The notes beneath the pieces were generated by a model. That model ran no database searches. It was given only the letters and a program-made list of their open reading frames with translations, and was not told the origin of the DNA. Source: Treponema sp. (GTDB lineage: Bacteria; Spirochaetota; Spirochaetia; Treponematales; Treponemataceae). From it: a DNA stretch of 55,020 bases. Positions 1-55,020 of this stretch are shown in pieces. The stretch is from NCBI GenBank assembly GCA_045630225.1, contig JAZQSR010000062.1:1-55020 (forward strand), read 5' to 3'. The position numbers and the translations under genes are program-made. Within the stretch, counting starts at the first letter, position 1. The number at the start of each line of letters is the position of its first letter.

Positions 1-105
1 TCCGAAGCGGCCATCTTCAGACTGGCTGTTCTTGACCAAAAAGAAATCAGCGAGCTTCGCCGTCCCTTCTACTTTGTAGTAGAAGGGCTTTTGGCAAATA
101 ATTAA
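1..105 (+). CDS. 3' end of an unidentified protein (partial, runs off the window)
   Basis: Frame 1 is open from base 1 (SEAAIFRLAVLDQKEISELRRPFYFVVEGLLANN) to TAA at 103-105, converging on the hemerythrin gene. Confidence 0.55.
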   Translation, partial: SEAAIFRLAVLDQKEISELRRPFYFVVEGLLANN

Positions 106-106
106 A

Positions 107-526
107 TCAACTTTCCTGTGGAGTGGCAGAAATAGCTGCAGCCAGTTTTTTGTCTTCTGAAACAATATGGTTTTGTAACCAGTCTGCCAAAAAATCATAG
201 AATTTCTCTACATCGATTTCGGAGCCACGACTGGACTCCGCCATTGTTGTAGTGATGTATGCACTAAAAGCCTTATGTTGACTTATATGAGAAGAGGCAT
301 CTTCATACTGTGTATCTCTCATAAGTTTTTCTTCGCACGTGAAGTGATAATTAATGTAAGCAGCACACTCTTGCAAAATTACGCTTGCACCGCTATCCCT
401 CACCTCTTGTGGAAGCATAGTTAACTCATACAACTCTTGAACCAGTTCAAACAGCCGCTTGTGCTGACTGTCAATCATGGAATGCCCCACATTAAAACTA
501 TCATCCCATGTAATATGTTTCACCAT
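107..526 (-). CDS. Bacteriohemerythrin (single-domain hemerythrin)
   Basis: W-x4-VG-xx-ID-x-QH start, HFxxEE, HxxxH and WLxxHIxxED di-iron ligand pattern. Confidence 0.92.
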   Translation of the reverse strand: MVKHITWDDSFNVGHSMIDSQHKRLFELVQELYELTMLPQEVRDSGASVILQECAAYINYHFTCEEKLMRDTQYEDASSHISQHKAFSAYITTTMAESSRGSEIDVEKFYDFLADWLQNHIVSEDKKLAAAISATPQES

Positions 527-584
527 AAAATCCCCCTTAGCAAAAACTAAATCTCGGTTTTAAAATTATCTGAGAATTTTTCTT

Positions 585-1076
585 TCATTTGAAAGGAGCC
601 TGCAATATCCGTTGATTCCGAGAACCTCTAAATGGGAGATTCAAATCCTTTTCAGCTTCCACAAAAGGTCCATCAACTAAAACATCGATGCAAGAAAGTA
701 TTGTTTTTGTAAAAGTTGTATTGCAACGCCCTGCAACAGAAAGAATATCTTTTTCCAGAATACTTCCAGTATAACACCAAATTGTTTTTTTGGGAAACTT
801 TTGTTTTACCCGCTGCAAAAAAGGAGCCAAAACCTGCTGATTTTCTGGTTCAAAGGGTTCCCCTCCAAGAATAGTAAGGCCACTGATGTAGTCTGGTTCC
901 AGAGCAAGAAAAATTTCTTCTTCTGTGGCAGCAGTAAATTCCTGGCCATAGCAAAAATCCCAGGTTTCCTGATTAAAACAACCAGGACAGCAATTTCTGC
1001 ATCCAGAAACAAAGAGGCTCACTCGCACTCCCTCACCGTTGGCAATGTCTGTCTTCTTTATTTCACCGTAATACAT
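585..1076 (-). CDS. nrdG: Anaerobic ribonucleoside-triphosphate reductase activating protein (radical SAM)
   Basis: NGEGVRVSLFVSGC-xxx-C-xx-C radical SAM motif, GGEP, DVLVDGPF, FRGSRNQR; directly downstream of nrdD. Confidence 0.97.
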   Translation of the reverse strand: MYYGEIKKTDIANGEGVRVSLFVSGCRNCCPGCFNQETWDFCYGQEFTAATEEEIFLALEPDYISGLTILGGEPFEPENQQVLAPFLQRVKQKFPKKTIWCYTGSILEKDILSVAGRCNTTFTKTILSCIDVLVDGPFVEAEKDLNLPFRGSRNQRILQAPFK

Positions 1077-1079
1077 AGC

Positions 1080-3242
1080 CTACAGGTGTAGCACCCGCTC
1101 CTTAATTTCCTCGGTACGTCCCTGGTTCCAGTACTGGGTACCGATATATCCACAGGTTCTTCTGGCAACATTCATCTTTGTTTGGTCACGATTGCCACAG
1201 TTGGGACACTCCCACACCAGCTTTTCGTTTTCATCTGTTACAATGGCGATTTCTCCTGTGTAGTCGCAGAGCTGGCAGCAATCGCTTTTGGTGTTCAATT
1301 CAGCATACATGATGTGTTGGTAAATGTGACGCAACAAAGCCATAACGGCAGGAATATTGCCCTCCATGTTGGGCACCTCTACATAACTGATGGCACCACC
1401 GGGCGACAATTCTTGGAACTGAGACTCAAAGGTAAGCTTGCTAAAGGCATCAATAGGCTCTGTTACATGGACGTGGTAGCTATTGGTGATGTAATTTTTA
1501 TCCGTAACACCGGGAATAATGCCGAATCGCTGCTTGAGGCACTTGGCAAATTTATAGGTGGTGCTTTCCAGAGGTGTACCGTAGAGAGAAAAGGCAATGG
1601 TGGTTTCTGAGCGCCACTTGTTACAGGCATCATTCAAGTAGGAGAGAATTTCCAAGGCAAAGGGGGTGGCTTCTGGGTCAGTGTGGGGCTTACCAGTCAT
1701 GCGACGAACAGTTTCCGTCAGGCCAGCGTATCCCAAAGAAATGGTGGAATAATTATTGTACAAAAGCTTGTCGATGGGTTCTCCCTTTTTAAGACGAGCC
1801 AAAGCACCATTTTGCCACAAAATAGGAGCGGCATCAGAAAGGGTTCCTTTAAGCCGATTGTGACGGGCCATTAATGCACGACGGCATAATTCCAGCCGCT
1901 CATTAAGAATCTGCCAAAAGGCTTCCATATTGCCATCAGCAGAACAGGCCACATCCACCAAATTCAAGGTAACAACACCTTGATTAAAGCGACCGTAAAA
2001 CTTTGGTTTTCCCGCCTCATCACGATAGACCGTTAAGAAGGAACGGCAGCCCATACAGGGATAACAACAACCATCCTTAAGCTCCAGCATCTTCTTTTCT
2101 GAAATATAATCAGGCACCATCCGACGGGCGGTACACTTAGCAGCTAATTCAGAGAGATAATAGTAGGGGCTGCCTTCTTCAATATTGTCTGGCTCTAGAA
2201 CATAAATCAGTTTTGGAAAGGCGGGAGTTACCCAGTGGCCACTTTCATTCTTTACACCCTGATACCGCTGACGTAAAACCTCCTGGATAATCATGGCAAG
2301 GTCGGCCTTTTCCTGTTCATTGCGAGCTTCGTTCAGGTACATGAATACGGACACAAAGGGAGATTGGCCATTGGTGGTCATGAGAGTTACCACCTGATAC
2401 TGGATGGTTTGGACCCCACGCTGAATTTCTTCTTGCAGGCGACGGTTCACCAGATAGTCAAACTGCTGGGGAGTGTAGGTAATACCCAATTCCTTTGCAG
2501 ACTCCTCCACATCTAGGGAAATTCGCTTGCGGCTTACATCCACAAAGGGGGCAAGATGAGTGAGAGAAATGCTCTGGCCACCGTACTGACAGCTGGCAAC
2601 TTGAGCAATAATTTGTGTGGCAATATTACAAGCTGTGGAAAAGGATCGAGGTGTGTCGATGTAGGTTCCGCTGATAACGGTACCGTTTTGCAGCATATCC
2701 TCCAGATTCACCAAATCACAGTTGTGCATGTGCTGGGCAAAATAGTCGGAGTCGTGGAAATGAATAATTCCTTCTTGATGGGCCTTTACGATATCTTCAT
2801 CTAGCAAAAAACGCTTGGTAATATCCTTGCTCACCTCTCCAGCCATGTAATCACGCTGAACGCTTACCACGGTGGAATTCTTGTTGGAATTTTCCTGCTT
2901 CACTTCTTCGTTGGAGCATTCCAGCAGGGAAAGAATCTGGCGATCTGTGGAGTTGGCCTTTCGCATCAGCTCATGCTGATAACGATAGGTGATGTATTTT
3001 TTTGCAATAGAAAAACCACCAGCCTTCATAATTTCTTCTTCCACCAAATCCTGAATGGCTTCTACATTCATGGCGGTGTGACTTTGATAGCAAGCCTGAG
3101 CAACATTTTCTGCCAGAACTTGAATTGTTTCTGGGGATAGTTGCTCCTTCAGAGGAACCTCTTGGTTTGCCTTGGAAATAGCAACTTGAATCTTTGTGAG
3201 ATCAAAAGCCACTTCTTCACCATTCCGCTTGATAATGTTCAT
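1080..3242 (-). CDS. nrdD: Class III anaerobic ribonucleoside-triphosphate reductase
   Basis: N-terminal ATP cone (IIKRNG), GGQS, MGCRS catalytic Cys, C-terminal CxxC...CxxC zinc site and RRTCGY glycyl-radical loop. Confidence 0.98.
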   Translation of the reverse strand: MNIIKRNGEEVAFDLTKIQVAISKANQEVPLKEQLSPETIQVLAENVAQACYQSHTAMNVEAIQDLVEEEIMKAGGFSIAKKYITYRYQHELMRKANSTDRQILSLLECSNEEVKQENSNKNSTVVSVQRDYMAGEVSKDITKRFLLDEDIVKAHQEGIIHFHDSDYFAQHMHNCDLVNLEDMLQNGTVISGTYIDTPRSFSTACNIATQIIAQVASCQYGGQSISLTHLAPFVDVSRKRISLDVEESAKELGITYTPQQFDYLVNRRLQEEIQRGVQTIQYQVVTLMTTNGQSPFVSVFMYLNEARNEQEKADLAMIIQEVLRQRYQGVKNESGHWVTPAFPKLIYVLEPDNIEEGSPYYYLSELAAKCTARRMVPDYISEKKMLELKDGCCYPCMGCRSFLTVYRDEAGKPKFYGRFNQGVVTLNLVDVACSADGNMEAFWQILNERLELCRRALMARHNRLKGTLSDAAPILWQNGALARLKKGEPIDKLLYNNYSTISLGYAGLTETVRRMTGKPHTDPEATPFALEILSYLNDACNKWRSETTIAFSLYGTPLESTTYKFAKCLKQRFGIIPGVTDKNYITNSYHVHVTEPIDAFSKLTFESQFQELSPGGAISYVEVPNMEGNIPAVMALLRHIYQHIMYAELNTKSDCCQLCDYTGEIAIVTDENEKLVWECPNCGNRDQTKMNVARRTCGYIGTQYWNQGRTEEIKERVLHL

Positions 3243-3289
3243 AGTACACCTCTAAATATGCTGAAATAATTAATGTAGGAGAATATAAA

Positions 3290-3321
3290 ACCACATATCT
3301 AGTGTACACTAGATATGTGGT
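3290..3321. promoter_or_regulatory. Perfect 32-bp palindrome made of two abutting NrdR-box-like 16-mers upstream of nrdD
   Basis: ACCACATATCTAGTGT|ACACTAGATATGTGGT; each half resembles the NrdR consensus acaCwAtATaTwGtgt; lies 48 bp upstream of the nrdD start. Confidence 0.7.
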
Positions 3322-3413
3322 CATTAAGAAGAGAATATACTACTGATAGTGTTTTATGTCAATAAAAAAAGGACGATTTATTGGTTCATTACAAATGAGC
3401 CAACAGCACGGAA

Positions 3414-3845
3414 TTACTCACCGTATAAAAACATACGGATATGTTCACCCAGCTTTTTATCCTCCGCAGTAATGTGCTGTACTAGCCAATTTGCCAAGAA
3501 GGAATATAATTGCACTAAGTCAATCTTTTTTTCCGTAGAAAAATCTCCCAGCAAGGTAGAAACATACTGATTGAATTCCTGATGCTGCTGAAGGTGAGCC
3601 TTTCGTGATTCACCTTCGAATTCAACCTCTTCCATCAAACATTCTTCATTGGAAAAGTGAAAAAGCACGTATTCAACACATTCTTGCAACAGTGACTCAA
3701 TGTGAGAAGACTCACAAGAAAGATCTGCATCCAACACGTTGTACAATTTGTCAGCCAGCTCAAACAAGTGCATGTGCTGCTTGTCAATCATTGGATGCCC
3801 AACACGATAACTATCATCCCATGGGATATGTTCCACTTTAGACAT
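3414..3845 (-). CDS. Bacteriohemerythrin (second copy)
   Basis: PWDDSYRVGHPMIDKQH, HFSNEE, HLQQH and WLVQHITAED ligand pattern. Confidence 0.92.
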   Translation of the reverse strand: MSKVEHIPWDDSYRVGHPMIDKQHMHLFELADKLYNVLDADLSCESSHIESLLQECVEYVLFHFSNEECLMEEVEFEGESRKAHLQQHQEFNQYVSTLLGDFSTEKKIDLVQLYSFLANWLVQHITAEDKKLGEHIRMFLYGE

Positions 3846-3917
3846 TTCTAAAATACCTCCTTTTTATTGCCCCATTTCCATAAAATTTGTATAAAGGAAA
3901 TTAACTCTCCTCACATT

Positions 3918-5984
3918 CTACATCAACTTAAATTGCTTTAGAATCGAATCCAGGACAGTAATAGATACCTTTGTTTGGTAAACTTTATCCGCTACCACTT
4001 GAGCAGTATTACTAATCTTTTGTATCCCTCTATCCATAGCACCAATGCTATTTGAAACAGTATAGGAAATAGATGAAAGATGATCTGCTGAACTATTCAG
4101 TTCCTCAATATGCCCAGACATTTCACTTGAAGTCTGGCGGACTTCTGTACTGGTATGATTCATATTTCTCAGAGATTCCAGCACTTGTTTGGAAACATCC
4201 TGCTGTTCTTCCATGGCATAATTAATCTCTCGAACAAGATTTTCTGTACTGGAAACCTTATTGCTAATTTCTTGGAATTCAGTTGCAGAAATAGAAGATG
4301 TTGCTACAACCTCATTGATTGTGGCCGTAATTCCATTCAATTCATTTTTTATGGCCTTAGACTGAGAAGCAGCAGTTTCTGCCAATTTGCGGATTTCATC
4401 TGCAACCACTGCAAATCCCTTTCCAGCCTCACCAGCATGGGCAGCCTCAATGGCAGCATTCATTGCCAGCAAATTTGTTTGACTTGCTATTTGAGAGATA
4501 ACATTATTTGCCTCACCTAGGTGCTGAGACTGTTCTGCCATAGCATCAACCTGTCGTACTACATCCCTCTGCCGCTGCCGACCAGCTTCAGTTATGCTAA
4601 TGAGCGTCTCATATTCTTTTGCCATCTTTTCCACAGAATGCGATACAGAACTAATATTTCCAACCATCTGCTCTATTGCTGAGGAAGAATTCATAATATC
4701 ATCTGACTGATACTGAATAAGATTATCTAACTTTCTTACAGCACCAATGTTGGTTTGGAGCAATTGGCGGACATTGTCCATAGCCTTGTTCTGTAACTCC
4801 ACCTGCTGATTTACACCCGCAATGTTACTGAAAATTTCCTGGGAGGAATGAGTTGTCTCTTCCGCTGAATCCGCAAGAATATCTGCATTCTCAGTAATGG
4901 TATCACTAGATTTTCGCACATCCAGCATTATCTTTTGCTGTGTCTCGATGAACTGATTTACCTGTCCACACATTACCCCTATCTCATCTTCCCGTTGTAC
5001 CTCAATACGATAGGTCAAATCAGATATGTCCTCACCACCATTAAGCCGATAAAATCCACCAATAGTTCCCTTAATGGGATTCAAAACCAGCACCCTCATC
5101 ATGATATCGATGACAATCGCAACAATAAACAATAATATGGCTTCTTCAAAAACGGAAACACCAGCGATAAGAAAATATGATTTCCTAATATCTGTAATAT
5201 CTTTACCAGGTACGAATATTATATCCTCTTGCCCCACTAGTTCAGGAGCAGAAAGTTTTTGATATACGGCTAAAAATTGTTGTCCATCCACAGAGGTAAG
5301 TCCAATGTAGCTCCCTTCAGAAACAATCTTCTCCTCGATGGTTGAATTTATGATTACAGAATCAGATCCTCCCACAACAGTTGTGCCTATTCGCTCTGAA
5401 CCAAGATACAAGCTACAAAAGGTATGTGGAATGCTGATAACATCTGATAAAAATTCCTTTGAGGTTAAATCCCGCTCCAGCAAAAACAGTATAGTTTCCG
5501 TTTCCCACACCATAGAAGCAACACAGGCACTGACAATTTTACCATTACCAGAAACGATATAAGATTTTACTGCTCCAGCTACAGCCTCTTCTATGGCATT
5601 TTTTTCAACTGATAACGAAAAATCATCTGGTTCCACAGCCACAATAATATTACCACGTGAATTCAAAACCGCCATGTTTGACAAGTTATTTGCGTAACAA
5701 AATTCCTTCAACCAATCTTGAGAAGAAGCAAGATCATCTACATATTTTTTGGGAGCACTGACAGGTGAAAGAAGAAAATCCATCGTGTTTTCCAGATGAA
5801 CTCGCTCTTCATGTGCCTTTTCAAGAAATAAATCAGTCATAAGAGTTATGTCTTGAATCTCAAAATCAATCATTTGATTCTTTACTTGGTTATACGTCAG
5901 TATTGAAAGCACTACCAATCCCAGTAATATAATTCCATGAATTGTCAAGGTTATCCGGAGAACTAGCTTATTCTTTAGTTTCAT
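3918..5984 (-). CDS. Methyl-accepting chemotaxis protein (two TM helices, periplasmic sensor, HAMP)
   Basis: [38 protein letters not shown] signalling hairpin; DEIG HAMP motif; two hydrophobic segments. Confidence 0.96.
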
Positions 5985-6172
5985 CTATACCACCTTTGAT
6001 ATATCTACCTCTGTATGAAAAGCAAGTAAAAAATTGTGGAAAAGAGATATTAACATAAATGATTTTAACATAATTTAAAAAAATGTCAAAGAATATTTTC
6101 TTCTATTACCGATACTTATCTCCTTTGATATCATAATGAGGACAGAATTTTTCATAATTTGATTCAGAAATT

Positions 6173-7609
6173 CTACGATTTATATAGCTTTATCACTAGG
6201 GCGCCACTTTTTTTGTCTTGCCGAGGAGAGCGTGGTTCCTGCACATGAAGCAATGCACCGGGAGCCAGACTTGTGGCAGTTTCCACCAGCACCAAACCTA
6301 GCCGACAACAACCATAATGACCACTTCGTTCTCCGGGCAATTTAATGGGCTCAGAAATAATACGAATTTCCAACTGATTTTCTTTTACACCAGAATTTAC
6401 AGCAGAAGATGAAGCTAGAACAAAGGCCAAACTGGCTCTTTCTTTTGGAAGCCCTGCACGAGAAGACAATTTTTGCAATTTTTGGGGAGCATCCTCGGTG
6501 GAAAAGGTAAAGTGACACCACTTGTTTCCACGGCCACCGTCCATGGGACAAGGACAACCCTTACCTTCCGCTGTACCTGCTGTCCACTCCATGCCCTTAG
6601 GACAGGGAGAAACAACATTCAGGCCCTTTCGAGCCAAGGCTCCACGAAAAGCTGTAAGGAACCGAACAGCAGGTGGAGTTCCTGGCTCCACCACCAGCAC
6701 CTGGGCAGAAACTTCTTTGTAGTGCATGATGATATCGGCAGCACGTTTGGCGGTAAACTCTGGTGGCTTACCAGATTCTTCCACCACCTCGTTAAAGACA
6801 TTTGCCGCCGTTACCAAGTGAGTTCGTTGTCGCACAGCTTCTCCCAGCTCTCCCTTCACCCGAATGATTCGCCACGGCTCCAGCGATTTTTGCCCCGAAG
6901 CTAAATCAGCAATGCTCCGGGCCGAAGCTAAATCAGCGATGGTTCGGGCGGCAATGGCAAGGTAGAGTTCTTCACCAAGAGACAGGGCTGTTTGGGAATG
7001 ATCAAGACAATACCAAGTCAGTTTTTTTTCTCGTAAATCGGGACGAGCAAGCCACAGGGCAATGGGCACTGTCAATGGGCCAGAGCCTATGTCAAGACAA
7101 ATGCCATTGTCAGGCACATTCAGCTGGCTCGGCTTCAGCCCCGCAAAAAGCCGAGTGAGTCGCAAAAGATTCCACCACTGGAAGTACCGCATATAAGCTG
7201 AAAGATAAACCGTGTCGTTCAAATAGCCCATTCTGCGGCCGCCACGCTGGTCTGTCAGCAGGTGGGACACATCACGAATATTTTCTGGTAAACGCAGTAG
7301 CTGGCGAGAAGAAAGGGGCCGCACCCCCTGGACAAGGGTCTCAAAGTTTTCCAAAATCTGGCGACTTTCTGCAGGAAGCTCTGGCAACAATTCTTCCACA
7401 AGGGATTTTTTGAAAGCATCCTTTGAGCCAGCATGGGAAGGAGCCTTTGCACCAGTTGGAACAGTTCCTGAGGGAAGTTGATTTTTACTAGAAATCCTTT
7501 TTGAAAGTGAAGCCTCTTTTTTGGAAGGGAAAGTTGATTTTTTTCCAGCTTTTTCCTGAAAATTTCCTGCCCCACCACGCTTTTCCACAGTTGATTTATT
7601 TTTTGCCAC
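6173..7609 (-). CDS. SAM-dependent methyltransferase, Rsm22-like (small ribosomal subunit) family
   Basis: CLDIGSGP motif I, VLVVEPGTP, and PC...CP...WCHF cysteine cluster typical of Rsm22/METTL17. Confidence 0.75.
   Translation of the reverse strand: MAKNKSTVEKRGGAGNFQEKAGKKSTFPSKKEASLSKRISSKNQLPSGTVPTGAKAPSHAGSKDAFKKSLVEELLPELPAESRQILENFETLVQGVRPLSSRQLLRLPENIRDVSHLLTDQRGGRRMGYLNDTVYLSAYMRYFQWWNLLRLTRLFAGLKPSQLNVPDNGICLDIGSGPLTVPIALWLARPDLREKKLTWYCLDHSQTALSLGEELYLAIAARTIADLASARSIADLASGQKSLEPWRIIRVKGELGEAVRQRTHLVTAANVFNEVVEESGKPPEFTAKRAADIIMHYKEVSAQVLVVEPGTPPAVRFLTAFRGALARKGLNVVSPCPKGMEWTAGTAEGKGCPCPMDGGRGNKWCHFTFSTEDAPQKLQKLSSRAGLPKERASLAFVLASSSAVNSGVKENQLEIRIISEPIKLPGERSGHYGCCRLGLVLVETATSLAPGALLHVQEPRSPRQDKKSGALVIKLYKS
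6895..6948. repeat. In-frame 27-bp tandem duplication inside the methyltransferase gene
   Basis: ccgaagctaaatcagcaatgctccggg / ccgaagctaaatcagcgatggttcggg; protein reads ARTIADLAS-ARSIADLAS. Confidence 0.85.
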
Positions 7610-7958
7610 CAGCAGTTCCTCCTGGTCTACGATATTTTTTCACAAGTAAATACAAGTCCGTGAGACTTGAACGTATTTCACTGATTGATTCCAAGGCAGA
7701 GGATAATTCCTGATTAGAAGAAACGTAGGATGCAGCCTGCTTAATCATTTCTGAGCGGGCTCCTTCGATGGTAAAACGTCGCTCCTGAATCAGGTATTTC
7801 AGCCGCATGATGGTCTGAAAATCCCGCTGGGAATAGACACGTCGTCCCCCAAGATCCTTTTTTGGGGCAAGACTGGGAATCACCTCTTCCCAGTACCGCA
7901 ACACGTGAGCCTTGATTCCTGTCAGTTCCTCCATCTCGCCAATGGAATAGGAAGCCAC
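7596..7958 (-). CDS. MerR-family transcriptional regulator
   Basis: YSIGEMEELTGIKAHVLRYWE...GGRRVYS MerR HTH. Confidence 0.9.
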   Translation of the reverse strand: MASYSIGEMEELTGIKAHVLRYWEEVIPSLAPKKDLGGRRVYSQRDFQTIMRLKYLIQERRFTIEGARSEMIKQAASYVSSNQELSSALESISEIRSSLTDLYLLVKKYRRPGGTAGGKK

Positions 7959-9427
7959 TAAAATTTCTCCCTATCTTCCCATTTCTGACGACTTGCCTTC
8001 AGCTCCAGCAACACGGGGATTTTGTCAAAGCCCAAGTCGCTACGAATCTTATTCTTGATGTAGGCCAAGTAGGAGTCGGAAACAACTTCTGGGCGACTGG
8101 CAAAAATCAAGAAGCTGACGGGATTGGATGAAGTCTGCACCATGTACCGCATCTTGAAGTGGGCGGTACGGCTGGCTGGAGGTGGATAAGCGGAAACCCA
8201 ATCCTTCAGGGCAAGATTCAAGCTACCAGTGTCGATTTTACGGTGGAGCTGAGCCTGCATTTCCAGTGCCATGTTCAAAAGCTCCTGCATTCCCTTGCCT
8301 TCTAGTGCAGAAATAGCAATGACGGGGGCATAGTTCATGTGACCAAACATAATACGGATATTTTCTTCGGCCTTACGTAAGGCTGCACGACCCTGCTCCT
8401 GAGTATCCCACTTGTTCAAGACAAAAATCACACCACGACCTCTATCATGGGCAAGGGCAGCAATCTTCTTGTCCTGGTCCGACAAGCCCTCCTGGGCATC
8501 AATCATCAGGAAGACAACCTCCGCCCTATCCAGTGTCTTGATGGCTCGGTTCACGGAGTAATACTCCACGTTTTCCTTTACCTTTGCCTTTCGCCGAATT
8601 CCCGCTGTATCCAGCACCTGAAAATTCCGTCCCTTGTACTGAAAGCTTCCTTCCACCACGTCACGGGTAGTTCCAGCATAATCGCAAACAATGGAAGCTT
8701 CGGTGTGGGTAAGGCGGTTGGCCAAGGTGGATTTTCCAGTGTTTGGCTTTCCCATAATGGCAATGCGAACAGGCTCACCGCCTTCGTCTTCTTCTACTGC
8801 AGAAAAATCAAGGCGGGAAATCAGCTGGTCTTTAAGCTCCGAAATGCGGTCTCCATGTTCGGCAGAAATCAATAGCAGGGAATCAAAGCCAAAACGCATG
8901 TAGTTCCAGGCCTCTTCTTCCAGCCGTCCACCTTCTGTCTTGTTTACTGTGGCAATTACCTTTTTCCAGAAGGGACGCAGCAACTTGATAAATTCCTCGT
9001 CCTCCCCAGTAATAAGTCCAGCGTCCAGCAACAGCAGGATTACATCGGCCCTTTCCAGAGCCTTGAGACTTTGTTCTACAACAAGCTCGTCCATCACCGC
9101 TTCCATGGAACCGATGTCTCTATCCAGCTTGAATCCGCCAGTGTCCATGAGATTTACAGGATATCCGTTGATAAATGCCGTTTCTTGAATGGGATCTCTG
9201 GTAACACCAGGTGTGGGGTCAGTAATGGCACGGCGACGGTGCAACAAGCGATTGAACAGGGTGGATTTTCCCACATTTGGGCGCCCCGCAATCACCACTA
9301 AGGGCAGGTTTTTGTATTTCTTGTCCCGACTAAAGCCAGTGCCCTCAAAATCAAAGGAAACATCCTCCTGATTTTCCAGCTCCATCATTTCATCTTGTTT
9401 ATCTTTCTTAGAAAATTTCTTTCCCAT
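7958..9427 (-). CDS. der: Ribosome biogenesis GTPase Der (EngA)
   Basis: Two tandem G domains (GRPNVGKSTL/DTGG/NKTE and GKPNTGKSTL/DTAG/NKWD) plus a KH-like tail. Confidence 0.97.
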   Translation of the reverse strand: MGKKFSKKDKQDEMMELENQEDVSFDFEGTGFSRDKKYKNLPLVVIAGRPNVGKSTLFNRLLHRRRAITDPTPGVTRDPIQETAFINGYPVNLMDTGGFKLDRDIGSMEAVMDELVVEQSLKALERADVILLLLDAGLITGEDEEFIKLLRPFWKKVIATVNKTEGGRLEEEAWNYMRFGFDSLLLISAEHGDRISELKDQLISRLDFSAVEEDEGGEPVRIAIMGKPNTGKSTLANRLTHTEASIVCDYAGTTRDVVEGSFQYKGRNFQVLDTAGIRRKAKVKENVEYYSVNRAIKTLDRAEVVFLMIDAQEGLSDQDKKIAALAHDRGRGVIFVLNKWDTQEQGRAALRKAEENIRIMFGHMNYAPVIAISALEGKGMQELLNMALEMQAQLHRKIDTGSLNLALKDWVSAYPPPASRTAHFKMRYMVQTSSNPVSFLIFASRPEVVSDSYLAYIKNKIRSDLGFDKIPVLLELKASRQKWEDREKF

Positions 9428-9449
9428 AGCAGTTTTTTACTCCTTGATT

Positions 9450-11162
9450 TTATAAAGATTCTCCAGACAAAGCCTTCTGGGCCATTTTTTCCAGCTCCTT
9501 AATGGAATGCTTAGCCAAGGCTTTTTTTACAGCACCAATGTGAACTGGAGAAACGCTCAAAGTTCTTACTCCTAAACCTGCCAACACCATGGCTTTCTCA
9601 GGAACACCAGCCATTTCACCACACACAGAAACAGGAATTCCACCTTTGTCAGCACAGTCCACCGTATTTTTAATAAGACGCAACACAGCCACATTCTTAT
9701 CATCGTATAAATCTGCCACCGAGGGATTTTCTCGGTCAATGCCCAGCACATACTGGGTCAAGTCGTTTGTACCGATGGAAAAGAAGTCGGAATACTTGGC
9801 AAAAATATCTGCAGAAATGGCTGCGGCGGCAGTTTCCACCATAATGCCAACAGGAACCTCTGGATTAAAATCAAGGCCATCCTTTTTCAATTCCGCTTTT
9901 ACCTCATCAATAACCTGCAAGGTTTCCTTAATTTGACTCAAATGGGTAACAAGAGGAATCATAATGCGTAAATTTCCGTACACACTAGCTCGGTACAAGG
10001 CTCGTAACTGGCGCTTGAACAAGGACTTGTTGGCCAAAGTGAGACGAATGGCTCGACTTCCCAGCAGGGGATTTTGTTCTGGCACACTGTCAAAACCAGC
10101 GTCCTTAAGGAGCTTATCGCCACCGGCGTCCAGTGTTCGGATAATTACCGGCCGATTCCCCATAATTTCCAAAACCTGCTTATATGACTCTAACTGAGCA
10201 GCCTCAGAAACAGATTTCTTTCCAGAGGAACCTGTTTTACGGGCATCTTGCATGGCACCCATAAAAAGGAATTCCGTGCGGAACAATCCGATTCCTCCAG
10301 CACCTTCCTCCAGAGCCAGCTGTGCCTCTTCTGGAGAACCGATATTTGCCAGCAAGGTAATGGCAACGCCATCCTTTGTACAGGCAGCCTTGTGCTTGAG
10401 TTTGGAAAGACTTTTTTCTTCCTTTTGCTTGGCTGCTTCAAATTTATGGTATTTTTTCAGGGTCTTTTCATCAGGCTCCACAATTACCAAGCCTTCTGTT
10501 CCGTCCACAATAACCTGCTGGCCAGACTCTAGCTTGTCGGTAATGGCCTTGATTCCCAAAACTGCTGGCAACCGATGGTTTCGGGCCAAAATAGCCAAAT
10601 GACTGGAAACACCACCTTCACAAGCCACCAAGCCCCGCAAATGTTTCTTGAACAGGGCAACGGCATCGGCAGGACTGACAGATTCTGCCACCACCACCGT
10701 ATTTTCTGGCACAAGATCGTAGTCAAAGGGCTTGTATCCTAAAAGCTCGTCAACAACCTGGGCAAAGACATCAGTAATATCCTGAGCCCGTTCCGCCAAG
10801 TATTCGTCACCAGCTCCCCGCAGGATTTCAGCCATTTCGGCAGTCTTCTTCTGCAACACAATTTCTATGTTCTGCAAGCTCTTGATCAGGAGATTTTTCA
10901 CCTGAGACAGGAATTCCACATCCATCAGCATGACAATGTAGGTTTCCAAAATGGCCGCATATTGACTGTCTGCCGTGGCTGATTGCTCTTGCATCCGTTG
11001 TCGCACCTTTTCTAAGGCTGCTTCCAAACGCTGCCACTCTGCGTCAATATCTGTATCTTGAATCTTGTATTGGGGAATTAAGCGAGGTGCTGGGGTAGGA
11101 ACGAGGAAAACCTCTCCAAAACCAATTCCTTCCGAGGCAGAAAGCCCTTTGAATGTTTCCAT
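9450..11162 (-). CDS. ptsI: Phosphoenolpyruvate-protein phosphotransferase (PTS enzyme I)
   Basis: GGVSSHLAILAR phospho-His motif, GIGLFRTEFLF, IRTLDAGGDK, FFSIGTNDLTQY, VCGEMAG; ATG at 11162 chosen as start (ORF track starts at 11171). Confidence 0.97.
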   Translation of the reverse strand: METFKGLSASEGIGFGEVFLVPTPAPRLIPQYKIQDTDIDAEWQRLEAALEKVRQRMQEQSATADSQYAAILETYIVMLMDVEFLSQVKNLLIKSLQNIEIVLQKKTAEMAEILRGAGDEYLAERAQDITDVFAQVVDELLGYKPFDYDLVPENTVVVAESVSPADAVALFKKHLRGLVACEGGVSSHLAILARNHRLPAVLGIKAITDKLESGQQVIVDGTEGLVIVEPDEKTLKKYHKFEAAKQKEEKSLSKLKHKAACTKDGVAITLLANIGSPEEAQLALEEGAGGIGLFRTEFLFMGAMQDARKTGSSGKKSVSEAAQLESYKQVLEIMGNRPVIIRTLDAGGDKLLKDAGFDSVPEQNPLLGSRAIRLTLANKSLFKRQLRALYRASVYGNLRIMIPLVTHLSQIKETLQVIDEVKAELKKDGLDFNPEVPVGIMVETAAAAISADIFAKYSDFFSIGTNDLTQYVLGIDRENPSVADLYDDKNVAVLRLIKNTVDCADKGGIPVSVCGEMAGVPEKAMVLAGLGVRTLSVSPVHIGAVKKALAKHSIKELEKMAQKALSGESL

Positions 11163-11306
11163 ATCTTCCAATATAACAGAAAAAAAACTCTTTGACTATG
11201 GAGGGGGGTACGGATGGAACAATCCAACATTCTGAAAATCTTCTTCTTGTCTCTCCCCTCCACTTTCTCCCTTTCACTTTTACAATAATCTTGGTATACT
11301 GAAATT

Positions 11307-13211
11307 ATGAAAAAGATTCTTGTTCGTTTCCTCTTATCAGTCACACTTTTACTGCCCCTTGCAGCACAAAGTCACATTTCTGTTCCCTTGAATGATCCCA
11401 TTTATTATGTCATTGAACAGGCTCAGCTCAAAGGATTATGCCCTGTCTTAAGTGAGGCAAAGCCCTATTCTCAGCACAAGATAAAGGGAATAATCAACAC
11501 CATTCTCTCTGCAGAAGCAGAATCACCCTGGACAAGTCTTACCGCCTCAGAACGGGGAATTCTCCAGCAAACCTTAGCCTCCTTTGAAAAACAAGAAGGC
11601 TGGAATTGGCTCACGGGAGAAACATATCAAGAACATACAACAAAATCTGGCACCACTATGACCTTTAATGTAGGAGCTTCTTGGCAATCAGTAGCCTCTG
11701 GTTCCTATGAATTCCTTGGCAAGGATTTTTCATGGGGAACCGACAACTGGGGTGTAGTCTTTATTAGTGGTGACATGGGAAATGCTTTTTCTTGGAACTT
11801 CTCTGCTGGCGGTGGACTGATGCGGGCTCCTCGACAAGAACTGGGAACAGCCTATACCTTTTACGAAGGTTTTGAGAACAAGGATATTGACCCAGCCAGA
11901 AAAGACCAGAATAAAGAATACATAGTCTTCAGTGAACCCATTTCATTCTTCCCCTATACCTATCAAAAAAATTGGGATGGTTCTATTTTCAGAGCAGACA
12001 ACCTGTCTTCCAGCGGTTTTTACGAGTGGCCATACGGCATATCCTTTGGATACCAGATGAACGGAGAAGTAGCCGTTTCCCTTTTAGATGATGCCATTTC
12101 TGTACGAGCAGGCCGCTTGCAACGTGAGTGGGCAGCTGGAACAAGTGGTAGTAGCCTTGCCCTCAATGCTGCAGCCCGCCCCTTCTTTGGCTTAGAAGCA
12201 AACTTCGAGCCCTTCAGTTGGCTTCGGATGGCTACACTTACCGGTATCTTAGAATACTATAACATGAAGGGAATCAGTGTTAGTTCTGCCACCTTCCAGA
12301 ACGCCTTTTCAATCTCAATGGCAGAAGCAAACTACAAGAATTATCTGCACTTTAGCCTTGGTTCCAGTGCTGTATTCCCCAAACGCTTTGAAATCGGCTA
12401 CTCCTTCCCCTTGCTAAATAGCTTCTTCTACCAAAACAACGTGGGAGATTTTGACAACCTAGCTCTATTTGCCACCATGATCCTGCAATATCCTGGAATC
12501 GGAAAGATTTGGGGTTCAGCCTTCGTAGATGAAATGGATTTGTCCAGCCCAGAATTCTTTAGTCAGGATAGAAACATGTATGCACTACAATTTGGTGCAT
12601 CAGCATCACTGCCAATTCCTCATCTTGCCTTCTCCAACTTTACCTTTCAGTACACAAAGATTGAACCATACGTGTATACCCACCAGCTGGTAAAAACTCC
12701 TTGGTACGATGACACATGGATGGAAGAACCTTACATGAACAATGGGGTTTCTCTTGGTTATTATCTACCACCAAATTCCGATGAATTAAAGCTTCGTTTT
12801 GAATCATCTGTTATACACGGTGGTACATTCCGATTCCACGCCCAATACCAGATGATACGCCATGGTGCGGAGCATGGTAGCAGAGCAGTGGACGGTAGTG
12901 GACTTACCTCCCAATTGGATACAACTGGCCGTAACGACAAGGAAGGTAAACCAGAGTTGTGGAAATACTTCCTCCATGACGGAGCCTATCAGTGGCAACA
13001 CATTTTCAAGGTAGGTGGATCCTTCGATATGCAGGGGCTTGCAATTCCCCTCAAGCTCTTCTGTGATTTGGGTGTGGTATACTCCTATTACACCGACATT
13101 GACGGAAAGCCCAACTCCGGCAAACGCTACGATATCCACAGAATCAACACTACTGAATACCCCACTCAAACCCAGTTTATTACTACTGTGGGATTCAAGC
13201 TCTATCCATAA
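11307..13211 (+). CDS. Exported protein, probable outer-membrane beta-barrel (possibly Wzi-like)
   Basis: Sec signal (..LPLAA|QS); aromatic- and Gly-rich alternating beta-strand segments; C-terminal TVGFKLYP strand. Confidence 0.55.
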   Translation: MKKILVRFLLSVTLLLPLAAQSHISVPLNDPIYYVIEQAQLKGLCPVLSEAKPYSQHKIKGIINTILSAEAESPWTSLTASERGILQQTLASFEKQEGWNWLTGETYQEHTTKSGTTMTFNVGASWQSVASGSYEFLGKDFSWGTDNWGVVFISGDMGNAFSWNFSAGGGLMRAPRQELGTAYTFYEGFENKDIDPARKDQNKEYIVFSEPISFFPYTYQKNWDGSIFRADNLSSSGFYEWPYGISFGYQMNGEVAVSLLDDAISVRAGRLQREWAAGTSGSSLALNAAARPFFGLEANFEPFSWLRMATLTGILEYYNMKGISVSSATFQNAFSISMAEANYKNYLHFSLGSSAVFPKRFEIGYSFPLLNSFFYQNNVGDFDNLALFATMILQYPGIGKIWGSAFVDEMDLSSPEFFSQDRNMYALQFGASASLPIPHLAFSNFTFQYTKIEPYVYTHQLVKTPWYDDTWMEEPYMNNGVSLGYYLPPNSDELKLRFESSVIHGGTFRFHAQYQMIRHGAEHGSRAVDGSGLTSQLDTTGRNDKEGKPELWKYFLHDGAYQWQHIFKVGGSFDMQGLAIPLKLFCDLGVVYSYYTDIDGKPNSGKRYDIHRINTTEYPTQTQFITTVGFKLYP

Positions 13212-13221
13212 GCTCCATGAC

Positions 13222-13257
13222 AAGGCACCATCTCCACCAGAGGGTGCCTTTTTTTTT
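13222..13257 (+). terminator. Rho-independent terminator
   Basis: aaggcacc..tct-loop-agagggtgcctt stem followed by a T run, right after the stop codon. Confidence 0.85.
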
Positions 13258-13260
13258 ACC

Positions 13261-13289
13261 TTGACAGATAGCATTCACTGGATTATAGT
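13261..13289 (+). promoter_or_regulatory. Sigma70-type promoter of the rib operon
   Basis: TTGACA-17 bp-TATAGT about 30 bp upstream of the riboswitch. Confidence 0.75.
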
Positions 13290-13318
13290 GTATATTACAA
13301 TTCATTTTGAAATACATT

Positions 13319-13429
13319 ACGTCTTCAGGGCAGGATGAAAGTTCCTACCGGTGGTATAGCCCACGAGCCGCAAGGCATGATTCGGTGCAACTCCGAAGCC
13401 GACAGTTACAGTCTGGATGAAAGAAGATG
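13319..13429 (+). ncRNA. FMN riboswitch (RFN element)
   Basis: TCTTCAGGGCAGGATGAAAGTTCCTACCGGTGGTATAGCCCACGAGC...GCCGACAGTTACAGTCTGGATGAAAGAAGA matches the RFN consensus; upstream of ribD. Confidence 0.96.
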
Positions 13430-13515
13430 ACTCACAGAAACCCATTTACGGGCACTATGCCCTCATGCCGTTCTGTCCTTTTCCCCTCCCTGTAGACAAG
13501 CAAACTAAGGTGACT

Positions 13516-14646
13516 ATGAACTTAGACGATGAAAAATACATGAAACAGGCTATTGCACTGGCTCTTAAGGGAACAGGAAGGGTAAATCCCAATCCCTTGG
13601 TGGGTGCAGTTATCGTAAAGAATGGCCGTGTTATTGGAGAAGGCTACCATCAGCAATACGGGTGCCCCCATGCAGAACGCAATGCCTTGGCTGCCTGCAC
13701 CGAATCTCCAGCAGGAGCCACCATTTATGTTACCCTGGAGCCCTGTTGTCATCACGGAACGAATCCCCCCTGTACAGAAGCCCTGATTCAAGCTGGAGTG
13801 AGCCGTGTGGTGGTGGGTTCAGCAGATCCAAACCCACTGGTGGCTGGCAAGGGAATTGCCCAGCTCAAGGCAGCAGGCATTCAGGTGGAAGAAGGCTGCC
13901 TGCAAGCTGAATGTGACGCCATCAATTTTATCTTTTTCCATTACATTACCACCAAGCGGCCCTACATTGCTCTGAAATATGCCATGACTGCCGACGGAAA
14001 AATTGCTTGCTACACAGGAGCATCTCGCTGGATTACTGGAGAGACAGCCCGTCACCATGTCCATGAGCTACGGAACAAGTATGCTGCCATTATGGTGGGA
14101 ACAGGAACCCTTCTCGCAGATGACCCAGAATTAACCTGTCGTGTGGAAAATGGCAACAATCCAGTGAGGATTGTGTGTGACACTCAACTCCGCACACCCC
14201 TTTCTGCCACAATCGTTACCACCGCCAAGGAAATTCCCACCATCATTGCCACCTGTTGCCAGGAAGAACTCTGGTACAAGCCCTACCAAGAAGCTGGTTG
14301 CCAGGTTTGGGTCTTGCCCAAAAAAAATGGAGTAGTTGATCTACAAGCTTTGATACAGCGACTGGGACAGGAAAAGATTGACAGCATTTTGGTAGAAGGA
14401 GGCAGTCAGCTGAACTGGTCCTTACTCCAGGAAGGTTTGGTGCAACGGGTGTACACCTATATTGCCCCAAAAATCTTTGGAGGAGATGCCGCCAAGTCTC
14501 CCGTGGGAGGCAAGGGCGTAGACACACCTCAGGAAGCATGTTTGATGAAGGTAGTTTCCACCCAGCAGCTGGGAAATGATTTCCTTTTGGAACAAGAAGT
14601 TCTTTCTTCTTGCCGCTCAGCAGGTTGTAACTGCAACCAGCTTTAG
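13516..14646 (+). CDS. ribD: Bifunctional riboflavin deaminase/reductase RibD
   Basis: PNPLVGAVIV, HAE and LEPCCH deaminase motifs; VEGG in the reductase domain; start moved to ATG 13516 because the longer ORF overlaps the riboswitch. Confidence 0.96.
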   Translation: MNLDDEKYMKQAIALALKGTGRVNPNPLVGAVIVKNGRVIGEGYHQQYGCPHAERNALAACTESPAGATIYVTLEPCCHHGTNPPCTEALIQAGVSRVVVGSADPNPLVAGKGIAQLKAAGIQVEEGCLQAECDAINFIFFHYITTKRPYIALKYAMTADGKIACYTGASRWITGETARHHVHELRNKYAAIMVGTGTLLADDPELTCRVENGNNPVRIVCDTQLRTPLSATIVTTAKEIPTIIATCCQEELWYKPYQEAGCQVWVLPKKNGVVDLQALIQRLGQEKIDSILVEGGSQLNWSLLQEGLVQRVYTYIAPKIFGGDAAKSPVGGKGVDTPQEACLMKVVSTQQLGNDFLLEQEVLSSCRSAGCNCNQL

Positions 14647-14658
14647 GAGAAATAGTTT

Positions 14659-15354
14659 ATGTTTACTGGAATAGTTGAAGAAATCGGCACATTAAAAGCC
14701 ATCCAAAAAGGAAGGAATTCTGCCATTTTGCGGATTCAAGCGGCAAAAATCATGGCGGATATGCATATTGGAGACAGCATTGCTGTTAACGGAATCTGTT
14801 TGACAGTAACTGAATTCAGTGCCAGTGAATTTGCCGCCGACGTAATGCACGAAACCTTGAACCGTACAAACTTGGGCCAGCTACGACAAGGCAGCTCCGT
14901 AAACCTAGAGCGAGCTATGGCTGCCAACGGTCGTTTTGGTGGTCACATTGTGTCTGGCCACGTAGACGGAGTGGGAACAGTTTCCAATATCCAGCGGGAC
15001 GATAATGCCATTTGGTACACCATTTCTGCTGGCCCAGAAATCCTCAGGTATATTGTGGAAAAGGGCTCCATCACCATTGACGGAACAAGCCTTACGGTGG
15101 CACGAGTTTCTGACAAGGATTTTGCCATTTCTGCCATTCCCCACACAGTGGCCATCACTATTTTGGGCCAGAAAAAGGTGGGAGACAAGGTGAACCTGGA
15201 AAACGACATCATCGGGAAGTATGTGGAAAAACTCCTTCAAGGGGGAGTTCAGTCCAGCTGGCAACAGGCTAATTTTCAATCAGAAGCCAGCGGAGCCCAA
15301 AAGCAGGAAAAAAGCGGCATAACCATGGAGTTTTTAGCCGCCAATGGATTTTAA
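14659..15354 (+). CDS. ribE: Riboflavin synthase (alpha chain)
   Basis: MFTGIVEE N-terminus, GDSIAVNGICLTV, GGHIVSGHVD. Confidence 0.96.
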   Translation: MFTGIVEEIGTLKAIQKGRNSAILRIQAAKIMADMHIGDSIAVNGICLTVTEFSASEFAADVMHETLNRTNLGQLRQGSSVNLERAMAANGRFGGHIVSGHVDGVGTVSNIQRDDNAIWYTISAGPEILRYIVEKGSITIDGTSLTVARVSDKDFAISAIPHTVAITILGQKKVGDKVNLENDIIGKYVEKLLQGGVQSSWQQANFQSEASGAQKQEKSGITMEFLAANGF

Positions 15355-15414
15355 ATCCAAAAAATAAATCTCGGCGACAATGAAATCGCCACATCATACA
15401 TAAGGAGAGCAGCT

Positions 15415-16617
15415 ATGTCTGACTTCAACACTATTGAAGAAGCCCTGGAGGATTTGCGTCAGGGAAAGATGATTTTGGTGACCGATGATCCAGATCGGGA
15501 AAACGAGGGAGACTTTATTTGTGCAGCCCAGTTTGCCACCACCGAAATGATAAATTTTATGGCTGTCCACGGCCGAGGCCTTATTTGTATGCCCATGTCC
15601 GTAGACTATATCCAAAAGCTCAGGCTGCCCCAAATGGTAAGCTACAATACCGACAACCACGAAACAGCCTTTACTGTTTCCATTGACCACGTGGATACCA
15701 CCACAGGTATTTCTGCCGCCGAGCGATCCTTCACTGCCATGAAGTGTGTGGAAGATGATGCTAAACCAGATGATTTCCGTCGTCCTGGCCACATGTTCCC
15801 TCTGGAAGCCAAGCGAAACGGCGTTCTTGTTCGCCCTGGTCACACAGAAGCCACCGTTGACCTGATGCGTCTGGCTGGATTGAAGGAATGCGGTCTGTGC
15901 TGCGAAATCATGAAGGACGATGGTTCCATGATGCGTACTCCTGAGCTAAAGGAATTGGCAAAGAAACATAATCTTAAGTTCATCACCATCAAGGACTTGC
16001 AAACCTACCGCAAGCGCTACGAAAAGCTAGTGGACCGCATGACTGTAACAAAGATGCCCACCAAATACGGCGACTTTGTAGCATACAGCTATGTGAACAA
16101 GTTGAACGGCGAGCACCACGTAGCCTTGGTTAAGGGAGAAATCGGTGACGGACAAAATCTCTTGTGCCGTGTCCACTCTGAATGTCTCACAGGAGATGCC
16201 TTTGGCTCCCTCCGTTGTGACTGCGGACAGCAATTTGCCGCCGCCATGACTCAGATTGAAAAGGAAGGACGAGGCATTCTCTTGTACATGAGACAGGAAG
16301 GACGAGGAATCGGACTTATTAACAAGCTGAAGGCTTACGAGCTCCAGGAAAAGGGTATGGACACCATGGAAGCAAACATTGCCCTAGGATTTGAGGCTGA
16401 CCATCGTGAATACTACATCGGAGCCCAGATTCTGCGGGACTTGGGAGTAAAAACCATGCGTCTTTTAACCAACAATCCCGACAAGATGTATCAGCTTTCC
16501 GACTTTGGCATGGAGATTACTGAACGTGTTCCCATCCAGATGGATGCCACCAAGGATGACCTGTTCTATCTCAAGACAAAGCAGCATAAAATGGGCCATT
16601 TCTTGAACTATCAATGA
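15415..16617 (+). CDS. ribBA: Bifunctional DHBP synthase / GTP cyclohydrolase II
   Basis: [20 protein letters not shown]; [28 protein letters not shown]. Confidence 0.97.
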
Positions 16618-16696
16618 GATGCACCGTGAGTCAGCAGTTGGTAGCAGCTTGTTGACTCATGGCTTTACCGTAAAACTAAACCACAAGGAGAAATAT

Positions 16697-17164
16697 ATGA
16701 AGAAATTTGAAGGATCATTAGTTGCTTCCACCATGAAGGTGGGAATTATCGTTGCTCGTTTTAATGAGTTTATTGGATCAAAGCTTTTGTCTGGAGCTAT
16801 GGACGGACTTTTACGTCACGGTGTTCAGGAAGAAAATGTTCACGTGGCTTGGGTTCCCGGAGCCTTTGAGATTCCCCTCATTGCTTCCAAGATGGCAAAG
16901 AGTGGCAAGTACGATGCTGTAATCTGCTTGGGTGCAGTTATTCGCGGTAGCACCACCCACTACGACTACGTTTGTAGCGAAGTTTCCAAGGGAATTGCTC
17001 AGGTTTCCCTTTCCAGCCAGATTCCCGTAATGTTCGGTATCCTCACCACCGAGAACATCGAGCAGGCCATTGAACGAGCTGGTACAAAGGCTGGTAACAA
17101 GGGCTACGACTGTGCCTTAGGCGCCATCGAAATGGTAAACCTCATCAAGGAAATTGAAGCATAA
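16697..17164 (+). CDS. ribH: 6,7-dimethyl-8-ribityllumazine synthase
   Basis: [34 protein letters not shown]; AAGGAG RBS before ATG 16697. Confidence 0.97.
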
Positions 17165-17176
17165 CAATCAAGTTTA

Positions 17177-17443
17177 TCACTTGTCCTGGTAGTGGTTCTT
17201 ACACTGGTAGATTTTGATGCAGCCGTCTTCAATCTTGTAGATGAGACGGTTCTTCTCATCAATCTCCCTGCTCCACCACCCGGACAAGTTACCCTTCAAT
17301 GGTTCTGGATGACCAAGACCACTATTTCCGTTGCGGGCTATATCCGCAAGTAATTTATTCAATTTTTTAATGAATTTCTTATCCTAATTCTGCCAGAAAA
17401 GGTACTGTTCCCAAGCAAGTTCAAAAAAAACTATCTTACTCAT
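17177..17443 (-). pseudogene. Txe/YoeB-family toxin interrupted by an in-frame TAG at codon 20
   Basis: ATG overlaps the antitoxin stop (ATGA); reads MSKIVFFELAWEQYLFWQN*DKKFIKKLNKLLADIARNGNSGLGHPEPLKGNLSGWWSREIDEKNRLIY...HY; stop at 17384-17386. Confidence 0.88.
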
Positions 17444-17718
17444 TTTTCCATCGCCTTCAATTCTTCCCAAGTTTTAGAAACAAAATGAAGTTTCCCTTCA
17501 TCATCAAGACGCTTCAACTCTTCCAAGTGGCGGATATTGGCCTCGTTGTAAAAATCATCTGGCTCCTTGGCAGAAAGCTCAAAGGGGATTTTCTCCTCCT
17601 TGATGACAGTCTTTACAAAAACATTGAAGGCGGTGGATACAGAAAGTCCGATTTTTTCGCAGATGCGAGCGAATTCGATTTTGTCGTCGTTGTCTAGTCT
17701 GATGGTTACGTTTGCCAT
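17440..17718 (-). CDS. RelB/DinJ-family antitoxin
   Basis: MANVTIRLDNDDK...GLSVSTAFNVFVKTVIKEEKIPFEL ribbon-helix-helix pattern; translationally coupled to a YoeB-like gene. Confidence 0.9.
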   Translation of the reverse strand: MANVTIRLDNDDKIEFARICEKIGLSVSTAFNVFVKTVIKEEKIPFELSAKEPDDFYNEANIRHLEELKRLDDEGKLHFVSKTWEELKAMEK

Positions 17719-17819
17719 GATTATACTCCTGAAAAGATTTCTCCTTTCAATATACCATCAGAATCTGTGCAATTCAAGTGCAATAGATATAGCTTTTATG
17801 TGTAGATGGTGGAGGAAAA

Positions 17820-18047
17820 TTATTGGAGGCAGTGGGACTTGGAGGGGGCATAGGGACATCTCTCTCCATGCTTGGTGAACAGCCTACCATTCATGGTTCT
17901 ACATTCCCCGCCACAATACACGCACAGGTTGCCCTGGGACAAGGCCACGTGCCTCTCACTGGTACTGTTCCGGCATTTTTCGCCATAGGTAGAGAACAGC
18001 TTTTGATTCAGGCTCCGCAGTGTCTCCCCACAAAAACGGCAGATCAT
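17820..18047 (-). CDS. Small protein with two tandem CxxC...C...H putative zinc-binding repeats
   Basis: CRFCG..N.KLF...GEKC....S.RH and CVYCG..N.RLF...GERC....S.SH; GAGGAG RBS. Confidence 0.75.
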   Translation of the reverse strand: MICRFCGETLRSLNQKLFSTYGEKCRNSTSERHVALSQGNLCVYCGGECRTMNGRLFTKHGERCPYAPSKSHCLQ

Positions 18048-18056
18048 GATTCCTCC

Positions 18057-18266
18057 TCATTGAGAACAAGCGATTATGAGGATAACAATGACAATTCCCC
18101 AGAAAATAATTTTTCCTTGCTTTGTCATGGGACCTAGTTTGCCATTTTCATCCTCTTTGCTTCCGGTAATCTTTTTGAAATGCTGCCACAACCCCCTGAC
18201 CGCCTCTTGCCCTTGCTTTTGAGCTTCTTTTATCTGCTCCCTACGTTCACGTTCTTCTTCCGTCAT
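18057..18266 (-). CDS. Small protein with a charged N-terminus and a C-terminal TM helix
   Basis: 69 aa; IIFWGIVIVILIIAC hydrophobic tail; AGAAGGA RBS. Confidence 0.7.
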   Translation of the reverse strand: MTEEERERREQIKEAQKQGQEAVRGLWQHFKKITGSKEDENGKLGPMTKQGKIIFWGIVIVILIIACSQ

Positions 18267-18347
18267 GTAATATCCTTCTCATAAAAAAATCAGGGTCAAG
18301 ATTCCATGTAAAGTTAGTGACTTACACTTCACCTGACCCCACTCCTA

Positions 18348-18554
18348 CTACTTCCTCTTAGAAATATTGTTAGCAGTACGCTCCAAACTCTTGAGTATTC
18401 CTCCCAACAGGCCATCCAAGAATGAACCTCCATCTGAACCTTTTCTAGCCTCGATTTCCTCTCGTTGGGCAGAAGCTCTTTCAGCCACAGAAGCAGCCTT
18501 GTTTCTCATTTCCTCCTTCTCGGACTCAGAAAAATCATTCCAATTTCTTCCCAT
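18348..18554 (-). CDS. Small hypothetical helical protein
   Basis: 68 aa; AAGGAG RBS; amphipathic GSFLDGLLGGILKSL segment. Confidence 0.7.
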   Translation of the reverse strand: MGRNWNDFSESEKEEMRNKAASVAERASAQREEIEARKGSDGGSFLDGLLGGILKSLERTANNISKRK

Positions 18555-18566
18555 AAAAAAACTCCT

Positions 18567-18716
18567 TTATTTTTCGTATACTGCAACTACCTTGCAGTTT
18601 GGGTTTCCCCGCAAGAATTTTGCCTTTGCCTCTGCCTTGGAATTGGCCATAACAATCGCAGTTGATTGATGGTTCGGTGTACTGGCCCTATTGAATGCGA
18701 CCTCATATTTCTTCAT
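18567..18716 (-). CDS. Small hypothetical protein (49 aa, not in the ORF track)
   Basis: GGAGG RBS then MKKYEVAFNRASTPNHQSTAIVMANSKAEAKAKFLRGNPNCKVVAVYEK*; first gene of the co-oriented cassette. Confidence 0.7.
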   Translation of the reverse strand: MKKYEVAFNRASTPNHQSTAIVMANSKAEAKAKFLRGNPNCKVVAVYEK

Positions 18717-18847
18717 CGCTTCCTCCATAAAATATAATTTATTGGGAATAAATCCTAAAAAACAATATTATATATTGGTTTTATTGTCAATAATTCCATA
18801 GTTTAATAATATGATTTTGAAAGATAAAAACCATCATAATATATTGT

Positions 18848-19165
18848 ATGAAAGCATCTCTGGAAACAGTATTTCGGGACAATTTAAAATTTTATCGCCG
18901 CAGAGCAAAACTCTCTCAAGAGCGGCTATCCGTGCTGCTAGACAAAAACATCAACTACATCAACATGATCGAAAGTGGAAAAAGTATTCCACCCTTGTCC
19001 ATGATAGAGCAGATTTCAGAAATTCTCCAAGTGGCTCCTCACTGTTTTCTTGAGCCCAGGGAAATTTTAGTCCCCTTTGACAAACTACAATTCGCAGAGA
19101 ATGCCTCCATCTTGATTGCAGAAAAATCACGGGAAATATTGCTGGATTTAATGAAAGAAATTTAG
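18848..19165 (+). CDS. XRE/Cro-C1 family HTH transcriptional regulator
   Basis: NLKFYRRRAKLSQERLS...YINMIESGKSIP HTH_3 pattern; divergent from the small-ORF cassette. Confidence 0.9.
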   Translation: MKASLETVFRDNLKFYRRRAKLSQERLSVLLDKNINYINMIESGKSIPPLSMIEQISEILQVAPHCFLEPREILVPFDKLQFAENASILIAEKSREILLDLMKEI

Positions 19166-19261
19166 TTCCTTGCTACTTTAACTGTCTGGGGAAGACAGTT
19201 CCCACCACGTTGATCTTCCCAAAATTGGCTTCCTCCCCCACTAAAACCCTATACTTGAGGT

Positions 19262-19981
19262 ATGGCTACCATCCACATTTCCTATATTTTCATGATGTTT
19301 CTTGCCTACAGCTTTATCGGTTGGCTGTGGGAAACAAGTTTTTGTTCCATTCGTCAGGGGCGTGTTATTAATCGGGGATTTTTGCGGGGGCCCTTGTGTC
19401 CAGTGTACGGAGTTGGGGGAATGCTGATTATGTATTTGCTACAGCCCTGGGCTCACACTTGGATTCCCCTATTTTTTGCCAGCATGGTGATTGTGTCTGT
19501 GGTGGAATATTTTACCAGCTGGATTTTGGAGGTGCTTTTTCACACCCGCTGGTGGGATTACTCCAAGGAAAAATTCAATCTTCACGGAAGGATTTTTCTT
19601 GGTGGGGCCATTTGCTTTGGGCTTATGGGCACCTTGATTGCCCACTTTCTGCATCCCTGGCTGGAGTCCAAGATTTTTTCCATCCCGTTGCAAACAGCCC
19701 GACTAGTGGCGTGGATTTTGTTTGCCATTCTCATGGTGGACTTGATTACCACCCTTCACGGTTTGGTGAACTTTACCCTGTATCAAACTCGCCTGAAGGA
19801 ATTCGCTGAATTTGTAGAACGAGGCTTTGACCAAGAATGGATTAAAGAAAAGGAAGCTGCTTTAAAACAGCAGGAAGAAAAGATGCTCCGTCACATCAAG
19901 AAATTCCCTTCCATGACCAGCACGGAATTCCACAAGGGAATAGCGGCCTTGCGTCATAGAATGCAGCAGGAGCAAAAATAA
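19262..19981 (+). CDS. Membrane protein of the 'putative ABC transporter permease' (CmpB/TMEM229-like) family
   Basis: YSFIGWLWE, NRGFLRGPLCPVYGVG, WWDYS..FNLHGRI motifs; several TM helices. Confidence 0.8.
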   Translation: MATIHISYIFMMFLAYSFIGWLWETSFCSIRQGRVINRGFLRGPLCPVYGVGGMLIMYLLQPWAHTWIPLFFASMVIVSVVEYFTSWILEVLFHTRWWDYSKEKFNLHGRIFLGGAICFGLMGTLIAHFLHPWLESKIFSIPLQTARLVAWILFAILMVDLITTLHGLVNFTLYQTRLKEFAEFVERGFDQEWIKEKEAALKQQEEKMLRHIKKFPSMTSTEFHKGIAALRHRMQQEQK

Positions 19982-20024
19982 AGCCCACTTCCACAGAATG
20001 TACTTCATGGCAGTGGGCTATTTT
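19982..20024 (+). terminator. Probable terminator hairpin between convergent genes
   Basis: agcccact...agtgggct inverted repeat followed by atttt. Confidence 0.55.
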
Positions 20025-20071
20025 AGCAAACTCAGTAACCTTAGTTCATGAAGTACTAGAATCAGGTCAAA

Positions 20072-21172
20072 CTATCGGCGTTTGCGTTCATTCACCAACC
20101 GCTGGATTTTTGCGGTAAAGGCAGCCTGACTAAACTGCTCCACATGGGCAGCAAATTTACTTCTGTCAGCAAAGGTTTCAGGGGGCAGAGATTCAAATCG
20201 AGTCATAGCTTGAATTAAGGACTCTGGTGTTTGCTCATCAAAGAAGATACCCGTTACGCCTTCCTTGATGGAATCGATGGCACCACCCTTGCGATAGGCA
20301 ATGACAGGACAACCTGCAGCATTGGCTTCTACTGGAATAATGCCAAAATCCTCCACCCCAGGAAACAACAGGGCCTTTGCTCCACCCATGTATTCTTCCA
20401 ACTGCTGATGGGTGACACGCCCCGCAAAGGAAACTAAGCCAGAAGCCTCATATTTTTTTCGTTCTTGGGCAGAGCCACCTTCTCCCACCACCACCAGCTT
20501 GCGACCAGAGCGAACACAGGCTTCCAGAGCCAGATCTGCTCGCTTGTAGCCCACTAACTGGCCAAAGAACAGGTAATAATCCTTGGGATTTCGCTGGATG
20601 GTGGCAAATTTATCAATGGCTACAGGTGGATACACGATTTCTGCAGGCCGATTGTAGTAACGGTTAATTCGTTTGGCCACATAGTGGGAATTTGCCACAA
20701 AGCAATCCACCAAGTTGGCGGACATGACATCCCACAGCCGCAGAGAAGGCACCAGCTTTTTCATAAAAAAGCGAACAAAGCCAGAGGCGGTGCGGAAATA
20801 TTCATGGTACATATCCCACAAATACCGCATGGGGCTGTGACAATAACACAGATGAAAGGCATCGGGATTGGGAACCACGCCCTTTGCTGGGCCTGACTCA
20901 CTGGAAATAATCAGGTCATAGTCCGACAAGTCCAGCTCCTTCAGGGCATCGGGCATAAGGGGCATGTATTTCTGATAGAATTTTGCAGCCATGGGAAGCT
21001 TGCTGATTTTTGTGGTAAAAACACGATGGCTACGGATTTTTTCGGAGATGGCTTCTGGCACATACACGTGGGTGTAAATATCAGCCTGGGGAAACATATC
21101 CAGCAGGGCTTCTAGAACTTTTTCTCCTCCTCGCATATTTACTAACCAGTAATGAACGATTGCAACCTTCAT
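20072..21172 (-). CDS. GT4-family glycosyltransferase (group 1)
   Basis: MKVAIVHYWLVNMRGGEKVL, CYCHSPMRY, EDFGIIPVEA motif. Confidence 0.92.
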   Translation of the reverse strand: MKVAIVHYWLVNMRGGEKVLEALLDMFPQADIYTHVYVPEAISEKIRSHRVFTTKISKLPMAAKFYQKYMPLMPDALKELDLSDYDLIISSESGPAKGVVPNPDAFHLCYCHSPMRYLWDMYHEYFRTASGFVRFFMKKLVPSLRLWDVMSANLVDCFVANSHYVAKRINRYYNRPAEIVYPPVAIDKFATIQRNPKDYYLFFGQLVGYKRADLALEACVRSGRKLVVVGEGGSAQERKKYEASGLVSFAGRVTHQQLEEYMGGAKALLFPGVEDFGIIPVEANAAGCPVIAYRKGGAIDSIKEGVTGIFFDEQTPESLIQAMTRFESLPPETFADRSKFAAHVEQFSQAAFTAKIQRLVNERKRR

Positions 21173-22272
21173 AAAACACTCCTTATAGCATCAAAAATTA
21201 CAGTGGCAGATTTTTTAAAGGAATACCCCGTGTCTCCCAGCGAGGGAGCAGGCAATTTCCAGGCGGATAATAGTTTTTCTGCCAAGTCCTCCACATCAGC
21301 CGTTTTGAAAAAGGTAACTGGCAAGCTCCCGTAAATTTCCTTGAACACAGGAATATCGGAAAGCACCACGTTAGTTCCTTGAGAAAGGGCTTCCAAGGGA
21401 GGCATTCCAAAGCCCTCATACAAGGAAGGCTGCACCAAAAGTCTGCAACGGCGGTATAAATCCCGCAATTCACTGTCACTGACTCTACCAGTAAAGGAAA
21501 AGGCTTCTTCTGGTAGGGACTGGAACTGCTCCAAGATGCCGCTATCTCCCGTGCGGAAATTGTTTGCATTGCCTACAATTACCAACCGTCCATCCAAGCC
21601 CCGTTGCCGAGCAAGCTTAAAGGCGGGAAGTAAAATATGTAATCCCTTGTGGGCCTTGATATTACCTACAAACAAAAGATCCTTGCTTTTGCCAGCTTCA
21701 TCACCAGCGGCACTGCACCCTTCTCCTGCACTGGAATCAGTACCATCTTGGGTAAACCAATGTGGCACTGCATTGTAGGTTACCACCAAGGGCTTTTTTG
21801 CAGGAAATTTCAGCAGGCTACGGATTCGCTCGGCAGAAAACTGAGACACAGTAAAAATGCAGCAGGATTTTTTGATGGCGTACTGATAAAACCACTTTCT
21901 TATCGCAGTGCCAAAACCACCAGCCAATTCAGGTATATCAAGAAAAACCACATCATGAATGGTGGAAAAAATGGGCACCCTTATGCCACCAAAAATGCGG
22001 CCAGGAATATTGCAATAGGGAGAGTAATAAGCGTCGCAGCTATTGATGGCCTTTAAAAGTGCAGCAGGAAAGGCAAAAAGCTCCTGTAGGGAAAAGGTTT
22101 TTATGGGGCAGTCCAAGATTTGCACTCTGGGATGGCCTGCATATTGGGCTAAATCTGTGGGGCGTCCCAGTAAGATACATTCATGTTCTTCTGTAAAATA
22201 GGGAAGAAGTCCACACAAATAAGTTCCGATTCCGCCGCTTCCAATCATTCTGCAATCAATGGCCAGTTTCAT
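21169..22272 (-). CDS. GT4-family glycosyltransferase (mannosyltransferase-like)
   Basis: IDCR..GGIGTY, FVGNIKAHKG, PSLYEGFGMPPLEA, SDIPVFKE; start set at ATG 22272. Confidence 0.92.
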   Translation of the reverse strand: MKLAIDCRMIGSGGIGTYLCGLLPYFTEEHECILLGRPTDLAQYAGHPRVQILDCPIKTFSLQELFAFPAALLKAINSCDAYYSPYCNIPGRIFGGIRVPIFSTIHDVVFLDIPELAGGFGTAIRKWFYQYAIKKSCCIFTVSQFSAERIRSLLKFPAKKPLVVTYNAVPHWFTQDGTDSSAGEGCSAAGDEAGKSKDLLFVGNIKAHKGLHILLPAFKLARQRGLDGRLVIVGNANNFRTGDSGILEQFQSLPEEAFSFTGRVSDSELRDLYRRCRLLVQPSLYEGFGMPPLEALSQGTNVVLSDIPVFKEIYGSLPVTFFKTADVEDLAEKLLSAWKLPAPSLGDTGYSFKKSATVIFDAIRSVL

Positions 22273-22274
22273 GC

Positions 22275-22305
22275 CACAACTATACACGGAAAAGGCGATT
22301 CAATC
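22275..22305. repeat. 31-bp direct repeat, copy 1 (contains a -10 box on the minus strand)
   Basis: cacaactatacacggaaaaggcgattcaatc, identical to 25425-25455. Confidence 0.95.
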
Positions 22306-22364
22306 CAGCACTTTTACAGGCTTGAGCCAGACAACAGCTTGATGGCCACATATCAGATGGAAAT

Positions 22365-22400
22365 AAAAAAAGCACCCTCCTGAGGATTTCAGAAGGATGC
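22365..22400 (-). terminator. Rho-independent terminator of the amino-acid ABC operon
   Basis: Minus strand gcatccttctga-aatcc-tcaggagggtgc followed by T7. Confidence 0.85.
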
Positions 22401-22427
22401 ATGTGTCAATCTCGTGACGGAAAAGGC

Positions 22428-23285
22428 TTAGTTCAGTACGCCACCTTCTACAACCAAGGCATCAGGATTGGCAGCTTCGCCATATACTGGAGCCAAGGTA
22501 GCATCGTAGGCAGCATGGAAGAAGTTTTCCTGTCCCAAAGCCTGAATCTCCTGATTCAACCATTCCAAAAGGCTAGTGTTGCCCTTTTGTACAGCAGGAG
22601 CAATAGTGTCCATGTTGCCCAAGGCATCAATTCCCACTGCATAGCCAGGATTTACCAAGGCCCAAGCCAAAACCTCGGTATTGTCGGTAGAGAAGGCATC
22701 TCCACGACCATCAATCAAGGCATTGTATGCATCAGCATATTCGTCATACTTCTGCAACTTTACCTCTGGGTGATTCTTTGCAAAATAAGTTTCAGCAGTA
22801 GTTCCCTTTACCACAATCAAATTCTTGTCAGCCAACTGATCTACGCTGGTAATCAAGGCATTTTCTGGAGAAACAACACCCAACATAACCTTCATGTAAG
22901 GCAAGGCAAAGTCAACCTGGCGGGCACGATCTTCTGTTACGGTGAAATTTGCAAGAATAATGTCAACCTTTCCAGTTGCAACATATTCTACACGGCTAGC
23001 TGGGTCGGTAGAAACATATTCCACAGCCACACCTAAATCCTTGGCAATGCGTTCTGCAAAGTACACGTCATATCCCTGATACTTGCCGTACTCATCAACA
23101 TAACCAAAGGGAGCCTTGTCACTGAATACACCAATAACAATCTTTCCACTGGCCTTAATTTCTTCTACAGTGCGGAAAGAGGTAGCACTTGCGCTGGAAT
23201 CCTTTCCACCCAAAGCCCACAGAGAGGTAGCTGAAAAAGCCAATGCAACAGCTACCATTACCATCTTCATGATATTTCTTTTCAT
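22428..23285 (-). CDS. Polar amino-acid ABC transporter substrate-binding protein (cysteine/CjaA-like)
   Basis: Signal peptide; IGVFSDKAPFGYVD, GYDVYFA, VDIILANFTVT, FSTDN; SBP_bac_3 fold. Confidence 0.88.
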   Translation of the reverse strand: MKRNIMKMVMVAVALAFSATSLWALGGKDSSASATSFRTVEEIKASGKIVIGVFSDKAPFGYVDEYGKYQGYDVYFAERIAKDLGVAVEYVSTDPASRVEYVATGKVDIILANFTVTEDRARQVDFALPYMKVMLGVVSPENALITSVDQLADKNLIVVKGTTAETYFAKNHPEVKLQKYDEYADAYNALIDGRGDAFSTDNTEVLAWALVNPGYAVGIDALGNMDTIAPAVQKGNTSLLEWLNQEIQALGQENFFHAAYDATLAPVYGEAANPDALVVEGGVLN

Positions 23286-23314
23286 AAAAACTCCTTATAT
23301 GCAATGATTAAAAT

Positions 23315-24097
23315 TTAATCATCTTTTTGAACAGTAGATTTGTGTTTCTCAAAGGTAAAGGTACGCAGGAAATCCTTTGCACGTTGTGTCTTTGGAGAAA
23401 CGAAAAATTCCTCTGGAGTTGCTTCCTCCACAATACGGCCCTTGTCCAGAAAAATAATTCTGTCTGCAACGGCCCGGGCAAACTGCATCTCATGGGTTAC
23501 AATTACCATGGTCATGCCCTGATTAGCCAACTCCAGAATTACGTCCAGCACTTCTCGTACCATTTCTGGATCCAAGGCAGCGGTTACCTCATCAAAAAGC
23601 ATTACCTCAGGATTCATACACAGGGCACGAACAATAGCCACTCGTTGCTTTTGGCCACCAGAAAGCTCACGGGGAAAGGATTTTCGCTTTTCCCACAGGC
23701 CAACTCGCTCCAAAAGTGTTTGAGCTTCTGCCACCACTTCCTGTTTATCCCGCTTTTGCACCTTAACAGGAGCCAAGGTGATATTATCAAGAATATTGCG
23801 ATGGGGAAACAGGTCGTAGCTCTGGAACACCATGCCGATTTTTTGTCGCAATTCCTTTGAACGGCGAGCATCGGAATCCACCAATTCCCCGTCCACAAGG
23901 ATGGAACCGCTATTTGGCTTTTCCAAGCCAATCATACAACGCAACAAGGTACTTTTACCACAGCCAGAAGGTCCTAAAAAAACAACCACCTCACCTTGAT
24001 GCACCTTGAGACAAATACCATCAAGAACAGTATCATCTCCAAATTTCTTTACCAAGTCCACCACTTCCAGATGGACACAACTTTCTGATGTTTTCAT
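23315..24097 (-). CDS. Polar amino-acid ABC transporter ATP-binding protein
   Basis: [35 protein letters not shown]. Confidence 0.95.
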
Positions 24098-24101
24098 AAA
24101 A

Positions 24102-24776
24102 TTACCTCCATCTCTTCTCTAACTTTTCTGCCAGCAGGGAAATTGGCCAGCAAGCAAGAAAATAAAGCAGGAATATCACTCCGTAAATCCACAATGCAGC
24201 AGTTGGATGGGTAAATCTGTTAGCGTCAATGATTTGCTTGCCCACCTTGAGGACTTCAGTCATTCCAATCAATACAACAAGACTAGTAGTCTTAATCATA
24301 CGAGTAGTAAGATTTATAGTCAATGGGATGAGCCGACGTAAGGTTTGAGGGATAATGACATACAAAAATGTTTGTCTGCGTCCCAATCCCAAAACAAGGG
24401 AGCTTTCATATTGATGCTTAGGAATGCTGATTAAGGCTCCACGCACCAAATCTCCCATTTCCGCAGTACCCCACAGGGTAAACACCAAGATGGCACTCGA
24501 TTCTGCAGAAAGATTCCATCCCCAGGCTCGTGTCACACCAAAATAAGCAATGAACAAAAGCACCAGCTGGGGCATTATCCGCACAAACTCCAAATACAGG
24601 CGACTCACAAGACGAGAAAGAGGATTTCTCAAGGTCATAAAAACACCGAACAAAATTCCCAGAGGCATGGACAAAAGCACTGCCGCCAAACTGATTCTCA
24701 GGGTAACCCACAATCCACCCAGTAATCGCAGGAAGTTATGCCCCATGAACAAAACACTAATTCCCGAATCCTGCAT
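24102..24776 (-). CDS. Amino-acid ABC transporter permease
   Basis: [24 protein letters not shown]-like loop, IKTTSL; multiple TM helices. Confidence 0.93.
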
Positions 24777-25422
24777 GACGCAACCTCCGCTCCAAAACAG
24801 ATGCCAACAAAGAAATTGGCAATAAAATCACCAAGTAGAAAATTACCAGCATAATCAAGGCTTCGTCTGTTTCGTAATACAAGCCAATCAAATCCTTGGT
24901 AACGTACATCAAATCTGCCAAGGCAATACCACTGACCACAGAGGTTTCTTTAATCAGAAAGATTACATTGGCACAGAGACCTGGTACCGATACCGCCATA
25001 GCTTGGGGAAACACCACCTCTGCCATGGTAAGGCGTCGCCCCATACCAAGACTGGCAGCTGCTTCAAGCTGACTGCGTTCCACAGAATCTAGCCCACTGC
25101 GCAAGGATTCTGCCATGTAGCTACCACCCAAAAAGGACAAGCCCACAACGGCACAAACCTCTGAACTGAGCACAATTCCCACCTTGGGCAGGCCAAAGTA
25201 CAGGAAAAACAACTGTACCAACAAGGGCGTATTTCGGCTGATTTCGATATATGCAGAAACCAGGAAACGCAGAAGGGGAATTTTATAATAACGGATTATT
25301 GCACAGCAGATTCCAATAACCAGGGAAAAGAGAATTCCCAAGAAGGCCACCCTCACGGTTAAGACTGCTGCATCAACGTACCACGGCAAATATTTTGCCA
25401 TGAACTCAAAATTTAACTGCAT
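24757..25422 (-). CDS. Amino-acid ABC transporter permease
   Basis: RNTPLLVQLFFLYFGLP, YMAESLRSG..SV...QLEAA..LG; start set at ATG 25422. Confidence 0.93.
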   Translation of the reverse strand: MQLNFEFMAKYLPWYVDAAVLTVRVAFLGILFSLVIGICCAIIRYYKIPLLRFLVSAYIEISRNTPLLVQLFFLYFGLPKVGIVLSSEVCAVVGLSFLGGSYMAESLRSGLDSVERSQLEAAASLGMGRRLTMAEVVFPQAMAVSVPGLCANVIFLIKETSVVSGIALADLMYVTKDLIGLYYETDEALIMLVIFYLVILLPISLLASVLERRLRHAGFGN

Positions 25423-25424
25423 TG

Positions 25425-25455
25425 CACAACTATACACGGAAAAGGCGATTCAATC
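25425..25455. repeat. 31-bp direct repeat, copy 2
   Basis: Identical to 22275-22305. Confidence 0.95.
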
Positions 25456-25486
25456 TACCTAGGATTTACCGTTATGCATTCTTCAT

Positions 25487-25514
25487 TTGACAGTTTAATT
25501 TAAGCGGTTATAAT
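25487..25514 (+). promoter_or_regulatory. Sigma70-type promoter
   Basis: TTGACA-16 bp-TATAAT upstream of the 984-aa gene. Confidence 0.7.
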
Positions 25515-25576
25515 TGTATGTATACATTTTTAAAATGTCATTCTGTCAGTAACTGGCACTAAATAAGGAGTCTTGT

Positions 25577-28531
25577 ATGAGAAAGATTTTATCAAGCATG
25601 ATATGTCTTTTGTGTTTTGCCTCTGTATTTGCGTACGAAGGCATGTTAGCTGGCCAAAAGGATTTAAAAGTCATTAAAACCGAATTTTTCGACATCATCT
25701 ATACCCCTGGTTCAGAAAAATCTGCAGCCGTTATCGCAGAACATGCAGACGATTTGTATCGGGAATTACACGATACCTATAATCTCATCCACGATTTTAG
25801 GATGCCTGTTACCATTACCAGCTCACAAGACATGTTCAATGCTTATTTTACCCAACTCCCCTACAATCACATTGTTCTGTTTGACACACAAGCTCCTGCA
25901 AGCATGGCAGTTTTTGAAGAAGACTTGTTGATGGTTTTCCGCCATGAGTTGACCCATGCAATTACCATAAATATTAAAACTCCCTTCTGGGTTGTAGTTT
26001 CTAAAATTTTTGGCGACATGATTAATCCCACACCTTTGATTGCCACCAGTGGACAGCTAGAAGGTATTGCCGTTACCGAAGAAAGCCGCACGGGAGAAGG
26101 CCGCTTGCACAGCGAATTTACCCGCCACATTGTAAAACAAGCAAAGCTAGAGGATGACTTTCCCAACTTTGCAGAAATAACTGGTGCCCGCAGCATCTAC
26201 GTGTATGATTACAACTACAAGTTTGGTGGTGAATTCATGGAATACCTTCGCCAACGCTATGGCGAAGAAAAGCTGGCTGAATACTGGAAGCGAATGACAA
26301 ACCTGGGTGGATTAAGCTATTTTACCATCTTTGACTCAGTGTACGGCATTACCATGGACGATGCTTGGCAGGATTTTAAGGAAGCCTTTCCTGTACCGGC
26401 CATTCCAGCAGATCCCGCAGAAACAGGTCTTGTTTCTCGGTTCAACACTGACAAAGATTTTGAACAATACACTTACGTTGCCAGTGCCAAGGATAAAATC
26501 GTTTATCACAACAAGAACACTGCAGAATTTTACTACGCAGTCAAAGATGCAACCTCTCCTACAGGCTATACTGTGCCAAAGAAATTCCTGCATCAGGGCT
26601 CCATCCAATCTATGAACCTTTCTGCTGACGGAAGATACCTTACCTATGTCTATCAGTCCACAGCAGGAGCCTTACCAAGAAATAAAATGGCAATTTACGA
26701 CTTTGAAACTAAGTCAAAGTTCAAAGTTCCAGAAGAAAGACTGAACAATGGTGTAGTATTCACCATCACAGAAGGTGGAGCCCAAACAAAGTATCTTGCC
26801 GCCAACAAAAACATCAGTCAGGAGTCTTCCATCAACATTTTCCGCCTGGAAGAAAATTCCAAAGGCAAATTGAAGGACATGGAATTGGTGGAAACTATCA
26901 ACAACAAGTTCAACAACTTTTCCACAAACCTTCAGGCTGATGACAAGGGAACCATTTACTATCTCAGTAAGGAGGGTGTTGAATATATCATCAAATCTTA
27001 TGACTTTATCAGCAAGGTGCACCAGCAGTATGAATTGCCTCATGCAGATATGCTGATTCAGGGATTGAGCATTTCTCCTGCAGCAGACGGTTCCACACGA
27101 GCCTTGTTTACCTACGTACAGCCAGGAACTATGCCTCGTTTGGGAGAAGCAAAAATTCTTCCCACTGGTGTTGAATACAACTTGTATCAGCAAGATCTTT
27201 CTGGTGGTATTTTTGCTCCTGTAGCCCTGGATGAAAATGACATTATGTATTTGGGCTATTTCCTGAAGGGAAATCACATCTATACCGCCAACATACAAGG
27301 TCTGAATGCTGCCACAGTAACTGGTGTAGTAACTGATTTCGGGGTACGTAATGAAGCCGAAAATCAGGCCATGGCTTTTGTAGACACTTCTATCTTGAAC
27401 AATGCCAAAGATTTTTCTGTTTGGCCCTATCTTGTAAAAGGCTCCTGGTATCCCTTCTCTCAGAGTGCCTCCTATGGACTTTCCCAAGGTTTAGACAGTG
27501 TAGAATCATTCGGTTCTTTCATCGGAGCTACTTTTACGGGAGCCATGCCTTGGAATAGCCCCGCCTACACCTTGAGTGCTGGGTATAATGCCTCTGCAAA
27601 ATCAGGAACCTTTCAGACTACTTTTAAGGGAGGTACAGAAACAGACCTTTTCAAATACAAAATGGAAAACAATTTGGAAGTGGATGGGTCTGGATATAAA
27701 CAAACTTATCATAAAATCAATCTTTCATCAGAGACAAATTTGAATTCTGTTTTGAGCATTGGTCTTTCTGACTCCCTAGATTTGTTTGAAGGTCGCCAAA
27801 CCCTTAAGGTAGAAAAAACAGCAGAAGAAAAAGAAGCTGATAAGGGCCTTTTTAAAAGCGATACAAAGATTGAAATAGATTCTCACGATATATTCTTTAC
27901 TCGCAATATCGCCAAACTTAGCATCAAGTATCAGCCTTTACAGGGAAAGGGTGCCTTTGAAATGCTGAAATTCACTGCTCGCACCTTTATTGATACCGTA
28001 TTTGCCGCTGATATTACCGACTTTAGTTCTCCCCTTACCAATTACAATAACTTGGGAGTGGGACTACAAATCCATGTGCCACAGCTACTTCCTATAGATA
28101 CACGGACTTGGGGAACATGGAACCTGCCCTTTACTGTATCTGCTGACTTGTATCCCTCTCAAAGCTACTTCTTGGCAACACGAGGAAAGCTGGTACTGTT
28201 TTCTTTTGAGTTGCAGAAAGCCTTTACCTGGTTCCCCATTGTGTTCTTTAACACCATCACTACAGAGGTGGAATACATAAGCAAATTCTCCAACGGAAAA
28301 AATGCCTCTTGGGCCATTGCAGACATGCCCAGCCACTTTAAATCCTTGGGGGCAGGAAGCATGAGCTATAGCGATGAATTTATCACTCGCCTAGCCCTTA
28401 CCTTAACTCCAGACTTAGGCCAGGCAGCTAGTATTCACCCCACCTTGAATTTTGACTTCAAGTATCGATTCTTCCCAGAAGAAGATGAATCCCCCTTTGT
28501 CTTTAATTTAGGATTTAAGCTAGACCTTTAA
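25577..28531 (+). CDS. Large exported protein: HExxH metallopeptidase-like N-domain, beta-propeller-like middle, probable C-terminal beta-barrel
   Basis: Signal peptide (SVFA|Y); FRHELTH...EGIA zincin motif; LSADGRYL propeller-type motif; terminal FVFNLGFKLDL strand. Confidence 0.6.
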   Translation: MRKILSSMICLLCFASVFAYEGMLAGQKDLKVIKTEFFDIIYTPGSEKSAAVIAEHADDLYRELHDTYNLIHDFRMPVTITSSQDMFNAYFTQLPYNHIVLFDTQAPASMAVFEEDLLMVFRHELTHAITINIKTPFWVVVSKIFGDMINPTPLIATSGQLEGIAVTEESRTGEGRLHSEFTRHIVKQAKLEDDFPNFAEITGARSIYVYDYNYKFGGEFMEYLRQRYGEEKLAEYWKRMTNLGGLSYFTIFDSVYGITMDDAWQDFKEAFPVPAIPADPAETGLVSRFNTDKDFEQYTYVASAKDKIVYHNKNTAEFYYAVKDATSPTGYTVPKKFLHQGSIQSMNLSADGRYLTYVYQSTAGALPRNKMAIYDFETKSKFKVPEERLNNGVVFTITEGGAQTKYLAANKNISQESSINIFRLEENSKGKLKDMELVETINNKFNNFSTNLQADDKGTIYYLSKEGVEYIIKSYDFISKVHQQYELPHADMLIQGLSISPAADGSTRALFTYVQPGTMPRLGEAKILPTGVEYNLYQQDLSGGIFAPVALDENDIMYLGYFLKGNHIYTANIQGLNAATVTGVVTDFGVRNEAENQAMAFVDTSILNNAKDFSVWPYLVKGSWYPFSQSASYGLSQGLDSVESFGSFIGATFTGAMPWNSPAYTLSAGYNASAKSGTFQTTFKGGTETDLFKYKMENNLEVDGSGYKQTYHKINLSSETNLNSVLSIGLSDSLDLFEGRQTLKVEKTAEEKEADKGLFKSDTKIEIDSHDIFFTRNIAKLSIKYQPLQGKGAFEMLKFTARTFIDTVFAADITDFSSPLTNYNNLGVGLQIHVPQLLPIDTRTWGTWNLPFTVSADLYPSQSYFLATRGKLVLFSFELQKAFTWFPIVFFNTITTEVEYISKFSNGKNASWAIADMPSHFKSLGAGSMSYSDEFITRLALTLTPDLGQAASIHPTLNFDFKYRFFPEEDESPFVFNLGFKLDL

Positions 28532-28548
28532 ACTGCACTAGTCAAAGC

Positions 28549-28575
28549 AAAGCCCCCGCCACAAGCGGGGGCTTT
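28549..28575. terminator. Bidirectional terminator
   Basis: aaagcccccgc-cacaa-gcgggggcttt between convergent genes. Confidence 0.88.
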
Positions 28576-28597
28576 CTTGTTTTTAAGTGGGCTTAGA

Positions 28598-29881
28598 TTA
28601 GGCTATGCTGTCAAAACCCCGCTGTAGGTCTTCAAGAATATCCTCAATATGCTCGGTACCGATGGACAGGCGCACGGTGTTGGGCTTAATTCCCTGCTCC
28701 TCCAGCTCTGCGGCAGAAAGCTGACTGTGGGTGGTGGTGGCGGGATGGATTACCAAGCTCTTTACGTCTGCCACATTTGCCAGCAAGGAGAAAAGCTGCA
28801 AGCTATCGATGAACTTAAAGGCTTCTTCCTGGCCACCACGAATCTCCAGTGTAAAGATGGAGCCACCACCATTGGGGAAGTATTTCTTGTACAGGTCATT
28901 GTTGGGATGATCAGCCAAGGCAGGATGGTTTACCTTTTCTACCAAGGGATGGCGAGAAAGGAACTTCAAAACCTTGGCGGTGTTTTCTGCATGGCGTTCC
29001 ATTCGCAGAGAAAGAGTTTCCACTCCCTGCAACAAGAGGAAGGCTGCAAAGGGAGAAATACAGGCTCCCATATCCCGAAGCAAAATAGCACGGATATAGG
29101 TTACAAAGGCAGCAGGTCCCACAGCCTGGGTAAAGGACACCCCATGGTAGCTGGGATTTGGCTGGGCAATGGCAGGATACTTTCCAGAAGCTGCCCAATC
29201 AAAATTACCAGAATCTACTACAATTCCACCTAAGGTTGTTCCATGTCCACCGATGAATTTTGTGGCAGAATGCACCACAATGTCGGCTCCATGCTCAATG
29301 GGACGGAACAGGAAGGGAGTTCCAAAGGTATTGTCCACCACAAGGGGAATACCATGCTTGTGAGCCAAGGCAGCCAAGACATCTACATCGGGAATGTCGC
29401 TGTTGGGATTTCCCAAGGTTTCGATATAAAGTCCACGAGTATTTTCCTGAATAGCAGCTTCTACCTCTGCAAGATTGTGAATGTCCACAAAGCTTGTGGT
29501 AATGCCAAAATTCTTCAAGGTATTGGACAAAAGATTGTAGGTGCCGCCGTAAATAGATTTTTGGGATACAATGTGGCCACCATTTTGAGCCAAAGCCTGA
29601 ATAACATAGGTAATAGCAGCAGATCCAGAAGACAGGGCTAAGGCTGCTACACCACCTTCCAAGGCGGCAATTCGCTGCTCAAAAACAGCTTGGGTTGAAT
29701 TAGTCAGGCGGCTGTAAATATTACCTGGGTCAGTAAGGTTAAATCGAGCTGCAGCCTGAGCACAATCCCGAAACACATAGGATGTGGTGGCATAAATTGG
29801 CACCGCACGAGCATCGGTAGCTGGGTCAGGCTGTTCCTGCCCCACGTGAAGTTGCAAGGTTTCAAATTTGTAGTTAGACAT
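28598..29881 (-). CDS. metY: O-acetylhomoserine aminocarboxypropyltransferase / sulfhydrylase
   Basis: [33 protein letters not shown] (PLP Lys), [20 protein letters not shown]; GGAGG RBS before ATG 29881. Confidence 0.93.
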
Positions 29882-29939
29882 TGTATCCTCCAAAAAAATT
29901 GAGCCAGCTGAACACCATATCGACAGCCGCCACAAACTT

Positions 29940-29961
29940 TTCCTACTAAATCAATAGGTAA
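29940..29961. promoter_or_regulatory. Putative Rrf2/CymR-type operator upstream of metY
   Basis: TCCTACTAAATCAATAGGTA imperfect inverted repeat (CCTA-n-T...A-TAGG) in the promoter of a sulfur-amino-acid gene. Confidence 0.45.
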
Positions 29962-30086
29962 AAAAACTATATCTGTCATATCCCACTTTGTCAATGGGAA
30001 TAGTTTCCTAAGAATTATTTTCTAGGAATCATCTCTCAAAAAGCATTTCCCTTCCCCCAAGGCTTTCAATGTAGTATACTACTTTT

Positions 30087-31304
30087 ATGACACACTTTAA
30101 AACAGATTATGCTATTATCAATGCAGAACTTGTGATTGACAAAACAAGCTCACAGGCAAGCAATACATCCTCCACCACCGGGGGAATTTTACACAAGGCG
30201 GGACTTCTTGTAAGCCAGGGAAAGATTCAAGAGATTTATGCTGACTCCACAGAGGCTCAAGCCCAGGCACAAAAGCTGGGACTGGAAATTATCGATGCCC
30301 GAGGAGCCTATCTTGGCCCTGGACTTATCGATATGCATATTCACGGTTGCGGTGGCACTGACACTGGCCAGGAAGACCTGCAAGTGGCCTTGGAAACCAT
30401 GGCCCAATTCCTGAGTCAGCGGGGAATTACTAGCTTTCAGCCAGCAGTTTTTCCCAGTGTGGAAATTATGGCAAAGGCACAAGCCGCCTTGGAAGCAAGT
30501 CCTCTGGCTGCCTACCATGTTTGCTCTATTTACAACGAAGGCCCCTTCATTGCCTTGGAAAAAAAGGGTGGACTTCCTGCAGAAAGCCTACGGGATTTCA
30601 CTGCTGAATACATGGAACAGCTTTTATCCTTCCGCCATCCTGAAACAAATCGCACCTTGTTAGGTACCATGACAGTGGCTCCTGAACTTGAAGGGGCTGA
30701 TGTGGCCTGGAAAATGGCAGCAGAAGCAGGCTCCAAGGTTGCCTGGGGACATTCAGCCTCCTATGCCGACATGATTCCTGCCAACAAGGGAGTGCACCTG
30801 ACCCATATTTTCAACGCCATGAACGGAATTGACCACCGCCGCCCCGGACTTGCCATTGTTCCCTTCTTAAAGCAGTATCAAGACGCCACCTACGAGCTCA
30901 TTGCAGACACCGTTCACGTGAACCAGCTGACCATGGAGTTTTTGATTCACAGCTTGGGAACAGATCGCTTGTGCTTGATTTCAGATGCAATGGCGGCGGC
31001 AGGCATGGGCCCCGGAGAATCAGTGTATTTGGGACGACAGGTTATCTGCGACGGCAAGGTAAGCCGCTACAAGGAAGGCAACATTCTCATCGGTTCTGCC
31101 ATGCTGACCCACGACACAGGCCGCCAGCTAGTGGAAGCAGGCCTCATTGATGTGGCTGGCTTTTTCCGCATTGCCAGCACCAACCCCGCTCGTGTTTTAG
31201 GCCTCACGGACCGCGGTTTAATCCAAGTAGGCCACCGTGCTGATTTTGTCCTGTTGAATGAAAGATTCCACGTTCAAGATGTTTTCATAGGCCGAAAGAA
31301 CTGA
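30087..31304 (+). CDS. nagA: N-acetylglucosamine-6-phosphate deacetylase (amidohydrolase)
   Basis: PGLIDMHIHGCGG, EGPF, TVAPE, GHS, THIFNAM, ISDAM, STNPA. Confidence 0.88.
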   Translation: MTHFKTDYAIINAELVIDKTSSQASNTSSTTGGILHKAGLLVSQGKIQEIYADSTEAQAQAQKLGLEIIDARGAYLGPGLIDMHIHGCGGTDTGQEDLQVALETMAQFLSQRGITSFQPAVFPSVEIMAKAQAALEASPLAAYHVCSIYNEGPFIALEKKGGLPAESLRDFTAEYMEQLLSFRHPETNRTLLGTMTVAPELEGADVAWKMAAEAGSKVAWGHSASYADMIPANKGVHLTHIFNAMNGIDHRRPGLAIVPFLKQYQDATYELIADTVHVNQLTMEFLIHSLGTDRLCLISDAMAAAGMGPGESVYLGRQVICDGKVSRYKEGNILIGSAMLTHDTGRQLVEAGLIDVAGFFRIASTNPARVLGLTDRGLIQVGHRADFVLLNERFHVQDVFIGRKN

Positions 31305-31392
31305 TTCCTGTTCAAGATGAAAAGGAATTTTACCATAAACCTATCTCGTGATATACTATTGAGAAAGGTACTTTAGCTCAAAGGAGTTTACC

Positions 31393-32136
31393 ATGAAACG
31401 AAATTGCTTTTTTGTTCTTACCCTCATGCTCATCCTGCTGATTTCCGCTTGTTCCTCCAAAACAGATCAAGCAAGGCTTCAGTCTGATGCAGCACAAAAC
31501 AAGGCCGTTGCAGAGGAAACTCCACCTTCTCAAAAAAAAGAATACCACACACAAATTGCCATCATCGGCATGAACCAACAAGCCCTAGAAGCTGCCACCA
31601 GTGCCCTGGAATATGGTTGCCAGTCTGTGCTGATTCTTGCCAACGGTCAGCCCATGGCCAGCGACATCATCGCCGCCCATCCCGAGTTTACCTTTGTTAC
31701 CGAAGGGGTGGCTCACGGTATCCTCATGACATTTGATGGAGCCATTCGAGGAATCAACGGCCTTCAGGAAGGAAATGCCATGGCCATTCATTGCGACACC
31801 GTAATTTTGGCCGACAATCCCCAGCGACCAGAAGTTGCTTCCTTGGTGGCCTTCCTCTCTCATGATGAACAAGGCAATCTCCATGCAGACAACAAGGGCC
31901 AACTCTTGCGTGAAACCACCCCTTCCCAAGGAGTTCCCACAAAATGCGGCGTTCCCCTCACCGTAGCTGGCTCAGCAGATGAGCTTCCCCCAGCAGTAAC
32001 ACCTGTGGCAGGTTTCTACGCATTAGCTTCTGCCTTGGGAAACGATGCCCAAACCATCCCTCCCAAGGAGCTGGGAAAATTGGTGGCCGCCAAGGAAAAA
32101 ATGAGTGGCCTGCAACTTATTTCTTTGAACAACTAG
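31393..32136 (+). CDS. Lipoprotein with a degenerate FAD-oxidoreductase (flavocytochrome c/fumarate reductase-like) fold
   Basis: Lipobox ISA|C; TQIAIIGxxxxALEAAxxAxxxG Rossmann-like start lacking GxGxxG; CDTVILA and ..D.KGQLL....PVAGFYA echo flavoprotein motifs. Confidence 0.5.
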   Translation: MKRNCFFVLTLMLILLISACSSKTDQARLQSDAAQNKAVAEETPPSQKKEYHTQIAIIGMNQQALEAATSALEYGCQSVLILANGQPMASDIIAAHPEFTFVTEGVAHGILMTFDGAIRGINGLQEGNAMAIHCDTVILADNPQRPEVASLVAFLSHDEQGNLHADNKGQLLRETTPSQGVPTKCGVPLTVAGSADELPPAVTPVAGFYALASALGNDAQTIPPKELGKLVAAKEKMSGLQLISLNN

Positions 32137-32140
32137 CACC

Positions 32141-33172
32141 ATGATTGCAAAGGGCATTGTAGGTCGCCTCACAAAGCAGCTGGTGGAAGATGCCCACCCC
32201 ACAGTAGCTTCCACCTGTTGCATCAACGAAATCCAGCAAAAAAAACATTGCGGTCTGTGCAAAGCCGCCTGCCACGTTTCTGCTCTGGACAAGATAACAA
32301 ATCCCGACTTTACCCACTGCGACGACTGTGGCATTTGCGTAGCTCATTGTCCAGCCCAGGTTTTTACCAATTCTCCAAGCCTTACCCAAAAGCTCATGAC
32401 CTTGGTGGAAAACACCAACCAAACCATTGTGCTGAGTTGCCATCACAACGAAAAAGAAGCTGACTGCAAGCTTGCCTGTCTTGCAGCCTATCCCTGGGAG
32501 GTGCTGGCCTGTCTTGTGGTAAGCAACAATCTCATTTCCTTTTTGCCAGGAGCCTGTGATTCCTGCCAGCACAAAAACCAGATGCTCCTTTTTGAACGGA
32601 GCCTTTCCCAGCTACAATCCTTTCTGGGAGAAGAAGCCTACAAAACCATTTTCAGCGAAAACAAAAAGCCCCAACTCCAAAGCCGACGAGAAGCCTTTTC
32701 CAGTCTCTTCCGTCAAGGTGGCCGTTCTGCCTTAAATCTTTTGCCAGAAGAATTGCGTTCTTCTCCCGATAAAAACTTGTGGAGAAAGATATTGCTCCAT
32801 CGGCTGGCCTCCCCAAATCCCAGGAATCACACCGCCCACTGGATCACTCCCCTTATCCAAGAGGATTGCAAGGCCTGTGGCATTTGCGAAAAACTTTGTC
32901 CCAACAAGGCCCTCCGTATTGTGTTAGGAGAAGACAAGCAATTTTACCTCACTCACTTTAACTGGAAATGCCAGGGCTGTGGTATTTGTGCCACCGCCTG
33001 TCCTTGGCACTGCATCACAGAATTTGGCCGAGTAACCATGGAACCAGCTCACCGCCCCCTCGTTACCAAAACAAAGGCCAGAGTTTGTAGCCATTGCTCC
33101 AATCCCGCCTTCGGTGAGTTTGAATTGTGCATCGAATGTTCCATCAAACAACGGGAAGGAAATTTAAAATAG
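32141..33172 (+). CDS. Multi-[4Fe-4S] ferredoxin-type protein
   Basis: CDDCGICVAHCP, CKACGICEKLCP, CQGCGICATACP plus further Cys clusters. Confidence 0.9.
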   Translation: MIAKGIVGRLTKQLVEDAHPTVASTCCINEIQQKKHCGLCKAACHVSALDKITNPDFTHCDDCGICVAHCPAQVFTNSPSLTQKLMTLVENTNQTIVLSCHHNEKEADCKLACLAAYPWEVLACLVVSNNLISFLPGACDSCQHKNQMLLFERSLSQLQSFLGEEAYKTIFSENKKPQLQSRREAFSSLFRQGGRSALNLLPEELRSSPDKNLWRKILLHRLASPNPRNHTAHWITPLIQEDCKACGICEKLCPNKALRIVLGEDKQFYLTHFNWKCQGCGICATACPWHCITEFGRVTMEPAHRPLVTKTKARVCSHCSNPAFGEFELCIECSIKQREGNLK

Positions 33173-33225
33173 TTACCGTTCACTAACTATCTATATTAAA
33201 TTATCGTTAATAAATTATTAAATAA

Positions 33226-33254
33226 TTGACATTGGCCATTTTTAGACTTACCAT
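33226..33254 (+). promoter_or_regulatory. Sigma70-type promoter of the molybdoenzyme operon
   Basis: TTGACA-17 bp-TACCAT preceded by an AT-rich tract. Confidence 0.65.
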
Positions 33255-33288
33255 TAAAAGATAAATTTTTACACAAAGGAGTTTGAAG

Positions 33289-33585
33289 ATGAACAGACAT
33301 GGGAAAAAACTTTCCGTGATGGTGTTCCTCTTTGCAGCTCTCTGCATCATCATGCTGGCTTCCTGTACTGCCAGTGAAAAGGGTGTACAAGCAGCAAAGA
33401 AGGCTACCGAAGCCACTGTCACAACTCAGGTTGGTTCTGTAGAAAGTTACACAGGTGTAGTAAATCCTACTCTGGAAGCAAACTATCATCAGACACCAGA
33501 AGAAGCCCAACGGTACGGAGCCCAGATGGAGGAAATCCTTACTAATGGCTCAGATGCAGACCGAGTTCTGCAGTCAGGTATCTAA
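33289..33585 (+). CDS. Small lipoprotein, first gene of the molybdoenzyme operon
   Basis: AAAGGAG RBS; lipobox LAS|C; 98 aa. Confidence 0.75.
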   Translation: MNRHGKKLSVMVFLFAALCIIMLASCTASEKGVQAAKKATEATVTTQVGSVESYTGVVNPTLEANYHQTPEEAQRYGAQMEEILTNGSDADRVLQSGI

Positions 33586-33608
33586 GGTCAAGGTGTAGGA
33601 TCCATTCC

Positions 33609-34217
33609 ATGAAAAATTCCATTCAGCAGATACAACAAGAAATGACACCTTGGATTTTACTCCTGCAAAAATATTATCAGGGCCATCTGTGTAATTTAGA
33701 TTCAGCCACTTGGGAAGAAATCATTCAGGCATTGCAAGCCGAACCTACTGCAACCATGCCAGCCATGGCAGAAGCATTGGAAGTTTTAGCTGCAACGGAA
33801 GAGCTCCAACGACAAGAAATGAAATACGATTTCAACAGCTTGTTCATTGGCCCCGACATCCTGAAGGCTCCTCCCTACGAGTCCTGTTATCTGAATCCAG
33901 AGCGCACCTTAATGCAAACAGAAACCATGCGTGTCCGTGCAAAATACCGTGAAGCCGGTCTGGAAGTTGCCAAGAAAAATGTGGAACCAGATGACTTTAT
34001 GGGCTTTGAACTGGAATTCCTGTTGTTCTTGCTCAGTAGCGAATCAGAAGCACACCACAATCTGATTCCCCAGTTCATGCAGGAACACTTGCTGGTATGG
34101 TACAAGCCCCACGTGGAAGCCATCAGGAACAATACCCACCATCCAATTTGCTTGTCCATGGCCCGTATTCTGGAAGGAATTATGGAATACTTCAACACAA
34201 TGATTAATCACGTCTAG
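33609..34217 (+). CDS. TorD/DmsD-family redox enzyme maturation chaperone
   Basis: DFNSLFIGP...APPYESCYL and EPDDFMGFELEFL signature; FMQEHLLVW. Confidence 0.92.
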   Translation: MKNSIQQIQQEMTPWILLLQKYYQGHLCNLDSATWEEIIQALQAEPTATMPAMAEALEVLAATEELQRQEMKYDFNSLFIGPDILKAPPYESCYLNPERTLMQTETMRVRAKYREAGLEVAKKNVEPDDFMGFELEFLLFLLSSESEAHHNLIPQFMQEHLLVWYKPHVEAIRNNTHHPICLSMARILEGIMEYFNTMINHV

Positions 34218-34231
34218 GAGGATTGCTAATA

Positions 34232-36430
34232 ATGCACGCTGAAATTACGAGAAGAACATTTCTAAAGGGTGCCGCAGCCACAGGTGTTTTGGCAGGATTG
34301 GGAGGAGTAACAGCATCTTCCTTTGCTGCAACAAATACTGGCAGTGGTAGCAAGAATGTCAAGAAAACTTACAACTGTTGCCCTCGCAACTGCTATGACA
34401 CCTGTTCTATCATCACCACTGTAGAAGATGGTGTTATCAAGTTTGTAACAGGAAACCCTGAGAACACCTATACCAACGGTCGCCTTTGTGTAAAAGGATA
34501 TACCTATCCTCGCCGAGTCTACTCTCCCGACCGAGTAAAATACCCCATGAAGCAAACCGCCAAGGGAAGCGGCAAATGGGAACAAATCAGCTGGGATGAG
34601 GCTTTTGACATCATCGCTAAAAAAATCATCGAAATCCGCAACGAATACGGCAACACCTTGGGTGTTTGTCTCAACAAGTACAGCGGTAACTTCAATGTCT
34701 TGACCTATGGTATTGAAGGAATGATGTCTAGCTTTGGTCACACCACCCGCATTCAGGGAACCCCCTGTTGGCCTGCTGGTATCGACAGCCAAACCTTTGA
34801 CATGGGAACCATCGTTAACTCCGACCCAGAAAGCTTTGCCCTGTCCAAGATGATTATTGTTTGGGGAGCAAACCCAGCCTGGTGTTCCGTTCACTCCATG
34901 CACATTATTCAGAAGGCCAAGGAAAACGGCTGTAAGGTTGTATTCATTGACCCAGTAATGACAGCTTCCGCCTCCAAGGCAGATGAATTTATCGAAATCA
35001 AGACAAGTACCGACGGTGCCTTGGCCTTGGGTATGTGCCGCTACATCCTGGACAACAACCTTCAGGACGATGCTTGGATGGCAGCCAACTCCATCGGCTA
35101 CAAGGAATTCATCGATTACGTTAACAAGAACATCACCGTAGAATGGGCCGCAGAAAAAACTGGTGTTCCCGCCAAGGTTATTGAACGCTTGGCTTATGAA
35201 TATGCCACCACTCAGCCTGCCGCCATCTGGATTGGATACGGAATGCAGCGCCACGCCAACGGTGGAGCCAACGTTCGTGCCATTGACGCCTTGGCTGCCC
35301 TGTGCGGAAACGTCGGAAAGCTAGGAGCCGGTGCAAACTACGCTCAGTTGGATAGCTGGGGATTCAACTATGCCGCCATGGTGGATTCTCCTGCCAACAC
35401 CGACAACGTAGCTTCTGACCGTTACATCAACATCAACAACTTTGCTGCAGAATTGCTGAACATCAACAACAACCTAAAGAATCCTCCAGTAAAATTGTTG
35501 TGGGTAGCTTGCCGTAACCCCATGAGCCAGGACCCCGAAGCTGGCTTGGTAGAAAAGGCATTCAAATCCGTAGACTTGGTTGTTACTGTTGACCAGTTCT
35601 TTAACAAGTCTGTGGAAATGTCCGACATCGTACTGCCCGTTTGTACCATCTTTGAAACTTGGGGACTCCACGCCAGCTACTGGCACTACTGGATGAACGG
35701 AAATGAGCCTGCCATTGAGCAGATGTACGAGTCAAAGTGCGACGTGGAAATTGCCATGGGCTTGGCCAAGAAGATGAATTCCATTCAGCCTGGTTCTTGT
35801 ACCTTCATTACCGACAGAACTATGGAAGAATGGTGTGCACGAGAAATGTCCGATGCCTTCAAGCAGAAATTTGGCTTCTCCGACTGGAAGGAAATTTTCC
35901 AGAAGGGAACCGTAAAGGTAAAGGGCTACGATGCTGCTTGGGCAGACGGCAAGTTCCGTACTCCCTCTGGCAAGTACGAATTCTACTCCCAGAAAGCAGC
36001 CTCCACTGGTAACCACCTCTTGCCCGTATACCGAGAGGCTCTGCAAAACGACGATCCTGTATACAATATCAGAGCTATTACTCCCCACTGGAAGTATGGA
36101 CTCCACTCTCAGTTCCAGAACTTGGACTGGATGGCAAATATTCACAACGAACCCTTTGTGGAAATCAACCCTGTTTTAGCAGCAGAAAAAGGCATTAAGC
36201 ATGGAGATGCAGTAAAAGTATCTAGCTCCATCGGTCAGCTGATACTGAAGGCAAAGATTACAGCAAATGTTCCCAAGAATGAGGTTGTTATCTACGAAGC
36301 TTGGTACAAGGACAATCCTTTCAACGTAAACTACATTGTCAAGGCAATTCCTGCCGACATGGGAGCTTACGCCACAGGACAGCCCGGTGTTTCTTTCCAC
36401 GATACCTTTGTAAGTGTGGAAAAAACATAA
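34232..36430 (+). CDS. Tat-exported bis-MGD molybdopterin oxidoreductase catalytic subunit (DMSO reductase superfamily, Cys-ligated, substrate unknown)
   Basis: Twin-arginine ITRRTFLK; N-terminal CPRNCYDTC...LCVKG Fe-S site; ISWDEA; GTPCWPAG (likely Mo-ligating Cys); WGANP; SDIVLP; molydop-binding C-domain. Confidence 0.93.
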   Translation: MHAEITRRTFLKGAAATGVLAGLGGVTASSFAATNTGSGSKNVKKTYNCCPRNCYDTCSIITTVEDGVIKFVTGNPENTYTNGRLCVKGYTYPRRVYSPDRVKYPMKQTAKGSGKWEQISWDEAFDIIAKKIIEIRNEYGNTLGVCLNKYSGNFNVLTYGIEGMMSSFGHTTRIQGTPCWPAGIDSQTFDMGTIVNSDPESFALSKMIIVWGANPAWCSVHSMHIIQKAKENGCKVVFIDPVMTASASKADEFIEIKTSTDGALALGMCRYILDNNLQDDAWMAANSIGYKEFIDYVNKNITVEWAAEKTGVPAKVIERLAYEYATTQPAAIWIGYGMQRHANGGANVRAIDALAALCGNVGKLGAGANYAQLDSWGFNYAAMVDSPANTDNVASDRYININNFAAELLNINNNLKNPPVKLLWVACRNPMSQDPEAGLVEKAFKSVDLVVTVDQFFNKSVEMSDIVLPVCTIFETWGLHASYWHYWMNGNEPAIEQMYESKCDVEIAMGLAKKMNSIQPGSCTFITDRTMEEWCAREMSDAFKQKFGFSDWKEIFQKGTVKVKGYDAAWADGKFRTPSGKYEFYSQKAASTGNHLLPVYREALQNDDPVYNIRAITPHWKYGLHSQFQNLDWMANIHNEPFVEINPVLAAEKGIKHGDAVKVSSSIGQLILKAKITANVPKNEVVIYEAWYKDNPFNVNYIVKAIPADMGAYATGQPGVSFHDTFVSVEKT

Positions 36431-36479
36431 GGCATTGCAATGAATGGATTTGTTTTAGTCAACGTTAGGAGGATTGAGA

Positions 36480-37037
36480 ATGAGTAAGCGACTTGGCTTT
36501 GTTTCAAATATGGAACGCTGCGTAGGATGCAATGCCTGCGTCATAGCTTGTAAATCATATCACGGACTTGAACCAGACATGAAACGTCGAAAAGTACGAG
36601 ACTTGGACGACAATCTGGTGGGTAGTCCTGTTCGGGCATATTTGTCCACCTCTTGCCAGCACTGCGAAGACCCTTCTTGTATGAAGGCTTGTCCCACCAG
36701 TGCCTACAGCAAGCGGGAAGATGGAATTGTATTGCACAACAGAAAGGTTTGTATTGGTTGTAAGATGTGTCTGTGGGCCTGCCCCTACGAAGCACCTACC
36801 TTCAATACTGTTACCAAAAAGATGGACAAGTGCGACATGTGTCGAGAACGGCTTGACCAGGGTGAACAGCCCATTTGCGTAGCCTGCTGTCCAATGGAAG
36901 CCTTGAGAATAGTAGATATCGACACCTTGGATGAGGCAACCTTGGTAAAAGATGTGGATGGATTCCCAGTTTCAAGCATTACAAATCCCAACCTGAGAAT
37001 GAAAATGCCACAATCTGTAAAGCAGGTAAGGAGGTAA
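36480..37037 (+). CDS. DmsB/NrfC-type four-cluster [4Fe-4S] electron-transfer subunit
   Basis: CVGCNACVIACK, CQHCEDPSCMKACP, CIGCKMCLWACPY, KCDMC...PICVACCP. Confidence 0.94.
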   Translation: MSKRLGFVSNMERCVGCNACVIACKSYHGLEPDMKRRKVRDLDDNLVGSPVRAYLSTSCQHCEDPSCMKACPTSAYSKREDGIVLHNRKVCIGCKMCLWACPYEAPTFNTVTKKMDKCDMCRERLDQGEQPICVACCPMEALRIVDIDTLDEATLVKDVDGFPVSSITNPNLRMKMPQSVKQVRR

Positions 37038-37040
37038 CCC

Positions 37041-37853
37041 ATGGGTGATTTAAGTTTGATTTTGGGAACAGTGCTTTCCCAAGTTTCTATCGGTACATTT
37101 ATCACAACCTTTGTGGTGGCCCACCTTTTGAAGAAGGTTGACGGACAAATTGCATTTAAGTCAATTCTGATAGCCTTTATCATCGGTGTTTTAGGAATCG
37201 GAACTATGATTATGCACTTGGGTCATCCCCTTTTGGCTATGAACGCCTTCTTTAATCTGGGACGTTCTTGGCTTTCACGGGAAGTCCTCTTCTACGGTGG
37301 CTTTTTGGGATTGGCATTCTTGTATCTGGTATGCAGCAAGCTGAATAAGGAAGGTCTACTGAAACCACTGGGAATCGTGGCCTGTATTTTTGGAGTTTGT
37401 GCTGTATTTGTAACTAGCATGATTTACACCGTACCTTCCATTGTGGCTTGGAATAGTGTGAATACACCTCTTTCCTTTGCTCTTACTGCTATCATGATTG
37501 GTATTCCCTTGGGAGTGTACCTTACCAATGCATCAGAGCTGGTACCAACAGCATCTCGCCTGTTAGCTACTTTTACTTTAGTAGCCATCACCACAACCTT
37601 GGTGCATACTTCAACCCTGGCATCAAGTGTTGCTGCTGGAGCTGGAAGTGCCCACCTTTTGCTCACCAGTCCCTTGTTCTGGATGCGATTGGTTCTCTTG
37701 TGCCTCGTCTGTATCATTTCCATTGTGGCAGCGATTCGGTACAAGGGAAAGTCAAACTGTCCCTTTAATTACCGCTTAATAGCCATCATCTTGTTGATTG
37801 CAGCAGAATTTATTGGACGTACCTTGTTCTTAGGAACCATCGTACGAATGTAA
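37041..37853 (+). CDS. DmsC-family membrane anchor / quinol oxidase subunit
   Basis: TVLSQ..IG, HLGHPLLAMNA..NL..SWLSRE, EFIGRTLF; about 8 TM helices. Confidence 0.92.
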   Translation: MGDLSLILGTVLSQVSIGTFITTFVVAHLLKKVDGQIAFKSILIAFIIGVLGIGTMIMHLGHPLLAMNAFFNLGRSWLSREVLFYGGFLGLAFLYLVCSKLNKEGLLKPLGIVACIFGVCAVFVTSMIYTVPSIVAWNSVNTPLSFALTAIMIGIPLGVYLTNASELVPTASRLLATFTLVAITTTLVHTSTLASSVAAGAGSAHLLLTSPLFWMRLVLLCLVCIISIVAAIRYKGKSNCPFNYRLIAIILLIAAEFIGRTLFLGTIVRM

Positions 37854-37931
37854 CTAGATTACGTGCTGGAGTTTATCCCCCCTTTGTGGTATACTCCAGC
37901 ACATTCTTTTTTTGGGGAAAATCATCTCGTC

Positions 37932-38261
37932 ATGTTTAACATTGGATTTGGAGAACTTGTTCTTATACTACTGATTGCCTTTCTTGTGGTTGGCCCCAAG
38001 GATTTACCCAAGGTTGGGCGAACTTTGGCAAAAGTTGTACGAGAATTACGGAAATTCATGAACGACGTGAAAAGTTCTGTAGACTTAAAGGACGAAGAAT
38101 CCTACATCAAAGAAGTGGCCCAAGGAATTGCAGAGACAAAATCAACCATTCAGGAAATGAATCCTGTTTCCATCGTCAAACAAGAATTGGCCTCCCTAGA
38201 TCCCTTAGCTGATGTTACATCCGAGTTGAATGCCATCAAAAAAGATATACACTCATTGTAA
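37932..38261 (+). CDS. tatB: Twin-arginine translocase subunit TatB
   Basis: MFNIGFGELVLILLIAFLVVGPKDLP..GR. Confidence 0.9.
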   Translation: MFNIGFGELVLILLIAFLVVGPKDLPKVGRTLAKVVRELRKFMNDVKSSVDLKDEESYIKEVAQGIAETKSTIQEMNPVSIVKQELASLDPLADVTSELNAIKKDIHSL

Positions 38262-38272
38262 AGAGGTAATAT

Positions 38273-38458
38273 ATGAGAATTGGAACAACTGAATTGCTTC
38301 TTATCTTGGCACTGGCCATCCTGCTGTTTGGTGGCTCCCGACTTGCGGGATTGGGCAAGTCCTTGGGAAAGGGAATCAAGGAATTCCGCCAAGAAATGAA
38401 AGATGGCTCAAAAGAAGAAAAGACTGAAACAAAAGAATCAAACGGTAGCTCCGAGTGA
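38273..38458 (+). CDS. tatA: Twin-arginine translocase subunit TatA
   Basis: IGTTELLLILALAILLFGGSRLAGLGKSLGKGIKEFR. Confidence 0.94.
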   Translation: MRIGTTELLLILALAILLFGGSRLAGLGKSLGKGIKEFRQEMKDGSKEEKTETKESNGSSE

Positions 38459-39243
38459 AAAAAGGCGGAGTTCCCAAGGAAAAAAAATCAAAAGACAAGG
38501 AACCCTACGAGCTTGAGGCAAAACCTCTCCTAGACCACCTAAAGGATTTACGGCGACTGCTGTTTTTTTCTCTGGGAGTGATACTTGCCTGCTTCCTTGT
38601 GATTTTCACCCTCTACTCAAAAGAACTTGTCCAGTGGATTTCACAGCCCATTGTAGACATGAATATCGACATTATTTACATCGATGTTTCTGAGGCATTT
38701 ACCTCTCAGCTAAAATTGTCCTTTATTGCAGGGGCAGTTTTAGCAAGTCCAGTGGTGTTTGTGGCCATTTGGCTTTTTATCCGACCAGCCCTGTACAAAA
38801 ACGAACGCTTTGCCTTTGGCTTTATGACACTTTTTGCCCTATTACTTTTTATAGCGGGCGTGGTGTTTGCCTATTTTATGGTGTTTCGGCTGGCCATAAA
38901 CTTTTTTATTGTTTCTGGAGAAAATATCGCCACGCCTATGGTGTCCTTGGAACGATATGTTTCCTTTTTGTTTTCCTTTCTCCTACCCTTTGGAGTCATG
39001 TTCGAGACCCCAATTCTAGTGATTGTGCTGACTCGCATTGGCCTAGTAAATGCAAAAATTTTAAGTAAGGCTCGAAAATTCATTATTTTGGGAGTCTTCG
39101 TGGTGGCCGCAATTTTGACGCCCCCAGATGTTATTTCCCAAGTGTTGCTGGCCTTGCCCCTGTTGGTTTTATTTGAAATAAGCATTATCTTGTCTCGATT
39201 TGTGCGGCCACGAAAAAAAGAGCCTCTGGAGGAAGCTGTATGA
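38455..39243 (+). CDS. tatC: Twin-arginine translocase subunit TatC
   Basis: HLKDLRR, EAF...LK, W.FI.PALYKNE, FGVMFETP, AAILTPPDVISQ. Confidence 0.96.
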   Translation: MKKGGVPKEKKSKDKEPYELEAKPLLDHLKDLRRLLFFSLGVILACFLVIFTLYSKELVQWISQPIVDMNIDIIYIDVSEAFTSQLKLSFIAGAVLASPVVFVAIWLFIRPALYKNERFAFGFMTLFALLLFIAGVVFAYFMVFRLAINFFIVSGENIATPMVSLERYVSFLFSFLLPFGVMFETPILVIVLTRIGLVNAKILSKARKFIILGVFVVAAILTPPDVISQVLLALPLLVLFEISIILSRFVRPRKKEPLEEAV

Positions 39244-40259
39244 AACATACTTTAACTACAAAACTTGTATTTGTGATGGCCCTCCTTATGGTGCTAGTAA
39301 CCTTAGGTTGTGAAAAAAAATCTGAAATTCAGCCTGTTACCACAGCACCACAAAAAAAATTGAAAATCGCCTTGGTTCAACTGAGTCAAAATCCCTCTTT
39401 TACCGACATGCAGGAAGGCTTTATTGCAGGAATGCAGGAGCTAGGATATGACAACGACAAAGTGGAATACCTTCAGTATGATGCAGGAGGCAGTATTTTT
39501 ACCCTGCACCACATCCTTAACTCCTTGGAAAGCCAGAAGGTAGACTTGTTGGTGCCACTGGTAACCTCTGTAACTCAGGCAGCAGTCAGCAAGGAACTCG
39601 GCATTCCCATTATCTTCATCTCCGTAACTGATCCTGTGGAAGCAGGAATTATGGCATCCCTCCAAACTCCCGACAAAAATGCCACAGGTACCTGCAATGT
39701 AGTTCCCATGGAAGAATTATTTCTACTGGCAAAGGAGTTAACTCCCCACATCCGTTCTGTAGGCATTCTCTATGATCCAAGCCTTCCCAATTCAGTAATC
39801 ACCGTTAAAAGAGCAAAGCAATACCTTGGTTCAGCAGGATTTGTGGTGGCAGAATCCATCGTTACCAATTCCTCAGAAGTTCAGTCTGCAACTCGTACCT
39901 TGGCAACAGTGGCAGATGCAATTTACGTTCCCATTGACTCCACCATTCTCAGTGCCATGAGCCAGGTGGTAGATATTGCCCTGCAACAGGGAAAGCCTGT
40001 ATACGGAAGTGCTCCTTCCATGGTGGCTTCTGGTGCCTTGGCTAGTGTAAGCGTCAGTGAATGGGAAACTGGCCGACAAACAGCAGCCCTTGCCCACCAG
40101 TTTTTTGAAGGAACTCCCATTGAACAAATCCCTGCAAAAGTTGTGGATAACTTTTTGTACACCGTCAATGGAGAAACGGCACAGGCCCTCACTATTACAA
40201 TTCCGCCCCAGACTGACACCCCCATTCAACTGGTAGATTCATCTGCTGGAACAAGGTAG
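39240..40259 (+). CDS. ABC transporter substrate-binding lipoprotein (ABC_sub_bind / TrpX-like aromatic-ligand family)
   Basis: Lipobox TLG|C; IPIIFISVTDPVEAGI..S..P..NATG; GILYDP; DAIYVP.DST. Confidence 0.85.
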   Translation: MKHTLTTKLVFVMALLMVLVTLGCEKKSEIQPVTTAPQKKLKIALVQLSQNPSFTDMQEGFIAGMQELGYDNDKVEYLQYDAGGSIFTLHHILNSLESQKVDLLVPLVTSVTQAAVSKELGIPIIFISVTDPVEAGIMASLQTPDKNATGTCNVVPMEELFLLAKELTPHIRSVGILYDPSLPNSVITVKRAKQYLGSAGFVVAESIVTNSSEVQSATRTLATVADAIYVPIDSTILSAMSQVVDIALQQGKPVYGSAPSMVASGALASVSVSEWETGRQTAALAHQFFEGTPIEQIPAKVVDNFLYTVNGETAQALTITIPPQTDTPIQLVDSSAGTR

Positions 40260-40265
40260 TAGTTC

Positions 40266-41135
40266 ATGAGTCTTTTTGCAGGAGCTGTTCAACAGGGTTG
40301 TTTTTACGGAATTGTTTCTGTAGGAGTATATCTTACCTTTCGGATTTTACGAATTCCAGATTTAACTGCAGATGGAGCTTTTACCCTTGGTGGAGCCACC
40401 AGTGCAAGCCTCATTCTGGCAAATGCTCCTGTTTTAGCCCTGCCCCTTTCCTTTGTGGCTGGCTGTGGAGCTGGCTTGGTAACGGCCTTTTTGCAAATCA
40501 AGCTACGAGTGGCTCCCATTCTTGCAGGATTTCTTACCATGTCTGGCTTATACACCGTCAATCTAGCAATTCAGAGGGGAGCTCCCAATCTTTCCTTGCT
40601 ACGGACAAAAAACTTATTCAACATTCTTCCCTTTCTGTCAAAAAAGGAAAGTCAATTTTTGTGGCCAATCTTATTGTGCCTCCTGGTATTTTTATGTTTC
40701 ACCCTGTTTTTGCACACAGAAAAGGGCCTGGAAATCCGAGCCGCTGGCAATAATCCAAAGATGGCCCAAGCCCAGGGAATCAATGTGGCACAGGCAAAAA
40801 CCTTGGCCCTCATGCTGGCCAACGGTACCATTGCCCTGGCAGGAAGCCTTGCAAGCCAGTATCAAGGTTACACCGACATAAACACAGGCTCTGGTTCCCT
40901 GTTGGTGGGGCTGGCAGGAGTGATTTTAGGAGAAGCAATCTTTCCTACTAGTCGCATTAGCTGGAGACTTGCCAGCATTGGAGCAGGAGCCATTTTGTAC
41001 CAGCTCCTTTTGGCAGTTGTAGTTCGCTATAGCTTTTTGCCCGCCTACACTTTTAAGCTGGTGGCAGCAGTACTCATTGCCTGTACCATCGGTGTAAGCC
41101 AGATCAAGAAAACCTCCCAAAATGACGAATTATAA
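40266..41135 (+). CDS. ABC transporter permease (BPD_transp_2 / TrpY-like)
   Basis: GVYLTFRIL..PDLTADGAFTLG, GLEIRAAGNN..MA..QGIN, Q.QGY.DI..G.G. Confidence 0.88.
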   Translation: MSLFAGAVQQGCFYGIVSVGVYLTFRILRIPDLTADGAFTLGGATSASLILANAPVLALPLSFVAGCGAGLVTAFLQIKLRVAPILAGFLTMSGLYTVNLAIQRGAPNLSLLRTKNLFNILPFLSKKESQFLWPILLCLLVFLCFTLFLHTEKGLEIRAAGNNPKMAQAQGINVAQAKTLALMLANGTIALAGSLASQYQGYTDINTGSGSLLVGLAGVILGEAIFPTSRISWRLASIGAGAILYQLLLAVVVRYSFLPAYTFKLVAAVLIACTIGVSQIKKTSQNDEL

Positions 41136-41162
41136 TTCATACAGAACAAAGTAATAGAAGGA

Positions 41163-42089
41163 ATGACCAACGTGTACCAGCGACTCAACTTTAAGCTCTC
41201 AATTCAAATGACAGCCCCTCACACTTGGCCAGCTTCTGTTATACCAGTGCTTTTTTCTGGTGCCATTGTTTTTCGTCAAACCCACACCTTAAACTGGAGG
41301 CTGTGGATTTTTCTGATTCTCATCAGCATATTGATGCAAAGTGCAGCCAACATCTTTAACGATTATTTTGACTTGTTGCGGGGAACAGATTCCACCGAGG
41401 ACTTTGTAGAACCTGATGATGCTGTTTTAGTCTACAACAAGATTCCTCCCCAGCAGGCTCTGTTTTTGGGCATTGGAACCATGGTGGCCGCATTGGCACT
41501 TTCTATCTATCCCATTATGGAAGGTGGATTTTTAGTTTTGGGCATTGGACTCCTTGGTGGCATTGTTTTGCTAGCTTATTCTGCCGGAACAACACCAATT
41601 TCCAGCATTCCCTTTGGAGAGGTGGCATCTGGAGTTACCATGGGAACCTTTATTCCACTAGCCTGTGTCACCGCCTTTACGGGGAAATTCTATCTTCCCG
41701 TAGTGCTAGACAGCTTGCCCATTACCTTAGGCATTAGCCTCATGATGATGACCAACAACACCTGCGACATCGAAAAAGATTTGCGAGTACAACGCTCCAC
41801 TCTGCCCATTTTGATGGGAAGAGCAAATGCAAGAACATTGTATCGAGTGTTACTTTTAACCTGGCTTTTTCTTTTGGGTGGTTATGCTGCCTTCCGTTTT
41901 CCTGTACAGGATTCTTGGACATGGCCCCTTCTTCTGTGTTGCATTTTTTTGGCAATCCTCTGTGGTACGACTTTAATCAAGCAGCTGAAATTCGACTTGA
42001 ATCCACCCTGCCGCCCCAAAGCCATGAAAAACATTGCCGCCCTCAACGGATTGCTGGGGCTGTTCTACACCCTGTGGTTGGTGCTCTAA
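41163..42089 (+). CDS. menA: UbiA-family prenyltransferase, MenA/DmkA-like (DHNA polyprenyltransferase)
   Basis: PHT.PAS..PV, ANIFNDYFD..RGTD, GE, NNTCDIEKD..V.R.TL Asp-rich motifs; multiple TM helices. Confidence 0.85.
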   Translation: MTNVYQRLNFKLSIQMTAPHTWPASVIPVLFSGAIVFRQTHTLNWRLWIFLILISILMQSAANIFNDYFDLLRGTDSTEDFVEPDDAVLVYNKIPPQQALFLGIGTMVAALALSIYPIMEGGFLVLGIGLLGGIVLLAYSAGTTPISSIPFGEVASGVTMGTFIPLACVTAFTGKFYLPVVLDSLPITLGISLMMMTNNTCDIEKDLRVQRSTLPILMGRANARTLYRVLLLTWLFLLGGYAAFRFPVQDSWTWPLLLCCIFLAILCGTTLIKQLKFDLNPPCRPKAMKNIAALNGLLGLFYTLWLVL

Positions 42090-42103
42090 AACAGGCTGAT
42101 TCT

Positions 42104-42637
42104 TTAGGCTGGTTTTCCATTCAATTCTTTTTGCATAAAATCTAGCACCTGTAAAAACACTTCCTCTCGGTTTTCCAGAGAAAGGCGAAAGCACCGACAA
42201 TGCTGGTGGCCCCGCACTTGGTTCAAAAAAGCAGCATCCTTGTGCTTTAGGGCAATAATTCCCACCTGATTCCGATTCAAAAGCTCCAAGACAGCGGCAC
42301 AAAAGCTTTCTGACACTCGCTCCAAAACACCAAGCTCATCTAGCAGCACAAGATGACCAGCAGGAACAGGCTGGGAAAGCAGTGGAGCAACGTCATCAAA
42401 GGCTTCTTTCCGCACCTCTAGCTGCTTTCTGTTACAATAGGCCACCAGTTTTCGCTCTCCCTCTTGGCCGTAGCCACGGAGGTGCTGCAAGTACACAGGA
42501 AAGCCACCAGCTTCTTCCTCCAGCGTATCACCTTTACGAGTAACAAGTCCCCACACTGGCAGTGATAACTCTTGCACCACCCGCTGAACAAGGCTACTTT
42601 TTCCCACTCCAGGCTCACCTACAATCACTGCATACAT
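42104..42637 (-). CDS. P-loop nucleoside triphosphatase (NTPase_1/THEP1-like)
   Basis: GEPGVGKS Walker A, LVLLDELG.LE Walker B, ENR near the C-terminus. Confidence 0.85.
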   Translation of the reverse strand: MYAVIVGEPGVGKSSLVQRVVQELSLPVWGLVTRKGDTLEEEAGGFPVYLQHLRGYGQEGERKLVAYCNRKQLEVRKEAFDDVAPLLSQPVPAGHLVLLDELGVLERVSESFCAAVLELLNRNQVGIIALKHKDAAFLNQVRGHQHCRCFRLSLENREEVFLQVLDFMQKELNGKPA

Positions 42638-42654
42638 AGCGGCACCTCAAAAAC

Positions 42655-43737
42655 TTACTGACAAAAGGCGAATTCCGTAAGACTGGCATACTGGCTTTCT
42701 GTCAGCTCACATCCGTAAAACAGCTTGTAGTACTGGCAAATTTCTTCTTGAACATCATAGTCACAATATTCTGGATATAAGACAGCAGTTATCCAAATCA
42801 TTCCTAAAAAACGCTGAACTGAAGGTGGCATTCCCATCCAGTTATGGGGAGCACTGGGAACCTCCAGATAACGTCCAGCTGCAATGCCTGCGATTTCATT
42901 CCAAGAAGCCATTTTTGCAACATCATGATAAATACTTCCTGCATCAAAAATCACAAAGTCTGGATTCCACAGGGCAATTTGCTCCATTGTCACCTCGTTT
43001 CCCAGTCCCTTAGACAGAGGATTGTCCACTACGGCCACATTATCCGTCAACATATCAATCAATTCTGCATGGTAGGAATTTTTTGCCAATACGTTCAGTC
43101 CCTGTTCACCTACCACAAAAAGACTGCGAACCTTCTTGTCCCCCACCTTTTCCATAATCTGCATCGTACGCTGATAAGTTGTTTCACAGAATTGAGCCAA
43201 GGCTTCACATCGCTCCTGCTTGCCAAGCAATTCCCCCAGCACACGATAGGTTTTTCCCATGTCCTGAAGGGAAGTTACAACGTAGACAGAAGGAATTCCT
43301 GTTTGTTTTTGCAATATGTCCAAGTCTTCCACGGTGGTTTTCTTGATTTCACCAATGTCGATAATGCAATCGGGCTCAGAAAAGGCCAATTCTTCCACAT
43401 TCAAGGAAACGCCCCCGTAAAGCTGACCAAAATAAGGCAAGTCTCGGTATTTTTGTGGAATAAATTCCTTGGCACTGTCACTCCATCTGTTTGTAAGGCC
43501 AGTAAACATGTCTGGATCGATGGAATACAAAATGATTTGAGCCAGTGGCCCCGCAGGAATGATTCTGGTAATTTTTTTGGGCAGCTCCACCTGACGGCCA
43601 ACATCATCAACATAGATTCGACTTTCCACTGACGTAACAGCTTTTTCTGCAGGACTCTTTTTTGCACAAGAAAGCAGAGAGCCAGCTAAAATCACACAAA
43701 CAAAACACAGCAACAGCTTACGGCTTTTCATCATCAT
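42655..43737 (-). CDS. Class III (Fe-siderophore/B12/MolA-type) ABC substrate-binding lipoprotein
   Basis: Lipobox LLS|C; D..GRQVELP.KI.RI, NVEEL...EPD, EVTMEQI..WNPD.VI, W...PPS..RFLG. Confidence 0.88.
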   Translation of the reverse strand: MMMKSRKLLLCFVCVILAGSLLSCAKKSPAEKAVTSVESRIYVDDVGRQVELPKKITRIIPAGPLAQIILYSIDPDMFTGLTNRWSDSAKEFIPQKYRDLPYFGQLYGGVSLNVEELAFSEPDCIIDIGEIKKTTVEDLDILQKQTGIPSVYVVTSLQDMGKTYRVLGELLGKQERCEALAQFCETTYQRTMQIMEKVGDKKVRSLFVVGEQGLNVLAKNSYHAELIDMLTDNVAVVDNPLSKGLGNEVTMEQIALWNPDFVIFDAGSIYHDVAKMASWNEIAGIAAGRYLEVPSAPHNWMGMPPSVQRFLGMIWITAVLYPEYCDYDVQEEICQYYKLFYGCELTESQYASLTEFAFCQ

Positions 43738-44515
43738 GTTCTCCTTTTATTCCAGCTACCACAGGAACTGCAACCCGCACTCCATGTACAGGGCAAACCT
43801 CCACATTCACACCATACAAAGAGGAAATCAGTTGAGAAGTATACACTTCCTTTGGCTCACCACAAGCCAACACCTGCCCTCCCTGCAAGGCGAGAATACG
43901 AGTAGAATACAAGTAAGCTTGGTCAGGGTCATGGGTAGACTGCACCACACAGAACCCATCCTGCACCAAGTTTTGCAGGGTTTGCATTACACGGATGCGA
44001 TTTCCAAAGTCCAGATTGGCACAGGGCTCATCCAGCACCAGAAGCTTTGCCTTTTGAGCAATACCTCGAGCTATCAAAACGAGCTGACGTTCACCGCCAC
44101 TAATGGAGCCATAGCCTCTGTCCCGCAAATGGGCAATTCCCAGCCGTTCCAGAGCAAAATCTACCTGTTCTTGCTGCTCCTTTCCCGGCAGAGAAAATTG
44201 TCCCATTTGGGCAGTAGTTCCCATAAGTACCATGTCCTGCACGCTAAAATTGAACACGGGATTATGAGACTGAGGAATATAGGCAATGTGACGAGCCAAC
44301 TGGACTGAAGAATATTCACAGATAGCCCTTCCCTTCAAAAGAATTGAACCTGAACTTGGCTTAAGCAAGCCTAAAATGCAACGAAAAAGCGTACTTTTTC
44401 CCACACCGTTGGGTCCCAAAATAGACAGGAAATCTCCCCCCTGAGTGGAAAAACTTACATTTCGCAAAACATCGTGGTTTCCGTAGGAAAAACAAAGCTT
44501 TTCAACCTGAATCAA
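43718..44515 (-). CDS. FecE/BtuD-type ABC ATP-binding protein
   Basis: GPNGVGKST, AYIPQ, ISGGERQLVLIAR, LDEP.ANLDFGN, STHDP. Confidence 0.94.
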   Translation of the reverse strand: MIQVEKLCFSYGNHDVLRNVSFSTQGGDFLSILGPNGVGKSTLFRCILGLLKPSSGSILLKGRAICEYSSVQLARHIAYIPQSHNPVFNFSVQDMVLMGTTAQMGQFSLPGKEQQEQVDFALERLGIAHLRDRGYGSISGGERQLVLIARGIAQKAKLLVLDEPCANLDFGNRIRVMQTLQNLVQDGFCVVQSTHDPDQAYLYSTRILALQGGQVLACGEPKEVYTSQLISSLYGVNVEVCPVHGVRVAVPVVAGIKGEHDDEKP

Positions 44516-45528
44516 TGGCGTTCCCCCTCTCCTAAAATCAAATATAAAAAGAAGGGTATTCCAATAAATGAGGTGAGAATACCGATGGGAATTTCTGTAG
44601 CCAAAAGATTTCTGGAAACGGAATCCACCGCCAGCAAAAAGCTACTTCCCAGCAGCATGGAGGCAGGCAGCAGATAGCGATAGTTGTTGCCCACCAAACG
44701 GCGGGTGATATGAGGAATCACCAAGCCCACCCAACCGATAACTCCACTAACAGAAACGCTAGCAGCAGTAATCAGCGTAGCACAAATAATCACCAAAGAA
44801 CGGAGTCGTTGCACGTTGATTCCCATAGTTCGAGCTTCCTCCTCTCCCAGAGTTAAAAGATTTATCCGCCACCGCAGCAAAAACAAGGGTACCAACCCCG
44901 CCATCATGGGAATCAGAACAAAGAGCACATCCTTGGACGTGGAGCCGTTCAAGCTTCCCATGAGCCAATAGGTAATGGCAGGAAGCTGGTCATCGGGGTC
45001 TGCCACCATTTTGATAAAGGAAGTGCCAGAAGAAGCCAGAGACCCCATCATAATTCCCGCCAAAATCAAGCCCAAAAAGCGTTTTCCCCTGGCTCGTGAA
45101 CCAACATACATCACCGCCATCACAGCCAAAATACTAAATCCAAAGGCAAACACCACAATCATGGTTTTCCCAAGATTCAGCAGGATGGCTAAAGCTGCTC
45201 CAAAGGCAGCCCCAGAAGAAGCTCCCAAAATATCAGGGGCCGCCATGGGATTGTGAAACACACCCTGATAGGCCGACCCAGCAGCAGTGAGACTACAGCC
45301 CACCAAGCAGGCCAGCACAATTCGAGGGAGACGATGCTGAAGTAGCAAGGATTCTTGCACCGGCTTCCAAAATGGTTCTATGTCTACAACCTTGGAGATG
45401 AGAATACCAAACAATTCCTTGATGCCAATGGGATATCGCCCCAGTGACACCGAAATCAAAATGCAGGCCACAAGCACTGCCACTAAAATGAGGATAATAG
45501 AAGTGTAGGAAAGGTGTTTTTTTGCCAT
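44512..45528 (-). CDS. FecCD/BtuC-family ABC permease
   Basis: RLPRI, YQGVFHNPMAAPDILGASSGA, WLMGS, LG.EEA..MGI, GVIGWVGLVIPH, EIPIGILT. Confidence 0.94.
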   Translation of the reverse strand: MAKKHLSYTSIILILVAVLVACILISVSLGRYPIGIKELFGILISKVVDIEPFWKPVQESLLLQHRLPRIVLACLVGCSLTAAGSAYQGVFHNPMAAPDILGASSGAAFGAALAILLNLGKTMIVVFAFGFSILAVMAVMYVGSRARGKRFLGLILAGIMMGSLASSGTSFIKMVADPDDQLPAITYWLMGSLNGSTSKDVLFVLIPMMAGLVPLFLLRWRINLLTLGEEEARTMGINVQRLRSLVIICATLITAASVSVSGVIGWVGLVIPHITRRLVGNNYRYLLPASMLLGSSFLLAVDSVSRNLLATEIPIGILTSFIGIPFFLYLILGEGERH

Positions 45529-45627
45529 ACCCAAACAAGACGCTCCATGTAAAAAAGCTTGTCCTGCGGTAAAAAACGCAAAACAAGCCTCCGAGCCCTA
45601 ATTTGGGTAGATAAGACGAGTCATTAA

Positions 45628-45737
45628 CGTTTCCTTCTCACAGTGGAAGGCGGTGCCGTTTCCAGCACAACCCCGTGACCCTTTTGGTCAGGCTGTAGTC
45701 CATGGCCCAAGGCTTTAGAAACTAACAGCACGGAAAT
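45628..45737 (-). ncRNA. Moco RNA motif (putative molybdenum-cofactor riboswitch), P3-containing type
   Basis: Minus strand TTTCCGTGCTG...CTAAAGCC..GGCCATGG..CAGC-TGACC(AAAAG)GGTCA-GGGTT-GTGCTG(GAAA)CGGCAC-GCCTTCC...GAGAAGGAAA reproduces the Moco motif layout; sits in a molybdoenzyme/mobA locus. Confidence 0.85.
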
Positions 45738-45746
45738 CTTACATCC

Positions 45747-45775
45747 AAGATACCACCAGTTTATGTACCTGTCAA
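45747..45775 (-). promoter_or_regulatory. Sigma70-type promoter driving the Moco motif and ABC operon
   Basis: Minus strand TTGACA-17 bp-TATCTT with a TG extension, about 10 bp upstream of the RNA motif. Confidence 0.7.
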
Positions 45776-45822
45776 TATGCAAAAACTTTCCCCTGTGAGC
45801 CAAAATTTGTATATTTAATCTC

Positions 45823-46464
45823 ATGAATACTACAAAAACTACTGCTATCATCCTTGCAGGAGGAAAAAGTAGCCGATTCGGTGCAGATAAAACCACTTTG
45901 CCCTGGGGCAATCGATTAATAATCCATCATTTGGTAGAAGCCTGTAACAAATTTGCAGATGAAGTGTTAATTATCAGCAACCAGCAGAATAAATTTGCCA
46001 TAGAAGGGGTTCGTGAGATTTCCGACATTTTCAAGGAAAAAGGCCCTTTAGGCGGTTTTCATGCTGGAATGGAAGCAGCTCGCTACGATAAAATTTTTTT
46101 TACCGCCTGCGATATGCCCCTGTTCAACCTGGAGCTGGCTCAAAAGCTTCTTGCACAGCTTGACCACGGGGCAGAGGCTGCAATTCCCCGCCACGGAGAA
46201 AGAACGGAGCCCCTATTTTCCGCCATCCTTCGCCCCGCAGCCTTAAGCAAGGCCACCGCCATGCTCCAGCAGGATAACAGACGATTGATGGATTTTTTCC
46301 GACAGCTGAACACTAGCTACCTGGAATGTCAGGAAGAGGATTTTCAGTTCAATCTGAATCGGCAGGAGGATTATCAAGCCTTTCTCGCCGCCAACACCAC
46401 AAACCTTTCTTCAAACCTCAGCAACGAGAAAGGTAATACAAAAGGAGATACACACAATGAATAG
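45823..46464 (+). CDS. mobA: Molybdenum cofactor guanylyltransferase
   Basis: IILAGGKSSRFGADK, D....GPLGG..AG, ACDMP, EPL, NLN..ED. Confidence 0.92.
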   Translation: MNTTKTTAIILAGGKSSRFGADKTTLPWGNRLIIHHLVEACNKFADEVLIISNQQNKFAIEGVREISDIFKEKGPLGGFHAGMEAARYDKIFFTACDMPLFNLELAQKLLAQLDHGAEAAIPRHGERTEPLFSAILRPAALSKATAMLQQDNRRLMDFFRQLNTSYLECQEEDFQFNLNRQEDYQAFLAANTTNLSSNLSNEKGNTKGDTHNE

Positions 46465-46819
46465 AGATTTTATGATGATGCTAGGAAATATGTTTGGTCA
46501 CAAGGACAACCAAGGCTTTTCCCAAAGCACCATGCAGGAACTGGCTCAACGGCTCCAAACAGAAAAGGATTTTATCCTTCTGGATGTACGCACCCACGAA
46601 GAATTTGAAGAAGGCCACATTCCTGGAGCCATTTGCATTCCCAACGAAACAATCGCAAGCGAGGCTGCCACAAAGCTCCCCAACAAGGAACAGCTGATTT
46701 TTGTTTATTGCCGCAGCGGAATGCGGAGCATGATGTCCGCCAATTTTTTGGCAAGCCAGGGCTACACCAATGTGGTGGAATGTGGCGGGATTATGGATTG
46801 GCACGGGAGCTTGGAATAG
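46457..46819 (+). CDS. Rhodanese-domain sulfurtransferase (cytoplasmic)
   Basis: ILLDVRTHEEFEEGHIPGAICIP, VYCRSGMRS active-site loop, GGIMDW. Confidence 0.92.
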   Translation: MNRDFMMMLGNMFGHKDNQGFSQSTMQELAQRLQTEKDFILLDVRTHEEFEEGHIPGAICIPNETIASEAATKLPNKEQLIFVYCRSGMRSMMSANFLASQGYTNVVECGGIMDWHGSLE

Positions 46820-46844
46820 TTTTTATAACACATACGGAGGAAGA

Positions 46845-47219
46845 ATGAAAAAAATTATATACTTATTAGCAACTGCAGTATTGTTCATCTCCTGTTCAAA
46901 AGGACAATTCACTCAAATTTCCATGGAAGAGCTAGCTCAGCGTCTCCAATCAGAGTCCGATTATATTTTGCTTGATGTTCGCACTCCAGAAGAATTTTCC
47001 ACTGGCCACATTCCCGGAGCCATCTGCATTCCCAATGAAAGTATCGGGAAACAAGAACTTCCTACTTTGCCAAACAAAAAACAACGGATTTACATCTATT
47101 GCCGAAGCGGAAGCAGAAGTAAACATGCTGCCGACAAGCTCCTAGATCTGGGCTACACAAATCTTGTGGAAGCTGGTGGAATTATGGACTGGCAGGGGGA
47201 TATTGAAGTAGGACGGTAA
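46845..47219 (+). CDS. Rhodanese-domain lipoprotein
   Basis: GGAGG RBS; lipobox FIS|C; LDVRTPEEF..GHIPGA, IYCRSGSRS, GGIMDW. Confidence 0.92.
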   Translation: MKKIIYLLATAVLFISCSKGQFTQISMEELAQRLQSESDYILLDVRTPEEFSTGHIPGAICIPNESIGKQELPTLPNKKQRIYIYCRSGSRSKHAADKLLDLGYTNLVEAGGIMDWQGDIEVGR

Positions 47220-47267
47220 GTCCTCGAACAGCATCTCGGGTGGTTGAATCCCAAGTTCCATCACAAC

Positions 47268-47537
47268 AGTCTCATCTACACTGACGGGGCTCGCCAATAG
47301 CCCACCCTCGCCTTACGCTGAGCAAGCTCAGATAGGGAGCGACGGCTCTAAGCCGAAAAATCGCGATATATTGAGCGATTTTAGCGAGTCTCGGCGCGTG
47401 CTTGCACGCCTTGCCCCCGCGAAACCGCCTGCGAAGCAATGGCAGGCGCCCATTGGCATCCCCTCCACTTTAGCTGATGGCTGCAGTCGGGGGCTTCAAG
47501 TTCACGGTCTACTGCTCGATAGTGGGTAGATGGGGCT
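47268..47537 (+). other. Unassigned GC-rich multi-hairpin structured element (ncRNA or miniature mobile/REP-like element)
   Basis: 12-bp terminal stem agtctcatctac/gtagatggggct (two G-U pairs) enclosing at least five hairpins. Confidence 0.55.
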
Positions 47538-47638
47538 GGATAAATAACACAAAAAGATGAAGTTTTTTCTGAGAAAAACGCATTTTTTTTAACCTCCAAA
47601 CCTATAATCTATATGTAAGAAAAAAACTTGGAGGAATA

Positions 47639-48541
47639 ATGTTAACAGAAGCAGAACTGCAGAAAAAGTGGGAAAGTCTCACCTTTACCGACGATTTTAT
47701 CTTTTCTCGTGTCATGCACGACGAGCATATTTGTCGTCAAGTAGTAGAACTGATTCTTGGAATACGGATTGGAAAGATACGCTACCTTTCAGCACAAGAT
47801 GAACATAAAACCGACCCAGATTCCATGCGAATCATCATGGATGTTTTCTTGCGGGATGAAAATCGCATCATCAACGTAGAAATGCAAACTGGCCACAAGA
47901 AGGAGCTCCCTAAACGGAGTCGTTATTATCAAAGCGTGGCAGATGTAAGTACCACCTCAACAGGAACCAAGTACCGAGATTTACCAGAAAACATCCTTAT
48001 CTTCATTTGTACTTTTGACCCTTTTGACAGAAATTATCCTCGTTACACCTTCCAGTACATCTGCAATGAGGATAAAGGGCTCAAACTAAAAGACGGTTCT
48101 CTTCGAATATTTTTAAATACTAAGGCCACTCAACTTTCAGCCCTTGACCAGAAGTTACAAGCATTTTATCATTATTTACAGGAAGGTGTTGCTGAATCCA
48201 GCTTAACACAAGAGATTTCCAGCAAAATTACCACACTGAAAAATAATTCCATTGAAAGGAGGTCGTTCATGACACTGGCTCTAAAAATGGCTGATATAGA
48301 ATACGATGCATATGAAAGTGGTTTCGAGAGAGGCCATGAAGCCGGACTCCAAGTTGGTATCCAACAAGGAATTGAACAAGGAATTGAACAAGGAATTGAG
48401 CAAGGGTTGGAACGTGGAGCCCACCAAAAAGCCTTAGAAACAGCAAAAAATCTTCTTTCCATGGGATTATCCCCTGAGCAAGTAGCCCAAGGCACCAATC
48501 TCCCTCTGGAAACTGTCCAACAAATTCAATCAAGCTTGTAG
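47639..48541 (+). CDS. Rpn-family (PD-(D/E)XK nuclease / YhgA-like) protein, long form
   Basis: FTDDFIFSRVM, DV......INVEMQ, LPKRSRYYQS, IFICTFDPF; GIEQ repeats and a C-terminal AKNLL..G......A..T.L helix. Confidence 0.92.
   Translation: MLTEAELQKKWESLTFTDDFIFSRVMHDEHICRQVVELILGIRIGKIRYLSAQDEHKTDPDSMRIIMDVFLRDENRIINVEMQTGHKKELPKRSRYYQSVADVSTTSTGTKYRDLPENILIFICTFDPFDRNYPRYTFQYICNEDKGLKLKDGSLRIFLNTKATQLSALDQKLQAFYHYLQEGVAESSLTQEISSKITTLKNNSIERRSFMTLALKMADIEYDAYESGFERGHEAGLQVGIQQGIEQGIEQGIEQGLERGAHQKALETAKNLLSMGLSPEQVAQGTNLPLETVQQIQSSL
48269..48541 (+). CDS. Putative intragenic small antitoxin form (RpnS-like), 90 aa
   Basis: AAAGGAGGT Shine-Dalgarno inside rpn, 5 nt before an in-frame ATG (MTLALKMAD...). 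Confidence 0.7.
   Translation: MTLALKMADIEYDAYESGFERGHEAGLQVGIQQGIEQGIEQGIEQGLERGAHQKALETAKNLLSMGLSPEQVAQGTNLPLETVQQIQSSL
48365..48412 (+). repeat. 12-bp tandem repeat x4 (QGIE) in the rpn linker
   Basis: caaggaattgaa, caaggaattgaa, caaggaattgag, caagggttggaa. Confidence 0.9.
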
Positions 48542-48549
48542 GAGCAATT

Positions 48550-48927
48550 TTGTCTTTTTTCAAACCATTGGATTACCTACTGATTTTATTGGGGCTCATA
48601 CTTTGCACCTTTTCTGTTATGGCAGCTACCACTCAACAGGATGGTACGCCCCTACTCATTGTATCAAGCCCCGCAAATGAATATATCTATCCACTGGATA
48701 CAGACACCACCGTCCAAATTCCTGGGTTGGAGGGGATTTCCACAATTCAAATCCAGGAAGGACAGGCTCGGTATCTGGACTCTCCCTGTGCAAACAAAAC
48801 CTGTGTGGCCGCAAGTCCCATTCACCGCAATGGAGAGTGGTCAGCCTGTCTTCCCAACGGAATTTTCATGCGGGTGGAGAACTCCTCCTCTAACAGCACC
48901 AACGACATTGACATAATGGCCTTCTAA
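48550..48927 (+). CDS. NusG domain II-containing membrane-anchored protein
   Basis: N-terminal TM helix; G..G...I.I..G.AR..DSPCANKTCV...I...G....CLPN signature. Confidence 0.85.
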   Translation: MSFFKPLDYLLILLGLILCTFSVMAATTQQDGTPLLIVSSPANEYIYPLDTDTTVQIPGLEGISTIQIQEGQARYLDSPCANKTCVAASPIHRNGEWSACLPNGIFMRVENSSSNSTNDIDIMAF

Positions 48928-48942
48928 CTTCATAGTATCATC

Positions 48943-50319
48943 ATGGCAAAGAAAAAAACTGGATCTATCATCTACAAATGTACCTCCTGTGGGTACACTC
49001 AGCCTCGTTGGCTTGGACGTTGCCCCGAATGTGGTGAATGGAATAGCCTTGTGGAACATGTGGCCGACGAAGCCGCTCGAATCCCTTCCTTTGCAGGAGT
49101 TTCTGGTTCCCTGACAGTGCGTGCAAAGCCCGTTTCCCTAGCTTCCGTAAATCCCATGGAAGGAAGTCGCATTTCCACTGGCATAGCAGAATTTGATCGA
49201 GTGCTGGGCGGTGGTGCCATGAAGCGCTCTGCCGTCCTCATTGGTGGGGAGCCAGGAATTGGAAAATCCACCCTACTTTTACAAACTGCCGCCCAAATGG
49301 CTGCCTCCAAAGTAGCAGGCCCCATTCTCTACGTATCGGGAGAGGAGTCTGCCGCCCAAATTCGAGCTCGAGCAGATCGACTGGGCCTCACAAAATCTGT
49401 AAGCACTGGCCTGGATTTGCTGTGCACCACCCACCTGGCAGACATCGAAGACGCCCTCAACGCCATGAATCCCAGCTTTGTGGTCATCGATTCAATTCAG
49501 ACGGTGTATAGCCCAGATGCAGGCATTGTTCCTGGCACTGTGAATCAGCTGAAATATTGCACCAACGAGCTGATTGGCTGGGTAAAGGAGCGGGATGCAG
49601 TGCTGGTTATTACCGCCCACGTTACCAAGGAAGGTGTTATTGCAGGCCCTAAATCCCTAGAACACATGGTGGATGCCGTTATCTCCTTTGAAAAAAACGA
49701 AGAACAGGTGCGATTCCTTCGGGCTCAGAAAAATCGCTTTGGCTCAGTGGACGAACTGGGAATTTTTGCCATGACAGAAGCAGGCCTCATTCCTGTGGAG
49801 GATCCCTCTACCCTCTTTATTACCCGCCGCAGTGGCCAGCTTCCTGCAGGTGTAGCCTCCGTTCCTGTTTTTGAAGGAAGCCGCGTCTTCCTAGTGGAAA
49901 TCCAAGCCCTCACCGTGCCTGCCAAGGCTTCTATCACTAGGGTTTATTCAGATAAAATCGACTCAGCACGAGTAAGCCGTGTAGCAGCAGTACTGGAAAA
50001 ACGAGCGGGACTACGATTCAGCGACCAAGATATTTACATCAATGTGGCAGGTGGCGTCCGACTCACAGAAAGTGCCATTGATGGAGCCTTGGCAGCAGCC
50101 CTCTATTCCGCCCGCACCGACCTTCCTCTGCCAGAAAATGCCGCCATTGTGGGAGAACTGAGCCTTGCAGGAGAAATCCGCCCCGTCAATCGCATCAAGC
50201 AGCGGGCAAAGGCCGCCAGTGGATTAGGCTATTCCACCGTGCTGGCCCCAGAAAAAGAAGAAGGTGTTACCTGTGTCAAAGACATAAAATCCCTTATCAA
50301 GGCCCTCTTTTCAAAATAG
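48943..50319 (+). CDS. radA: DNA repair protein RadA/Sms
   Basis: C4 zinc finger CTSCG..W.GRCPECGEWN, GEPGIGKSTL, DSIQT, KNRFG, Lon-like C-domain. Confidence 0.97.
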   Translation: MAKKKTGSIIYKCTSCGYTQPRWLGRCPECGEWNSLVEHVADEAARIPSFAGVSGSLTVRAKPVSLASVNPMEGSRISTGIAEFDRVLGGGAMKRSAVLIGGEPGIGKSTLLLQTAAQMAASKVAGPILYVSGEESAAQIRARADRLGLTKSVSTGLDLLCTTHLADIEDALNAMNPSFVVIDSIQTVYSPDAGIVPGTVNQLKYCTNELIGWVKERDAVLVITAHVTKEGVIAGPKSLEHMVDAVISFEKNEEQVRFLRAQKNRFGSVDELGIFAMTEAGLIPVEDPSTLFITRRSGQLPAGVASVPVFEGSRVFLVEIQALTVPAKASITRVYSDKIDSARVSRVAAVLEKRAGLRFSDQDIYINVAGGVRLTESAIDGALAAALYSARTDLPLPENAAIVGELSLAGEIRPVNRIKQRAKAASGLGYSTVLAPEKEEGVTCVKDIKSLIKALFSK

Positions 50320-50400
50320 CTTGCTTTCCCCCTCATCGCCAACAATACCTCCCATTGTTTCCCGTGCCGATTTATGGTACACTGGAGCAATGGAGGCATC

Positions 50401-51324
50401 ATGCTCAAAGGGAAACATCTAATTGAACCATCGAACCTAACAATACAGGAAATCGACGAGATTTGCGACTTAGCAGACCAAATGATTGTTGATCCAGCTA
50501 CTTTTTCTGATGTGTGTCGTGGGAAAATTCTTGCGACACTTTTTTTTGAGCCAAGCACCAGAACTCGGCTTTCCTTCGAGGCTGCAATGCTTCGGCTAGG
50601 AGGCTCTGTTTTAGGCTTTTCCGACTCATCCAACAGCTCCACCACAAAGGGAGAAACCCTTGCAGACACCATCCGTACCGTGGCATCCTACGTGGACATT
50701 ATCGCCATGCGTAATCCCAAGGAAGGATCTGCCTTGGTGGGCTCTCAATATTCCACAGTGCCTGTAATCAACGCAGGAGACGGTGGCCATCATCACCCCA
50801 CTCAAACTCTCACAGACCTGCTGACTATCCGCTCCCTAAAAGGCGGATTTGAAGGTCACACCATCGGTTTTTGTGGTGACTTAAAGTTTGGACGAACCGT
50901 TCACAGTCTAGCCAAGGCCATGAGCCGTTACAAAAACAACAAATTCGTTCTCATCAATCCACCAGAATTGGAAATTCCACAATACATCACTCAGCAGGTA
51001 TTTCAACCCGCAGGTATTGAATGTGTTCAAGCCCTCAGATTAGAGGAAGTTATCGGGGATTTGGATATTCTCTACATGACACGAGTGCAGGCAGAACGAT
51101 TCTTTAACGAGCAGGATTATATCCGCTTAAAGGATAGCTATATTCTGGACAAGGAAAAGATGAAAATGGCAAAGGATTCCATGATTGTGCTGCATCCACT
51201 GCCCAGAGTAAATGAAATTTCCCCAGAGGTGGACAGTGACCCACGAGCCGCCTACTTTAAGCAGGTAAAATACGGCATGTTTGCCCGCATGGCCTTAATC
51301 GCAAAATTAACAGGAGTCCTCTGA
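50401..51324 (+). CDS. pyrB: Aspartate carbamoyltransferase catalytic subunit
   Basis: [39 protein letters not shown]; GGAGG before ATG 50401. Confidence 0.98.
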
Positions 51325-51758
51325 TGCTCAGCGTAAACACCATCAAAAACGGCTTGGTAATTGACCATATTCGTGCAGGCAGTGGCCCCAGAATCTTTTC
51401 CTGGCTGGGACTAGACAAGGCCAGCTATCGAGTTGCCCTGATTATGAATGTTCCCTCCCAGCGCTTGGGAAAAAAGGACATCATCAAAATCGACAACATT
51501 ATCAACATAGATTATTCCGTGCTGGGCTTCATCGACCCCAACATCACCGTAAATTTGGTGCAAAATGAATCCATCGTGCGGAAAATCGACCTTGTACTTC
51601 CAGACAAGGTGGAAAACGTCATTCGCTGCAAGAATCCCCGCTGTATCACCACCACGGAATCCTACTTGAACCAGATTTTCCGCTTGGTAGACAGATCTCG
51701 CGGAGAATATCGCTGCGAATATTGCGACGAACTGCATCGTGCAGAAATGGGAGTTTAA
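51324..51758 (+). CDS. pyrI: Aspartate carbamoyltransferase regulatory subunit
   Basis: [25 protein letters not shown]...CEYC zinc site. Confidence 0.96.
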
Positions 51759-51763
51759 GCTAC

Positions 51764-53239
51764 ATGAATAAAACCTGCTTTTACAATGCCCGCTTGGTGG
51801 ATGCCAATACCGATACTCCCGGAATGCTATTGGTAGCAGAAGGAAAAATCAGTGCAGTGATAGAAGGTAATTTTTCAGCTGAATCAGCAAAGTCACTAGC
51901 AGAAAATTTCTTTGCAGATCAAGAGACTGATGCTGCCATCAATTTTGTTGACTGCAAAGCCATGATTTTACAGCCAGCCTTCATCGACCTCCACGCTCAC
52001 TTCCGCTATCCTGGTCAGGGCCAAAAGGAAGAGCTTACCACTGCCCTAGCCGCCGCTGCCGCTGGTGGATTTGGTACGCTGGTACTCATGCCCAATACCA
52101 TTCCCGCCATTTCCTCCAAGGAGCTGGTGGAACAGGTGTGCAACGATGCCCATGCCTTGGGAATTGCCGATGTAATTCAGTCTATTACCCTCACCAAGGA
52201 TTATTCTGGCAATGACACCAGCCATTTGCAACAGCTTTCAGCCTTTGTTGATGGCACTCCACCTTCTGCAGGTCAGGTTGCCATGGCTACAGAAGATGGC
52301 AAGGACGTGGAATCTTCATCTACCATGCTAGAGGCCATGAAAATTTGCGGACAAAAGAATATCACCGTGGCCTGTCACAGCGAAGACATGACCTTGGCTG
52401 CCACCGCTCGTCCTTTCAGAAAGGTTGCCACAGATATTTTTGCTGCCCATGCCCCCCAGCCACAAGAAGCACTGGGAGCTATTCCAGACACCACAGATTC
52501 CAGCAATCCTGAAATCAAAAAAGCCCTGGCATCCTTGGAAGAAGCCAACAAACTCTTATCCTTGGCAGAAGATATTGCCACAGACAGGAATATTCGCCTT
52601 GCCCACCAAGCAGGCTGTCACATCCACCTGTCCCACGTAAGTACTGCTGGAGCCATGGAGGCCATCCGTGCCGCCAAGGCCAAGGGTTATCGAGTTAGCT
52701 GCGAGGTAACGCCCCATCACCTGGGCCTCAGCGTTGCAGACAATGATCCCAGCTTGCGGCACATTGTCAATCCGCCTCTTCGTAGCGAACAGGATCGTCA
52801 GGCTATGATTCAAGCCCTGCTGGATGGAACTGCCGACTGCATTTCCACAGACCACGCTCCCCACACCGCCCAAGACAAAGCCAACGGAGCCCCTGGATTT
52901 TCTGGCTTGGAGACAGCCTACGGCGTGTTCAATTCAGTGCTTGTGCAGGGAATCCAAGGTGCAGCCAGTGGCAAAACCCTCACTGCCAGCCAGCTTTCCC
53001 AGCTTATGGCCGCAAATCCCGCCCGCCTGCTAAAGCTCCACCAAGGAGCCGAACCACGGGGCCTCTTGCAACCAGGCTTTGTAGCAGACCTGACACTTTG
53101 CAATCCCACCGCCCAGTGGACAGTCTGTGGCCAGAACTTTGCTTCCAAGGGCAAGTACACCCCACTGGAAGGAAAAAGGCTCACAGGAAAAGTCCTTGCC
53201 ACCTACCATCGTGGTCGGGAAGTGTTTAAGTCAGAGTAA
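51764..53239 (+). CDS. pyrC: Dihydroorotase
   Basis: IDLHAHFRYPG, MPNT.P, HSED, HLSHVST, CEVTPHHL, NPPLR, TDHAPH, PGFSGLET; start set at ATG 51764. Confidence 0.94.
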   Translation: MNKTCFYNARLVDANTDTPGMLLVAEGKISAVIEGNFSAESAKSLAENFFADQETDAAINFVDCKAMILQPAFIDLHAHFRYPGQGQKEELTTALAAAAAGGFGTLVLMPNTIPAISSKELVEQVCNDAHALGIADVIQSITLTKDYSGNDTSHLQQLSAFVDGTPPSAGQVAMATEDGKDVESSSTMLEAMKICGQKNITVACHSEDMTLAATARPFRKVATDIFAAHAPQPQEALGAIPDTTDSSNPEIKKALASLEEANKLLSLAEDIATDRNIRLAHQAGCHIHLSHVSTAGAMEAIRAAKAKGYRVSCEVTPHHLGLSVADNDPSLRHIVNPPLRSEQDRQAMIQALLDGTADCISTDHAPHTAQDKANGAPGFSGLETAYGVFNSVLVQGIQGAASGKTLTASQLSQLMAANPARLLKLHQGAEPRGLLQPGFVADLTLCNPTAQWTVCGQNFASKGKYTPLEGKRLTGKVLATYHRGREVFKSE

Positions 53240-53243
53240 AAAT

Positions 53244-53280
53244 AAGGGGGAGTTTTCCACAAGGAGAACTCCCCTTTTAT
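53244..53280. terminator. Bidirectional terminator
   Basis: aagggggagttttcc-acaa-ggagaactcccctttt between convergent genes. Confidence 0.85.
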
Positions 53281-53320
53281 TGAACGTCGCCATGGAATAT
53301 CTTGCTTCATGGCGATTTTT

Positions 53321-53653
53321 TTATTGACGTGTTAAATCCTTCAAAAAACTCATCATGTATTCTGATTGACATGGAGTGAGACGATGGAAATAATTTAAAA
53401 TTTCATTATCAAGTAAAATTGTATTTTTCACATCTGAGCTAAAAAAATCTTCAGGTGTAATTTGCAAGTACTCACAGATTTTCAGGAAACCAGCAATGGT
53501 TGTGGAATTTTTTCCAGTTTCTATTTTATTGATGTAAGTTTCATTCTGACCAAGAGCAAGACTCATTTCCCGTGCAGAAATTTTCCGCTCATTCCGCAGA
53601 AACCTAAGTCTATCTCGAAAAAAATCCTCTGTAACAACGCTATACTCTTTCAT
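53321..53653 (-). CDS. XRE/Cro-C1 family HTH transcriptional regulator
   Basis: RLRFLRNERKISAREMSLALGQNETYINKIETGK HTH; an alternative start exists at 53674. Confidence 0.9.
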   Translation of the reverse strand: MKEYSVVTEDFFRDRLRFLRNERKISAREMSLALGQNETYINKIETGKNSTTIAGFLKICEYLQITPEDFFSSDVKNTILLDNEILNYFHRLTPCQSEYMMSFLKDLTRQ

Positions 53654-53690
53654 TTTTACAGCATTATACGCCATGATTTTATCGATAAAT

Positions 53691-53764
53691 TGCTTGACAA
53701 GCTATGCATTATAAATAATAATGCTTATAAAGCAATACTAGCAAATAAGACTGCATAAAAAGCA
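53691..53764. promoter_or_regulatory. Three operator-like palindromes TGC(T/A)TnnnAAGC(A/T) in a divergent promoter
   Basis: tgcttgacaagct (53691), tgcttataaagca (53722), tgcataaaaagca (53752); the first contains TTGACA. Confidence 0.6.
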
Positions 53765-53807
53765 ATATTTATGTGCAGGATGTTAGTTTTTAGGAGGAAG
53801 TTATAAC

Positions 53808-53987
53808 ATGGATTTACCAGAAATAAATATTCAACAGGAAGAACAGTTTAAGGCTATCAAGAGGGCAGCAGAAGGAGGGAATGTTGGCTCGATGATACAA
53901 CTTGTAGAACTCTATGAGAAAGGTATAGGTACGGATCAAGACTTAAAGCTTGCCAAACATTGGCGTACTCAGGCAGGTCTGTCATAG
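53808..53987 (+). CDS. Small single Sel1-like-repeat protein (59 aa, not in the ORF track)
   Basis: AGGAGG RBS; AAEGGNVGSMIQLVELYEKGIGTDQDLKLAKHW fits the SEL1 consensus. Confidence 0.75.
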   Translation: MDLPEINIQQEEQFKAIKRAAEGGNVGSMIQLVELYEKGIGTDQDLKLAKHWRTQAGLS

Positions 53988-54057
53988 CCAGAAGGTGAGC
54001 AATAATAATACGTTTTACTAGCCAATTTAATTGGCAATTATATTTTTCAGGAGGAAC

Positions 54058-55020
54058 ATGATGTTCAAAAATAAAAGCAAAATGGTGCTTGTAGCCATCT
54101 TCTGTACGGTCGCTGTGTGTACAAGTTTTCTCGCTTGTAACAAAAATGAAGGTAATACAAATGCTGGTATTGGTACTGAATCAAGTTTTTCTAGTAGCAA
54201 TACAAGCAAAAAGAAAGTTAAGAAAGCAAAGTTGCCTACAAAACCTAGTGCAGAGGAAGACTTTATTGTAACATTGACCAGGGATAGTAAGGGAGCTCAA
54301 GTTACTGGGTATTTGGGAAATGGAGGTGGGGTGTATATTCCTGCCACAATCCAAGGATTACCTGTCAAACGTGTTGACATGGAGATTCCTCGTACAGCTG
54401 GCGTAACTTCATTGGTAGTGTCCGATGGTTGTGAATATGTCCGTGTTTTTAGTGATAAGGATGAATATGGAGAGAGAACAATACTGGAGATTACTAATAT
54501 ATCTCTGCCGGACACTGTAGAAACCTATAATTTACGTAATACAATGATTACCGAATTTGAAGTTCCTGCTAATGCAAAGAGAGTTGGACGATTACCTATT
54601 ACCTTAGAAAAAATCACTTTTAGAGGTGTCCCAGAAGGAATTTATGAGGGTGCACTTGAAGGCACTCAGATAACTAATATAGAACTTCCTGAAGGCATGA
54701 AACATATAGAAAACGAAGCTTTTATAAACTGTGAAATGTTAACATCAGTTATCCTGCCAAACACCATTACTCGTATAGGTGGATATAAGGGCGATGCCAA
54801 CGTCTTTGCTAATTGTATTGCGTTAAAATCAATCAATCTACCAGTAAGTTTAGAACTTATTGGAGTTGGCTCTTTTATGAACTGTACTAATCTTAAAGAG
54901 TTAGTAATTCCCGAATCTTTAACTTCCATCAGAAACATTTATATAAAAGCTTTTAAAGGATGCTCTAACTTACCTTTGGCGACTCAAGCAAAATTAAAAC
55001 AACTAGGGTATCGAGATACC
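54058..55020 (+). CDS. BspA/TpLRR-family leucine-rich-repeat surface lipoprotein (partial, runs off the window)
   Basis: GGAGG RBS; lipobox FLA|C; IPATIQGLPV; repeats LPEGMKHIENEAFINC..LTSVILP, LKSINLP.SLELIG..SF.NC.NL; frame open to the window end. Confidence 0.88.
   Translation, partial: MMFKNKSKMVLVAIFCTVAVCTSFLACNKNEGNTNAGIGTESSFSSSNTSKKKVKKAKLPTKPSAEEDFIVTLTRDSKGAQVTGYLGNGGGVYIPATIQGLPVKRVDMEIPRTAGVTSLVVSDGCEYVRVFSDKDEYGERTILEITNISLPDTVETYNLRNTMITEFEVPANAKRVGRLPITLEKITFRGVPEGIYEGALEGTQITNIELPEGMKHIENEAFINCEMLTSVILPNTITRIGGYKGDANVFANCIALKSINLPVSLELIGVGSFMNCTNLKELVIPESLTSIRNIYIKAFKGCSNLPLATQAKLKQLGYRDT

What the first reader, a model, noticed from the sequence alone, without database searches (positions are those of the whole stretch)
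42104..47219. Moco-riboswitch-controlled BtuCD/FecCD-type importer with NTPase, divergent from mobA and rhodaneses: candidate molybdenum-cofactor salvage system
Seen: a Moco RNA motif (45628-45737) leads an operon of a type II ABC importer (permease, ATPase, 360-aa class III lipoprotein SBP) and a THEP1-like NTPase. It is back-to-back with mobA and two rhodaneses and adjacent to a bis-MGD enzyme. The window has no moaA/C/D/E, mogA, moeA/B or modABC. Established: MobA acts only on pre-made Mo-MPT; type II importers usually carry bulky cofactors (B12, heme, siderophores), although Haemophilus MolABC carries molybdate. Inference: this cell may import intact Moco or MPT from its community and perform only the last maturation steps, with the NTPase possibly standing in for MobB. 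I know of no characterised bacterial Moco importer.
Basis: partly seen in the sequence, partly recalled or inferred. Interest (0 to 1): 0.85.

Follow-up and report, generated by a model that had tools for sequence, protein, structure and literature searches.

The report
Likely molybdenum-cofactor salvage importer
A gut spirochaete assembly that encodes a molybdenum enzyme but shows none of the genes for making its cofactor puts a molybdenum-cofactor-type RNA switch in front of a vitamin-B12-type importer, which likely takes up the ready-made cofactor from neighbouring microbes, a route I found no report of for bacteria.

Summary
Observation confirmed. A Moco RNA (Rfam 57 bits), with a predicted promoter and terminator, leads permease, ATPase, class III lipoprotein and THEP1-type NTPase genes, back to back with mobA, in an island with a Tat-exported bis-MGD enzyme. 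The 90%-complete Treponema-like genome shows no moaA/C/E, moeA, mogA, modA or tupA. Of 80 genomes carrying this binding protein, 76 have molybdoenzymes (background 36 of 168 Clostridia) and 41 loci carry the RNA, yet 50 show neither moaC nor moeA; 49 of those 50 also lack modA, while 48 contain recA. The genes are under purifying selection there. Molybdate would be useless to such cells, so uptake of Mo-molybdopterin is the best reading (about 0.65); no binding was shown. Against: the permease's closest structure is MolB, proteobacterial sister genes sit beside moeA and molybdate-binding genes, 30 of 80 carriers can make Moco, and 8 of 9 background orphan genomes lack this importer. The NTPase is probably not a MobB stand-in, and the rhodaneses are probably bystanders. 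The scan reached the same idea earlier on other DNA (33 notes); none matched this protein by sequence. It makes the open question of orphan molybdoenzymes testable.

The parts
45747..45775 (-). Predicted sigma-70 promoter (10 of 12 matches, extended -10) placing the transcript start at the 5' end of the aptamer
   Evidence: consensus match only (2 sites found, 0.7 expected in shuffles)
45616..45747 (-). Moco RNA motif (RF01055), P3-containing type
   Evidence: 57.4 bits, gathering 36; covariation in 14 family copies, 17 of 25 pairs with a two-sided change (structure derived from that alignment)
45551..45598 (-). Predicted expression platform: hairpin of about 15 bp (-20.7 kcal/mol, 45551-45592) ending in a U-run; 45588-45598 can instead pair with the aptamer 5' strand (-11.2 kcal/mol)
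   Evidence: folding prediction; the simple terminator scanner did not flag it
44512..45534 (-). Type II ABC permease (FecCD/BtuC fold)
   Evidence: best solved relative HI1471/MolB E 2e-67, then HmuU 2e-48, BtuC 2e-35
43718..44515 (-). ABC ATPase
42655..43737 (-). Class III substrate-binding lipoprotein, 360 aa; proposed Moco (Mo-MPT) receptor
   Evidence: ligand inferred
42104..42637 (-). THEP1-type NTPase (PF03266), a conserved operon member of unknown role
   Evidence: present in 47 of 80 related loci; fused to NUDIX in L066, L069, L070
45823..46464 (+). MobA-like nucleotidyltransferase, divergent from the RNA
   Evidence: dN/dS about 0.09-0.10
46457..46819 (+). Single-domain rhodanese 1 (probably a bystander)
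   Evidence: in 2 of 80 related loci
46845..47219 (+). Rhodanese 2, with a lipoprotein-like N-terminus from the second Met (probably a bystander)
33609..34217 (+). TorD/NarJ-type chaperone for the client enzyme
   Evidence: PF02613, 2.7e-28
34223..37853 (+). Client: Tat-exported bis-MGD (DMSO reductase family) catalytic subunit, Fe-S subunit and DmsC anchor; the only PF00384 gene in the assembly
   Evidence: dN/dS about 0.04; substrate unknown
37863..39243 (+). tatB-like and tatC genes for export of the client
39240..42089 (+). TrpX-like binding protein, permease and menA (same island; link to quinone supply is speculative)

Best explanation
This is a type II ABC importer under a Moco-type RNA switch that likely takes up ready-made molybdenum cofactor (Mo-molybdopterin) for a cell in whose assembly no genes for making it were found. 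Shown: the RNA, the genes, the missing pathway in the assembly, and the co-occurrence pattern. Inferred steps: (1) the surface lipoprotein captures Mo-MPT, or a nucleotide form, released by other microbes in the anoxic gut; (2) permease and ATPase move it in; (3) MobA would add GMP and form bis-MGD, and the TorD-type chaperone would load it before Tat export (standard E. coli chemistry, recalled); (4) when cofactor accumulates, the aptamer is predicted to favour the terminator at 45551-45592 and shut the importer off. The NTPase is a conserved helper, possibly in trimming or handing on the imported cofactor; its role is open.
For: Own genome: no hit for MoaC, MoeA_N, MoaA C-terminus, MoCF_biosynth, MoaE, modA or PBP_like_2 (each rings in 10-13 of 14 controls); no orthologue by tblastn of E. 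coli MoaA-E, MoeA, ModA or of clostridial TupA and MoeA-like proteins. Of 80 carriers: DMSOR or XDH family in 76 of 80 against 36 of 168 background Clostridia; moaC 27 of 80, moeA 26 of 80, neither 50 of 80, of which 46 have a molybdoenzyme. modA in 26 of 30 synthesis-positive but 1 of 50 synthesis-negative carriers. recA in 48 of those 50. Synthesis-negative share among enzyme-bearing genomes 46 of 76 against 9 of 36 in background. None of the 126 background genomes without a moeA, XDH or DMSOR hit has a strong match to the binding protein. RNA upstream on the same strand in 41 of 80 loci, 29 of them synthesis-negative; Rfam confirms 9 of 15 tested and more. RNA or a Mo-enzyme or maturation gene in 60 of 80 loci. 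XdhC kept in 5 of 5 synthesis-negative genomes tested. dN/dS 0.05-0.18 for importer, mobA and client. In E. coli a moeA deletion derepresses the RNA, so molybdate alone is unlikely to be its signal (PMC2408646, section 10). MolA-type proteins form a separate clade at 22-23% identity.
Against: No binding or transport data. The permease's closest solved relative is MolB, the molybdate importer, and MolA is among the top five Foldseek entries (TM 0.68, 18%). The sister clade in Alphaproteobacteria lies beside moeA/glp, Mop/TOBE, modA-like genes and msrPQ, which suits molybdate or a Mo-chelate. 30 of 80 carriers have synthesis genes, and H. influenzae keeps both mod and mol for molybdate (PMC4245157, passages), so modA alongside does not exclude molybdate. 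Only 1 of 9 background orphan genomes has a strong match, a distant one (G224, 29%; 11 candidates scored per genome). 4 of 80 carriers show no DMSOR or XDH gene; AOR and sulfite-oxidase families were not searched. moa, moe and mod genes often share a contig, so their absences are not independent, and carriers are related, so the Fisher p-values overstate support. Completeness of the 80 carriers was not given.
Confidence: 0.65

Rival explanations
1. It is a MolABC-like importer of molybdate, tungstate or a small Mo-chelate. Carriers without moa/moe genes are then incomplete assemblies, or use the metal by an unrecognised route.
For: Closest solved permease is MolB. Proteobacterial sister loci lie beside moeA, Mop/TOBE, modA-like and modD genes. 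Moco RNAs are known upstream of molybdate transporters (PMC2408646, passages). Mod and mol coexist in H. influenzae. In L030, L039 and L040 the locus also holds modABC and a MoeA-like gene.
Against: 45 of 80 carriers have molybdoenzymes but no moaC, moeA or modA hit, and recA is present in 48 of 50 synthesis-negative genomes. The pattern holds in a cultured strain (G051) and in four separate spirochaete assemblies. The MolA cleft motifs are not kept. dN/dS is about 0.1 where molybdate could not be used.
Confidence: 0.16
2. It imports a metal-free pterin precursor (MPT or cPMP), to be completed inside the cell.
For: Association with moeA and modA in the sister clade and in L030/L039/L040; G053 and G074 have moeA but no moaC hit; a MobB-MogA fusion is kept in G048 and G051.
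Against: The window's genome and 49 of 50 synthesis-negative carriers show neither MoeA_N nor ModA, and the window's genome shows no MoaE. In E. coli a moeA deletion, which still makes MPT, does not repress the RNA.
Confidence: 0.07
3. These cells make Moco with unrecognised enzymes, or their enzymes work without it (the two readings of Peng et al. 2018), and the importer brings in something else needed for maturation, such as an iron or other metal chelate.
For: Peng et al. raised both options for 305 orphan-molybdoprotein bacteria (PMC6147048). Class III proteins mostly carry metal chelates. 8 of 9 background orphans have no strong match to this importer.
Against: Orphans keep MobA or XdhC, which act on Moco. 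The RNA is conserved upstream in 29 synthesis-negative carriers. No candidate synthesis gene recurs in the 80 loci. No cobalamin or other cofactor riboswitch leads the operon in the 15 loci scanned with Rfam.
Confidence: 0.09
4. The island is a decaying relic acquired without its biosynthesis genes.
For: The spirochaete copies nest inside Oscillospiraceae-rich Bacillota in the tree, which suggests transfer (quick tree, midpoint root, not tested further). No expression was shown.
Against: All frames are intact and dN/dS is 0.04-0.18 out to dS 0.3-0.8; the arrangement is kept in L001-L003.
Confidence: 0.03

Closest known systems
BtuCD-F vitamin B12 importer under a cobalamin riboswitch
   Same: Type II ABC fold, class III binding protein, control by an RNA that senses the cofactor; salvage logic in non-producers (established knowledge).
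   Different: Binding protein 20% identical to E. coli BtuF and far from it in the tree; the RNA is RF01055; the proposed cargo is Moco; an NTPase travels with the operon.
MolABC (HI1470-1472) molybdate/tungstate importer of Haemophilus influenzae
   Same: Mo-linked type II ABC importer; MolB is the closest solved permease (E 2e-67); same binding-protein fold (TM 0.68).
   Different: 22-23% binding-protein and 36-38% permease identity to MolA/MolB-type proteins, separate clades; MolA cleft motifs not kept; occurs mostly in genomes that show no way to use molybdate.
Moco RNA motif regulons (Regulski et al. 2008, PMC2408646)
   Same: Same RNA class, P3-containing form.
   Different: In the passages I read, the regulated genes are moa, molybdate or tungstate transporters and Moco enzymes in producers; here it controls a type II importer in an apparent non-producer.
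Dietary Moco uptake by C. elegans (10.1101/2020.10.08.332338; listing and start of abstract only)
   Same: Precedent that intact Moco can pass from bacteria to another organism.
   Different: Animal, protein-bound Moco; no relation to this transporter is shown.
PDB 4PAG (Sulfurospirillum deleyianum ABC solute-binding protein)
   Same: Closest solved binding protein (27% identity, TM 0.80).
   Different: No ligand is named in its title; its gene context was not examined.

Membership tests
Moco RNA motif (RF01055) | Score above the Rfam gathering threshold over the whole model | tested here: met
   57.4 bits against 36, positions 1-135
Moco RNA motif (RF01055) | P3 stem, marking the Moco rather than the Wco type | tested here: met
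   P3 pairs in the alignment; by length, 32 of 41 family copies have room for P3 and 9 do not
Moco RNA motif (RF01055) | Moco-dependent repression of downstream genes | not testable with these tools
   Only a predicted terminator/antiterminator
Type II ABC importer (BtuCD/FecCD class) | FecCD permease, ABC ATPase and class III binding protein in one operon | tested here: met
MolABC molybdate importer | Binding protein orthologous to MolA | tested here: not met
   22-23% identity; MolA-type rows (L134, L136) lie outside the 90-row clade (97% SH-aLRT, quick tree, long branches flagged) that holds this protein
MolABC molybdate importer | MolA oxyanion-binding residues (His47, Gln48, Arg264, Gly300, Tyr301, Tyr217; recalled, paper not held) | tested here: not met
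   Of the five positions that could be aligned only the Gly is kept; the sixth was not placed
MolABC molybdate importer | Binds and transports molybdate or tungstate | not testable with these tools
   needs ITC and uptake assays
BtuCD-F cobalamin importer | Cobalamin riboswitch upstream and BtuF orthology | tested here: not met
   No cobalamin RNA in the window; 20% identity to BtuF; BtuC models below cut-off
MobB | PF03205 MobB domain in the NTPase | tested here: not met
   It is PF03266 NTPase_1 and lies beside true mobB in 7 of 9 mobB loci
MobA (molybdenum cofactor guanylyltransferase) | Equivalog score above cut-off | tested here: inconclusive
   TIGR02665 112.8 against 151.85; MocA model only 61.5
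Orphan-molybdoprotein organisms (Peng et al. 2018) | Molybdoenzyme genes without the Moco pathway, mostly without Mo transporters | tested here: met
   the assembly is 90.1% complete, so absence is not proven

The most novel reading that the evidence does not exclude
Intact molybdenum cofactor is a cross-fed vitamin of the anoxic gut. This family of type II ABC importers, spread by gene transfer across Bacillota, spirochaetes and others, is a dedicated bacterial Moco transporter that lets Moco auxotrophs run molybdoenzymes, with NUDIX, phosphoesterase and NTPase partners trimming MGD/MCD back to Mo-MPT for re-tailoring by MobA or MocA. Its proteobacterial sister operons, including the E. coli one with a TonB-dependent receptor and modD, do the same across an outer membrane.
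Probability: 0.4. Interest if true: 0.9.

Novelty: new variant of a known kind. Interest (0 to 1): 0.74.

Why it matters
Peng et al. 2018 counted 305 bacteria with molybdoenzyme genes but no Moco pathway. In the Discussion I read they offered pseudogenes, unsequenced genes, new synthesis enzymes or Mo-independent forms, not uptake. A Moco importer would answer part of that question, add Moco to the cross-fed cofactors of gut communities, and change how genome models treat xanthine-dehydrogenase-type and respiratory reactions in Oscillospiraceae and others. It names a binding protein to assay and a cultured strain (Pseudoflavonifractor capillosus ATCC 29799) to test. A protein that binds and shields free Moco would also be a useful biochemical tool.

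Tried and rejected
NTPase as a MobB substitute: rejected. Rhodaneses as part of the system: rejected for lack of conservation (2 of 80; L003 is cut off near that point). Missing genes as an assembly artefact: largely rejected by the recA control, a cultured strain and four spirochaete assemblies, but not excluded for any single genome. MoeA_N alone as a marker of synthesis: rejected, because G042, G043, G046 and G063 have moaC without it, so 'moaC or moeA' was used. The XDH-like gene of the own genome (C11:7337-9475) was not counted as a client: it is divergent (E 2.6e-36) and the assembly shows no XdhC or MocA. Expression: RNA run X5 covers genes and intergenic DNA evenly and is held as contigs, and X19 barely covers the locus, so neither shows transcription. 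The ESM Atlas gave only generic PF01497 clusters. PMC3766115 (passages) named no such transporter. The careful binding-protein tree did not finish; the quick tree is reported. The primary MolA paper was not held. G173 could not be scored in three of four background searches and was left out; G014 and G055 were dropped from the background (170 to 168) because they are among the 80 carriers. No complex prediction was run, since the tool cannot score a cofactor as partner. No family-wide spirochaete survey was run. Literature searches that returned no bacterial Moco importer: (open-licence PMC and bioRxiv only); one preprint speculates in a sentence about molybdopterin uptake via T11SS (10.1101/2024.09.26.615229, passages). 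I did not open the supplements of Peng et al. (organism lists) or Regulski et al. (gene contexts), which may list loci of this kind.
Full report
Observation. The RNA is real: RF01055 at 45616-45747 on the minus strand, 57.4 bits against a gathering score of 36, with P3. A promoter-like site ends at 45747. Between aptamer and permease lies a predicted hairpin of -20.7 kcal/mol ending in a U-run (45551-45592), whose base can instead pair with the aptamer's 5' strand (-11.2 kcal/mol). The simple scanner missed this terminator, and the leader as a whole folds only modestly better than shuffles (z -1.6). By eye, most of the 41 family leaders printed show a hairpin and U-run. The operon is permease, ATPase, class III lipoprotein, THEP1-type NTPase; mobA and two rhodaneses diverge from it. 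Facing it is an island with a TorD-type chaperone, a Tat-signal bis-MGD enzyme, Fe-S and DmsC subunits, tatB/tatC, a TrpX-like binding protein with permease, and menA. The nearest named relatives are Treponema and Spirochaetaceae gut assemblies at 96, 86 and 67%.

The genome. In the 2.6-Mb assembly (90.1% complete, 291 contigs) there is no match to MoaC, MoeA_N, the MoaA C-terminal domain, MoCF_biosynth, MoaE, modA or PBP_like_2. tblastn with E. coli MoaA-E, MoeA/B, ModA/B/E and clostridial TupA, ModA and MoeA-like proteins gave only distant paralogues: radical-SAM hits at 24-26%, a ThiF-like hit at 35% and short generic permease hits. There is one DMSOR-family gene and one divergent XDH-like gene with no XdhC, MocA or MobB.

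Relatives. A scan of species-representative genomes found 360 relatives and returned the best 80; all counts below are on those 80. Molybdoenzymes: DMSOR family in 34 and XDH family in 64, either in 76. In an even draw of Clostridia with minimum completeness set to 95, either family is in 36 of 168 (G173 unscored, G014 and G055 removed). Synthesis: moaC in 27, moeA in 26, neither in 50, and 46 of those 50 have a molybdoenzyme. modA follows synthesis, not the importer: 26 of 30 against 1 of 50. recA is in 74 of 80 and 48 of the 50, so gaps of that size cannot explain the pattern, although moa, moe and mod often share a contig. In the background all 29 moeA genomes have moaC, and 9 of 36 enzyme-bearing genomes lack both, against 46 of 76 carriers. 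Five synthesis-negative carriers tested further lack MoaA; their MoCF_biosynth hits are CinA-like by my reading of the sequences, plus a MobB-MogA fusion in two. Five tested keep XdhC. One, G051, is the cultured P. capillosus ATCC 29799, with four XDH-family genes and one DMSOR-family gene; G038 has 11 DMSOR-family hits. Synthesis-positive and negative carriers are interspersed in the tree, so this is not one event. dN/dS is 0.05-0.18 for the importer genes, about 0.1 for mobA and 0.04 for the client.

The RNA travels with the operon. A model built from 14 copies finds it upstream on the same strand in 41 of 80 loci; 13 of the 41 were training rows, and 68 loci have more than 700 nt upstream. 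Rfam independently confirms 9 of 15 loci tested and finds it in 9 of the 19 carrier genomes. Loci without it often have xdhC (16 loci in all), mocA, yqeB/yqeC or mobA; 60 of 80 have the RNA or such a gene. In E. coli the RNA is derepressed in moeA, mogA and modC mutants but not in a mobA mutant (PMC2408646, section 10). If that holds here, only imported Mo-MPT could switch it in a cell without MoeA.

Is it MolABC? The model (pLDDT 88) is a class III protein, closest to 4PAG (TM 0.80, 27%), with MolA fifth (0.68, 18%). Proteins with the MolA motifs from Pasteurella and Klebsiella records (assigned by the QHQ motif seen in 3psa) are 22-23% identical and form a separate clade in binding-protein and permease trees (quick trees, long-branch warnings). 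The MolA ligand residues are recalled, not read. So it is not a MolABC member, but it is a cousin: MolB is the closest solved permease.

Results against my reading. The sister clade is also Mo-linked but in a way that suits molybdate: of seven alphaproteobacterial and E. coli records opened, five alphaproteobacterial ones lie beside moeA/glp, Mop/TOBE, modA-like genes or msrPQ, one had no annotation, and the E. coli one has modD and a TonB-dependent receptor. A TonB receptor would suit a bulky cargo better than an oxyanion (inference). H. influenzae keeps both mod and mol (PMC4245157, passages). 30 of 80 carriers can probably make Moco. The importer is rare: 5 strong matches in 170 Clostridia including the centre genome, and only 1 of 9 background orphans. 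One other orphan, G238, has the RNA before an ECF S-component-like gene and mobA, so other routes may exist. Four carriers show no DMSOR or XDH gene. Nothing here shows binding or expression.

Accessory genes. The NTPase is in 47 of 80 loci and beside mobB in 7 of 9 mobB loci, so it does not replace MobB. It is fused to NUDIX in three loci, and a calcineurin-like phosphoesterase sits between RNA and permease in five. These hint at trimming of nucleotide forms of the cofactor, but neither has a homologue in the window's genome, and this is speculation.

Mechanism and odds. Uptake of Mo-MPT or a nucleotide form 0.65; molybdate, tungstate or Mo-chelate 0.16; unknown synthesis or Mo-free enzymes with another cargo 0.09; metal-free precursor 0.07; relic 0.03. 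It works like BtuCD-F under a cobalamin riboswitch and is a member of neither BtuCD-F nor MolABC by the tests above.

Novelty. Ten searches of open-licence PMC and bioRxiv returned no bacterial Moco importer; subscription papers and the supplements of PMC6147048 and PMC2408646 were not seen. Peng et al. (passages and Discussion) leave 305 orphan bacteria unexplained. [quoted passage not shown] C. elegans uptake was seen as listings only. The scan's own notes hold 33 similar proposals in at least 22 genomes, of which 8 were shown, mostly ECF or sugar-type transporters; they are unchecked AI notes, were read after my genome counts, and none matched this protein by sequence. Verdict: a new variant of a known kind of machine with a probably new cargo; interest 0.74.

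Noticed in passing
window 39240-42089 (+): TrpX-like binding protein, permease (no ATPase in the locus) and menA inside the respiratory island, while the assembly shows no menC, menD or menF and only crotonase-level menB hits. This may be salvage of the quinone precursor DHNA alongside Moco. TrpX-like ABC genes also lie near the importer in L011, L013, L018 and L021.
   Followed up: partly
L097/L147 (G238:C2:13892-15650) and L117/L148 (G025:C76): Moco RNA before an ECF S-component-like gene, a small membrane-anchored protein and mobA, in genomes without moaC/moeA hits: a second candidate uptake route.
   Followed up: partly
L149 (G138:C37:28500-45000): Large Moco-RNA-led operon with sulfite-oxidase-fold lipoproteins, DUF364, FmdE, a distant type II ABC set, an ECF set, a phosphodiesterase and mobB, in a genome that has moaC and moeA.
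   Followed up: partly
L135 (E. coli plasmid-collection record NZ_CP031350.1, 4884-10894): Sister operon: binding protein, permease, ATPase, methyltransferase, modD and TonB-dependent receptor; probably the prrA-modD-yc73-fepC cluster (name recalled; one search found two papers, listings only). Cargo unknown; worth testing for a Mo species.
   Followed up: partly
L066:8708-9655, L069:11488-12471, L070; L101 and L123: THEP1-type NTPase fused to NUDIX beside mobB, or to a methyltransferase upstream of Moco RNAs.
   Followed up: partly
G000:C11:5915-9475 (-): Divergent xanthine-dehydrogenase-like three-gene set with no XdhC or MocA in the assembly; possibly a Moco-free form.
   Followed up: partly
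window 13317-17164 (+): FMN riboswitch (107 bits) before four genes that read as ribD, ribE, ribBA and ribH (names by my reading); ordinary.
   Followed up: no
   Followed up: no
G000:C272:255-5672 (+): Paralogous type II ABC operon with two tandem binding proteins, closest in the permease tree to a Treponema saccharophilum copy beside nif-like genes.
   Followed up: partly
L096 / L145 (G048, G051): MobB-MogA fusion kept in Pseudoflavonifractor-type genomes with no moaA, moaC, moeA or modA hit.
   Followed up: partly
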